Shown here: positions 1 through 64,000 of the stretch, in pieces | Layout of the letters: each line of letters opens with the position of its first letter | Numbering within the stretch: position 1 is the first letter of the stretch | NCBI GenBank assembly: GCA_015680685.1 | Contig: MNCI01001743.1 | Span: 92,472 to 156,471, forward strand | Length of the DNA stretch: 64,000 nt | Source of the DNA: Gnetum montanum | Taxonomy: Eukaryota; Plantae; Gnetophyta | Direction of reading: 5' to 3' | The notes under the pieces: model-generated | Seen by the model: only the letters and a program-made list of their open reading frames with translations | Database searches by the model: none | Told to the model about the DNA's origin: nothing | Made by a program: the position numbers and the translations under genes

Positions 1-369
1 TGTGGCGATTGCAGTAACGATTAGCGTTTGGTAAGCTGCAGTTGCATAGTTCAAGGTGTGTCCGGTAAGTGGGAACGGATGCTGACGCTAGTTAATTTAG
101 ACTTAGATCTTTAGTTAGAGTTAGCTTAGTTTCTCAACCCTTTCCCCTGATAGCATAGAAGATAAGCCAAAAATACCAAAAAAATCACATACCTCAGACT
201 TGCTTAACCATACACCGTGACACTTACAAGCAAGCCTGGGAAGACAACGAACGATTAACCCCAAGTGTTTCTTGTGGCGTTAAGGCATTTAGTCTGCGGA
301 GTTCGACCGGATCGCGCGTGCACGCTCGTATTCGTATGGTTGCGTGTAGGGGTACCTCGCCACTCATCA
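1..369 (+). repeat. 3' end of an LTR (same family as 46053-46919)
   Basis: Shares blocks gggaagacaacgaacg, ggatcgcgc and gtacctcgc..ctca(t/c)ca with 46770-46919; ends CTCATCA, the inverse of the TGATGAG start at 46053. Confidence 0.65.
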
Positions 370-1320
370 GTCTGGCACCACCAGATACTCTACAATGGCC
401 TCCTCAATAAGGTTAATGCACACCCTATGGAAGGTAGTGGAGTCTCCCCTCAACCTTTTGTAAAAGACACCATAGGCAAGATCTAGATCTCCCACAAGCA
501 AGAGCAAAAGGTTCTCCTAACCCACCCTCATGACCATTTCCCACAACACCTAGATGCCTTGGAAGCTCTCGCACACCAGTACATACGTTGATGTCACACC
601 CATAGTAGCAATCTCCTCTTTCCACCACCACAACCCAATGATTACTACATGCGTAGGCAGTTGGGGCAACATTGACCTGAAAATTAGCTTGTTACGAACA
701 TGGTAGAGACACTAAAGAATGGTGGTAGTAGATGCCTCACCATGTATGCGAACCAATGGCAGCTCTCCAAACTTCAGCAGAGAAAGGAAAGAGATGAGCA
801 AAGTGGCAAATTGATTTCATCATGATACCACAAAGAGGATAGGTGTTGTTTAAATTTAGCTCCCGCATCCACAATAAAGATCTCACCAGTAGTGTGCATT
901 GGAAGATGAGCCAAACAAAGCATTTAATTTTCTCCAGCAGATACCCCAACCATGCATCCTGCCAACCAAGAACATTGGGATACTTATGTTTAATGATGTT
1001 GTGCGGCTGCATTCCCAGGATTCCCCATTGCAACACCTTATTCACATGGTTGTGGAGGTTGCACCAAATGTGAGCCTCGAGCATCTACAACCCACCTAGT
1101 ATTTATTCATGAGAATCAGAATCCATTGAGTAGGACACTCCTCCAATTGCATGAATCTATTAATGAGACCTTGGTATCTCATTGTGATAGTGTCATTAAC
1201 CTTCAAGACCCTTAATCACCCTGCTGACTTTGGCCTAGTGACCTTCTCCTAGCATGGAGCAAGTTCACTCCATAAATAAATCACCTTTAAATACTAAATC
1301 CAGATATTATGCAAAGACAG
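370..1320 (-). mobile_element. Decayed L1-like LINE fragment (end of RT, zf-RVT region, start of C-terminal extension)
   Basis: Minus strand reads *EKVTRPKSAG (RT-distal WxKVxxPKxxGG motif), KIKCFVWL and DSTTFHRVCINLIEEAIVEYLVVP, matching the extension of the other LINE copies. Confidence 0.7.
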
Positions 1321-2251
1321 CTTTTTGCTAAAAATAAGAAAACTAGTTATCCTCAATTAATTTATTAGAAGATTACAATAGGGTTCTCAAACCCACAAAC
1401 ATCCAAAACTTGTCACACTCAAATGATATTGCAAAGCATGAGGCTCTACAACAACATAATGGATGTTCTCAATGCAAGACACAACCAATAGAGAATCTCT
1501 CCCACAACCCTAGACTGAGATCTCAACTCACAAGTAAGATACTAGAGACTAGAACACATAGGCCAACTCACCACACAATTGAGCTTGGAGCTGCAATCAC
1601 CAATTGCATTCACTCAATGCACCCATCCACTCTTTCTTGCTCAGACCTCCACACTCAAGAGCTATCTCTCTTACTCATGGTATCAACAATGGTAAATTAC
1701 AACAATATTTATGATAAACCAAAAGACAAGAAACCTAGAAACCTTTCCTTAACTCAACTTGAGTTTCTTTAGATATTTCCCAAGTCTTCTCACCTTCTCC
1801 CCGGCTGTTTCCATCCTTTTCCATCTTGTTTCAATTGTTTCTCAACTTGGGACACATGTTTTTGAAAGTTTCCTTGGCCATATGGGTCATCTTTGACCTT
1901 GCCAAGATGTCTTCTATGTCAACCCAGCTCTTGAGGAAGATGCCTTCTACCACTTCAAGACGTCTCCTTCAAGGGTCAAGACAACTCCTCATATGGCAAG
2001 ACATCTTGCTTGAGACATCTTATGCTCAGGGGAGACATCTTGTCCAAGATGTCTTTTGGCTTAGGAAGACATCTCTCTCGAGACATAAGCAAAAATAGCA
2101 AGATGTCTCCTCTCATCTCAAGACATCTCTTGTCAATATTAGGCTTCAACCAAGACATCCTCTAATCCTCCGAGACATCTTCTTCAAGCTCAAAACCTAC
2201 AAACACAAATGTAGGGAAGGAACAAATGGGATTGAAAGAGATGTTGCTACA
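1321..2251 (-). repeat. 3' LTR of the chromovirus-like element
   Basis: 1322-1840 aligns with 6374-6897; minus-strand start TGTAGC is preceded by PPT-like gaaggatggaagagctgg; the low-coordinate end is approximate. Confidence 0.7.
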
Positions 2252-2280
2252 CCAGCTCTTCCATCCTTCAAAAAGTGAAC

Positions 2281-2990
2281 TTAGGTGAATAAGCAAGTAG
2301 GGGTTGAAGTGATCCCCCACTCTTGAAGTTTGGTCTCATGAACCCATAAAACATCATCAATGGATTGATCCTTCCAATGGATCATATATTCATGCCTCTT
2401 GACTCCGGTGCTAGAAGCTTCCCTTTGCTTGAGTATGATTGTCTTCCTCTCCATTGAAGGCTTGTATTGATCAATAGCCCCCTTCAACTCATTGATGCTA
2501 CCCTATATGGTCTCCTCACCAACTGGTCCATGATAGTGCACAAGATTTGAAACATTAAATATAGAAGACATACCAACATCATTTGGCAATCAATCTCAAA
2601 AGCATTGTCATTAATTTTAGCCTTGATTTTGAAAGGCCCCATCTTCATGGCTTTCAACTTGGAGAAGTTAACACCTCTCAACCACTTCTTCTTCAAGTGC
2701 ATCTAGCCCAAGTCACCAACAGCAAAATTAAGCTTCAGTTTGCCCTCATTCCTTTTGAGGCCTCTCTCTTTAGCCTTCCTCTCAAGATTTGATTTTACAT
2801 GTGCATGGAGATCCCTCATCTCTTACACAAAACCAACACTAAGCTGAGCTTCACCATCAAAGCTCTTCAAAGTGTCTACCATCTTTGGACAAAACCCATA
2901 GTTCATCTTAAATGGGCTTTTGCCAATATCAACATGAAAAGCATTATTGTACCAAAACTCAACATTCTTCTTCTTGGTGTTGAAAAGTCT
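2281..2990 (-). pseudogene. Integrase C-terminus (GPY/F) plus chromodomain
   Basis: KSPFKMNYGF; KLKAMKMGPFKIKAKINDNAFEID; ILKQR...EYMIHWKDQSIDDVLWVHE (chromodomain YxxxWK..W pattern). Confidence 0.8.
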
Positions 2991-4143
2991 CTTACTCATC
3001 CTTCCTCCACCATCAAAATCACAATGTAGATTTCCTTCATGTTGTCCATTCGTTTCACAGCCAAAACAATTAGTTTCATCACTATCAATATCCACATCCA
3101 TATCAATGATGATCTTCTCATTAAGACTACTACTATAGCCATCATCATCAAACAAATTAGCATTACTAGTCTTGATCTTACCAACAATGACATCAAGAGT
3201 TACAGTGCTACCATCATGCACAACATAACTCAAAATTTCATCACAATCACCACAATGATCATGATGTTCATCATCATAATGGAACAACCCACTACCAAGC
3301 TGAAGTGAAAAACTAGAATCCAACTCACCACTTTCCACATAAGAGACATTACTACTACATACAAGGTTAATCTTAGGCTCACTTACCTCTTCATGGGTTC
3401 TCCTATCCATCTTTGGTTCAACTTGATATTTAATATATGGTTGTCCGATCACATCAAAGATTAAAGCTTCAAGATTCCACATAGGAGTCTCCAACACCAA
3501 TGGTTTCTCCTCTTGAAAGGAATCATCAACAACTTCTACATCCCACTTCAGTGCTACCAACTCAAAAGGTAAATTCTTCTCCATGGCTTTAACATTACCA
3601 AAGCAATCATTCTTCCACATACTTGGCTAGAAGACTTAGCATTCTCCCATAAGATAGCCTCAGCTTGGCAAAGGATCTTCTTTCCCTTGCCACAAGGTAT
3701 AGAACAATTGCACAAAGAACAAGTATCATACCCTCTAGTGATGTCCTTGATCCTTCTTGAAGAAGTCCCCTATTCTTTGCCACTCCTTTGGCCTTAATCT
3801 TTCACCTACCATAGCTTATAAGGTAGGACCTCCCCCTAGTTAGCCACATACACCATCTTGGACAATGAAGATCTATTGGTCCCTTTGATGAAGCACTTGG
3901 TTACCTCTTCTAAAACTTTTGAGTATTAAGCACTCCCTTGTTCAATTAGAGATGCTTGAGAACTCCTTTTCTCATTGATCTCTACCTCACTAAACCCTTC
4001 ATCTTCCTCGAACACCTTGAAAATTTTCTCCTTCAAGCCTAGTAAACTTGTAGGAACTTCAACCTACACATCATCATGGTTAGTAGTAACTATTGTCATA
4101 ACAACAAAACCAAAACCGATTTCATCATGTTCCTTAATATATT

Positions 4144-4696
4144 CCCTCTCTCTAGCGGCCTTGCAAGATTTCCAACAGGCCACCGATTTCGTGGGTTCTA
4201 AGCTACACAAGAACACACTAGATATCCTGCATGCCCTCGAATGGCCACACTGCGAGTGTCACACCTTGCCTAGACAGTTGTAACGGCTCCAATGCTGCTC
4301 AGGCCTTGCTTGTGTTTTTGTTTTGTTTCCCTTGGTTGTTGCTGTTGTTTGGTCTAGTTTCTTATTTGGCCAATCTAGCCTTGGTTTGCGCATGGTACAT
4401 GTTTCATTTGTGGGGTGTGGGCCTTTTTCTTGGGTGGGGGGGGGGGGCGCGGGGGGCGGGGGGTGTTGGTTGCGCTAGGGGAGTGCAATGAGGTGTTGCC
4501 CCCTAGCGGGTATGTTTCGTCGGGGTTTTCTAGGTTGGGTTTGGTGCGGTCACATTGGGCTTGTGGGGCTTTTTCTGTGGTGTTGTGGTTGGGTTGTTTG
4601 CCTCTCTTCAAGGGTCGATCCTTCCTGCCATTTCCTTGTGGCAACTATTTGTACAAATTTCATTTCAGTAATTAATTCCCGAACATTCTCTCAAAA
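4144..4696 (+). mobile_element. 5'-truncated LINE (C-terminal half of J-domain, 3' UTR, A-tail) inserted in the gypsy element
   Basis: LQDFQQATDFVGSKLHKNTLDILHALEWPHCECHTLP*; G/T-rich 3' UTR; short A-tract at 4693-4698; candidate 8-bp TSD AATATATT at 4136-4143 and 4697-4704. Confidence 0.8.
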
Positions 4697-4759
4697 AATA
4701 TATTATGTCTCTCTTAGAAGGATTAAGCAAGCATTAAGTGAGCTTTGCTACCTCACTTG

Positions 4760-5997
4760 TTCAGCCATCATGGGAATCAACTCATGAATTCCATCAGGTC
4801 TAGCTACACTCCACACATTTCTTGCTTCATCAAACTAAGCACCATTGTCAAAATTCCAAGGTCTACCAAGAATTACATCAACACAATCTATTGGAAGCAC
4901 ATCACATTTAACTACATCATGAAAACCTTCAATTTTAAATCTCAAAGTACATTGTTTCCTTACCTCTTGAGAAAGATCTCTAGACAACCAATGCACCTTA
5001 TAGGGTCTCAGATGAGGATTAGTTACTAAACCCAATCAAGCAACTACCCTAGTAGAAATAACATTTTCTTGGGCTCCTCCATCAATCAAAACATGAATCC
5101 ATTTCTCACTAAGGAAGCATCTAGCCCTAATTTAAAACAACAATTTTCTATTAAGATGATCTTCTCTATTCACATTCCACATGATTACATAAGAATTTAA
5201 CTCAGAAACATCCTCAATTTTTAGGGCACTAGGATTACCTCTCTCTGAAGACCTTGGCTTGATGTCTCTTCCACCTTCATGGTTTGCACATCTTTGCCCT
5301 TGGCTGCCTTGTGAAGTGAACATTTTCATTGCTTGTGTCCCCATTCTCCACATGTGAAGCACTGAATTTTTGATGAGTTGCTACCTTGACCCTTGCCTTG
5401 GTCCTTGGATTTAACCTTCTCATCACTTCTTTCAGTCTTCTTATCATGGCTGCCATCTTTGTCTTCAAATTTGGACTTAGATCCCTTCTCAAATCTAGAA
5501 CCCTTCTTCTTCTCCTTGGAAGATTGTTTGCTCCTATTTCTAACTCCACCTAACTTCTTCTTAGCTTTGAATGCCAAATCATAAGCCTCATCAAGAGTTT
5601 GTCGCTCATAAAAAGACAACTCTTGCTGGTATGTCATTTTGAGATCTCCTAAAAAGATTGAAGCTTGTTCATACTCTTTCCAGTTTACCTTAGCTTGATG
5701 GAATAGATAACAAAATTTGATGCAGAATTCTTTGACATCCCTATCACCTTGCCTTAGGAATTTCAACTTCATAATGGTTTCTTACCTCTAAGGAAACTAT
5801 TTGAATTTTCTTTTCAACATGTGTTTCATCATAGCCCAATCTGTGGTGGGTTGACCATTTTGTCTTTCATAACCCTAGGACTCCTTTTCCCACGAAGTAC
5901 AAGCCATACCTTCTAATATGGATTCAGCAATAGGTACCTTAAAGTTATTTAGTACCTCTTCTAACTAAAAATGCTTCTCAAATGCCTTCAACCAACT
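4760..5997 (-). pseudogene. gag (CCHC knuckle) and aspartic protease of the chromovirus-like element
   Basis: LRQGDRDVKEF gag motif; CFTCGEWGHKQ*KC knuckle; LIDGGAQEN and CDVLPIDCVDVILGRPW protease motifs. Confidence 0.8.
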
Positions 5998-6366
5998 NAC
6001 GGGTGGAGACAGAGCAAATGAAGAGGAAGGATAATCCAGCTATGGGAGTGTAGGAATCCATCAGCCAAGGATTCCAATGGTAGGGAATCCTATTTCGTAG
6101 ATGAGAGATCCAAGGGCTCCAATGATGTTAAGCACTTTTTCTCCAGGAAAACTTGACGAGGAACATGAGACAAGACTTGCTAGAGCATTCAAAAATGCTA
6201 CCAGGCTTCTGTACATGGAGTTGAAGACTTTTAACAATATAGATAGCACCAATGCTTTTGCAAGTTGGTTGAAGGCATTTGAGAAGCATTTTTAGTTAGA
6301 AGAGGTACTAAATAACTTTAAGGTACCTATTGCTGAATCCATATTAGAAGGTATGGCTTGTACTTN

Positions 6367-6900
6367 AGAAACATTTTTGCTAGAAAACAAGAAAACTAGC
6401 TATCTTTAATTAATTTATTACAATATTACAACAAAGTTCTCAAAACTCACAAACATCCAAAACCTATCACACTCAAATGATATTGCAGAGCATGAGCCTT
6501 TACAACCACACAATGGTTGTTCTCAATGTAAGACATAACTAATAGAGAATCTTTCCCATAATCCGGGATTGAGAACTTGACTCACAAGTAAGATACAAGA
6601 AACTAGAACTCATAAGGCCAACTCACCACACAATAGATCTTGGAGCTGCAATCATCAATTGCACTCATCCAATGCTCTTACCCACTCTCTCTTGCTCAAG
6701 TTTCCACGCTTAAGAGCTCTTTCTCTTACTCATGGTATCAACAATAGTGAATTACAACAATATTTATGATAAATTGAAAGACAAGGAACCTAGAAACCTT
6801 TCCTCAATTCAACTTGAGGTTCTTCAGATGTTTCCCAAGACTTCTTACCTTCTCCCTAGCTGTATTCATCCTTTTCCATCTTGTTTTGGCTATTTCCTAA
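6367..6900 (-). repeat. Partial 5' LTR of the chromovirus-like element
   Basis: Clear similarity to 1322-1840; ORFs 1410 and 6732 share MVSTxVNYNNIYDK. Confidence 0.75.
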
Positions 6901-7069
6901 ATCAGAAATCATGCTTGAGGAGCATCACAATATATTATAGAGTTTCACTCAAACATTATCTAGCATTGTTTAGAACAATCAGAATTTATCTCCTAGCATA
7001 AGCAAATCGAAGGCAGCAAAGCTGAAACTATATTTTTACATGTAGCTAAACTATATGTGATGGAGAAAA

Positions 7070-8437
7070 TTGGTGCATTTTGAAATGGGAGGAAGGAGCA
7101 TAGTGCGGACGGATGGTGGGGGACACGAGGCAAGAAGCAAGGATGGACAGAGGCTGTCGGATGGGGACCAAGACTACAATGAGGCTGGAGGCGCACAGTC
7201 TAGGGCCCTAATGAAAGTGCAGGCTCTACGGGGCCTAAAGGAGCTATCCTTGGTGGGGCCCGAGGGTGCTACTTGGAAGCCTAGAGATGGAGGCATTAAG
7301 TCTATTTATAGGTTAGGTGGAACAATGAGATTAAAGGCGAAGGAATTGCCGCAAGATGGGCTGCACATCATGGAGCTAATCTTGGTTGAGAAGTTTGTTT
7401 CTTCTAGGTCACAGTCGAGGTTGGATCTTATCAAGTGGTGGGTGGTTGCCTCTTGGGCTGTGGGGAAGGTCTAGGTCCGATCACTCATGGGGGATTTGCT
7501 CATCTTCATCTTTCAATCCCCAAAAAATAGGGACCATGTTTTGCTATAGGGCCTCGTGGTTCTTTGGAACCAAGGGTTTGGCCCTTACGCATTGGAGGCC
7601 TAGGGCACATCAAGACAATGGTTTGTTCTTGAGGGCTTCAATTTGGATCAGAGTTTCAGGGTGCCTTCGAAACTCTGGATCAAGGAGTTTCTAAAGGCAC
7701 TGGCGGGCCATTTCAAGAAGTTTATCTGCTTCAATAAATTCATGACACCCAAAGAGAGGATGGGCTACGCATGATTCTGTGTTTGGAGGTCCTTCTCATC
7801 TAGTGACTTAGTGAAAGAGGTCATACTTGACCTCTCCTTTGGGGAGGAGAAACTATCTATTAAATACAAAAATGTGTCCTCTGATGGTTTAGCACCAACC
7901 TAGTAGCCACGAGAGTGTTCAATGTCTTGTCGGACTTGTGGCAAAGGCAACTATGCTACTCAGGATTTTAGGGTGCACTGAAGGACCTCTAGGCTGAATG
8001 GGAAATCTAATGCTAACGATTGGCTGCTAGTGGGGAAAAAGGAGTGGGTGTCCCCACTTCCCTTGCCCCGAAGCTGTGGGGAGGGGAAGGGGACCAAGGA
8101 GGGACTCCACGTGGAGTTGAAGGGATTGGAGTGGTGGTTGGTTCCCCCATGCCTCCTAGTCATTCTTTTCGGGTGGAGCAGGCTGACGGCATGTCATTGG
8201 GTGCTACTTCTCTGGGGGACGGGACTCTTACCACTAGAGGATTGGGTTTCAGTAGTGCATGGGACAACCCGGCCTCCGTTGGATCCAATCGCCAGAAAGA
8301 TTTCAAAAGAAAATGCTCATGGCTTTGTGGTTGTTGAGCAACCTTAGAAGGTAGGGAAACCATTCAAACAAGAGATGCAGCACAAGAAGATGCAACAAAA
8401 TATTGACCTAGGATCTCAAATGACCCTTAACGGGGTA
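7070..8437 (+). mobile_element. LINE ORF1 relic cut by LTR insertion at 8438
   Basis: ASWFFGTKGLALTHWRP, IWIRVSG, CRTCGK knuckle remnant and C-terminal NIDLGSQMTL motif, all shared with the other ORF1 copies. Confidence 0.75.
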
Positions 8438-9992
8438 TGAAACACCACCAAAAATTCATGTTGCAACCTTCATTTCCCAACTTGAGGTAAGGATTCATTG
8501 TAAATGTAACATTTGTAGTCCATGAGCTACAATTTTGCATACTTCAACTTTTGGGGGCTGAAAGATGCTTAAAAAATTGTTATTACCTCACTTCCCAACT
8601 ACAAAAAGGTACCTAATGTCTATATCTAGACTTGGGAAGGCTGAAAATGCCTTGGGAATGGCTAAAATTGGCATTTCCATAGTTTTTTGTAGGGGTATAG
8701 CCCCAACTACGCTGGAACCATTTTTAGCATCTACAGTAGTCACAATAGCCATAGTAGCCAACGTAGTCACTAACAAAACTTAGCAAAAGTGCAATGTTGG
8801 AATTGTTGGAATTTCCATTTTTCCAACAACAACCAATGTAGTCATCTCAAGTCAACAATAGCCAGCGTAGATAGCATTCTCCACTAGGCACGACACTTTT
8901 CAATGGATTCCACCATTTCCACAATTTCCAACCTTTTGCACATTTTCCACCACTTTTGTCATTTTTCAACAACCTTAGCGTAGTCCACCAATGCTAGTGT
9001 AGTAAGGATGGTGTCAGTGTAGTCACAAAAGTCCGTTTACTATTTATAGTAAATAGATGGGTTTTGTAGCTGTAGCCCATTCCAAACTTCCTATAAATGG
9101 CAAGTACGTTGAAAGTAGATGACTGTTGACCAAGGCCAGCATAATAAAAATGGTACTAGCATAGTCACAAAGGTCCATTTACTATTTATACTAAACATAT
9201 GGGTTTTGTGGCCATAGTCCATTCCAAACTCACCACAAATAGTAACTACACTAGGAGAAGATGACTGTTACAACTTGCACATTGACACCAATTTATCAAC
9301 AATCATGGCAGTTGTGCACATGTCCAAAAATAGCAACCCTACCCTATAAAAACCCAACGTCAACACCATTCTAGGTAGTCCCAACTTTTTGGCATTTCCA
9401 AACTTTGGCATTTTACAACCTTCATAGCAACAATTTTTGCACTTCCACAACCATAAAAGCCCATTTGCAACCTTACTTCTGCTTTTTGGTAGCAAAAACT
9501 ACACTACATTGGGCATAAAGGCTCCCACGTAACTATCATTGCACCAAAAAGTGAAAACCCATTTTATAACCATGTTGCACACCTTGGTGGAAACTGATGG
9601 AAAGTTGCTAGAAACTGGAGCTGGGAAAAAACCAGATTGTGGGGTTGTAGTAGAACATGGCTTACCTTCTCCAACAGACTTTAAGCTCCTACAAGCAACT
9701 TCTGGTGCCCTTCGCACAAAAATCTGTACTTCGTGAACCTTATTCTTTATTTTCATTTAAATAAAGTATTGTTCATGTTGTGCAAGTTTTAGCTTACATT
9801 TTCATTTCTGCGTCTGTTTTCATTCCAAATTTGAAACCCTCATTTCTGTTTTCAACTTCATTTCCATTTCCATTTTCAACGCATTTCATTTATGTTTTCG
9901 TTTTCGTTTTCATTTCCAATTTCTTCTACAATTACATTTACATTTTTATAGCTATTTCTATTTACATTTCGTAAGTAACTAGGTGATCGCAC
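8438..9992 (+). repeat. 5' LTR of the Tat/Ogre-like element
   Basis: First ~390 bp match 19825-20230; the 3' end (…gatcgcaca) is estimated. Confidence 0.65.
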
Positions 9993-10559
9993 AACTGTCT
10001 AGGGCACCCTGAATCCCGTTTTTTGGAGGCCCTTGAGATTTGAGGTTAAAACTATTCTGGTGCTTGGATCTTTCTATTTTTTAGGGGCAAAGTTTGAACT
10101 TGAGAACCTTTTAGGGGGGCTCTTCCAACAAGCGATTCCCACGGCCGAAATGCCTACCTCTACCCCCTTCACCTCCTCCACTGGCCACATCCCACAACCT
10201 TCATCGCAGCACACCAAACACACTCAGTGCCATAATCAACCACCCATCCTTTCTCCATACCAATGGGGCCCATAGCAGGACCACAAGCTATCCAAGGGAC
10301 ACATACACCATTTGTCCCCTTTGTGCTACAAGTATCAACACAAACATCATTTTCATTGTTTAGCCCACCCATGACCGTCATGACCCAGCCTCTTCCTTCT
10401 ATACTGCAACCCATCGTGAGGCCACATGCCTCTCAATTAACACCACACCCATTCATGCAAACACCGCAACCCACAAGGATGCCCCAAGGCTTGGATCAAG
10501 CTTTCTAAATGATCTAAGACCTTATCGAAGAGCTGCGAAAACTCAAAGCCAATACAACT

Positions 10560-11600
10560 CAAACAGTCAAGGTTATAGACTTCTATCAAAATGATCCAAT
10601 AAACCCTTCCATGCCTCAAATAGCCTTACCTAATGGCATGTCCATACAAAATTTCACCAAATACAATGGTGAAGGGAATCCCAATGCATGCTTGGTCACC
10701 TTTCGATCTGGGTGCCTCTTTTTGCAAGCTTGGCCACATACGATATTGAGGGTTTTTCCCATGTCCCTCAAGGGTAAAGCTCTAGATTGGTATCGAACCT
10801 TGCCTAGGGATTCCATCTCTTCCCTTGAAAACTTAATAGACCAATTTGTCAACCGCTTCAAATACAACTTGAAGTCAGATGCCACATTGGATCAATTGAT
10901 GAAGGTGAAGCAAGGCCACTTGAACCAATCAAAAGGTTCATTCAAAGATGGAACTCAAAATTTAATGAGATTCCAGAACCTATTGCTGAAACTCACCTCT
11001 TAGCCATCTACAAGGGAGCAATAAATGACTTTATCAAGTCAAAGTTGTACTACCTAGAGCCCTAGTCACTAAGCCAAGCATTCTTGAAAACTAAGAACAT
11101 TGAGGAGGCAATTGAGGCTAGCAATGAACATGCAACTGTGGTTGTACTAGCAAAAGAAACAAAACAAGGGGAAAGGTGGGGATCACCACCTCGCAACACA
11201 TCCCCCAACTCATCGCAACCATCCACTTCCTATGGCCCAAATCAATCAAGACCAAACTTTGGGTGTAAGGATAGGTCTCAATACACTAGGTTGCCTATGA
11301 AGCCCTCCAAGCTTCTAGAATAGTTGCTTTACAATGATCGTATACAACATAAGACACTATCTGGAGAGGCTCGTAAGAGGTATGATCGTCTTTGTGACAT
11401 AGCTAGACACTCAACGATAGCTACCAAAGATTATCCTAAGCTACCAAGGTACTTTAGACTGGATAGGTATTGCCATTATCATCAAATGGCTGGTCATGAC
11501 ACCGATTTTTGCCTAGCATTAAAGGATGACCTCCAGAAGATGATAAACCATAGAGAGTTGGTAGTGAATGAGCTCAACTCTCCAAGTGCTAAAAATAACT
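10560..11600 (+). pseudogene. gag (retrotrans_gag core and Tat/Ogre-type zinc knuckle)
   Basis: KYNGEGNP...FPMSLKGKALDWYRTLPRDSISSLENLIDQFVNRF; YCHYHQMAGHDTDFCLALKDDL; frameshifts and stops. Confidence 0.85.
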
Positions 11601-12449
11601 TCTATACCATAGCCTCATTCACAAAAACCAAACAGGCTAATCCTCTTAGGGAACTCGTTGTCATTAGAGTACCACCACAATCCCAAAATACAAAGCCTAG
11701 AGAGCCATTTGTCATACAGGTACCACCTCCTCCAGCCCCTAAGAAGCCTTTCATCATACATGTGCCCCCTTCAATGGCTTCAACATCACAATGTAATCAT
11801 CAAGTTTCTAGTCCTCCAAAACATAGGGAATCATTCTTTATCCAGGTCCCTCCACCTTCAACAAGTAAGCCTACAACAACCCATGACCAGAGCCCACCTA
11901 TAGTGGACCACAACCTAGAGGTTAGCAAGAAACCATCATCCCAACAATGATGAAAACAACTTGTATCCACACCAACAACAAAGCCCACTAAAGGTGGCTG
12001 ACAACAAAAGGCTTCGAAACAAGTTGCATCAAGGCCAACTACCCCCATGGACAAGGGGCCCAAAGCACATGCACCAAAACCTAAGCTACAAACTCTATGA
12101 AGGATGGAGAAGGTTGAGACCACTAAGGCCAAAAGGTCACAAGCCAATGGAGAGAGGTTCCTCGCAACAATGGAGCAAGCCAAATAGTCATTAAAGCAAA
12201 AGAACACATCACCAAACTTGTACAACTTAGTCATGACCTCTCCTACACATATAGACGCCCTAACTAAAGTGTTGACCTCAATCCCTGTGAGCAAGGACAT
12301 GCTTGCCAACAGAGAATCGATTCACTTTATCATTGAGCAAGCTTCACTTAGGGAGAACAAGCATCAGCCAATGCATAACTTTCGAGATAGTGAGGTGAAG
12401 ATTAAGTCTAGAAACGAAGAAGTGATATCTGCCCCTCTCCTTATCACTA

Positions 12450-12810
12450 TACATTTGGCAAATACAAGGTCCATCGTGTTCATGTAGATGATGGGGCAGC
12501 AACTAATGTGGTACCATTTTCCGTTGTTGACAAACTAGGCCTAACCGAGAATATCCAAGAGACCACTACCTCAGCACTCAAGTCATTTAGTGGCTCACAA
12601 ATAGTGGTGCAAGGTTCTATCTCCTTGGATTTTGTAGCTGGAGAGCAATTTCCCACATCTGCCAACTTCCTAGTGGTTGAAGAGACACCTGGTTTCAACT
12701 TGATCCTAGGAAGGTCATGGTTAGCAAAGCTTTGGGCAATTTCATCCCCTATACATCAAGAAATTCAGTTGCCCTATCAGTGAGGGGAGATTGTCATTTG
12801 TGGGGACAAT
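12450..12810 (+). pseudogene. Aspartic protease
   Basis: VHVDDGAATNVVP ... FNLILGRSWL ... AISSPIHQ. Confidence 0.8.
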
Positions 12811-14309
12811 GTGTCAGTACCATTAGTTAACTATGTCAACATTGACCGAGGTTCGAAGGTGGAGTTTCAAGAGGAAACCCCCAACACTTAGACTAGGGCC
12901 AACCACAAGGAGAACAACAACGATAAGAATAGTGCCAACTTTGTGACACAAGACACTCAATGAAAATGCCTACAACTTGCCATGCTAAATGAGAGAAACA
13001 GTGACCATAGGATCATGCCAAAAGGATTCCTTGATTTCTCAAAGATTAAGCAACAAGTTCATGGTAAACATCTCATCCATTCTTTTGCCAATCATTTGTT
13101 TACCCTTACAACATTATATCATGTTTCAATGTTGGGTCTAGCCTTATGTGCTCTTTCAAGAGCATCCCATACCTGCTAGGCAAGTATGGACTATGGCCCG
13201 CAAAGGCCTAAAACTAGCAACCCTATGGCCTACTAAGCCCTTAAACTGGCAATAGCAATGGCCTTAAACTGGAAAATATTTTTCTTGTTTACAACTTAGT
13301 TTACATCCTTGTAGCCTACAAAATAACAGTTTACAACCGAAAATACTAAAATGACCATTTGCAACTGAAAATATGAAAATGACTATTTGTGACCGAAAAT
13401 AGGAAAATGATTGTTTAAAACCAAAAACATGGAAATGACAATGTAGAACTAAAATTTCAGTTTTCATGTTATATTCCATACTTAGAAAAACTCAAAACAG
13501 AACCCAAGTCCATAAACCAAGATTCAAAAGAATTGAACAACAACACTAGAACTGTAAGGGATGGCCGCAGTAAACAGTAAATAAAAAATATTTTAAAAAA
13601 AATTATTTCAATCCAAACCACCTCTAAACCCTTCCCAACACTTCGGAAAATCCCCAAGACCATGGGACATTGGTGGGAAAAATTTTCCAAAGTCTCAACG
13701 TTACCCATCTTCACAAGGGTAAATGCATAATATCCTTAGAACTTTGATTTCGCATGGCTTTACGGGGACATCCGTAAAAACTTAACCACTTAACAAAATT
13801 CAATGATTTTGCAGCAGTTGGAATCATACAACCATGAACTACAACCTCATACCAAGAAAACATAAAAACTCTTAACTGTTTTTTCAGAAAAACTTGCAAA
13901 AGTGACATGCCCGTGGCCATCATAGGCAAAACCCCATTTCACACAAGCTGACGGAAACACTCACCAAGAACAAACCGTTCCTCAAAATTCAATGATTCCA
14001 CAGCCGTTGGAATCCTTGAACAATGAACTAAAAACCCATAACATTAAAACTTGAAAATTTATAACCGTTTACTACAGAAAAAATGCCAAATTTACACCAA
14101 AAACAGACCAACAAAACATGACTACCCTGGGATGTAGGACTTCCAGGCCTGACTATGCTAGAGAAGCCTTGGAATATATCACATATTCTATTGATTCCCA
14201 AAACCCAATCCCCAGCCATGACAAGACCTCCCAACCAAGACTAGCAAGCAAGTATTGACAAACAAGGGGTTGCAAGAAGCTTCAAAATTCACATGAGAAA
14301 TTGATTCAA

Positions 14310-17270
14310 CATAGGACTACATTGGCCTTGAGGATGGACTATGTTGGCCCAGTGTAGTCCAGTAAGACATCTTGCTTCCCTTCAACCCCAAGCAACCCAT
14401 CCATTCCATCCAGCTTCCAGTCGACCTCGAATAGCCATACCATCTCTCCAAACCCTAGTCTTAGCTCTCAGCAAGCTTGAGACATGGCCAAATGCAGCAA
14501 ATGGTGCCACTTTTTCCATCTTCCCCATCACTATGTTGGGATAACCCACAGACTACGCTATGCTAGTGTAGTCCTAGGGTTTAAGGGGTCAAGGGTACCA
14601 TGCAGACCATAACACACCTCCAACATTGCCTCTCAAAGTCTCCACACCTCTCCAAGACCCCTAGTGACCTCAAACTATCGATTGATCGACCAAAAAACCC
14701 AAAGAAAACCCACAAATCTATGCTCCCACATGGGAGTACGCTGGAGACTGAGAGGACTATGTTGGGCCAACATGGTCCCAGTAGATGCCCAACAAAGTCC
14801 ACAAAAAATCAACAAAATTGGCATGTACAACCTCAACAACCTTCAGTAAACCATGGAACTCTATCCAAGCATGTTGGACTTCGAAACTTGCAGTTTTTTA
14901 CCACTTTTCAGAACCTTAACCTAGACTACACTGGGTGGGAAGTTGGAACTATGTTGGGCCAGCATAGTCCCTGCCCAAGGCCCAACGTAGTCCACTCAAA
15001 ATCACTAAAACATACCAAAAATGATGCAACTTGACTGCAGTAAACCCTAAAATGCTAGTTTAGGCTTCTCTGACCATAAAACCTAGTTTCCTTCACAGTT
15101 TTGGCATACATCACATGGACTACACTAATGGGAAGAGGAAGACTATGCTGGGCTAGCGTGGTCCCAGCCCAAGGCCCAACGTAGTCCCCCAAAAATTGGT
15201 AAAAGACACCAAAAACCATGTAAATCAACCTCCCAAAACCCTGAAATGCCACTTGAGGTTGCCATACAACAAATTTTGCTTTTTATTTCACCATTCTTGC
15301 CCTTCCTAACCTTGACTACGCTGGAGGGATAGGAGGACTATGCTAGGCCAACATAGTCCTAGGCAGAGCCCAACGTTGTCCTCAAAAAATTGATTAAAAC
15401 TCAAAAATGCCTTAAAACTACTTTCAATAAACGCTAAAATCCTATTTGATTTTGTTTAGCATAGAATCCACAATTTTCCATCATTTCTCATCATGTCCAC
15501 CTTGACTATGCTAGATGGAACTTGGGACTACACTGGCCTAGCATAGTGCCTGCAAGAGCCTAGCATAGTCCCCCAAAAAATTGATGAAAACTTGTTTTAA
15601 ATGACCTAAAACTACTATCGACAAACCCTAGAAGCCTATCTAAGCCTATGTGACTTTAAAACTTGCAGTTTTCACAATCTTTGGCAATCTCAACCTTGAC
15701 TATGCTAAGACAAGGTTAAGACTACGCTGGGCCAGCATAGTCATTGCCCAGGCCCAGCATAGTCCATAGAAAACAAACCAAAACTTTTAAAAATTGACCT
15801 AAGTTCACTACCAAAAAACCCTAGAACCTTGTTAGAAACCTCTATCAACCATGGAAACTCCTATAAACCATCCCAAGCCTGGACTATGCTGATGGGAAGA
15901 TGCAACTACACTAGGCCAATGTAATCCCATCTCAAGCCCAGCATAGTCCACATCATGAACTCCATACTAGGTGAAAACCAACCAAGAAACCACCTCTTTC
16001 AAACCTTGTCGAGGCACACCAGGACCATCATACCTTGGAATTGACACAAATTTCATCATTTTTAGACTCTCAAACCTTGAATACGCTGAGGAAGGATTGT
16101 GATTACACTGGCCCAACGTAGTCCCTCTCAAACCTTAGCGTAGCCCACACCAAACTGCCCAAGGTTGACCAAACAAGCATCAAATCCACTTCTAATCAAG
16201 CCTAGCATACCACCAGAGCCTGTCTTGCCATGGAACCCACCTTCTCTCATCATTTTTGACCCTTAAACCCTGACTACACTGAGGATGGATTAGGACTACA
16301 TGGATCGGAACTACACTGGGCCAACGTAGTCCCTCTCCAGCCCAACGTAGTCCTCATAAACTTGCCAAAAAATTGACAAAATGACTTAAAGTGCACTTCT
16401 AGGAGTCTTGGGGCCCACCGGAGTCAACTTTAGTAGTGAAACTCAATTTCTCAACTTTTCCAATTTGACTACGCTAAAGGAGAATTGGGACTACGCTAGC
16501 AGCGTAGTCCCTACCCAAGCCCAGTGTAGTCCACTTGGAAGTGATCAAAATTTCTTAAAAGCTACCCAAATCAACCCTCAAAATGACCCAGAACCCTGTT
16601 GAAGCATGCACAAACATTGGAACCCTGGGAAACAAGCCAAAGTTCATTCTTTTTCAACTTTTTCCCATTTGGAATCCTTGACTATGCTGGGAACTGCATG
16701 CCCAATGTAGTCCCATGGTATTTGAGGATCCAAGATCCAAACATGCATGAAAATTAGCAATTTTGCCACTAAAGCCTATTAAGACGTTGATCGAGCTCCA
16801 GAACTCATCAAAATCCATTTTCCATGCAGGACTACACTGAAGAAACTAGTGACTATGTTGGGCTAGCATAGTCCCAGTGGAGAGGAAAAATGTGGCAACA
16901 AAAATCAATAGTAAGCAGCTCAAAATGACCAAAAATTGACCCAAAAATGACCAGAACCCTGCACCATGTCATCCAACTCCAATTCCACCTCATTTCAGCC
17001 CTATAAACCTCATAAAACTCATTCATTCCTTGTGGCTATGCTAGGGCCTGCTAGCCCAACGTAGTCACCTCTGAAAACAAGCTTTTCCACCTTCTAAGAG
17101 GTCAAAACAATGCCAAAACTTGCTGCTTTACAATACCTACCCCCTACGCTGGTTGTTTAGACCCCTAGGAGCTGAAAGGTGACCATACTAAGCCATGGAA
17201 ATTGTCTATGAATATGGACTACGCTAGGCCAACGTAGTCACTAGTAGGGCCCAACATAGTCACAAGAAAA
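14310..17270. repeat. Degenerate tandem array, ~190-bp unit with GACTACGCT/AGCGTAGTC inverted boxes
   Basis: Units start near 14920, 15117, 15310, 15500, 15695, 15880, 16075, 16270, 16465, 16677; most have two GACTA(C/T)(G/A)CT boxes followed by two reverse-complement boxes. Confidence 0.85.
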
Positions 17271-17984
17271 AGTACCAATTTTATCTCAAAATAGTCCCGA
17301 AATGACCCCCAAACACACACCCCCCCCCCCCCCCACAACAACCCTATAGGCCCATGCCATGGCCTGCTAAGGCCTAAAACTAGCAAAATTTAACCTTGTT
17401 TATCTAGTATAAACCAATTTTTACCATATGTATTCCATTCCCACAAATTTGACCTTATTTTGCATTGTTCACCATCTTTCTCATCAATTGACTTCATGTA
17501 GCCACTATATAACTTCATGTTTTACCATATTCACTTTATTTTCTCAATTATGGCCTTTGTTGACCTGTGCTTGGCCTTGGATTGGTGTTAAAATGATGGG
17601 GTCTGACCATCTTTGACCATCATTTGACACCATGTAACCATGGCCGGCCAAGGCATTAAACTAGCACCATGGCCTGCTAAGGCCTAAAACTGGCAAAATT
17701 GTAACCATAGTTGACCACATTTAACCTTATGTTTTGCACATTGATTGGTTTAGCCTTATCTCATCATGTTGCAACTTGTTTTGAACCCTATATTTGACCT
17801 TTTTGTTCCCATCATTTAGCCTTTGTTTGACCTCTTAGAGCCTTTGTTGAGCTTGTTTGACCACCAGAATCCATGTTTTGGCTAAGTACCATAGTATTCC
17901 ATCTCATTTTGGCATTATTTTTTCATGTTACCCAAGTGCTACTTAATGTGCTTATGGTGGATATGCATGATTGAAGTATGGACA

Positions 17985-18202
17985 CCACAGCATTATTGTA
18001 ACCTCAAAAAGCACAAGATCAAGAAAGGGGACCTAGTCCTCAAAGCCATCCACAAGCATGCGGACAAATTCTCAGAAAACTAGGAAGGGCCTTCTTGATC
18101 ACCAAGGCCTATGACAACAAGGCCTACCAAATAGCAAACATGGATGGGAATGAGTTGCCCAATCTGGTTAATCATTCCTATCTAAAGTCATATTACATGT
18201 AG
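17985..18202 (+). pseudogene. Integrase C-terminal (GPY/F) fragment
   Basis: KIKKGDLVLK...KFSEN*EGP/FLITKAYDNKAYQIANMDGNELPNLVNHSYLKSYY. Confidence 0.8.
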
Positions 18203-18756
18203 CTAACAACCACCAACAAGTGAGCCTACTTACCATGGCCTGCTGAGGCCTTAAACTAGCAATACGGCCTACCAAGGTCTTAAACTAGCATCATGTGACA
18301 TTTGATAGCCAAATTTGCTGATATGTCCTACGTGGCCTTATGTATTTCATTATAACAACATGATTTCTCTGTCTGGTTTTCTTGGAGTTGTGCTTGTAGG
18401 ATAAAGCCTAAAGTCATCATGGAGGCGCAACTCATCGCGACAAGAAGTCGCCATGTGACATCAATGCACAAAATTCAGTGGGTTTGTCCTACCATAGCAA
18501 GAGTGCTTGTTCCACACCCTTTTCATTACCATTCCCCGTAAGCCCAAACTCGTAACTTGATTATAACCTTCCTTACATTGGATGAAAATGTTGACTAATG
18601 TTTGACACTCATGCACCATGGCCCTATGACATCCCTTTGTCATACTCCACCATCAAGCTCATTGAATGTAACACATCGCACTCAATGGGAAAACCAAATA
18701 AAAAATAGCTTTGGCAATGAAACCCATTGAAGGTTCCACCCCCACAAAAAAAAATG

Positions 18757-20004
18757 GGGGAAGCAAATTGCCAAGAAACCAAATGGCCAATGAAGCCTAA
18801 AGGACCAATCAATGGCTTCAAACATACAAGGGAAGGACCTTATTAGCCAAAGAAATCTTGGCAAGACATGTTGGTTCCTCAAACGCATTTGCTATGTGAA
18901 CCACACCTCAAAGTACGAAGTGCCAAGGTTTACCGATTAACCAACATGTTTGTGCCACACTATAGCCATGATGTCAACATTTGGAATGCATTGTTAGCCT
19001 TCATGACCATTTCACTATGACCTCATTGCCATTTCACCATCATAACCTTCTCCCATCATCACAAGCACTCTTGAGCATGGTTTGACACTACTAAATCAAG
19101 CGCAAAGAGAGAACGTCAGTGATGGACCTGCAATGGTGTTTTGTATTCTTTGTCAATGTCTCTCAAGTCAATCCTCCAGACATTAACAAAGAGGAACCAA
19201 TGAAACACCACAAAAAAATCATGTTGCAACCTTCATTTCCCAACTTGAGGCAAGGATTCATTGTAAATGTAAGATTTGTAGTCCATGAGCTACAATCTTG
19301 CATACTTCAACTTTTTGGGGCTGAAAGATGCTTCAAAAATTATTATTGCCTCACTTCCCAAGTACAAAAAGGTACCTAATGGGGAAGCAAATTGCCAAGA
19401 AACCAAATGGCCAATGAAGCCTAAAGGACCAATCAATGGCTTCAAACATACAAGGGAAGGACCTTATTAGCCAAAGAAATCTTGGCAAGACATGTTGGTT
19501 CCTCAAACGCATTTGCTATGTGAACCACACCTCAAAGTACGAAGTGCCAAGGTTTACCGATTAACCAACATGTTTGTGCCACACTATAGCCATGATGTCA
19601 ACATTTGGAATGCATTGTTAGCCTTCATGACCATTTCACTATGACCTCATTGCCATTTCACCATCATAACCTTCTCCCATCATCACAAGCACTCTTGAGC
19701 ATGGTTTGACACTACTAAATCAAGCGCAAAGAGAGAACGTCAGTGATGGACCTGCAATGGTGTTTTGTATTCTTTGTCAATGTCTCTCAAGTCAATCCTC
19801 CAGACATTAACAAAGAGGAACCAATGAAACACCACAAAAAAATCATGTTGCAACCTTCATTTCCCAACTTGAGGCAAGGATTCATTGTAAATGTAAGATT
19901 TGTAGTCCATGAGCTACAATCTTGCATACTTCAACTTTTTGGGGCTGAAAGATGCTTCAAAAATTATTATTGCCTCACTTCCCAAGTACAAAAAGGTACC
20001 TAAT
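18757..20004 (+). repeat. Apparently perfect 624-bp tandem duplication
   Basis: 18757-19380 = 19381-20004; identical ORFs at 19119 and 19743. Confidence 0.9.
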
Positions 20005-20230
20005 GTCTATATCTAGACTTGGGAAGGCTGAAAATGCCTTGGGAATGGCTAAAATTGGCATTTCCATTGTTTTTTGTAGGGGTATAGCCCCAACTACGCT
20101 GGAACCATTTTTAGTAGCTATAGTAGTCATAGTAGCTACAATAGTCACAGTGGCCACAATAGCCAGCGTAGTCACTACCAAGACCCAACAGAAGTGCAAC
20201 GTTGGAATTGTTGGAATTTCCATTTTCCCA
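19825..20230 (+). repeat. Truncated 3' LTR of the Tat/Ogre-like element
   Basis: Matches 8438-8825. Confidence 0.8.
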
Positions 20231-20953
20231 AGTTTCTGAAATAATCTTCATTTCCTGAAATTATTTGGTTTGATCTTTTGACATATTTCAGAGTTCTTCA
20301 CATTCCCACTGCAATGCTCCCTAGGGCATCTCTAGTTCTCATTTCTTGTACGGTGGATCTACCACTTTGTTCTGAACATTAAATGTGTATGACAATGTTC
20401 CTTTCTTTTTTAAAATAATTAAGGAAAAGGGATTATTGTCTTTCCTCCCACCAAATCAGTGTCATCTACAAAGAAATCTATTGTATTGCTCATGTGTGGC
20501 AAGGCTCTAGGGGAGATGTAACCCTTCCTGCCATTCAAGTCGATCTCTTGCATAGGAAACTATGTTGTTCAAGTTTGATGTTTTGTTTCATGTATTATCA
20601 GAACAGCTCATGCTAGCACTAAGATGGATGTTATTGTTTCCAGCTTAGCATACATTTTTCTGGTTTGGGGCTTGCAGACTCGACAATGCTACTTGGAGGG
20701 ACATGTATTATCTTTTTATGTACAACCAATGAGAGGTGGCTCAAGCAGTTATCTCATTGTATAACAATAGGGTACTAGGTCAAGTTACACTTGAGGCATC
20801 ATTATATTCCTGTATAATTTTTCTAAAGTACAATATTTGTTATGTCTTGGACTGTGCTTATGGTCAAATTGTTTCAGGTTTCAACAAAGGGAAAAAAATA
20901 TAACATTACAAAAGCTAAAAACATCAATGCACTTTCAATATATAGAGTCCTAC

Positions 20954-21045
20954 CAGTTTTTCTCTTTCTACAAAGCCCTTCAGATTCTTGAACTGCTGTA
21001 CCATTGATCTCATCTGGTGGATCTTTTTCGCAGCTTTCTTCACAT
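20954..21045 (-). CDS. FRA10AC1: FRA10AC1-like protein, low-complexity C-terminal exon
   Basis: tttgcag|A TGT GAA...ACT G|gtagga encodes CEESCEKDPPDEINGTAVQESEGLCRKRKT; in phase with the previous exon, but no conserved motif. Confidence 0.65.
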
Positions 21046-21169
21046 CTGCAAATCAACAGATGAGAGGAAAATTAAAATGTTAAAAATTGGGAAAAACATT
21101 CTCTATACACACTATAGTCAATTTAAAAAAAAAAACAGTAATTTTAAAATTGAATATTAAAAAATTTGC

Positions 21170-21250
21170 CTCATTCTTTTGTGTCTCTCAGATTTTCGTG
21201 ACTCCATTCTCTTTTCTCTTGCGTTCTTGTAGCTCAATTTTGCAGCACAC
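21170..21250 (-). CDS. FRA10AC1: FRA10AC1-like protein, internal exon
   Basis: ctaatag|G TGT GCT...ATG AG|gcaaat encodes (R)CAAKLSYKNAREKRMESRKSERHKRM(R), completing the CxxCxxKLxYK motif; GC donor. Confidence 0.8.
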
Positions 21251-21759
21251 CTATTAGTGTCAGAAGAACAAAAAATCTTAAATGTAAATGTGTAGTATAA
21301 GCACTGGTTAACAGACAAAAGGTTTTCTGTGTAAGCATACCTAAGAGTTTACGATACAAATGGCATTATGCAAATCACTAATTAAAAGTCAAAAATACCG
21401 CATTCAATTTCAAAACTAAATTGTCTTAAAACACTGCAAATGCTTTGTTCTATATTAACATTGGTTCAAAGATGTAAAAAATCTTTTCTATATCAAAAGA
21501 TTGATAAAGGTTCAATTATGGTAAAAGTGATTCCTTTTTTATAAGGGTTCAATTATGGTAAAAATGATTCCTTTTATTCTCGAATAGGTGAAAAGAAGAT
21601 TTTATTTTATTAATAATACAATTTTGGAGCAAACCAGAAATTTCTTGATATTTTAATTGCCACAAGGAGCCCATGAACCACAAAACCATATGATAATACG
21701 CAGAATCAAAACAAAAAAATATCTGTACTTTCCATTTCACACGTGCAAGAATAAAGCAA

Positions 21760-23100
21760 ATAGAATTCCGCACCTCCTATCATGCCAAAAACCCACAATC
21801 TCGCAATAAGCCCTAAAGTTTCATTGATTCTTGGCAGCTTTACATGTAAATAAAGCCTCTCATCTTGGCTCAAGTTAACTAACTTATCAAGCTGCAGAGA
21901 TGTTGCCCTGCACCTCACCATGTCTCTGATGCTAGGCATAGATGACTCTGCTCATCCTCAGCTCCACATAGGAGCATTAATTGTCTTTAAACCGTTGTTT
22001 GACCATGGTCTCAAGCCCCTTCAGCAACCTTCTTTTCATCTCTTGTCTCTCTGCCTCCGTTTCTCCTCGTGGGCTCAAATCCTTGATTCTTAATGGCCTC
22101 TAGCAACCTCTACCTTCAATTGTCAGCGATACTACTGTTGATGATGGAGAGCCTCCTTCTATCATTCCTCCTATTATTGTCTGCGGCTCTCCTTCTCCTC
22201 CCTAGTGGCTTCTTGCTTGCACTCCTTGAGTTAGGTCCTAAGCTCCTACATCTCAATCAGTAGTCTCCTTTGCACCTCAAATTTCTGGTACACCAAAATG
22301 TCTTTAGTGGCCCTAAGAATTTCTGTTCTCATAAATTTTGCAGCCTCTTCTCTAACGCAGGGTTCAAACTCATGCTTTTCTTTCTCCACGTGCTTGTTTA
22401 TCTCAACTTGAATGATCCAGTAAAGGATTTCTTCAAATGCGGCAATGTCAGCTTCTCTGCCCAACACTCCTTGCTCATCCTCCAGAATAACCTATTTCTA
22501 GGCAAATGCAGTAGCACACTCTAACTACAAGGAGGATAACATTCGTTGCTCAAACATGCAAGGTTGTCTCTAAGAGTAGAAGAGGCAGAATCGCCAAGGC
22601 AAAAGAGGAGCAGTGGCCTCAATAGGATGCGCAGCAAAATCTACATTGGCCCTTGTTGCTAGCCAAAGTGCTACAACCCCTACTCCACATTCTGCAAGGC
22701 CTGTATGATTTGTGATGCTTCCAGGACTATAACCTTCGTAGTAATCATGGTATCATCTAAATAATGATAAACCAAACTACTTATTCCTTCCACCTACAAT
22801 GCTTTGACACCAGCAGGGTTCAAATAAGTATGCATAGTATCTATGGTAAAGATAAAAAGATATTGGGTAAGTGAGTCTCCATACTCAAGACCCCTGTAGA
22901 TGTTGACAATCTGCCAAAGTCTGCTGTTGATATCCATGGATGAACCTTGTATATGTTGGATGCTGATGCAGAGGCACACAAACCTATTATTAAATCATTT
23001 CCTAAGCATGATGTTCTACAATGCGTCCTACCTTAAATAGACATACAACTTAGCAATATCCAACTTTAGGAACATTCCTGGGAACCTATACTTATCTATG
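21760..23100 (-). mobile_element. Internally deleted LINE: RT fragment, coiled coil, J-domain
   Basis: FPGMFLKLDIAK, GLEYGDSLTQYLF, HYLDDTM (22680-23100); E/K/R-rich segment; CSYVELRMS/ESSMPSIRDMVRCRATSLQLDK...KLPRINE at 21976-21790. Confidence 0.75.
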
Positions 23101-23109
23101 TTGTGGTGG

Positions 23110-23540
23110 GGGTGGAGAGAACACCCACCACAACATGGGATCAAATCGAGACTACCTCAAAGAACCAAATTTACAAAGTAGGGTGGGCAGCACCCCACCA
23201 CCATTAGCATCACCACAATAGGGCTCTTTAGGCAACCTAAACCTCAATTAAAACCAAGATCTACAAAGCCCCAAAACCAAACCAGACAACCTTTGGAAAA
23301 CCGATAGAACTAACAAGTCATACTGGAAACTGCAGAGTTCTCCAACAGTGGGAAGGCATCTCCTGTCTATGCATCTTATTCAGGACATCTCTTTCCTCCT
23401 CAAAAGATAGAAACCTTACCGCTTGCTGAAAATTTTTAAATTTTTTCTCTTGTTGGTCTTGCACATGCTTGGCCAGGTGATGTATCTTCTCCAGGGCCAT
23501 CGTACATAACTTTTGTTTGATGTACTTAAGGTTATCAACA
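23110..23540 (-). mobile_element. LINE 3' fragment with divergent J-domain-like C-terminal half
   Basis: EKKFKNFQQAVRFLSFEEERDVLNKMH...PSHC*, followed by a G/T-rich UTR like the other copies. Confidence 0.55.
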
Positions 23541-24317
23541 AGATGCAGAGCTAGATGACTGTAAATGCTCATCTCACAGTAGCAGCAGCAAAAACAGCAT
23601 CAGCTAAACGATGAAGAAGTTAGATTCACATTCAACTTTTAGTTATAGCTTAGCTCTGTTGAGCCTTCTCTTCTTCTGCTTGCTTCCTTGTTTTATTGAG
23701 TCTGCTCTCTGCTACGTTTTGCTTCTCGTAGTGTAGCGTTGCCCTGAATTCAGGCAAGATCATCATGGCTTGCTACAGTGCTTTTCATTTGGACTGCTTT
23801 TTTCTTCTTTTTTTTTGGCCCATGTGATGCGAGAAGGCTAAAGAGTTTTGCTTTATGGTTGTTATTACTACTAGTTCTTGTGTGGGCGGTTGATTTGAAG
23901 AGCAATTCCTACTGCGACCAAGGGTGTAGTGGACCAGTACCTAAAGCTTGACAACTAAGTGAGATATCACATCCGCGATGGCTTTTGTTGCAAGGCTTTT
24001 TTGCCTTTTGCCTTTCCCTATGCATGGTAATTCTGCCACGTTGCCATTTTCTTTTTTTATATATTTAATTTTCATGTGGCCATTTTAGGTAGAAAACTTT
24101 TTATGATTACCTTCAAAGCAATTTAAAAGATGGAAAGTTGAATGAAACTTTAATATAAAATAAGATATTGCACTACAGGGATGACTTGGATAGCATTTCT
24201 GAATGCCAACTTAGAGTGAGAGGAAGACTAGTTCATTCCCAAAACCTGGGAATAGCCTGGTCAGGATTGTAGATTACAAACTTGTGACACAGTGTGCCTC
24301 CTGTGTCTTTACTGTCC

Positions 24318-25400
24318 TTTTTTTTAGCAAAATGGGGGAAAGGATCACCCAGCAGGAACATAACAAAAGGGGTAACACCCCTAAACAAACTTAGACAAAA
24401 CAACTAAACAAACAGAAGGAAAACAGGAAACATGGTTCCCTAGACTGTTAATAGGCAATCATAAAGCACTAACAAAAACAAAACAAAACAAAGAAACTGT
24501 GCACAACTAACACCCCCTACTGCTAGTGGGGCAAATGTGCACACCTGCAGTTCGGCTGGATCTGAGAGTGCAGCAAATCTAGCTGTGCGCAAAGGTCTTG
24601 TGTTTCCACTAAAGCCACCACCTGTTGGAAAATTTTGAATGCCTCCATCTTTCTCGCCCTTTCAACAACAGACCCTTTACCATCCCAATGCAATTTAGCA
24701 AAGGCAAGGCAAATGTGCCAGTGCAATTCTCGCCACATAACTTCATGATTAATCTACATCTGCACATAGGGGCATTTCCCTTTGCTCAGCCACATGGTGG
24801 TGTTTTGTTCATGTGCACATATCAGCTGTAGCTACATCACCTCCTCCTCCTAACACCACCGCTTCCATGGGCCCCCTCCGCCATTGCATTTCCTCCTAAT
24901 GATGCACCCATAGCTCTTCCAGCTATATTTGAAAAGCCTCCTCCCTCGCCTCCCACTTAGCCTCCCACAACCAACGATTGTAGTTCTAGACTCGCTAGCA
25001 GCCACCTCCCTTTCAAGCGCAACCTGCACCCACATCTCAGCCTGCCCCACCCTAGGACCACCAGCATCATGACCAGGCTCCACCCATTTGGCCATAAGCA
25101 CCAAAACAATACACCTAGGAAAAACCTCCTGCACCTCTACAGGCACCGACCATCTACGACGCTGATAGACAACCTGAAAAAGAAGCTAAGACCATACCCC
25201 AACTCCCTCATCATCGTGACAGGACTCACAGCTCTCCATAGAGCCAAGATAAGGCCCAAGTGCTACCCAAAATGTCCTCGCCTTAGCAATGCTAAAAAGA
25301 ACCCTGGAATATTAACTTGGCACCCCATCTGGAGGCACTTCAAGAACACAAAATGAACCCTCTAAAGCTTCGACACATCCTTAGTCTAAGCAAAGAAGAT
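24318..25400 (-). mobile_element. 5'-truncated LINE (extension, J-domain, 3' UTR, A-tail)
   Basis: HFVFLKCLQMGCQVNIPGFFL; WLSKGKCPYVQM*INHEVMWRELHWHICLAFAKLHWDGKG...AFKIFQQ...PNCRCAHLP; T-tract at 24318-24325; same subfamily as 33686-37783. Confidence 0.85.
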
Positions 25401-26707
25401 GAAATCATACCTTTTTAGTTAAGGCTTTCCTTGTCTATGTCAAGCATTTTTCAGCTTCTCAAATAGAAAATCCTCAAGCTGCATGTTTGCCTCTATATTT
25501 TCCACCATACATTGCTTTAAAAGTTCAATGTAAACTATTTAGATGTTATAGGCAGATCATCTCTTTCTTAAATCAACATAGAATGAATAATAAATGAAAT
25601 CCCCTTTCAATCATAAAGTTTGCTCCATTAAATGGCCTAAATGTGCCAACACTATCAAAATATAAACAAATGGGAGGTTCAAATGTATATCCCATTTCAG
25701 TAAAAATGGAGTGGATCCATATGGCCTAAGTAGTAACATTTGATGCTGCTATGTATTCTACTTCTACTGTTGAGAGGGCGACTGTAATTTGCATCTTTGA
25801 TCCCCAAGAGATGACTGATGGACCAAAAAAACAACACCAGAAGTTGATTTACAATCTTCAAGGTCGCCTCCCCAGTCCACATTTGTGTATCCCCATATAT
25901 TAAATTTTATGTTGATAATTCATGCAGATCTTGCATGAACCAGTAGGGACAATTTACAACAAGCTGGATGTCTGGACAGGTATTGCAAAGATACACAAGA
26001 CAACCAACAAGGGAACGGTATAATGAAGAATTGAAGGATGGTGATGTATCTTCCTTGGTAAGTTTTGTTCAAAGGGATTACAATTACTCATGCCAAATTT
26101 CTCAATTAAGAATTGGGAAAATTTAATTTAGCATATGGAAATTGATTTTGATGTATGGATAACTTAAAAGCCCAAAAAATATGACATCTTCCCCAAATCA
26201 GACATTTCAAATTCATTTTTCATGGCATTACAAAAGTTATTTCCTAATGTAGTTGTAGATGAGAAATACATTAAATCATCTACATTGAAACAAACAAAAA
26301 TATAATCATCATTGGAAACATTTTTATAAACAGTTGATTGAGATGGTGAAGCCTGTTTGCCTGAAAAATGCATGAATTCAGGCGTACCATGCACTTGGAG
26401 CTTGCTTGAGACCATATAATGCTTTATGGAGCTTGTAGACATGATTTATCTTTTCTTCATCAATGAAACCTGGTGGTTGCTCCACGTAAACTTCTTCATT
26501 GAGAATTCCATTGACAAAGGCAAATGCAACATCAAGTTGAAAATTTCCATGACCATCTTGTGTTGCAACTGCAAAAAAAATTCTCACAGATTCCATTTGA
26601 GAGACGAGCAAAACATTCATCAAAATCTCTTTCTTGTTGTTGAACATATCCTTTGGCAACCAAGTGAGCTTAGAATTTTTCCACCTAACCATGTTCATCT
26701 CTTAATT

Positions 26708-27582
26708 TAATTTAATTTAATTTTTTGAGGAAATAGTCGAGATTGTATTACTGAAAAAAAATATAGTACAAGAGATTACAAATAGCGGGTCATCAACAAT
26801 GGCCCATGTGTGGTGGGGTAACACCCCAAAACCAGCATGCCAAACTCCACATCAGTCCAATGGAGCTCCGTGTTCACAAAACTAGCGGCCTGCTGGATTC
26901 CTTGCATGGCCGACTCCCGTCTGTTCTGATCCGCAATCGACGTCCCCACATCTAGATGGAAGTGTGCCAAGGTTCGGTAGATGTGGCGTCTGAGCTCCCC
27001 CTAGGAGCTATCGTAATTGATGCCCAGGATGAGGTATGGCCACCGTCCACCTCTAAGCCATTGGCAGGCGCTATGTTCATGTGCCCTGTCCAGTTAGCTC
27101 TGCTGCTGAGCCTCCTCCTCCTGTTCTCGTTCACGCTGCACCTGTTAAGCCTCCTCGCGTTCCCTTCGAGTGGTCTCCTCTTGCATCAACTCTTCTCTCA
27201 CTTGGGCCCGAATCTCATCCACCAGCCGTGCCCAGGTTGCATCGACCAGGAGGGTTTGTTGCCTCACCCTCTCCTACTCCCTTTCTCTAAATTTGGCCTC
27301 CAACTCGGCCCGTGCCTACGCGAGGGATTCCTACCATTTTGCCTCCCATTCCTGCCGCTTAGCCTTGCGTGCCGCAGTTGCGACCTTCTGTGCAGCTTGC
27401 TGCAACTCCTCGTCAAAGGTCTTAGGCAATGACGACTCTGGTGCTGCGATCCTAGTTAGGGGGCATCATCCTCACTGGCTACGTCGTTTCCGCATGTAAG
27501 TCATTACAGGGGGGGTCCAAAGGTTCTCCCAGTTAGCCAAAGATGATGGGCTAGGCGTAGGGGGGCGCTCTGCGAGTTTTCC

Positions 27583-27614
<32 letters not shown>

Positions 27615-30600
27615 NNNNNNNNNNNNNNNNNNNNNNNNNNNNNNNNNNNNNNNNNNNNNNNNNNNNNNNNNNNNNNNNNNNNNNNNNNNNNNNNNNNNNN
27701 NNNNNNNNNNNNNNNNNNNNNNNNNNNNNNNNNNNNNNNNNNNNNNNNNNNNNNNNNNNNNNNNNNNNNNNNNNNNNNNNNNNNNNNNNNNNNNNNNNNN
27801 NNNNNNNNNNNNNNNNNNNNNNNNNNNNNNNNNNNNNNNNNNNNNNNNNNNNNNNNNNNNNNNNNNNNNNNNNNNNNNNAAAGTAAGTCCGGTCGTTGTG
27901 CCAGTTAGAGAAGAACACGTCATCTGCAAGGTCTGGGTCACCAACCAGCCACTGCAAGGGGCCGTTCCAACCACACTATTCCACCATTTGCCAGAGTTCT
28001 TCCTCCACCTCGAATGCAGCGCAATAAAGTTTGAATGTCAACGTGACACCCATCACTGCCTCGATCTCATTCCACGTGCGAAGAGCCTGGGAGGTTACCA
28101 GCACGGGTAGGGGCAACCTGATCTATTGGAAAACAGTGCGATTTCTTGTCTTCCATGCTACCCATAAAAGTAGCATGGCCTGAGAGTCGCCAGCGTGGTT
28201 CAAGGCCCAACCACCCCTGTGCCTGCATCACACACGCGTGGCGGCAGAGCGTCTGCTAGGGCTTCAAATCCTGCACCCCCGCCTCCCAACGACGATATTT
28301 CGCATTCATAACATATATCCACTGGGCTAGTTCCCCATGCGGGCGCATGAAATGAAGCAACAGGCGTTGCTGTCCCAGCATTAGCTCATCCTTGAACGAC
28401 AAGATGCNNNNNNNNNNNNNNGGGGGCATGCAACCCGTTCCCAACTCACAAGGTGGATTTTGCTCCCCGCCCCCCTCTACCCCCTGTCCAGACGAAATGC
28501 CTAATCTACATGTTGATCTTGTTAATGATGGCGCTCAGAGGGTTGGCAACTACTACCACAAACCGGGTAATCGCAGTGAGAATTCCTGTTGCCACAACCA
28601 ATCACCCCTTCGAAGTCAGGAAAAGATTTGCCCAGTGACCCATCCTCCGTTCAACCTTCTCTAACAATGTCCCCCAAGACATGCTCCGCCCCCACTGGAA
28701 GACTGGGATACCCAGGTAGGTGTCCTTGACCGTTCCGGGCAGAATGTTCAGGACTTGCACAACCTAGTTTTTAATCTGTGAATCCACATTAATAAAATGA
28801 GTTGAGGATTTAGCCCTATTAATCTCCAATCCCAACTCATCTACGAGTCGGGAAAGTCTGATGTTGATGCACCGTGCTTGTGGGACCCCCGCACGACTAA
28901 GCAACATTGTGTCATCCGCATAGTGCTTGGCCCAACATTCCACCCCCGCAATGTCTAATCCGTCAACCCCTAACATTCTACAATAATGTTGCATCACATC
29001 CATAGCTATAATGAACAGCAGGGGCGAAAGAGGGTCCCCCTACCGTAACCCCCTCCCAAGCAAGGAGAGACCCCACAGTCCCCCCCGCCNNNNNNNNNNN
29101 NNNNNNNNNNNNNNNNNNNNNNNNNNNNNNNNNNNNNNTGGATGCAAAGCTGGATAAAACCCTGGTCAAAACCCTTCCATTGCATAATGGTAGCTAGGGC
29201 TTCCCAGCTGAGTGTGTCATATGCCTTGGTAATGTCAAGCTTGAGACAGAGCCCAAGGAAACCCGTAGTCTGAAGAGAATGGAACAACTCTTGCATGAGG
29301 AGAACCTAATCTTGCAAGGTTCGGCCTTGCACAAACCCTGCTTGATTAACTCCCACCACCTTGGGCATGAGTGGCACAAGCCTATGCACAATCAATTTGG
29401 AGAAAACCCGAATCAAAACATTGCAAACCCCAATAGGATGGAACTGTTCTAGGCGGTGTGCCTCTGTTTCCTTTGAGATGCACACAATTCGAGAGCAACT
29501 AATCTCCCTTCGAACCTGCCTCTTGATCAACATAAGGTTGAAGGCGTCTCGGATATTGGATCCCACAATATCCATGAAGGCTCGAAAGAACTCAAGACTC
29601 TAGACATCTGGACTAGGCGGCTTCCCTCCCAGCATGTTGTTGATGGTGGCAATGAGTTCCTACCAAGAGAACGGGGTCAACAACCGCGTGTTGTCTTCCT
29701 CGTTCAGCACCTACGCAATTTGGACCGAAATGGGTTTTGGTGGGTCATTTGGCCCAAATCCTCTCCCAGTATTAAGTCAGCTCCCTAGCGACGCTCTGTG
29801 GTTCATCAATAATCCCCCCATCCCGGGTGTGTAAACAACTTGGTTGGCCCCATCCTTGTGTCTTAGCAACGGCAAAGAAAAACTTCGTTTCCCTATCCCC
29901 TTCTCGGAGCCATCTAACCCATGACCTTTGTTTCCAGTATGTCTCCTCTTCTAGGTCAAGGCCTTGAAGTTGCCGCAGAATGTTCTACTCTTCTTCATGT
30001 AAGTCCTCCCCAGCCTCCTAGCTGGTCTAGATCTGAATAAGTTTATCTCGGAGTGCCCTACGACCCGTCCTAAAAGAGAATTTGTCCTCCACTGGTAGGG
30101 CTCGAATGGCCCATTTCAAGCAAAGCAAATCATCCTTAAGGAAGTTCCTGGGGTCTCCCTAGCCTGGTCGATAATCCGCCCAAATGTCCTCAACTAAAGG
30201 CCTCAACCACAGCTTAGACAACCAAGCTACCTCAAAAAAAAATGATCACAGGGTCTGGGACCTTTCCAGCCCGAGCGAACAAACCAGGGATTGATGATCC
30301 GAAGCGACCCTTTCCTATCTCGTAACCCGCACGGAAAATTAGAGGAGGAGGTCAAAACTAATGCAAACCCGGTCAATTCGGGAAAGGACGCAGTTCAGGC
30401 CTTTCCTCCTGTTGCTCCAGGTGAACTGGCAGTTCCCAATGGGTAGATCCACCAGTGAGTGGACCATCAGGAAATCTTGAAACTCCTACGTGCCCGGGGG
30501 GCAGCCCCATTGGATTTTTCCACAAATGCAAGCACTGGTTGAAGTCCCCAACGATTAGCCATGCCCAATGGTCTAGCACCAGCATCACCACGTGTTCCAG

Positions 30601-32368
30601 TTCTGTGCCCCATAGAAGTTGGTCAGCCAAATCCCCTGGGAGGGGATATGAATGGTCATGGTCCATTGTGAGGTGTCAACCAACGTATCGTAGCGAGCCA
30701 AGATAGCAAGACCTCTTGCCCAACCCATGCAGGGGTGCACGTGGGTTTTCCAGCAGCCATCCCAAAGGAGATGGTGAGATTCCATCGCTTGCAACTTGGT
30801 TACTTGGAGGCAAACAATGTCACATTCTTCATCCTGGACAATTCTACGCATGGTATTTCTTTTATAGGGTGTACCCTATCCCTTACAATACCAGCTGAAA
30901 ATCTTCATGCATGCCCAAATGAGCGGCGCTGGTAGACCTCCCAAAGGGTCTGCTGTAACCCCAAATCAATATTTCGTTGAGCTTGTCTAGCCCTGGACCA
31001 ACTATCACTCGGGCATCCGGGGCGACCCTCCCCCTCTCACACCACTGGGCAACATCCCAAGTCCTCGGNNNNNNNNNNNNNNNNNNNNNNNNNNNNNNNN
31101 NNNNNNNNNNNNNNNNNNNNNNNNNNNNNNNNNNNNNNNNNNNNNNNNNNNNNNNNNNNNNNNNNNNNNNNNNNNNNNNNNNNNNNNNNNNNNNNNNNNN
31201 NNNNNNNNNNNNNNNNNNNNNNNNNNNNNNNNNNNNNNNNNNNNNNNNNNNNNNNNNNNNNNNNNNNNNNNNNNNNNNNNNNNNNNNNNNNNNNNNNNNN
31301 NNNNNNNNNNNNNCAATCGGCCCTTACAGCCCACCGTGGCCCAGTCCCCACCCTCAAACATCTGCTTGGCTCAGTCCCACAACCGCACAGGCCGTGTCCT
31401 CCAAAATCGGCAATCCTCCTCCTGGTGACCAAGTTTCCCACAGCAAGCACATCCTTCTCCCTTGCCCTCTCTGGCCTTCGTTCTTCATTCAAGGCCTGGC
31501 TCAACCTCTAGGTTCTCAAACTCGACATGGAGGTGTTCCTCCCTGCTTGGGAGCTCCAGAACGATTTCCCAGATGAGGTCCTTATCCAACAGCCTTTGCC
31601 AAACGCAGAAACGGGCGAAGCCCATACACACCATTGATTGTGTGACATTATCAAAACCAATGAACTCCCCAAAGAACCCAACCACCTTCTCTAGGAACTC
31701 CAGGTTCCACATCTCCCATGGGATCCCGAAAATCCTCATCCACACTGGGGCCCTGGTGAACAAGTTTATCTCGTGATGCGCCCCTGGGCACTACAGGGTT
31801 AAAGCTAGCCCCTGAGCCCTGTAAAACCACAGTTACCCCAGCAACACCAAGTCCCTAGCCTGCTAGGATGGAAAGATGAACAGAAGCAAATCCTTGGACA
31901 GACTCCAGACTTCTACCTGGCCAACCTTCAAATGTTCTTGCACCCACTTGCGGATTAACTCCATCCACGAGCAAGCACCCCTAGAAACGAAATGGCCAAT
32001 GAGGCTTCGTTGCATGGTGCGGACTCCCTCCGTCGGGGGCTTGCTGACCCGGAGCCATAAGGTGTGGTCAGCCTAGGAATGTGCTTCGATACCCCAATAC
32101 GGCACTCGCAACCCTTCCCCCCACCCTGCGGTCTTGTGTGGCCCAAACCGAGTTCTCTCCATCGCCTTTGCCCGCTCCCGCGTTCGCCTAAAACTCTGCC
32201 CCTATGTTCATCGGACTCTCCTCTCTTGTGCCGCCACTGCTATGCTCCAACGCTCGCTTGCTGTTACTGTGCTCCAGTGCCCACCTATTGTTCCTACTGC
32301 TGTTGTGCTTCGGTGCCCACCTCCATGGCTCAAGGATATTTTGCTGTGCTAGTCCGGATCTTGCCGAA
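26708..32368 (-). mobile_element. Near full-length LINE with J-domain ORF2 (gapped; sister of 56265-62270)
   Basis: ORF1 (APVWMRIFGIPWEMW), APE (MKIFSW, WLIVGDFN), RT (KLDITKAYD, HYADD), extension, coiled coil, J-domain at 27042-26855; candidate TSD TCTTAATT at 26700-26707 and 32369-32376. Confidence 0.92.
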
Positions 32369-33685
32369 TCTTAATTGTGCAGGTTAAGGATGCCGTTGGA
32401 AATGGGCTGTAAAAACAGCAGCAGTTGTGTGGATTGTTGTTGAATGCTGGGATCATGGCTGCTGATACAAAGGAGCAAAAAACCCATGACCTGATTAAGC
32501 AAACAGTGGAAATGGTGCCTACATTGCTGCATTTCCAAGCAACAGTGAAGAAAACATTGGATGGGAGGACCGCATTGCAGATGATGCATTGCCAAGCTCA
32601 GTATTCTGGCTTAGTGCGCTGAACAGTGCCTGTAAAATAATATGAGCAGATTGTCTGGTATGTTGGCCAAATTTATGTGCAGAACTCGTCCTCTTGTGTT
32701 ATGGGCCTGTTTCCATAATGCTGTAACGTTTCCTCCATAAAATGCATATCACCTGAATCAACCACTTATATGCTTTGGATTTTACAGCGTATCCAAGAAA
32801 AATACAAGCCGTAGCTTTCTCATCTAATTTTTGTCTATTTTGTGCACGGATGTGCACATAGCAAGGAGAGCCAAAGACTTTTAAATAGGAAATATTGGGT
32901 GGATAACCATACCAGCATTCATAGGGTGTTTTATATTGGATTCATCTTGTAGGCACCTGATTCAAAATATAAAATGATGTTGAATATGATTCCACCCAAA
33001 ATGTATTATCTAAGCCTGACATTTGAAGGAGACATCTTACCACTGTTCTTCCTCTCAGCTATGCCATTTTTGTGGTGTAAATGATGTGGTGGTTTGATGA
33101 ATAATCCCATAATTCTTGCAAAATTCATCAAATTCCTTGGATAAAAATTCACCACCACAATCTGTCCAGACCAGATTTTTTTAATTGTATTGCCACTTTG
33201 ATTTTCAACTTCCACTTTGAATGTTTTAAAGAATCCCAGTGTTTGATCTTTTAATTCAAGAAAATATCCTCAAGCAAATCTTGAAAAATCATCCACTATC
33301 ACCAACATATATTTATTTTTCCTAGGCTCAATGTTTGCATGGAAGCCCATAGATCCATATGAACTGGATCTAATTTTTCTTGAGATCTATGTTCTTTCCT
33401 AGGAAAAGGAAATCTTGTAATTTTTCCTAGTTGACATATATCATACTCATGATTATTTGGCAAAGAAAATTTTGGCATACCTCTTACAATTTCTCCTTTC
33501 TGCATGTGGTCCAAAGAGCCAAAGTTGCCATGTCCTAGCCTTGCATGCCATAGAATTGATGTGTCATCTCTGACAGTGAGACAACGAACATCCTTTTGCA
33601 TCTGCAACTTACACGTCTGATTCTCGCTAACAAGGATAATGGCAATACCTTTGTCATCATTAGCCTTAAAAATCTTACAAACATC

Positions 33686-36600
33686 ATGAAACCGTGGCTC
33701 ATGAAGCTATGGCTCCGACTGCTAGTGACAATTATATGGGACCAGTATTCTACTACAAGGGATTCACGTGAATTCCTTACAAAGGGGCTTAATATCTTGA
33801 AAAAAGAGATTCGCTCCATTGGAAGGAGGAGAAGTACTCATTAAGAAGTCATCAAGGGATGTTGCAACAACAGCTAGTTCAAATTCAAGGTAGGCAGGAG
33901 AGAAGGGAATTGTTGGCCTAGGAAGAACAAGCTGTCCTTCTTGAGGTCCAACAAATTGACCAGAAAGAAATGGAATACTAGCGGCAACGATCACATAACC
34001 AATGAATGATGGTGACTGCTCGATGAGGTTTTTCTTTGCAGCCGCTCAAGCTAACAACATGGTGAAGTCGGTGCACAGTTTGGTCAAGCAAGGACTAGTG
34101 CTTGGGCAAACTACCTATATTGCTCATGAGTTTTAGTCTTTTTGTGAGGCTATCTGGTAGAGGCAAGAGAGGGATCCTCTATTGATACAAATTCAGCCAA
34201 CACTTACAGAGGAGGACAATCAACAATTGTTGGCCCCCTTTACTTGGGAGGAGCTTGATACCAATTTGAGGGATCTAAGGACGAGGAGGACGTCGGGGCC
34301 TGACAATTGGCCCATCAATTTTTTCCAAGAGTTTGCGGATGTTTTGGGCAAAAACATTCTTGACGCATTTAACACCATGTTATGTTGGAAATAGATTGAC
34401 CAAGAAATAAATTGTTCCAAAATTTTCCTTATCCCTAAGCATGAGAGTCCTTCGGAGGTTCCTCATTACATGCCCATTGGCGTCTATAATACCCTCCTCC
34501 ATTTGTTTATGAAATTACTCATTCAAAGGCTGGCTCCCTTGATGCCACATCTAGTGCATCATAATTAGGTTGGGTTTGTGAGAAATAGACTCCTTGAGAA
34601 TTAGGTTATTTTCTGCAAGAGATTCTTCACTCCCTTCAAGTGTAGTGTTTCCCTAGGCTATGTTTTAAGCTTGACATTGTGAAAGCTTACGACACTATCA
34701 ATTGGAATGCCTTAGGAGATATTATGGAGGGGAAAGGTTTCAGTCACACTTTCATTGACTTATGTCTTCAAATACAGTCCTTTGCTACTTACTCCATTGA
34801 CCTGGAAGGGGTACTTTGGGGGTTCTCATCATCAGGGAAAGGTCTCCGACAAGGGAACCCATTACCTTCTTATCTTTTCATTATAGTTATAGACATTTTG
34901 TAGGATTACTATAGGGCCGAAGGGATGCGGGACATGCACATCAATGGGGTTGACTGCATGGTAGAACACTATGCAAATGATACCATTGTTTTTACATGTG
35001 CAATGGTGCCGCAGGCTACTGCTTTGGATCGAGCCTTATTGCATATGGCAAGGGAGGTGGGCCTAGAAGTGAATTGTGCCAAATCCACACTTTACATAAC
35101 CCACACTGATGCTAGGGTCAAATCTTGTATCATGCAAACTTTGGGAGTCCTACCTGGTACTGATTCTGACCAATCTCTGGGATTTCCCATGTTTGAATGG
35201 CTTTGTAAGAGAGCTTGGGTTCAACTCCTCAAACATATTCAGCAGCAGATTACACATTGGACTACCTGCTTTCTGACTCAAAAAGGATGGATCGATTGTA
35301 CGATTTATTGCTTCCATTGCTATCCCCCTTGACATTGGGGACAAAGTGGATCAATTAATTCAAAATTTCATTTGGTCGGGAGGCAAGGGGAAGTAACATC
35401 TCCATCTAGTGGCCTGGGACACAATTGCATGCCCCTACAATGTAGGTGGCCTAGGAATTTTGAAATTCGAAGATCTAGTGATGATGGAACAGCAACAACT
35501 AGTTCACCGCATGTCACAAGCTAACATGAATACGGTGTCCTAGATTGGGATCATGCACCATAAGTACCATCAATTGACTACAACTGCACAAGATTCTCTT
35601 TTATGGTGCTTGATCTACCCACACGCTCACCATATGATAGCATTGGGATGGCTGGTCGTGCAACCTAGACTCATAATTAAAAAACAATTTTTGGCATTCC
35701 CTAGTTGGCATCAGGTCTAGCAAGAATGCCTACCTTGAAAAATCAAAGCCTTCTTGTGGCTTATTAACCGTAAGGCCCTTCCTGTACGGATGGAATTGCA
35801 TCCGCACGAATTACAAATTAAGGAAATGTGTCCGGCATGTAGGCAAGGTGCCAAAACGTGTCAGTATTTTACTTCTAATTGCCCATTTAGCATTGCCATG
35901 TGACATGCTACTAAAATCCACCCTCTGATTATTTTAAGTAGGGATTCAAGGGCGACTACCATTCTTTGGTGCATGTGGAAGGCACGTAACAGGCTTGTGT
36001 TCCAACAAGTGCCATTGCTAGCTCCAACGCAAGTTGCAACGAAGGGACTTAGACTATGGAGGAAGGTGATTGTCACTATGAGAACAATACCTACGTTTGA
36101 GCCATCCTATGATCAGTTTCAATCTAATGTGGATTTGTGGGACTTGGTTTGTCACGTGGGTAGGGCTGATTTTCTACCAAGACTGTTGGGGGACCCTACT
36201 TTGCCAGATGATGAGTTCTTCACCAATTGGTAGGGGAATTCGACTTCCTTCCATGGGGTCACAATTGAGCTTACGGAAGCGATGCTAGCATGGGTTTTGC
36301 GAGTGCCAATGTCAGGTTAGGTTGTGATGCCGATGCTACATAGGCTTTAGGATGTTCAATCTTTCTTTAAAGGGCCTTTTCCATGAATTGCAAGTGGACA
36401 AACCTCAAAGTATGCCCTACCTGCTCTATGGCAGTTGGCCGCAGAGCTTGTTGAAAGGTTTTTTGCTCTAACAGGGAAGTTGTGGAAGCTTCAGGCGGTT
36501 CATTTTGCATTCCTAAAGTGCCTCCAGATGGGGCGACAAGTCAATATTCCAGGGTTCTTTTTAGTGATGCTAAGGCGAAGACATTCTAGGCAGCACTCAA

Positions 36601-37783
36601 GCCTTATCTTGGCCCTATCGAGGGCCACAAGTCTTGCCACCATGACAAGGGAGTTCAAGACAACGTCTCAGTTAACTTTCTAGTTTGTCTATCGACATCG
36701 TAGACAGCTGATTCCTATTGAGGAGCGAGAGGTTCCACCTAGGTGTATTGTTCTAGCACTCATGACCAAACAAGTGAAACCTAATCAAGATGTGGATGGA
36801 CCTAGGGCAAGGCAGGCTACGATGCAAGTGCAAGTTGCGCTAGAGAGAGAGGTTGATGCTAACAAGGCAAGAACGAATGAGCACCGAGTGTGGGAGGCCA
36901 AGTGGGAGGCAAGGAAGGAGGCTTTTAGAAGGGAGTTGGAAGAGCTACAGGTGGCCCATCAAAAGGAAATCTAGTGGCAATGGCAATGGCAGCAGATTTG
37001 AAGGCCTATATCCGGTGAGAGCTTATAGAGGAGTTGTAGCAGGAGAAGCTACAGCGACAAACCCTTGAATGAGAAGCGAAAGACCAATGGGCCAAGGAGC
37101 ATTAGGAGGAAGCGCTGCAGCTGCAACTGAGATATTCACATGAACAAAACACCACCATGTGGCTAAGAGAGGCGAATTGCCCCTATGTGGGGATGCAAAT
37201 TAATTGTGAAGTTATGTGGCCGGAATTGCACCAGCACATTCGCCTGGCCTCTGCTAAACTGCATCCAAATGGCAAAGGCTCTGCTACTGAAAGCGCGAGA
37301 AAAGCCAAGGCATTCAAAATTTTCCAACAGATGGCAGCTTTTGTGGAGACGTAAGACCTTCGCATGCAGCTGGACTTGCTGCATTCTTAGATCTAGCCAA
37401 ACTGCAAGTGTGCACATCTACCCCACCAACATTACAAGGTAGCAGATGTGCACAATTTCTTTGTTGTTGTTGTTTTTTTCTTTTTCTATTAGTGCTTTTT
37501 GGTTGCCTTGTGTGTTGGAGGGGGGGTGTGTTTCTGCTATTAATGGTCCAAGGGTCCTATATCCTAGTTTCCTTCTATTTGTTTACTTGATTTCTCTCAG
37601 TTTGTAAGGGGGTTTTATCCCCTTTGCAATGTTCCTATGGGGTGATCCTTTACCCCTTTTGGTGGGGAGGTGGATACAACCCACCTCAGTTTTGGTTGTT
37701 GTGGTGCTTGGGGGTTTCTTCCCCTCTTTGTTCCTTCTAAGTTGTACATATCTTTTTAATACATTCCCGAAATTTTGCTCAAA
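33686..37783 (+). mobile_element. 5'-truncated LINE with RT, zf-RVT, extension and J-domain
   Basis: SGPDNWP, KAYDTINW, GLRQGNPL, HYAND, WKARNRLVF, J-domain 37178-37430; A-tail; 18-bp TSD AAAAATCTTACAAACATC at 33668-33685 and 37784-37801. Confidence 0.93.
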
Positions 37784-38689
37784 AAAAATCTTACAAACAT
37801 CTTTTTCAAATTCCACACGATAACCATTACAGCATAATTGGCCAACACTTAATAGATTCTTTGTAGGAGATACTATATTTATTACCTTGAGTTGTTGTGA
37901 AAGCAAGCAATTCAATCCCAGTAATGGTTAGCTTTTCCCATTACCTATAGTTACCTTTCCATCATATGTTTCTAAACTTGAGAACAATTTCTTATTCCCT
38001 ATCCAATGATTACTACACCCACTATCATCATACCAAATATTGTTGTTGTTGCCAGCATTTGGTACCTTTGTAAAATCAAGAGTTGATCTTCCTCTTTTTC
38101 AATGTAAAATAATACTTCACCTTTTTGTTGATCCCTTTGCTAATCTTCATGTTCTACAATTTTTGCTTTACCTTTCTTTTCATACTTCTTGCTAGACTAA
38201 CATTCTAGAGTATTGTGGGTGTTGGTGCCACAAAAATCACAATGCTTACCTTCCCTTGATTGATTGGATCTTCCACAACCACAACCTCCAGATTTGATGC
38301 AACCGCATCCATGTCCTCTAAATGAGGATCCATGTGAGGATCTTTGATTTTGATTTTGATTGGACATCCTTTGAAATTCCACTTGAAATCCATTTATTGT
38401 TGACTCCTCATGATCAACAATCCTTTGCCCGTATGTCCTTAAGCTTCCTACAAGCTCAACCATGGTCATCTTATTGAGATCTCTTACTTCTCCAATAGCC
38501 ACAACAACAGGATCATATCATTTGGTTATACTTCAAACGATCTTTTCAACAACATGCTTGTCCTCAAGCATTTCTTCACAAGATTCAAGCCCATTTTCAA
38601 CTTGTTGAAATTGCTTGATGCATTGATCAATATTCTCTGAATCTAGCATGCACAAAGATTCAAATTCTTTCCTTAATACTTGTAGCTTG

Positions 38690-41100
38690 ACAACACAAAA
38701 AGGTGGCAAGGCCTCAAAATTTCAAGGGATTGGACATTATAAGTTTTCAAGATGATGTCATAGTGGGCTACCAAATGCTTGTTAACAGCTTCCTGTGTGA
38801 TGATTCGGGGAGGCATTGGGTCACAATACTTTGGCAGAAATACACCCCCTAGAATATGAGTCCCTAGGACTCCTAGTTTTGGCGCAACCTCTATGCGGCC
38901 ACTTAGCAATTAGAGCTAATGGGACTATTGGGTGCCCAACCGTGCAATTTTATGCACACTAAATACCCCATGGCCCAAGGTTGGAGTTAGATTTGGCGTG
39001 GATGCTTGTCAAAGAAAATTAAATGTTTTTATGGTCAATTGTGAAGGGGGCACTGTTGGTACATGCTTTGCTCCACACACATGGGCTCCCTATCAATACC
39101 ACATGTCCACTTTGTAATGTGGCAGTTGAAACTGCACAGCATTTCACATTTCAATGTCCTTTCACACGTGCGATATGGGCAGCCTTGGCAGTAACGCCAA
39201 TGCTACATAGGGATTCTCCTGCAAGGGTGATCCTCTAGACGCTCTAGCAAGCTCAAAATGAGTATATTTGATGCGGACATCACCCAACCCTTGTGTAATC
39301 CTCAATGTATTTTGGATATGTGTGGGTCTTGTTTTTGTGTCTTCTTATGTTAACTTGGGATGATGATTCCAAAGAGTTTGGCCATGTTTGGGGATGTTTT
39401 GGAACTATTTTGATGAGTCTAGAAGGTTCCAAAAGCTATGGGGACTTTTTTGGAGGCATCCAGATGTTCAAGGCCTCAAAACAAGCATCTGTAATTTTGG
39501 CCCTAGCAAGAAAGTCATCTCCCCTAACAGTTACATGTCTTAGCTACATTCAAGACGTCTCCACACTCTCAAGACATCTCACATGATTTCAAGGCATCTC
39601 CTCTGACATATCTACAATTGGGAAAGATGTCTCCAATTTCTCCAAGACGTTTTGTATAGATTTGAACGAACATAAATTTGAATGGCAAATTGGAGGGAAG
39701 ATGAAAGGTCACACCAAGAAGCAATAAAGAAGAGTCCAAGGCTTGAGTTTGGGTAAGAGAGAGAGAAGAGAGATTTGAAAGATCTCTTGAGAGCTTGTGC
39801 AAGAAGAGTTTGAGTGAGAAGCAAGGGAAAGCACTTGAGAGAGGTTTAGGGAATCTCTTATAAGTGTCTTGTCTTGAGTTTTAGCTCCATTGTGAGCAAT
39901 TGAGGATTAAGAGGGAACATGTGTGGCCTCTAAGATCCTTCGAAGAGATGTGAGTTAAGCTTGGCTCCTCATCTTTGATGTAATTCTCTACATTTTGAGA
40001 ATTTTCTTATAAAAAGGGGAATTTTTTCCAATTCATTGTCTTGTTCTTGCTTCTAAGTTTAATTTTGCTTAGGAAGCTTGTGGAATGGGTCCTTTTGGAG
40101 CCTATTCTGGTAGGCTTCACATCATTATTTTTCAAACTGCACCTATGCCTTCATGTACTATCATTATTCATCACGCATTGCAACTCTGGTGGGAGGCAAT
40201 AGCTACTATGTGCTTTACATCGACCTTCAAACCAGACTGTCAAAGCTTTTGAACTAATCAGGTGCTCTAGGGTCTGGTGGTGTAGATGGGCTAGGAGGAC
40301 CTACTCCCCCTTTTCACGGTGGCACAGCAACTTCACCACCTTTCGCAATGTCCGCATTAGGTTCATCAAGGTCGGGATCACTAAGTACCTTGGTATTCTG
40401 ATGATAGGGGAGATGGTGCTGCCATCAGGGAGGGGACTACAAGATGGTAAGAGCTTTTTCCCTAGTCCTATCCCTAAGACAAGCAGTGGGCAATTTTTTG
40501 TTCAATTAGGAAATGTGGAAACTCCAGGGTGCGCATTTTGCCTCCTTGCATTACATGCAAATTGGCCAACCACCTAACCTCCCGAAATTTTTTTTTGGTG
40601 TCTCTCCACCAAGGCAAAAGAGGCAACATGTTGGCCTAATTCTAGCTCTTTAGAGAGTGGCGCATTCGCTTGAGTTGCCACCGATCAAGCCCATCTTGGT
40701 TGGGAGGACGTATGTGCACCATAGATCCTCTTTGGAGGGGGAATCCTCTTCCTCAGCTAGGGTTGCACAAGAGGAGCATTCAAGGAGGGAGGTGCCAGTG
40801 GGGGGCATGGAGGATCCTAACTAGTAGGATTCCACCACTAATTAGCCATCACTCCATGAGCAAATTCATTCCATGGAGAACTAGGTGCATAGGGAACTTC
40901 AAAGCTAATTTGAGGTTGATCTACTCCAAGTTGTCGTTGAGGCTAGGGCTAAGGAGCAAGCACATTGAGAGGAGGAGCTTAGGAGGGATGAGGAGGAGAC
41001 CAAGTGTAGGTATCAAGAGACAGAGCGACAACTCAAAGAAGTGGTCATGGCGGAGCAACGCCAAAGGGAGCTAGAGGAGGCTACACTTAGGAGCACTTAG
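38690..41100 (+). mobile_element. LINE ORF2 3' part (zf-RVT, extension, coiled coil), interrupted
   Basis: CPLCNVAVETAQHFTFQCPFTRAIW; LQGAHFASLHYMQIGQPPNLPKFF; split by an LTR at 39292-40124 and cut by the next LINE. Confidence 0.8.
39292..40124 (+). repeat. Probable solo LTR related to the 1321-2251 LTR family
   Basis: TG...CA ends; repeated agac(a/g)tct motifs and similarity to the reverse complement of 1321-2251; interrupts the LINE reading frame; TSD not resolved. Confidence 0.6.
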
Positions 41101-41102
41101 TA

Positions 41103-42519
41103 TAAGATTTGGCAGGGAGAGGAAGCAATGACACCACAGAGCAACGGAGTGGAGAAACAAGCGAGTGAGGGAGCGGAGAAATAGGTGAACGATGGGGCGT
41201 GCACAGGGAAAACGGCCAACGACGGAGCGGCTGTAGTAGGAGATGCACACCAAAGGCTCACCAAGGGATGCGGGAGCAGAGGCGAACAGGCAAGAGGCGG
41301 GAATGGCCCGGACCCGGTCAGGGCCAAGCAGGACCACGGGGGGGATGAATTTAGAACACCAAATGGGGAGATTGAGGCACACTCCCGTACTGATGGTACC
41401 ATGCGCCTCCGTATCAACGGACCACCAACGGAGGGGGTTTGGACAATGCAACGAAGCCTTATTGGCCGCTTTGTATCATCGGGAGCCTGCCCTCGGATGG
41501 AGTTAATCCACAAGTGGGTGAAAGAAAACTGGAAGGTTGGATAGGTGGAAGTCCAGAGTTTATCCAAGGAGTTGCTCCAGTTCATTTGCCTGGCCCAGTA
41601 GGATAGGGACATGGTGCTGCTGGGGGGACCATGGTTCTATGGCACCCGGGGCGGTCGGGGGCACACCGCGAGATGAACTTGTTTGCTCGTGCCCCGGTGT
41701 GGGTGAGGGTGTCCGGGATTCCTTGGGAGATGTGGAACTTGGGGTTCCTGGAACGGCTGGCATGGTATTTTGGGGAGTTTATCGTTTTCGACAGGGTCAC
41801 ACAGACAATGGCGCAAATGGGGTATGCCTATTTTTGTGTATGGCAGAACCTGCCAAGGACCTCGTCAGGGAAATAGTGTTGGAGCTTCTAGGAGGGGAGG
41901 AACACCTTCAGGTTGAGTTTCAAAACTTGGAGGCAGAGCCAGGCAAGGAACAGGGGCCGAAGGCCCAAGAGGCCAGGAGTGGCAGCTGCGAGTGTTGTGG
42001 GAAACCTAGACACCACGAAGCTAATTGTTGATTTCGGATGGCCGGGCTGATGCAGGCGCAGGATCAGGTTCAGCAACTAGTTGATGGCGGGGGCTGGGTA
42101 ACAATGCAATGTAAGGGCCGACCGAGCCTACCACAACCTCAAATGCCCCCCCCCCCCCCCCCCCCCCCCCCNNNNNNNNNNNNNNNNNNNNNNNNNNNNN
42201 NNNNNNNNCCCTATGAGGGCAATGGGGTTTTTAGTACATGGTTTTGAATGTAGTCTTTGAAAGCACCCAAGGAGGGGCCAGTTTTGTTTGTGGGGTCGAG
42301 CCCCCTCTTTTATGTAGGTTTTCTTTTTCAAGGGAGTTTCTGTTTCTATTTGTTGCCTTGGTTTTTGTGGGGGGTTCTCCTCCCCCAACTTAGGGGGTGG
42401 GTGGGCATGTGCTTGTGGGGTTATTGCCCCAGATGTCCTCTAGGTCCTTCCCTGCCAATGTTTCTTGTAAATGTTGATTCTTTTTAATATGATGCCTGAC
42501 CTTTTCGCTAAAAAAAAAA
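41103..42519 (+). mobile_element. LINE: 5' end, ORF1, gap, 3' UTR and poly(A)
   Basis: SLIGRFVSSG, APVWVRVSGIPWEMW, CECCGKPRHHEANC knuckle; N gap after poly-C; A-tract at 42510-42519; ORF2 absent or hidden in the gap. Confidence 0.85.
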
Positions 42520-42992
42520 GTTCTGTTTTGAACATTTCAATTGATTTAGTGATTTCTCCACTTATGAATATCTGAAGTATGTGCTATATACTTTTAGAAA
42601 ACTCTCCGAATTCTCCACACTTTCGTATATAATTATAACTGTTAAGTGTTACCATAATCATTATGACCTTGTATTTTGGAATCAACTTTTACAAGTTCTC
42701 TTCATCCTAGTCAATGTAGAACTAAAATACTAAAACATTACTCCATGTCTCTTCTAACTACTTCATGCTTCTTGTTTCTTGGTCAACATATGTTTCAATC
42801 TTCTATTGCTTGAATTAACAAAATCATTTACATAAGAGCCATCTCTAGCCAATGTCAAACATGGAAAAATAATACAAGCTACTTTCCTTCCATTTCTCTT
42901 CTAGAGTTTGACAGATGTGCATGTGCAAAAATAAATAAGACACTTGTATTGTTTTCTATCAAGAAAATGATTTTAAAACCAAACTTATGTAC

Positions 42993-43060
42993 CTTTCACA
43001 AACTCGAAGCTTTACTAATGCCTGCTTACATTCTCCTGCTTCAGGGTATGAGAAGTTAAC
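42993..43060 (-). CDS. FRA10AC1: FRA10AC1-like protein, internal exon
   Basis: ttttacag|GTT AAC...GAA AG|gtacat encodes VNFSYPEAGECKQALVKLRVCE(R); phase fits both neighbouring exons. Confidence 0.9.
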
Positions 43061-43357
43061 CTGTAAAATTTGGAACAATATCATATGAAAAGAATGATCA
43101 AAAAAGAAAACCAAGAAAATTAGCTATTAAAATAGTGGTTTCTATTTCTCAAACTTTAAGAAAAACATAATCAAGACGAATACATCTTCAATAAATATTC
43201 ACTTGACAAAGTCTCCATGAAAAGAAAATACAACTTCCTGCTTTGGCCTTGGAACATCATGTTAAAAAAACCTTCAAATATAATTAAACTGTACAATAGT
43301 TCTATCCAAAGATCCCTCGGTCTAGCTTGGCAAGGTGTGACAATCACGCAAAATTTT

Positions 43358-46300
43358 TGTAACACCCCTCTGTAGGACCCTTGGTATATTTGATGTCTCA
43401 TTATGCAAGCATATGGATAGGGTGAGGGTGGGGGCTCTGCTAGCTAGTTTACAATTTTATGTTATGCATTATTATTATATAATTTTAATGTTTTGATCAC
43501 ACCATGATTATACACAGTAATTCTATAAGATATGTTAGACAGGTAAAGAGACTGGCTAGGAAGGAGGATTGGGGATAGCGCAGTAATCTGATATATGTTT
43601 ATGTGTTACAGTGGATGTTTGTCATTTATGCATTGGAACTTCATGATTATGTTGAGTGATATTTGTCTTTATTTGTGGCATATGAATATGGTGTAGGAGT
43701 GTTAGCATTGTTAGGGGTGCGATCAGTTTTTGGTTTGGAGTCTTTTTACATCAATTATAAGTTGTGGACCCCAAGTATATTAGTTGGGCTAAAAACAAAA
43801 CTAAGCAGCTAAGCTCATAAAAGTATCTCGTGACTAAAACCATTAAATTATATTAAACAATAGGGGGAAAAAGTCATGTTATACATTTTCGATAAAGTCA
43901 AAAGAGGAAACATCAAGCCATAATGCCTATTGGTTCCTGATCGTGGCTGATTTCTGGAAGGCAGCTAACTGTTCACCACCGCCATTTTTCTATTGATGCT
44001 TTTCCTTTTCTCGTGCTTTTTTGTCAAGCTGATTCATAGTCTTCACTGTTTGTGAAAATTTAGAAGTGAATTCTAGCTAGGTTACTGTCCAGAAGTGTGG
44101 GGGTTCAGAGGTGGCCAAAAAGCAAAACGGACCTTGTTTGTAACACAAGTTTTCTGCAATTCTTGGGTTATTGTCTTCTTCAGTTTTGTTTGGTGGGCAT
44201 CCTTTACTCCTTTCCCTATTTTACACTTACGGTTTAGTCTGTGTATTCAGAGCAGTGATTGCATAAGCGGCACTTAAGCACCTGACCAAGCGCTGGATCG
44301 CAATTGCTAAGAAAGACCACACTGATTCCAAGTGGGGGCAATTTCTTAAATGAATTTGTGCGATTAAGGCACCTAGTCATTTTCTTGCAACAAAGTCACC
44401 ATGGAAGGGGTGATAAATCCCCATCACACCCCCCTGGGAAGGGGAGATAAATACCCATGGCCTGGAAATAAATACCCATGGCCTGGAATGCTGTGTGACC
44501 TGTTTGAATCAGCTGTGGGAACAAAATTTTGTACATCTGTTTTGTATGTTTTATTATTATTACTAATATTATTATTAATTTAGGTAACGTATAGTTCTAG
44601 GCTGGAATAGCCATATCTGGCGTTTCCCTTTTTAAGAGTGTGAATAAGAGTACGGCTAAAAAAGAGCCATCTGTGTGATTGGCATTTTTAGTTTGCAATC
44701 GAGGGTGCTGTTGGTCAGTGCAGTTTGTTGGACTGTTGGAAGTTTAATTTCCGCTTCATGTGTCAAAGGGTGTAAACCATGTTGGTTGATACCTTCATCT
44801 CTTACCGTGGACATATTTGATAATTCGGTATAGCATGGTACAGTGTTATGTGCTTCAACGATGTGCTATGTATACAAAACAGAGTTCTGCAGTATGAGTT
44901 GTCAATGGTCAACAACAGGATCTGATTATGCTATGTATTAAGCATATTGTAATGAAATTATATTTTACATGTGTGATTTACTATATAAATGCTTGTTAAG
45001 GCTTAGGCTAGCTGGTATCTAGATGCATGTATTTTGCCTTTACGATGACACATGTAGCACTAGTTGCTTGTGGTCAGTTGGCAAGTGAAGCTAACATAAG
45101 ATGTGTGGATTGGTTGGTGATGAAGCACACTAGATGTAGTCATGAGTTTACCCCCACAATATGCATAGGTAAGGCTCTCATTGGGCCTCATCTTAGAAGT
45201 GGGAGAGCGTAGGTATGTTCATTCCTACAACTAGCATGTGGCATAGGTGTAATCGTCCCTCTAGCCAATCCTCTAGAATGCTAGTGGTTATGGATCACTG
45301 GTTGAGTAAATAGAAGACCTGCAAGCATTTGTTAACAAGTACTCATGGCAACTAATACATGCTTTACACTAAGTGTAGATATGCTAGCTGCCACATGAGG
45401 TAGGTGTATATCTTGTGATGTTGTGTCTATTATCTATCTGGAAACATATGTGAGGGTGTCATTAAAGTGTACCTAGTATGGTCATAGTGGTACAAATGTG
45501 TGATGTACTAATTACTACTCATGCTTGATGTGTTGATGTTGTGATATGAGTGTATGTATTTGCGTTACTAAAATTGGGTGTAAAATTGCTCTTTATTCAT
45601 GTTCCTCTCCTTCAGCTTAGCATTTGTCAACCATTCAAAAGGGAAAGTGTAAAGATTCCCACTCAATTTAGACTAATTGTCCTATACAGGTGATGGGGCT
45701 GGAGATACCAATGAGTGTAAAGGTTGATGAAGGGGAGGGGGTTGGGCCCCCATGTGAATATGTGCTTTTATGTATTCAATAGCTTATGAGATGAGCCTAT
45801 TTGTATGTATCTTCTATGAGGACAAATGTGGAGCTAGACCCACCGGATGATTTGATGTATAAATGTATCTTCTTAGCTTGTATACACATACTCGTGATCT
45901 TATGGCACTGGACAGGTAACTTGTTTTGTATTTGATGAAATCATGTTCATAAGATTGTGGTTTTCTCTCATATGATGGTTGGGTGTCTTCTAAGAATGGC
46001 TTACATTTATGTGTCTACCTTTTGTTGTATTCGTTGTTTGTGACAATGTGAGTGATGAGTTATCATTTGATTGGCTCCAATATCGGAGCCTCGGAGCCTC
46101 GACATCGGATACCCAATGTTGAAGCCCAAGATGCAATGTCGAATATCCGATATCGCGGGGTATTTGCTAGCCTATAAATATAGTGCTTGGGCTCACGATT
46201 TTCAATAAGTTTTTCATAACTTTTGTCATAGATAGCGAAGCTCTTGCAATTTGTTTTCTCCAAAGTTAAAATATTTTCTGAGTGCCCGCAGCAAGAGTCT

Positions 46301-46932
46301 GAGTGTGTATGGATCTTTGTTCGAACACTGATGTACCTGAGCACAGCAATGTGACGGGAATAAAAACAAAACCTTTTGATCATCCTTGCAGCACTAAGAA
46401 TAGATTAATGTTTCCTTGATGCATTTAATATTTATGCACTTTATTCTCATGCACTTCACTTTAATGCACTTTAATTAAGCAATTCATTTCTAGTTGTTAA
46501 TGAACACAAGCACAACCACCTCGAGCATACTGGTAACCTAGAAACGCTTAACATTTGGTAGTCTAGCAATGCTATGCGTGTTCAGGATGTGTCTGAAAAG
46601 TGAGAAAGGGTACTTGTGATAGGCTACCTCGGCAGTAGATAAACTAGATCTTAAATTACTTTACCTTTCATTCTTGTTATTGGCGATTAAATTTATAAAG
46701 CATAAAAATGATAAAAATCATGTGCCTCAATTAAACTTAAACCATATCCTTGAGCTTCACAAGTGTAGTTGGGAAGACAACGAACGTTCTCAATGCCCAT
46801 TTCACTTCCTAGAGAATTAGTACACTAGAGAATGATAGGTCCACGAAATTCAACTGGATCGCGCATAAAAGCCTTAGTGATTCATATGGTTGGGCATAGG
46901 AGTACCTCGCTGCTCACCAAAGACGTGTTACA
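43358..46932. repeat. ~3.6-kb solo LTR (with nested LTR) in a FRA10AC1 intron
   Basis: Termini TGTAACAC...GTGTTACA (perfect 8-bp inverted repeat); 5-bp TSD ATTTT at 43353-43357 and 46933-46937; no coding motifs. Confidence 0.85.
46053..46919 (+). repeat. Nested solo LTR (family of 1-369)
   Basis: TGATGAG...CTCACCA ends; 3' part homologous to 170-369; no TSD found. Confidence 0.6.
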
Positions 46933-47024
46933 ATTTTAAAAAAAAAATTAATAAAATATAGGTGTATTAACTTTCAGCTATGCAAATGATTTTTGGAGAG
47001 TACATATGTCAATGAAATACTTGC

Positions 47025-47083
47025 CTCATAACTAGATAGGTCTCCCCTTTCATCACATTTCTTATTTCCACAAATGAACTGAC
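47025..47083 (-). CDS. FRA10AC1: FRA10AC1-like protein, internal exon
   Basis: ttttatcag|GT CAG...TAT GAG|gcaagt encodes GQFICGNKKCDERGDLSSYE, matching the plant FRA10AC1 motif GQFICGNKxC...LxSYE; GC donor. Confidence 0.88.
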
Positions 47084-47479
47084 CTGATAAAACAATTCAA
47101 GTAACACACATATTCAAATGCAAAATTATTTAAATGGAAATTTATAAGCAAATTACACATCAAATTAAATGTTTAAATAAAATAGTAAATACAAAATTGA
47201 AATCAATTGGAAACCACAACAAAACTGTTACTCCAAAATTTTATGATTTTTTGGCAACTAAATTTATGTTATCAAATTTCAAAATGGTAACATTTCCAGA
47301 ACAAAAATTGAATCTCCGTTAGGAGGTTCCTTCATGCACATTTCACCTATTTCAGCCAGATTTCACATAAATAAATTTTCCAATCTCTAACAAGCTGTTG
47401 CATACTTACCTAGACATTTATCACAATTCTTTAAAGAAATGATTGGGATGTATTATTTACATGAACAAAAAAAATACAA

Positions 47480-50400
47480 TTTTTTCTTTTATTTCTTTAT
47501 TTTTTTGGAGGGGTGTTGGATGTCTACATGATAGACAATCAAAAAGATGGGGTAGGGGTGAGAAATCCCCCAATTCTTAGAAGCCCAAACCAACCGTAGA
47601 GTTGCTGGGTAACAAAACAGAAAGGGGATATGAATAACCACCTAGGTCAAATCCCCAGCACAACATAACAAGTGGCATGAATGGCCCAAGAAGCCCAAAC
47701 ACCAACATCTCCTTGACCAAAAAACAAAATCTAAAGCATGTAATCACACAAGCGGTAGAACAATACGCACACAGTTACACGTGCTACCTACGAAATCAGT
47801 CACCAATATCACATTTGACCTCCGTTTTAACTAAATTACATGCTTCATTAATTTGTTGCAGCTCTGCTTGTTTGTTATCCATTTCTTCTTAGGTGAGGCA
47901 GTGGGCCTTGTCAGCGTAATGAGAGACTACCCTGCATCTCACCAAAGCTTTAGTGCTCTAACAACTGGAGTAATTGTTAATACCCAACACAGCATATGGT
48001 CATCTACCCTCCTCAAGCAAGAGATGACAAATGCTCTATAGGATTTTGCAAAATCATTTCTCAAATTCTCTCATCTCCACCTCCTCAGCAAGCTTTTGTT
48101 GCACCTCCTCTTGCTGTCTCCCTTAGTTCTTTTCTATCCACTTCTTCCTAGCGCCTCCTTCATTCTATGCCTCTCGTCCCCCTCTTGCTAGCAACTCTTC
48201 ATCTCCCTCTCCTACCATTGATTCGGCTCCATCTCCTATTGTCATCATCACTCCTTTGCCCTTCTAGCCTCATCCAAAAGCCTCTATTTAATTTATTCCC
48301 ATGGAATCTAGATCTCCACCCTCTTGCACTTTTCGATCTCTTATTTAAAGCACACCTCCACGTCTTCGGTAGATCTAAAGATGTCTGCTTTTGCAAATTC
48401 CTTTCTCTCACCTAATCTGAACCTTGAACTCACAAATGTGGAGTTCACCCTAGGCTTCAACATTAGCCTTGATCTCCTCCCTAAGCTTTGTCCCCATCGC
48501 TTACCTAAGAGACTCCAACGTCATCCCAAAGAGGCAAAGCAGCAATTCAACAGGAAAGTGGATTAGAACCAGCAAGTTGTATGCAAGATTGTCTAGACCA
48601 TGTCCTAAATTTGCAATTGTGATGCTGATATAGGCCCCACAAGCCCCTTGGAAGCCTTCATCTGTGTAGCCAAACACCTCAGCACCCCTAGCAACAACCT
48701 AAGAGGCCACAGAAGTGCCAATGTGGTTGTGGACCTAACAAGTGTACGACTTCCTAAACCCATTGTTATCATATACTGGGGATATGAATTGCTTCGTAGC
48801 CCTAGACCCGAGATTATGTTCCAATTTGGCTGCCCCTAGAGGAGCAAGATGAGGCCCAATTGCTTGGTTGTCTACTTTCATTAAAGGCAGACGAGAAAGA
48901 ATCTATAAACATTTACCTGCCCCACAACATCATACATTTCAAGGAGGCAAAGTGAATGACCTAAAGCTTAGAAAGGTGATCTATTTGAATGAAGAAGACT
49001 TCAACAAGCTATGCACCCCTTTACCTCAACAATTCAAGCTTTAACCTCAAAACCTAACCACTAGATGTGGTTAGAATGGCATGGAAAAGAAGTGACTTGA
49101 CAAAATGATTTCACCCACTAATGATAATTCCAATGTATTGTGCAATGTTGTTTTCTGTAAGTTGGATATCAACACCTTTGAAATAAGTGTTGCAGCCCCT
49201 CCAACAACTGAAAAATTGGGTGACATTCATGTCCCCATCACCCTTCAGCAATAGCAGAAAGATGTCCCAACTAATAGCAAGAATGAAGCCCCAAAATTTT
49301 TATCGTCCCTAGAGGGAACGATGTCGGGTTTAAAGGTCAATGTAACACCCATGATGATAACTGCCTCTTTCCATAGTACAATATACTTGGTAGCGAAGAC
49401 AAAAGGAGATGGAATAGGACTAGACTTGAAAATGCAATGATTCTATGCCTTACAAATGACCCAATCGATGACAATGTGCAAGCGATCACTACTGAGAGCA
49501 TGTGTGTTCACAACAACGCAACAACTCCAAACCCACATGCTGCAAGGACATACATAAATAAGGTGGGCTACAATCTCAACCGTAATATCATTATAAAGTA
49601 CGCAGGTCCCCTCAATCTGCATTACCCTATAACCAAGAAAAGACTTAGTCAGGGATCAAATCTCTCCTAAGAAGCCAACTGAAGATTTCTATGTTGTCTG
49701 TGATACAGCCCTTCCACATTCCATTCCAGTTTAGGACTCTGTCATATTTTATAATGAGCAGCTCTTTACTACTAGGGCATATGAGAACTTGTAACTCCCT
49801 AATCATTTGTCAATGCTTGCAGAGGACCTTCCAGAACTAAGAATCCCCTGCTTCCAGTGTCCAAGGTATATATTTTTATAGCATTATTTTTATCCACAAA
49901 GTATCATCCTGATCTTCTATCTGTTGTATAAGCTAATAATGGCCTATGAAGATACAATCTCCAAATCTATGAAGATACAATCTCCAAATCTAGGTATCCC
50001 TAGGTCCCCACTCTATTATGAAGGTCTCTTGTCCCTATTCAGTCTACAAAAGAATATCCCTTAGCATGTCTTTTGTTGAGATTGCACCAAACACAAAAAC
50101 AAGAGAACTCCATACAACTCGTCAATGTTGTAAACCTATCCAACACAATAAAATCTCCAAAGAAACTTGCAAAAGTCTACAGAAAAGGGTCATACCAAGG
50201 CACACCATAAACCCTAATTCACATGGGATTCCAATCAAAAAGTGTAGGGGTCCCTATGCACCCTAGGCTGCTACTGGGTAAACAATAAATCCCTAGCCTT
50301 GAAAAACTCAAGGCCTCCTTTGAGGAAGACATTCATGTCAGTAACAAACTAAAAAAAAGGTCATTAACGATCCAAACTTCTACCTCCAACACCATCCAAG

Positions 50401-50630
50401 AGGTAGGTATCCACCTCTTGATCTACTCCACATGCAACCTTGGCCCCACTAGGATGAACTTCCCAACCAGGCAACATCCTATAGCAACCTCCCCATCAAC
50501 CAACATTGCCTTCAAAATCGAAATCCTAAACCTCCTATCAACAACCCCTATGTTAAACTTCCAAGATCAACCTTTATGTTTATGCAAAATCCTAAAAGCC
50601 AACCTTCTCTTTGATACTCTTTGTAATAGA
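47480..50630 (-). mobile_element. Old, internally deleted LINE with ORF1 relic, extension and J-domain
   Basis: IGIPCE ORF1 remnant near 50230; zf-RVT-region relics; coiled coil 48050-48420; J-domain 48002-47800 (PYAVLGIN...HYADK...LQQINEA); T-rich tail 47480-47506. Confidence 0.8.
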
Positions 50631-50785
50631 ATATCCTAACCAATTTTATGAACGGACTTGTTCACAAGAACTGATATTTGAAAATTCATCCTCCAATGTC
50701 TTTTTATATCACATGAAAGGTTGTGACTCTTCATGAGAAGGCACATTACATTATTAATTGAATTGTAAATAATAAAGTACAAATA

Positions 50786-53700
50786 TTTTTTTGAGACAAC
50801 GTTCAGGATTATATTACAAAGGAAAAAAGGAGAAACTGTACAATCAAAATGTTGTATACATTGCAAAAGAAAGGGGGCCCCACCCTCAGGGGGAAAGCTC
50901 CCCCAAGATACCCAAGACTTGACAGACTATTGGCACTTCAAAATGAGATTTCAAAAATAAAAACATGACAAGCCCAACCCAGGAAACAACAATAGAAAAA
51001 AAATGGGCCCCAAGACAAAACTCCAACAAACAAGGGGCCAGATAGACTGCCTAGCCCCCCCAAGACCCGCTAGAGTCTCTTAGGCAAATTCTGACAAGAG
51101 CAATCAGAAATTTCCGGATTGTGAATTTCATTTAGCAGCCCGAAGTGATGTTCTAAATCAACAAAGGCTGCCTCTTCTTGGAAATCCTTGAAAGTAGCCT
51201 CTTTCTTAGCATGCTCGACTGCTGATCCTTTTCCATCGAGATGCAGCAAAAAGGAGGACCAGCAGATATGTCGGCAAAGAGTCGACCACGAACACTCTTT
51301 ATTAATATACAGCAACATGTAGGGGCAACATCCCTGTGTAAGCCATGTTCTAGCATTCTGGGCAAGAGCCTTATCGATCTGCCCGCACATCTACTCCGCT
51401 TCCACTTGCTCCTGCTCTTGCCACCTATTACAACCTCTCCCACTCCTACTGCTCCACCACCTCTTACTTCAACTCCTCCCGAACCTAGGCCCTCAACTCA
51501 TCAATTAGTGCCACCTAAGCATTCACATTACGCAAAGCCTATTGCCACATCAACTCCCGCTCCCTTTTCCTAACTTGATCCTCCATTTGGGCCTACATGC
51601 GTTGAAAAGCCTCCTCTCTGGCACACCATTTAGTCTCTCACATCCTGCATTCATCAACCCTAGCCTACTCTGCAGCCTCTTCCGCTAAGCGCAACAACTC
51701 GTCCAAGGGTGTTTGCATCTCAATTGAGCCAAAGCCCTCCAGCTCAACCACAAACTGCATTGTCATAGCCGGACCCTCCTCTTTCTCAAACTCAACCCTT
51801 CTTTGTGCCATCGTCTAACATGAATAAACCATTGTACATGGTGGTCTAGGCCCCAACGGTGGCCGCTATGGAGGCCTAGGTGATGCAGCCCACCACAGTG
51901 CAAGAATGAGCCCAGAATGCTGACCTCTACATTGTTTGCACAGTGTCTCCAAAAAGAATTTGGGCAAATTGACACAGCACTCAAGCCTCATGCATTTAAG
52001 CAAGGAAAAATGTGTCCCTTGTAGTTTGGACACATTGCCAGAGTGGACAACGAACCGGTCCACTAGATCAACCGCCTATCGCTAAATCAATGACAAGACC
52101 AATTTTGGCACTTGGCCACTACTCATATGTGGCATGACCCCCGTGAAGAAAATTTCAACATCCTATAGCTCAGGAACCATAGGCAACACCATTTCACCCA
52201 TGGCAGGGGTTTCCAAATACATAGCTAAAGTCACCTCTATCAAAATTATACAAGTGCCATGAAAGACTATAGCATTTATGTGCCAATTATTGAAAAAGGA
52301 CTCATTTGGTAAGGCCATGTCCCCCTGCAGACGAGAAAAGAGCTCATCCCACCTAATTCTCTCAACCATTCTCCAAAGCTCCAAGTTAGCCTGATATGCC
52401 TTGCAAGCCGACTCATATGTCGACGCCACACACAAGAAGTCGAAAACATAATATGTGCAAGCGGCAAGATCCACTACAACCGAAAAATAGCACAGTTGCG
52501 GGCCTTCAAAATTTCCCATAAAATAAGCCCCACCTCAGAATCGCCATTTAAATTTGCCGACCCATGCAAACACGTAGCTTACCACGTGTGCTGCACGTAC
52601 TAGCATTGATCAGAAAAGTGTAGCACTATCTCAAGGCTACTACAACATAATGGACAAGTATCATTAATCTACAACCCTCGCCACTGTAACAACATAGGCA
52701 CTGATAGCGCATTATGCATAATAAGCCAAAGAAACATTTTGATTTTCTCCGGTAACCTACCCAACCAAATAGCTTTCCAGCCATCAACCGATGGGTACGT
52801 ATCCCGGATAAGTCACCACAAGGGCTCCCCCAACCAACGTCACGCCAACGCAAGTTGCACATGAGTGCAAAATGTCCTCCACAATAATGAAACACATGGC
52901 CCCACCTCCCAACATGTGTATTTTGAGGCCATTATTTGAATCCATTGGGCAGCCCCCTCCAAGTTTTGTACAAATCTCATCAGTAGCCATTGACAGCCCA
53001 TCAGAAGCTCCTCTTCAAATTTAAAAATCCCTAAACCCCTACTTCTCGATGTCGTGTGATAGTATCCCACCCAATTATTTGGTTAATATGCTGAATAATG
53101 GCGTAGTGGGGCAAGGGGGGTGGGGGGGTGCCGCCACCAAGGCAACAAACCTAGCAATAGCAGAAAGAACGCTAGAAGCAAGAATAATTCTTCCCTTCCA
53201 AGTGAGGAAGCGGTTGACCCAATGCCCAACCCAACTCTCCAACCTTTGAATCAACTGCTATCACATCTGCTTTCTCCCCCATTCAAAAAGGGGGATCCTA
53301 AAGTACAAATCCATCACTGACCCACAACTCCTACGAAATACAACTCCCAACCCTAGGGTTGACACTAATGAGGTGAAGCGAAGACTTCCCATAGTTAATT
53401 TCCAGCCCAAGTTCCACAGCTAGTCGACTAAGAGCCCGATCAATCCCCTTCACCTGAGGAACCTCCACCCTAGAGAGCAGCATGGTGTCATCAGCATAGT
53501 GCTCAGCAAGGCACTCTAGTCCCACAATCTCTAGCCCATGGACCCCCTCAGCCTTACAGTAATATTAGAGTGTATCCATCACTAAAATAAAAAGCAAGGG
53601 AGACAAGAGGTCCCCCTACCTCAAACCTCTGCCAGGGGAGGAAAACCCCCACAACCTCCCCNCAAGTGAATGCACAAACTAACAAAACATGGATCAAATC

Positions 53701-55910
53701 CTTTCATTCTCATAACAATGGACAATGCCTCCCAACTAACCATATCATATGCTTTCGTGATGTCAAGCTTCAAGCACATCCCTAGGAAATTGGCTTCTCT
53801 CATAGCATGGATCACTTCCTACATTAGGATCACTTGGTCCTATATGAACCAGCCCCAGAAAAACCCCGCTTAGTGTTCCCCAACCAACTTCGATATGAGA
53901 GGCACTAAACAACTCACCAATAGCTTCAAAAAAAGTCTTAGCAGCAAATTACAAACTCCAATAGGGGCAAAAATGTGTCGAGTCCGACAACCCCAGCTGC
54001 TTGGGGATGAGAACAATCCTAGAACAATTAAGCTCCCTTCTTACCTATCTTCTCTTGAGCATCCTATTAAAAGCATCCAAGAGATTTGGCCCAATAGAGT
54101 TTGCAAATTCACAAAAGAATTCAATATTCCAACTATCAAGTCCATGTGCTTTACAAGATTTCATGGACATCATAGCAACATGTAACTCCTGCATTGTAAG
54201 AGGCACCAACAACCTTCGATTCTTCTCCGCACTCAACACAATTGGAATTGTCATAGAAACTGGCCTTGTCTGCCTCTCCTCCCAAATAACCCCTAGTATT
54301 GCCCCATCAAACGTGTGGTTTCCCATGGGTCCTCAATGTTAACTCCATCTTGCACAAGATGAAGCACCTGGTTAGCCTACCCATTGGATTTAGCTGCCAC
54401 AAAGAAGAACTTAGAACTCTAACATCAAACCACAGTAAAAATTTAGAACTTATCCAAACCCGATCGATCCTAGATAGGACCCAATCCTTGCCATGTCTCT
54501 TGGTACTCCATGTGAAGCGGCAATTAGCAATGTCCATGTCCACAAGGCTGTATTGATCTAAGAAACTCTGAAATTCTTGGGCACCTAGAGGGACAGAGGT
54601 ATCAATCCTAGACTTCTCCAAAGGGTGTAAATGTTGATTGAAATCCCTAATAATGGCCCATCCTCTTTTGTCAAGTATCAAGGCTGCCACCCAATGCAGC
54701 TCCTATAGCCTAACCTCCCACACTTGGGCCCTATAGAAATTGGTCAACCAAATCCCAACCGAAGAAAGTTCCACTATAATACTCCAATAAGAAGAATCTT
54801 TTAAGTGCAGCAACGGCTTAGCCAAGACTACTAGCCTCCTACACACCCCAAACACAGCACCATTTGCAAGTTCCACCCCTCCCAACTCAACCAATGTGCC
54901 TTAGAAGACTACAGTTTCATTTCCTGCAAACAGAGCACATCACACTCCTCACTTCACACAATGTCCCTCAGGGTATTTCTTTTATAGGGTGTACCCTGAC
55001 CCCTACAATTCCAAGAATCTTCCTGCATGACCCATGGTATGCTTCTTGTAGACCTCTTTCAAGGTCGGTTGCATACCTAAGTCAATATCCAACAAGGTCT
55101 TTTTCTCTCTAGCCAGGGGACCAAAAGGTCTCCCAAGATAGCCAAACCTAGGCTAAACTAGGAAACTTCCAAGGGTCATTGAAACCCAGGAGCCACCTCA
55201 TCCATAGGGGGCATGGGTCCCTTATGAACCACTAAAATCCAGTCCCCCAACGAGGGGAGTTCCACCCCCCTTTTTTGTGGTTGAGGTAGGGGGAAGATAT
55301 CAAAACCTTTCTAAGGGAGGGCTTCCGCAAGACGATGTTGTTGCATTTGCTCCCCCTTTTCAATAGCCATCAAGGCCCAAGTCTGATGCACACAATGCCC
55401 CACGCGAACCCAATTACCATCCTTATGCATCTGGGCCTTTGGATGATTCTTACCTTCGCCAAGGATACAGTAAGAAGCCACCCCATGTCCATTCTTCCCA
55501 CAGATGTGGCATCCACCCCCTGGTGGGGCAAGATCCTTCTATTCCTCCAACAAGTTCTCGTACTCAACTTTAACCATCTCCTCTCCTGTTGGAAGGTCCA
55601 AGACAATCTCCTTAACCAAATCGTTCGTGGACAAAGGCCTCCACACACAAAAATGTGCAAACCCAATCCTCTCTCCATGGATGACATAAATTTGTCAAAG
55701 GAGATGGACTCCCCAAACAAACTAGCAAGGATCTACAAGAAATCCGGAGTCCATATCTCCCATGGGATCCCTACTAGACGAATCCAAACCAATGCCTTAG
55801 AAAACAAATCCTCATCCCAATGAGCCCCTAGGCGCCATGGTGTGAGCGCAAGCCCTCTAGCATCATAAAACCATGATCCTTCCATAAGAAACTTCAAGCC
55901 ATCTACCTTC
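50786..55910 (-). mobile_element. Near full-length LINE of another subfamily with J-domain ORF2
   Basis: ORF1 (LVWIRLVGIPWEIW), APE (SWNCRG, SRIDRVW), RT (KLDITKAYD, HYADD), extension (51900-52420), J-domain ORF 51070-51390; T-tract at 50786-50792. Confidence 0.9.
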
Positions 55911-56319
55911 TCTTGCAATTTTTGAATTACTCCAGTATTAAAACTACAAAGGCTCGAACAGGCAATACTAAACACTCGTATTTATTTTTCTAAATTCACA
56001 CAAACTTATGCATAATGATTCTATGTCTCTTTCTTCAAACATTCTTTAATCCACTACAATATAGATTTCAAAGGTGTACATATATGCTTCATATTCAAAG
56101 TATAACTCACATTGGGTTTGTTTCATATTTGCAAATGTGTAACGGCGAACAACATTCATAGTGCAAGTGCAGACAAAGGATATTAGTCTTTTGGCTTTAT
56201 CTTTTGTTGTTCATGAGTTTCTTTTTACAAGATTTTTTCAATTTGGCTTTTAACACTACCATACTTTTGAAGATCAGATCGGATCGTAAGTCTTTTTCTT
56301 TATTATTCCTAAGACCTCC

Positions 56320-57516
56320 GGGTCAGCAAGCCCCCGATGGAGGAAGTCCACACCAAGCAATAGAGCCTCATTGGCCGTTTCGTTTCCCGAGGTGCTCGCC
56401 CACAGATGGAGTTAATCTGCAAGTGGGTGCAAGAACACTAGAAGGTTGGCCAGTGGAAGTCTGGAGTTTGTCTGAGGATTTGCTTCTATTCATCTTTCCA
56501 TCCCAACAGGCTAGGGACTCTGTTGCTGGGGGGGACCGTGGTTTTACGGGGCTCGGGGGCTAGCATTAACCCCGTGGTGCCCGAGGGCACACCACAAGAC
56601 AAACTTGTTTGCCAAGGCCCCGATGTGGATGAGGATTTCCAAGATCCCATGGGAGATGTGGAACTTGGAGTTCCTGGAGAAGGTGGCGGGATCTTTGGGG
56701 AGTTCATTGCTTTCAATAGCATCACACAATCAATGGCACGGATGGGCTTCGCCTATTTCTACGTTTGGCAAAGGCTATCGGATAAGGACCTCATCCGGGA
56801 AATCGTTCTGGAGCTCCCAAGCGGGGAGGAACACCTCCAGGTCAAGTTTGAGAAACTAGAGGTTGAGCCAGGCCTTGAACGAGGAACAAAGGCCCGAGAG
56901 GGCAAGGGAGAAGGATGTGCATGCTGTGGGAAACCCGATCACTAGGAGGACTGCCGATTTCGGAGGACACGACCCGTGCGGCCACGGGACCAAGCCAAGT
57001 AGATGTTTGAGGGTGGGGACCGAGTCACAATGGGCCGTAAGGGCTAACTGCACCCNNNNNNNNNNNNNNNNNNNNNNNNNNNNNNNNNNNNNNNNNNNNN
57101 NNNNNNNNNNNNNNNNNNNNNNNNNNNNNNNNNNNNNNNNNNNNNNNNNNNNNNNNNNNNNNNNNNNNNNNNNNNNNNNNNNNNNNNNNNNNNNNNNNNN
57201 NNNNNNNNNNNNNNNNNNNNNNNNNNNNNNNNNNNNNNNNNNNNNNNNNNNNNNNNNNNNNNNNNNNNNNNNNNNNGCGGCCCTAGGCGAATGGGTGAAC
57301 GTGGTTAGGGGGAGCATCAAGTCCCGTCAGCCACAGGAGCAGGAACCCACACTCAAGGACTTGGGATGTTGCCCAGTGGTGCAAGAGGGGGAGGGTCGCC
57401 CCAGATGCCCGAGTGAGAACCGGTCCAGGAGTAGACAAGCTCAATGGAATATTGATTTGGGGTTACAGCAGACCCTCCAGGAGGTCTACCAACGCCACTC
57501 ATCCAAGCATACATGA
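56320..57516 (+). pseudogene. LINE ORF1 (DUF4283/RRM-like region plus CX2CX4HX4C knuckle)
   Basis: SLIGRFVSRG, APMWMRISKIPWEMW, CACCGKPDH*EDC, terminal NIDLGLQQTLQEVYQR. Confidence 0.85.
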
Positions 57517-60500
57517 AGATTTTCAGCTGGAATTGTAGGGGACAAGGTACACCCTATAAAAGAAATACCCTGCGTAGAATTGTCCAGGATGAAGAATGTG
57601 ACATTGTTTGCCTCCAAGAAACCAAGTTGCAGGCAATGGAATCTCACCATCTCCTTTGGGATGGCTGGAAAACCCACATGCACCCCTACATGGGTCGGGC
57701 AAGAGGTCTTGCTATCTTGGCTCGCTACGACATGACGTTGGTTGACAACTCACAATGGACCATGACCATCCATATCCCCTCCCAAGGCATTTGGCTAACC
57801 AACTTCTATGGGACGCAAAATTAGGAACAGAGGCTACAGGAGATGGAACACGCGGCAATGCTGGTGCTAGACCGTCAGGGATGGCTAATCATTGGGGACT
57901 TCAACCAATGCTTGCATTCATGGGAAAAATCCGGTGGGGCTGTCTCCCGCCCCCCCCCCCCCTCCCCCAATGAGCACACAGAAGTTTCAGGATTTCCTAA
58001 CAGTCCACTCGCTGGTGGATCTGCCCATTGGGAACTACCAGTTCACATGGAGCAACAGGAGGAAAGGCCCGGACCACGTCCTTTCCCGAATTGACCGGCT
58101 CTGCATCAGTTCCGACCTCCTCCTCCGATTTGCCACGGGGGTTATGGGACAGGAAAGGGTCACTTTGAATCATCGATCCCTGGTTTGTTCACTTGGGCCA
58201 GAAAGGTCCCGGACCCCGCGACCATTTCATTTTGAGGTAACCTGGTTGTCTAAGCCGTGGTTGAGGCCATTAGTTGAGGACATTTGGGCAGACTACCGAC
58301 CAAGCAAGGGAGACCCCAGGAACTTCCTTAAGGATGGTTTGCTTCACCTGAAATGGGCCATCTGGGGCCTACCAGTGGAGGACAAATTCTCCTTTAGGAC
58401 AGGTCGCAGGGCGCTCCGGGATAAGCTTATTCAGATCCAGACTAAATAGGAGGCTGGGGAGGACTTACATGAAGAAGAGCAGAACATTCTACAACTTCAA
58501 GGCCTTGACTTAGAGGAGGAGACATACTGGAGACAAAGATCACGGATCAGATGGCTCTGAGAAGGGGACAGACAAACAAAAATTTTCTTTGTTGTCGCTA
58601 AGACACAAGGATGGGGCCAACCAAGTTGTTTACACACCCAAGACGGGGGGATTATTGATGAACCACAAAGCGTCGCTAGGGAGTTGACTCAATACTGGGA
58701 GAGGATCTGGGCCAAGCAACCCACCAAACTTATTTCAATCCAAATTGCGCAAGTGCTGCACAAGGAAGACAACATGTGGTTGCTAACCCCGTTCTCTTGG
58801 TAGGAACTCATCGCCACCATCAACAACATGCCGGGAGGGACGACGCCTAGTCCAAACGGCTGGAGTCTTTAATTCTTTTGAACCTTCATGGATATTGTGG
58901 GACCCAATATCTGGGACGCCTTCAACCTTATGCTGGCCAAGAGGCAGGTTCGAAGGGAGATCAACTGTTCTCAAATTGTGTGCATCCCAAAGCAAACGGA
59001 GGCACACCACCCAGAACACTTCCGTCCTATCAAGGTCTACAACATTTTGATTTGGGTTTTCTCCAAATTGATTGTGCATAGGCTTGTGCCACTCATGCCC
59101 AAGCTGGTGGGAGTTAACCAAGCAGGGTTTGTGCAAGGCCAAACCCTGCAGGATCAGGTTCTACTCATGTAGGAGGTGTTCCATTCTCTTCGGACTACGG
59201 GTTTCCCTGGGCTCTGTCTCAAGCTCGACATTACCAAGGTGTATGACACACTCAGCTGGGAAGCCCTGGCTACCATTATGCAACAGAAGGGTTTTGACCA
59301 AGGTTTTATCCAGCTTTGCATCCACATGTAGTCATCCGCTAGTTTTTCCTTTAACATGGGGAGGCAGTTGTGGGGTCTCTCCTCACCTCAAAGGGGGTTA
59401 CGGCACGGGGACCCACTTTCGCCCTTGCGGTTCATTATCGCTATGGATCTTATGCAACATTATTGTAGAATGTCGAGGGTTGATGACTTAGACATTGCGG
59501 GGGTGGAATGTCAGGCCGAGCACTATGCGGATGACACAATGTTGCTTAGTCATGCGAGGCTCCCACAAGCACAGTGCATCAACATCGCACTTTCCCGACT
59601 GGCAAATGAGTTGGGATTGGAGATTAACAGGGCTAAGTCCTTAGCTCATTTTATTAATGTGGATTCACAGATTAAAAACCACGTCGTGCAAATCCTGAAC
59701 ATTCTACCCGTAACGGTCAAGGACACCTACCTAGGTATCCCACTCTTCCAGTGGGGGAAGAGCATGTCTTGGGGGCCATTGTTGGAGAAGGTCGAACGAA
59801 GGATGGGTCACTGGGCAAATCGTTTCCTGACTCGGAAGGGGCAATTGGTTGTGGTAGTGGGGATTCTCACAGCGATTACCTAGTTTGTGGCAGCAATTGC
59901 CACCCCTCCGAACACCATCATTAACAAGATCAACATGCAAATCAGGCGTTTCGTCTGGACGGGGGGCAAAAGGAGGGGGGGCAAAATCTACCTTGTGAGT
60001 TGGAAATAGGTCGTGCGCCCCCATAACGTGAGGGGGCTGGGCATCTCGTCGTTCGAGGATGAGTTCATGTTGGGACAGCAACGCCTGTTGCTCCGTTTCA
60101 CGCGCCCGCATGGGGAACTAGCCCAATGGATCCATGTTATGAATGCGAAATATCGTCGTTGGGAAGCAGGGGTGCAGGATTCGAGGCCCTGGCAGATGCT
60201 CTACCACCACACGCATGTGATGCAAGCATAGGGGTGGTTGGGCCTTGAACTGCGCCAACTGATGGTGGCCAGGTACCCTGTAGGTGTCAGGCTAGCAACA
60301 GATTTGGAGGGGACGGCTCCCCGAGAAGATCAAAATGCTCCTATGGTTACGGCGAAATGACGCATTACTAGTTCGCACGCTTCTGCGCAAACGCGGCCTT
60401 AATGTGGACGACACATGTCCCCTGTGCGGCACTGCACCAGAAACAGTTCGACATTTCATCTCCAATTGCACGTACATGCGCACCACGTGGCACTCAACCG

Positions 60501-62053
60501 GTGCGACCCCCCGATGCACCTCACCAGCAACTCTTGGGCCACGCTACTTTTATGGGTAGCATGGAAGACAAGAAACCGCATTGTTTTCCAACAGATCAAG
60601 CTGCCCCCACCCCCGCTAGTGGTTTCCCAGGCTCTTCGCGTGTGGAACAAGATCGAGGGGACGATGGATGTCACGCCAACATTCGAACCTGACTGCATCA
60701 CGTTCCAAGCGGAGGAAGAACTCTGGAAAATGGTGGAACAGTGTGGCTGGAACAGCCCCTTGCAACAGCTGGTTGGTGACCTAGACCTTGCAAATGACGT
60801 GTTCTTCTCTAACTAGCACAACAACCAGACTTACTTTCAGGGGAGAGAGGTAACCGTCACAAAATCTTCGATTGCCAGGTGTCTCAGGGCCCAAGCCGCT
60901 AACAAGGTCATTTTGCCTTCCACACAAGGGTTGCAAGATGCGGAAATGTTCTTCGATGGGCCGGTGCCATGCACGCAAAGCAGACAAGTGCCCAAATCCT
61001 CCTGACCCTAAATCTAGGCCCGAGCAGCAGATCTTGTGGATAGATTTTTTGTCCAGTCTGGCAACGGCTTTAAACTCCAGGGCATCCATTTTGCCTTCCT
61101 CCATTGCCTGAAGTTAGGGCATCAGGTTAACTTACCCCGATTTTTTCTAGTGGCCCTACAACTTCAGAGACGAGGCCGTCATTTCAGGCTCATCCTGGCC
61201 TTATGGCAGAGGGCAAAGGGAGGGCAAAACTTGCAGAGTGGCCCCTCGCGGGGGGCTCCCCCACCTGGCCCATCATCTTTGGCCAACTAGGAGAACCCCT
61301 GGACCCCGCCTGCAATGACTTACATGCAAAAATAGCATAGCCAATGAGGATGACGCCCCCCAACCAGTATCGCAGCGTCGGAGTCGTCACCGTCAAAGAC
61401 CTCCAAGCGCAATGCGAACTATGAAGAGGAGTTGCAGCAGGCCACACAAAAGACCACAACCATAGCACGCAAGGCTGAGCTACAGGAATGGGAGGCAAAA
61501 TGGCAGGAATCCGTCGTGTAGGCACAAGCCAATTTGGAGGCCCATTTTAGAGAAAGGAAGCAGGAGAGGGTGAGGCAACAAACCCTCCTGGCTGACGCAG
61601 CCTGGGCCCAGCTGGTGGATGAGATCCAGGCCCAAGTGAGAGAAGAGTTGCTGCAGAAGGAAACTGCCCGAAGGGAGCGCAAGGAGGCTGAACGGGCACA
61701 GCTTGAATGTGAACAGGAGGAGGAGGCTCAGCAGCAAAGCCAACTAGACCAAGCACACGAACACAGCGCACGCCAATGGCTTAGAGGTGGATGGTGCCCA
61801 TACCTCATCCTCGGCATCAATTGCGACAGCTCCTAGGGGGAGATCAGACGCCACATCCGCCGAACCTCAGCGTGCTTCCATCCAAATGGGGGGGACGTCG
61901 ATGGCGAATCGGAACAGACGGGAGTCAGCCATGCAAGGAATCCAACAGACCGCCAATTTTGTGGACACGGAGCTCCATCGAAACACGTTGGATATTCTTC
62001 ATGAGCTACGACGCCCACATTGTGCCTTCCATCAGTTGTCGACAAACCCCTAG
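57513..62053 (+). pseudogene. LINE ORF2: APE - RT - zf-RVT - accessory domain - coiled coil - J-domain (~1500 aa)
   Basis: MKIFSWNCRG, CLQETK, IIGDFN, SRIDR; KLDITKVYD, RGLRHGDPLSP, HYADD, YLGIPL; CPLC..ET..H...C; one reading frame from WKTRNRIVF (~60560) to FHPNG (61879-61887). Confidence 0.92.
61795..61995 (+). other. DnaJ-type J-domain at the end of LINE ORF2
   Basis: CPYLILGINCDSS*GEIRRHIRRTSACFHPNG and RESAMQGIQQTANFVDTELHRNTLD align without gaps to the J-domain consensus blocks [32 protein letters not shown] and [25 protein letters not shown]. Confidence 0.8.
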
Positions 62054-62479
62054 CAGGGTCGCTGCTTTTAGCCCGCGGGGGTCGCTGTTGCCCCCCCCCC
62101 CAGTGGTTCGGTTGTGCTCCCCCTCCCCCCCTATGGTGGATGCCTTCCATTTCGTGGGTGCCTCCCATTTCGTGGGTGCCCCCTATGAGTCTCAAATTTT
62201 AATGAGCGGGAGTCTCAAATTTTAATGAGCAGGAGTTTCAAATTTTTGAAGTTGGGACACTATTTATACATGTACTTGCATGCTCATTCCCTTGCCTTTG
62301 CAGCTTCGGCTGCCTGGCCACATTGCCTAAACACACTGATGAGGGGTGAAAGTCCCCGAATACGTTTTGTGTCACAACAGACGTTGTGCAATGCTTTGAG
62401 CTTCTATTACTTTCTGTTTTACAGTTTCTGCAGTATTTCGCTCAGCCTCCCCGTTCTTTTCCTTGATGCACGAGATCAA

Positions 62480-62630
62480 ATCTCTAAAATTTCTAAAAGT
62501 CCTAAAATTTTAAGTCCAAAAATTTTAAGTCCAAAAATTTAAGTCCAAAATTTTAAGTCCTAAAATTTTAAGTCCAAAATTTTAAGTCCAAAAATTTTAA
62601 ATCCTAAAATTTTAAGTCCAAAATTTTAAG
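62480..62630. repeat. Minisatellite, 14-15-bp unit AAAATTTTAAGTCC(A/T), about 10 copies
   Basis: Read directly from the sequence. Confidence 0.9.
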
Positions 62631-64000
62631 ACCGGATGGGCACCAAGGCCGGATGGGTGGCCAATTGAATCCTTCCGGGAATTTGCAGATATTCTAGGTA
62701 GCAATATCCTAGACACTTTCAACAACATGCTTAAGTAGCATCAGGTCCGTAGGGAAATTAATTGCTCCCACATCATCCTGATCCCTAAAATTGAAGGACC
62801 TTCAAAGGCTGCCCACTGCAGACCCATTAGGGTCTATAACACCCTCCTTAGACTATTCACTAAACTTCTGGTCCCGAGATTGAGGCCTTTGATGCCACAT
62901 TTAGTCCATCATAATCAAACTGGGTTTGTGTGGGAGAGGCTACTTCAGGACTAGGTTATTTTGTTGCATGAAACTCTTCACTCGCTGCGTGTTCAGCGCT
63001 TCCCCAGACTTTGTCTTAAGTTGGATATAACAAAAGCTTATGACTATGTTAGTTAGGAGGCATTACGGGCTATCATGGTCAAGAAAGGTTTTAGTCAAGG
63101 ATTTCTTGACTTATGCCTGCAAATTCAATCTTCAGCCACTTATTCCATTGATCTTGATAGGCTGCTCTAGGGTTTCTCTTCGCCAAGGCAGGGTCTTCAA
63201 CAAGGTGACCCATTATCACCATATCTATTCATTATGGTGATGGATACCATGCAGGATTACTGTCGTGCGAAAGGGGTACAAGGATTACAAATCAACAAAG
63301 GTGGAGTATATGGCAAAGCACTACGCTGATGATACAATGTTTTATACTCAGGCGTCAGTGCTACAAGCGAGAGCGTTGGATTGAACGTTGTTGGAAATGG
63401 CAAGAGAAATTGGGCTAGAGGTGAATAGGGCAAAGTTGGTGCTTTACACTGTTCATACCAACTCCAAGGTTGAGGTGTGTATCACACAAACACTAGGGAT
63501 GTTGCCAAGTACTTATGGCAACCAATATTTAGGGTTCCCCATGTTTGAATGGGGTCAGAAAAAAACTTGGATCCATGTTCTCAAACATATCCAACTACAA
63601 ATCAAGCATTAGACCATGCATTTTTTAACATGAAAAGGGCAAATCCTATTGGCTATGTCTATGTTGCCTACTATTGCCAGATTTATGTTGTCGATTACTA
63701 CCCCCTGCCCTCGAGCTCAACAATAAAGTTGATCAAACAATTCAAAGCTTCATTTGGTTTGGGGGGAAAGGGGGGAGGCATATCCATCTGGTAAGATGGG
63801 ATACAATCGCACAAACGAGGAAGGTGGGTGATCTTGGGATTTCAAAATTTGCGGACCTGGTGATAGTGAGACAGCAATAACTGGTCCATCGCCTGACACG
63901 ACCTAACACACAGCTAGTTCCTTGGATATGGATTATCCATCAAAAATATCACCAGTGGACTGCTACTCCACATGATTCGAGGCTCTAGTGATCGATGTGC
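62630..64000 (+). mobile_element. LINE ORF2 RT fragment running off the window end
   Basis: RPDGWPIE, KLDITKAYD, LQQGDPLSPYLF, HYADD, YLGFPMFEW, HLVRWDTIAQ; resembles the 33686-37783 subfamily. Confidence 0.88.

What the first reader, a model, noticed from the sequence alone, without database searches (positions are those of the whole stretch)
57513..62053. L1-clade LINE whose ORF2 ends in a DnaJ J-domain (retrotransposon-encoded Hsp70 co-chaperone module)
Seen: after zf-RVT and the WKTRNRIVF helix, the same reading frame runs about 1.3 kb further, broken only by stop codons mostly explicable as single transitions. It passes through a globular-looking domain and an E/K/R/Q coiled coil into CPYLILGINCDSS*GEIRRHIRRTSACFHPNG, then, after a +1 G in a G-run, RESAMQGIQQTANFVDTELHRNTLD. 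Both blocks align gap-free with the J-domain consensus (YxILGV, EIKK..R, HPD loop, FxxIxxA...RxxxD). Known: plant L1 ORF2 usually ends after zf-RVT or RNase H; J-domains stimulate Hsp70 through HPD; polyomavirus T antigens carry one. Inference: this family recruits host Hsp70 in cis, for ORF2p folding, RNP remodelling or chromatin effects. I know of no report of this architecture, but cannot search.
Basis: partly seen in the sequence, partly recalled or inferred. Interest (0 to 1): 0.95.

Follow-up and report, generated by a model that had tools for sequence, protein, structure and literature searches.

The report
Plant LINE ending in a J-domain
This is a dead copy of a plant L1-type jumping gene whose reverse-transcriptase protein carries an extra tail ending in a diverged DnaJ-type J-domain, the module that switches on Hsp70 chaperones, and I found no published report of this combination for a retrotransposon.

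Summary
Positions 57513-62053 are a decayed plant L1-type LINE with endonuclease, RT and zf-RVT domains. After the WKTRNRIVF motif the frame runs on for 1.3 kb through a conserved unknown domain and an E/K/R/Q-rich helix into a J-like block, 61798-61993. That block is broken by one stop and one extra G.

The window holds at least seven more copies from several diverged lineages with the same tail. They confirm three things:
- The frameshift is private to this copy.
- Six of the ten stops are sense codons in other copies.
- The open frame ends at one conserved stop.

Amino-acid changes between lineages are far rarer than silent ones in this frame only.

Single decayed copies do not reach Pfam's DnaJ cut-off. 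An 8-copy profile does match a J-domain alignment over its whole length:
- hhalign gives 94.7% probability, P 5.8e-8, score 43.9, against a shuffled maximum of 18.7.
- A MAFFT-only profile has J-domains as its seven best PDB hits, best E 0.007.

No copy has an intact HPD, although most variants are one transition away. Still open are fusion versus a separate downstream ORF, and Hsp70 recruitment, which is inferred only. I found no homologue in the protein collections searched and no published report. First readers of this scan noted the same architecture many times elsewhere in this genome.

The parts
56316..57502 (+). 5' part of the element (ORF1 region). An assembly gap of N lies at 57056-57286.
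   Evidence: 85-89% nt identity to the matching part of copy 2 (32054-30919). No Pfam hit on two ORFs.
57513..57821 (+). ORF2 start, first part of the apurinic-type endonuclease domain
   Evidence: Pfam Exo_endo_phos E 1.5e-10
58882..59880 (+). Reverse transcriptase domain, broken by stops
   Evidence: Pfam RVT_1 E 0.0036 and E 2.1e-9 on two stop-free pieces
60296..60556 (+). zf-RVT zinc-binding domain. In this copy it lies in frame mod 3 = 2.
   Evidence: Pfam zf-RVT E 1.7e-15; frames
60670..61206 (+). Conserved accessory domain of unknown family, in the position where some plant L1s carry RNase H
   Evidence: tblastn of c1 pieces to other lineages gives E 1e-10 to 1e-24. FFxNW-to-LILAL spacing is exactly 387 nt in copies 1, 3 and 5. 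No Pfam or Atlas match.
61207..61416 (+). Poorly conserved linker, holding 4 of this copy's 10 tail stops
   Evidence: Alignment. Length differs between lineages by multiples of 3.
61417..61797 (+). E/K/R/Q-rich helical (coiled-coil-like) segment leading into the J-domain
   Evidence: 50% E+K+R+Q and no P or G over 126 residues. The part just before the J-block (about 20 residues) is predicted helical in the copy-5 model.
61798..61993 (+). Diverged J-domain, helices I-IV, with HPN in place of HPD. Stop at 61834-61836.
   Evidence: hhalign 94.7%, P 5.8e-8. PDB profile search: top 7 hits are J-domains. An in-house J HMM's best hit in the whole six-frame window is here.
61888..61894 (+). G-run with one extra base: a private +1 frameshift inside the J-domain
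   Evidence: Copies 2, 3, 5 and 7 are in one frame here; spacing 141 against 142 nt
61994..62053 (+). Short Cys-containing C-terminal tail (PxCxC..LP type) and the terminal stop at 62051-62053
   Evidence: A stop at about the same place in copies 1, 5, 7, 9 and 10
62054..62630 (+). 3' UTR ending in tandem repeats (18-mer, 23-mer, and a 15-mer x9 at 62497-62630)
   Evidence: TRF. A different, 5'-truncated LINE follows from about 62640.
26860..32054 (-). Copy 2, same family (81-89% nt identity). J-block in one frame at 26860-27099, with HLD.
37115..37429 (+). J-block of copy 3 (diverged lineage), HPN; the element spans about 34404-37450
24526..24837 (-). J-block of copy 7
51076..51390 (-). J-block of copy 5, stop-free 105 aa, HLD
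47766..48020 (-). J-block of copy 6 (very diverged; helix III closest to the J consensus)
23321..23575 (-). J-block of copy 10, stop-free. On its own it gives Pfam DnaJ E 0.033.
4155..4280 (+). Copy 9: a 5'-truncated insertion that starts inside the J-domain and ends at the conserved stop

Best explanation
Positions 56316-62630 are a dead, methylation-decayed copy of a plant L1-type LINE family. The family's ORF2 does not end after zf-RVT. It continues into a conserved accessory domain of unknown fold (about 180 aa), a variable linker, a charged helical segment and a diverged J-domain, followed by a short Cys-containing tail and a conserved stop.

Shown here:
- The tail is an integral, once-selected coding part of the element in several diverged lineages.
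- Its last block is a J-domain homologue in canonical register.

Inferred:
- In active elements the tail was translated as part of ORF2p.
- The loop carried HPD.
- The J-domain docked host Hsp70 and triggered its ATPase next to the element's own protein or RNP. Possible uses are folding the very long ORF2p, remodelling or disassembling the RNP, or acting at the chromatin target.
For: The LINE is confirmed by Pfam: EN, RVT_1 and zf-RVT.

Tail as a family-wide coding module:
- tblastn finds the same tail in copies the DNA search did not match (blastn word 9, E<=1e-5).
- Domain spacing is identical: 387 nt and 141 nt.
- Linker lengths of 303, 291 and 273 nt are all multiples of 3.
- pN 0.36-0.44 against pS 0.70-0.86 between lineages in frame. 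The ratio is 0.84-1.37 in the shifted frames.
- The terminal stop is conserved.
- A 5'-truncated copy starts inside the J-block.
- The stop after FFSN is TGG in 4 other copies.

J-domain homology:
- Profile A1 against PDB: best hit is the DNAJC8 J-domain, E 0.051, in register.
- Profile A5 (alignment by MAFFT only): the top 7 hits are all J-domains, best E 0.0068.
- Copy 10 alone against Pfam DnaJ: E 0.033, profile positions 3-60 of 63.
- A J HMM built here from 161 bacterial and viral J-domains has its three best hits in the whole six-frame window on J-blocks of copies 1, 10 and 2.
- hhalign of the 8-copy alignment against the J alignment: 94.7%, P 5.8e-8, score 43.9. Shuffled columns give mean 8.8, maximum 18.7 (n=200). 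Most sub-sets tested also match, all in the same register.
- The Y-to-H spacing is 26 residues, as in the J consensus built here.

Context: Human L1 ORF2p co-purifies with HSPA8 and HSPA1A (PMC5821459).
Against: - No single copy reaches Pfam's gathering score, and most give no DnaJ hit at all.
- No copy has HPD. The variants are HPN, HLD, HPN, HLD, HWD, YAD and HLA.
- One placement in the best hhalign alignment (copy 10) was guided by the J HMM. Without copy 10 the values are P 1e-5 and 82%.
- Lineages 3, 5, 7 and 9 alone give only P 0.089.
- Structure prediction was uninformative.
- Every copy aligned across the linker has a stop or frameshift in it.
- Copies 1 and 2 share four stops.
- There is no intact copy, no expression data and no homologue in the protein collections searched.
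Confidence: 0.7

Rival explanations
1. Same element and the same J-domain, but the coiled coil plus J-domain form a separate downstream ORF (ORF3), translated on its own rather than fused to ORF2p.
For: - The linker at 61207-61416 is poorly conserved.
- It holds at least one stop or frameshift in each of copies 1, 2, 3 and 5.
- A first-reader note on another window describes an extra ORF downstream of ORF2 (s1-833458; unchecked).
Against: - No stop position in the linker is shared between lineages.
- Linker lengths differ by 12, 18 and 30 nt, all multiples of 3.
- The accessory domain and the coil are in one frame in copies 1, 3 and 5.
- At about 2% stops per codon, one stop in 40-65 codons is expected by decay alone.
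Confidence: 0.2
2. The block is not a J-domain. It is a family-specific helical segment that resembles one by chance.
For: - Single-copy Pfam scores are below cut-off or absent.
- For copy 10 an unrelated family (PRTase-CE) scored better than DnaJ.
- Foldseek and VIA-align gave no J-domain match.
- The search of 1.84 billion protein representatives returned no J protein at E<=0.001.
Against: - A database-wide profile search puts seven different J-domains at the top, all in full-length register.
- hhalign score is 43.9 against a shuffled maximum of 18.7.
- Adding diverged lineages raises the score, the behaviour expected of true homology.
- Spacing is canonical and the H..D loop sits in the right place.
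Confidence: 0.1
3. The J-domain is real, but its role is to counter host silencing rather than to chaperone the element's own protein. One route would be diverting Hsp70 from, or mimicking, host J-protein complexes that silence methylated transposons.
For: - In Arabidopsis, MBD5/6 silence methylated transposons through the J-protein SILENZIO. Its HPD motif engages HSP70 (PMC10651127).
- The copies here show heavy decay of the type that cytosine methylation causes.
Against: There is no direct evidence. The organism is unknown and no similarity to SILENZIO was tested.
Confidence: 0.1
4. A host J-protein gene fragment was picked up once by 3' transduction or template switching in this copy only.
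For: LINEs do transduce flanking sequence (general knowledge).
Against: - The block sits at the same place with the same spacing in at least 8 copies of several diverged lineages in this window.
- pN/pS of about 0.5 between lineages points to past purifying selection.
Confidence: 0.02

Closest known systems
Plant L1-clade LINEs (EN-RT-zf-RVT, some with an archaeal-type RNase H after zf-RVT)
   Same: The endonuclease, RT and zf-RVT domains come in the same order. Copies are 5'-truncated, and there is a 3' UTR with a simple-repeat tail.
   Different: There is no RNase H. Instead there is a tail of about 480 codons: an unknown domain, a charged helix and a J-domain.
J-domain proteins (DnaJ/Hsp40, Pfam PF00226), for example DNAJC8, the best PDB match
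   Same: The match covers the full J-domain in register: the Y..LG.. start, a basic helix II, the H-P/L-D/N loop, the F..I..A helix III and the R..(L/Y)D helix IV.
   Different: It is very diverged, with three extra residues after the loop. No copy seen has an intact HPD. It is attached to a reverse transcriptase rather than to a client-binding domain.
Polyomavirus T-antigen J-domain and other virus-encoded J-domains
   Same: A mobile genetic parasite carries its own Hsp70 co-chaperone module. IMG/VR holds many viral contigs with DnaJ-type J-domains.
   Different: Those are viral early or auxiliary proteins, not retrotransposon polymerases. No specific similarity was detected (polyomavirus T antigen: Foldseek E 7).
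Other retrotransposons that acquired extra domains: insect R1 LINEs with a C-terminal viral-type helicase (PMC4686597), retrotransposons with DNMT (PMC5890265), orchid Ty3/Gypsy with an m6A demethylase (PMC9289625)
   Same: Modular gain of a host-type or virus-type domain by a retroelement. In the R1 case the gain is at the C-terminal end of ORF2.
   Different: The acquired domain is different. No J-domain case turned up in the literature searches.

Membership tests
J-domain (DnaJ, PF00226) | Significant sequence or profile similarity over the 60-70 aa domain | tested here: met
   Family profile: hhalign 94.7%, P 5.8e-8. PDB profile search: top 7 hits are J-domains, best E 0.0068. Single copies fall below Pfam's gathering score (14.7 against 27.8 bits; none).
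J-domain (DnaJ, PF00226) | HPD tripeptide in the loop between helices II and III | tested here: not met
   This copy has HPN (CAT CCA AAT). Copy 2 HLD, copy 3 HPN, copy 5 HLD, copy 7 HWD, copy 6 YAD, copy 10 HLA. H, P and D each occur at the right place in some copy, and most variants are one transition from HPD. All copies are decayed, so the state in active elements is unknown.
J-domain (DnaJ, PF00226) | Four-helix fold with an antiparallel helix II/III hairpin | tested here: inconclusive
   The AF2 model of copy 5 has helices at 23-29, 35-51, 57-76 and 80-90 in J-like order, but pLDDT is 62. Foldseek and VIA-align gave nothing specific. The single-sequence model of copy 10 is one long helix.
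J-domain (DnaJ, PF00226) | Stimulates Hsp70 ATPase | not testable with these tools
   This needs biochemistry on a natural intact copy.
Plant L1-clade LINE | APE-type endonuclease, then RT, in ORF2 | tested here: met
   Exo_endo_phos E 1.5e-10; RVT_1 E 2.1e-9
Plant L1-clade LINE | zf-RVT domain after the RT | tested here: met
   PF13966 E 1.7e-15 at 60296-60556
Plant L1-clade LINE | 5'-truncated copies and target-site duplications | tested here: inconclusive
   5'-truncated copies are seen at 4155-4280 and from about 62640. Target-site duplications were not searched for.
Plant L1 with RNase H | RNase H domain downstream of zf-RVT | tested here: not met
   No RNase H or RVT_3 hit on any tail piece of four lineages at E<=10

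The most novel reading that the evidence does not exclude
The J-domain is a weapon against the host rather than a folding aid. A LINE-encoded co-chaperone would hijack nuclear Hsp70 to dissolve or out-compete the J-protein-dependent complexes (MBD5/6-SILENZIO type) that silence methylated transposons.
Probability: 0.1. Interest if true: 0.9.

Novelty: new variant of a known kind. Interest (0 to 1): 0.72.

Why it matters
Retrotransposons depend on host chaperones. Human L1 ORF2p co-purifies with Hsp70s (PMC5821459), but I found no report of a retrotransposon that encodes its own co-chaperone module. A LINE family with a built-in J-domain would show that Hsp70 recruitment can limit LINE fitness enough to be hard-wired into the element.

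It would add a new entry to the short list of domains acquired by LINE ORF2, alongside RNase H and helicase. It would also offer a natural handle for testing what Hsp70 does in target-primed reverse transcription or in plant transposon silencing.

Practically, it is a warning for annotation. Decayed copies of such a family could be called as DnaJ-like gene fragments.

Tried and rejected
- **Pfam on stop-free tail pieces of copy 1 and of copies 2, 3, 5, 6 and 7:** no DnaJ hit even at E<=10. Only copy 10 gave a marginal hit.
- **phmmer of copy 10 against PDB:** nothing related.
- **Profile A1 against 1.84 billion protein representatives:** one hit, a NACHT/LRR repeat protein, judged spurious.
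- **The search for homologous proteins with the 137-aa junction piece:** nothing. With an RT piece the best hit was a Pinus taeda RT fragment at 29% identity, so the organism was not identified.
- **ESM Atlas on the J-block and on the accessory domain:** nothing usable.
- **AlphaFold2 of copy 5 with the 11-row alignment:** pLDDT 62. Foldseek against PDB and VIA-align wide gave only generic helical matches. The single-sequence model of copy 10 came out as one long helix.
- **The look-up of sequencing runs:** No reads were laid, so there is no expression or copy-census evidence.
- **MAFFT alignment of accessory-domain fragments (A3):** it stacked non-homologous pieces and was discarded. MAFFT also misplaced the first half of copy 10. 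That half was therefore left out of A5 and was placed by the J HMM only in the script alignment.
- **First J-domain reference set:** all enterobacterial and too narrow. It was replaced by 160 loci from bacterial and viral contigs.
- **Complex prediction:** not used. Only decayed copies without HPD were available, so a negative result would say nothing.
- **Segmental duplication of copies 1 and 2:** rejected. The similarity found stops at the 5' part of the element (56316 against 32054), and no DNA match was found further upstream of it.
- **How broken frames were handled:** frames were never read through by reference. Pieces were searched apart, and X was used at breaks inside scripts only. 

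Full report
**What is at the coordinates**

Positions 57513-62053 hold the ORF2 of a decayed plant L1-type LINE. Pfam finds Exo_endo_phos at 57513-57821 (E 1.5e-10), RVT_1 at 58882-59169 and 59332-59880 (E 0.0036 and 2.1e-9), and zf-RVT at 60296-60556 (E 1.7e-15).

Most of ORF2 lies in the frame with start mod 3 = 1. The first 103 codons and the zf-RVT lie in other frames, so this copy has several frameshifts upstream of the tail. From the WKTRNRIVF motif on, frame 1 runs for 1.3 kb without a frameshift but with 10 stops. It reaches CPYLILGINCDSS*GEIRRHIRRTSACFHPNG. After a run of seven G (61888-61894), the next frame gives RESAMQGIQQTANFVDTELHRNTLD and stops at 62051-62053.

**Is it more than chance?**

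This copy alone would not show it. Frame 1 has 10 stops in 443 codons, frame 2 has 11 and frame 0 has 18. Any stop codon is also one transition away from a sense codon, so that argument carries no weight by itself.

The evidence comes from other copies in the same window. A DNA search finds one sister copy on the minus strand (30908-26860, 81-86% identity; with its 5' part out to 32054, up to 89%). A protein-level search with the stop-free tail pieces finds the same tail in several more diverged copies that the DNA search did not match:
- copy 3, about 35910-37429 (+)
- copy 4, 40124-40650 (+)
- copy 5, 52554-51076 (-)
- copy 6, 49496-47766 (-)
- copy 7, 25397-24526 (-)
- copy 8, 759-460 (-)
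- copy 9, 4155-4280 (+)

A profile scan adds copy 10, 23575-23321 (-).

A frameshift-tolerant alignment of these tails to copy 1 and anchor-motif spacing give the following:
- The accessory domain is exactly 387 nt from FFxNW to LILAL in copies 1, 3 and 5.
- The J-like block is 141 nt from PY to FQQ in copies 2, 3, 5 and 7, and 142 nt in copy 1.
- Six of the ten stops of copy 1 are sense codons in other copies: TGG at 60814, 61015, 61288 and 61834, CGA at 61333 and CAA at 61519.
- Stops tend to fall at CTG/CAG or CpG sites, as expected from methylation-driven decay. This can also explain the four stops that copies 1 and 2 share.
- The open frame ends at about the same place, some ten codons after a PxCxC motif, in copies 1, 5, 7, 9 and 10.
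- Copy 9 is a 5'-truncated insertion that begins inside the J-like block, the usual fate of a LINE's 3' end.

Between lineages, non-synonymous differences are far below synonymous ones in this frame. In the accessory domain and the J-block, pN is 0.36-0.44 against pS 0.70-0.86, a ratio of 0.46-0.58. In the two shifted frames the ratio is 0.84-1.37. The alignments were made at the protein level, which favours the frame somewhat. The J-block alignment has no gaps, however, so it is hardly affected. The tail was therefore a selected coding part of the active elements.

**Is the last block a J-domain?**

Single decayed copies are too weak to say:
- Pfam gives nothing for the pieces of copy 1, or for near-complete stop-free blocks of copies 2, 3, 5 and 7.
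- Copy 10 alone gives DnaJ E 0.033 (14.7 bits, profile 3-60 of 63). An unrelated family scores better on the same sequence.

Profiles are clearer:
- A profile of pieces from copies 1, 2, 3, 5, 7 and 9 (A1), searched against all PDB sequences, has the J-domain of human DNAJC8 as its best hit (E 0.051). The match is in register over the whole domain.
- Adding the second half of copy 10 and two pieces of copy 6 gives A5, still aligned by MAFFT alone. Its top seven hits are all J-domains, with E from 0.0068 to 0.95: DNAJC8, a 'DnaJ domain protein', a type II Hsp40, dnj-12, two DnaJ 2 chains and E. coli DnaJ. All align to profile positions 23/24 to 84-92.

For a direct test I built a J-domain alignment from E. 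coli dnaJ and 160 bacterial and viral loci.
- Its HMM, run over the six-frame translation of the whole window, has its three best hits on the J-blocks of copies 1, 10 and 2.
- On the blocks read through with X at the breaks, it scores 14.1, 13.8, 9.5 and 4.8 bits for copies 10, 1, 2 and 6.
- hhalign of the 8-copy alignment against the J alignment gives 94.7% probability, P 5.8e-8 and score 43.9, pairing columns 26-91 with J positions 6-68.
- 200 column shuffles give mean 8.8 and maximum 18.7, and the reversed alignment gives 13.5.
- Sub-sets behave as homology predicts:
  - Copies 1 and 2 alone give P 4e-5.
  - Copies 6 and 10 alone give P 1.3e-7.
  - The set without copies 1 and 2 gives P 1.3e-6.
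  - Without copy 10, whose first half I placed using the J HMM, the result is still P 1e-5 and 82%.
  - Lineages 3, 5, 7 and 9 alone are not significant (P 0.089).
- The Y-to-H distance is 26 residues, as in the J consensus built here.

I take J-domain homology as about 90% likely.

The structural route did not help. The AF2 model of copy 5 has helices in J-like order but pLDDT 62, and the fold searches gave generic helical hits. The single-sequence model of copy 10 is one long helix.

**The HPD motif**

No copy has it. The codons are CAT CCA AAT (copies 1 and 3, HPN), CAT CTA GAT and CAT CTC GAT (copies 2 and 5, HLD) and CAT TGG GAT (copy 7). Copy 6 reads YAD and copy 10 reads HLA.

H, P and D each occur at the right position in some copies, and most variants are one C-to-T or G-to-A change from HPD. 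An HPD in the active ancestors is therefore the simplest reading, but it has not been observed. I filed this membership feature as not met in the copies at hand.

**Fusion or separate ORF?**

- The junction between zf-RVT and the accessory domain is open in copies 1 and 3 (137 and 107 stop-free codons across it).
- The one stop of copy 1 inside the accessory domain (60814) is TGG elsewhere.
- The weak point is the linker between the accessory domain and the charged helix (61207-61416). It is poorly conserved, and every copy aligned across it has a stop or frameshift there.
- Against a real ORF boundary: no linker stop is shared between lineages; linker lengths of 303, 291 and 273 nt differ by multiples of 3; and both sides are in one frame in copies 1, 3 and 5.

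I put about 70-75% on a single ORF2 and 20% on a separate downstream ORF. A first-reader note on another window reports the latter (unchecked).

**The rest of the tail**

- The accessory domain (about 60670-61206) is conserved across lineages. It matches no Pfam family on any stop-free piece of four lineages, and nothing usable in the ESM Atlas for the one piece tried.
- In particular it matches neither RNase H nor any transposase-type family, as other first-reader notes had suggested.
- The segment before the J-domain is 50% E, K, R and Q, with no P or G over 126 residues.

**Mechanism**

Shown: a LINE family carried a selected J-domain homologue at the end of its coding region.

Inferred from what J-domains do (they dock on Hsp70 through the HPD loop and helix II and trigger ATP hydrolysis; this is general knowledge): the element brought Hsp70 to its own protein or RNP.

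This fits the co-purification of HSPA8 and HSPA1A with human L1 ORF2p (PMC5821459). An alternative target is the host's silencing machinery. In Arabidopsis that machinery uses the J-protein SILENZIO and HSP70 on methylated transposons (PMC10651127).

**Novelty**

- Four full-text searches found no report of a LINE or other retrotransposon with a J-domain.
- The nearest precedents are other domain gains by retroelements (PMC4686597, PMC5890265, PMC9289625).
- The protein collections hold no relative of the tail, and the organism could not be identified.
- First readers of this scan noted the same architecture many times on other pieces of this genome (33 notes). Those notes are unchecked and are not independent evidence.

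I class the finding as a new variant of a known kind.

**Limits**

- All copies seen are dead.
- The J-domain reference set is bacterial and viral only.

Noticed in passing
window 1-64000: The window is a graveyard of related L1-type LINEs: at least ten copies or fragments from several diverged lineages on both strands. Every copy whose 3' end is present carries the J-block.
   Followed up: partly
window 60670-61206 (also 36230-36644, 52429-51869, 49442-49074): A conserved domain of about 180 aa follows zf-RVT and matches no Pfam family and nothing in the Atlas. When the fragments were aligned, MAFFT stacked the 'L..D.FF.NW' and 'LV.RFF' segments on each other. That may hint at an internal repeat.
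   Followed up: partly
window 28190-28198 (copy 2, minus strand): Copy 2 lacks the roughly 276 bp that encode zf-RVT in copy 1 (60251-60526). It also has an N gap inside its accessory domain.
   Followed up: no
window 61345-61353, 61519-61521, 61834-61836 and the matching sites of copy 2: Copies 1 and 2 share four stop codons although they look like separate insertions. Either CpG/CHG hot spots were hit in parallel, or both descend from an already defective master copy.
   Followed up: partly
window 62136-62630: The 3' UTR carries three tandem-repeat arrays: an 18-mer x2.5, a 23-mer x2.6 and a 15-mer AAGTCCTAAAATTTT x9. The last may be the element's simple-repeat tail.
   Followed up: partly
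window 62640-64000: A 5'-truncated LINE of another lineage (65% nt identity to 34404-35596) starts right after the repeat tail and runs off the window.
   Followed up: no
window 56523-56945: The upstream ORF1 region ends in a CxxC..H zinc-knuckle-like motif, but Pfam gave no hit. It is interrupted by the N gap at 57056-57286.
   Followed up: no
window 61994-62050 and the equivalents in copies 5, 7, 9 and 10: A short conserved PxCxC..LP tail lies between the J-domain and the terminal stop. Its role is unknown.
   Followed up: no
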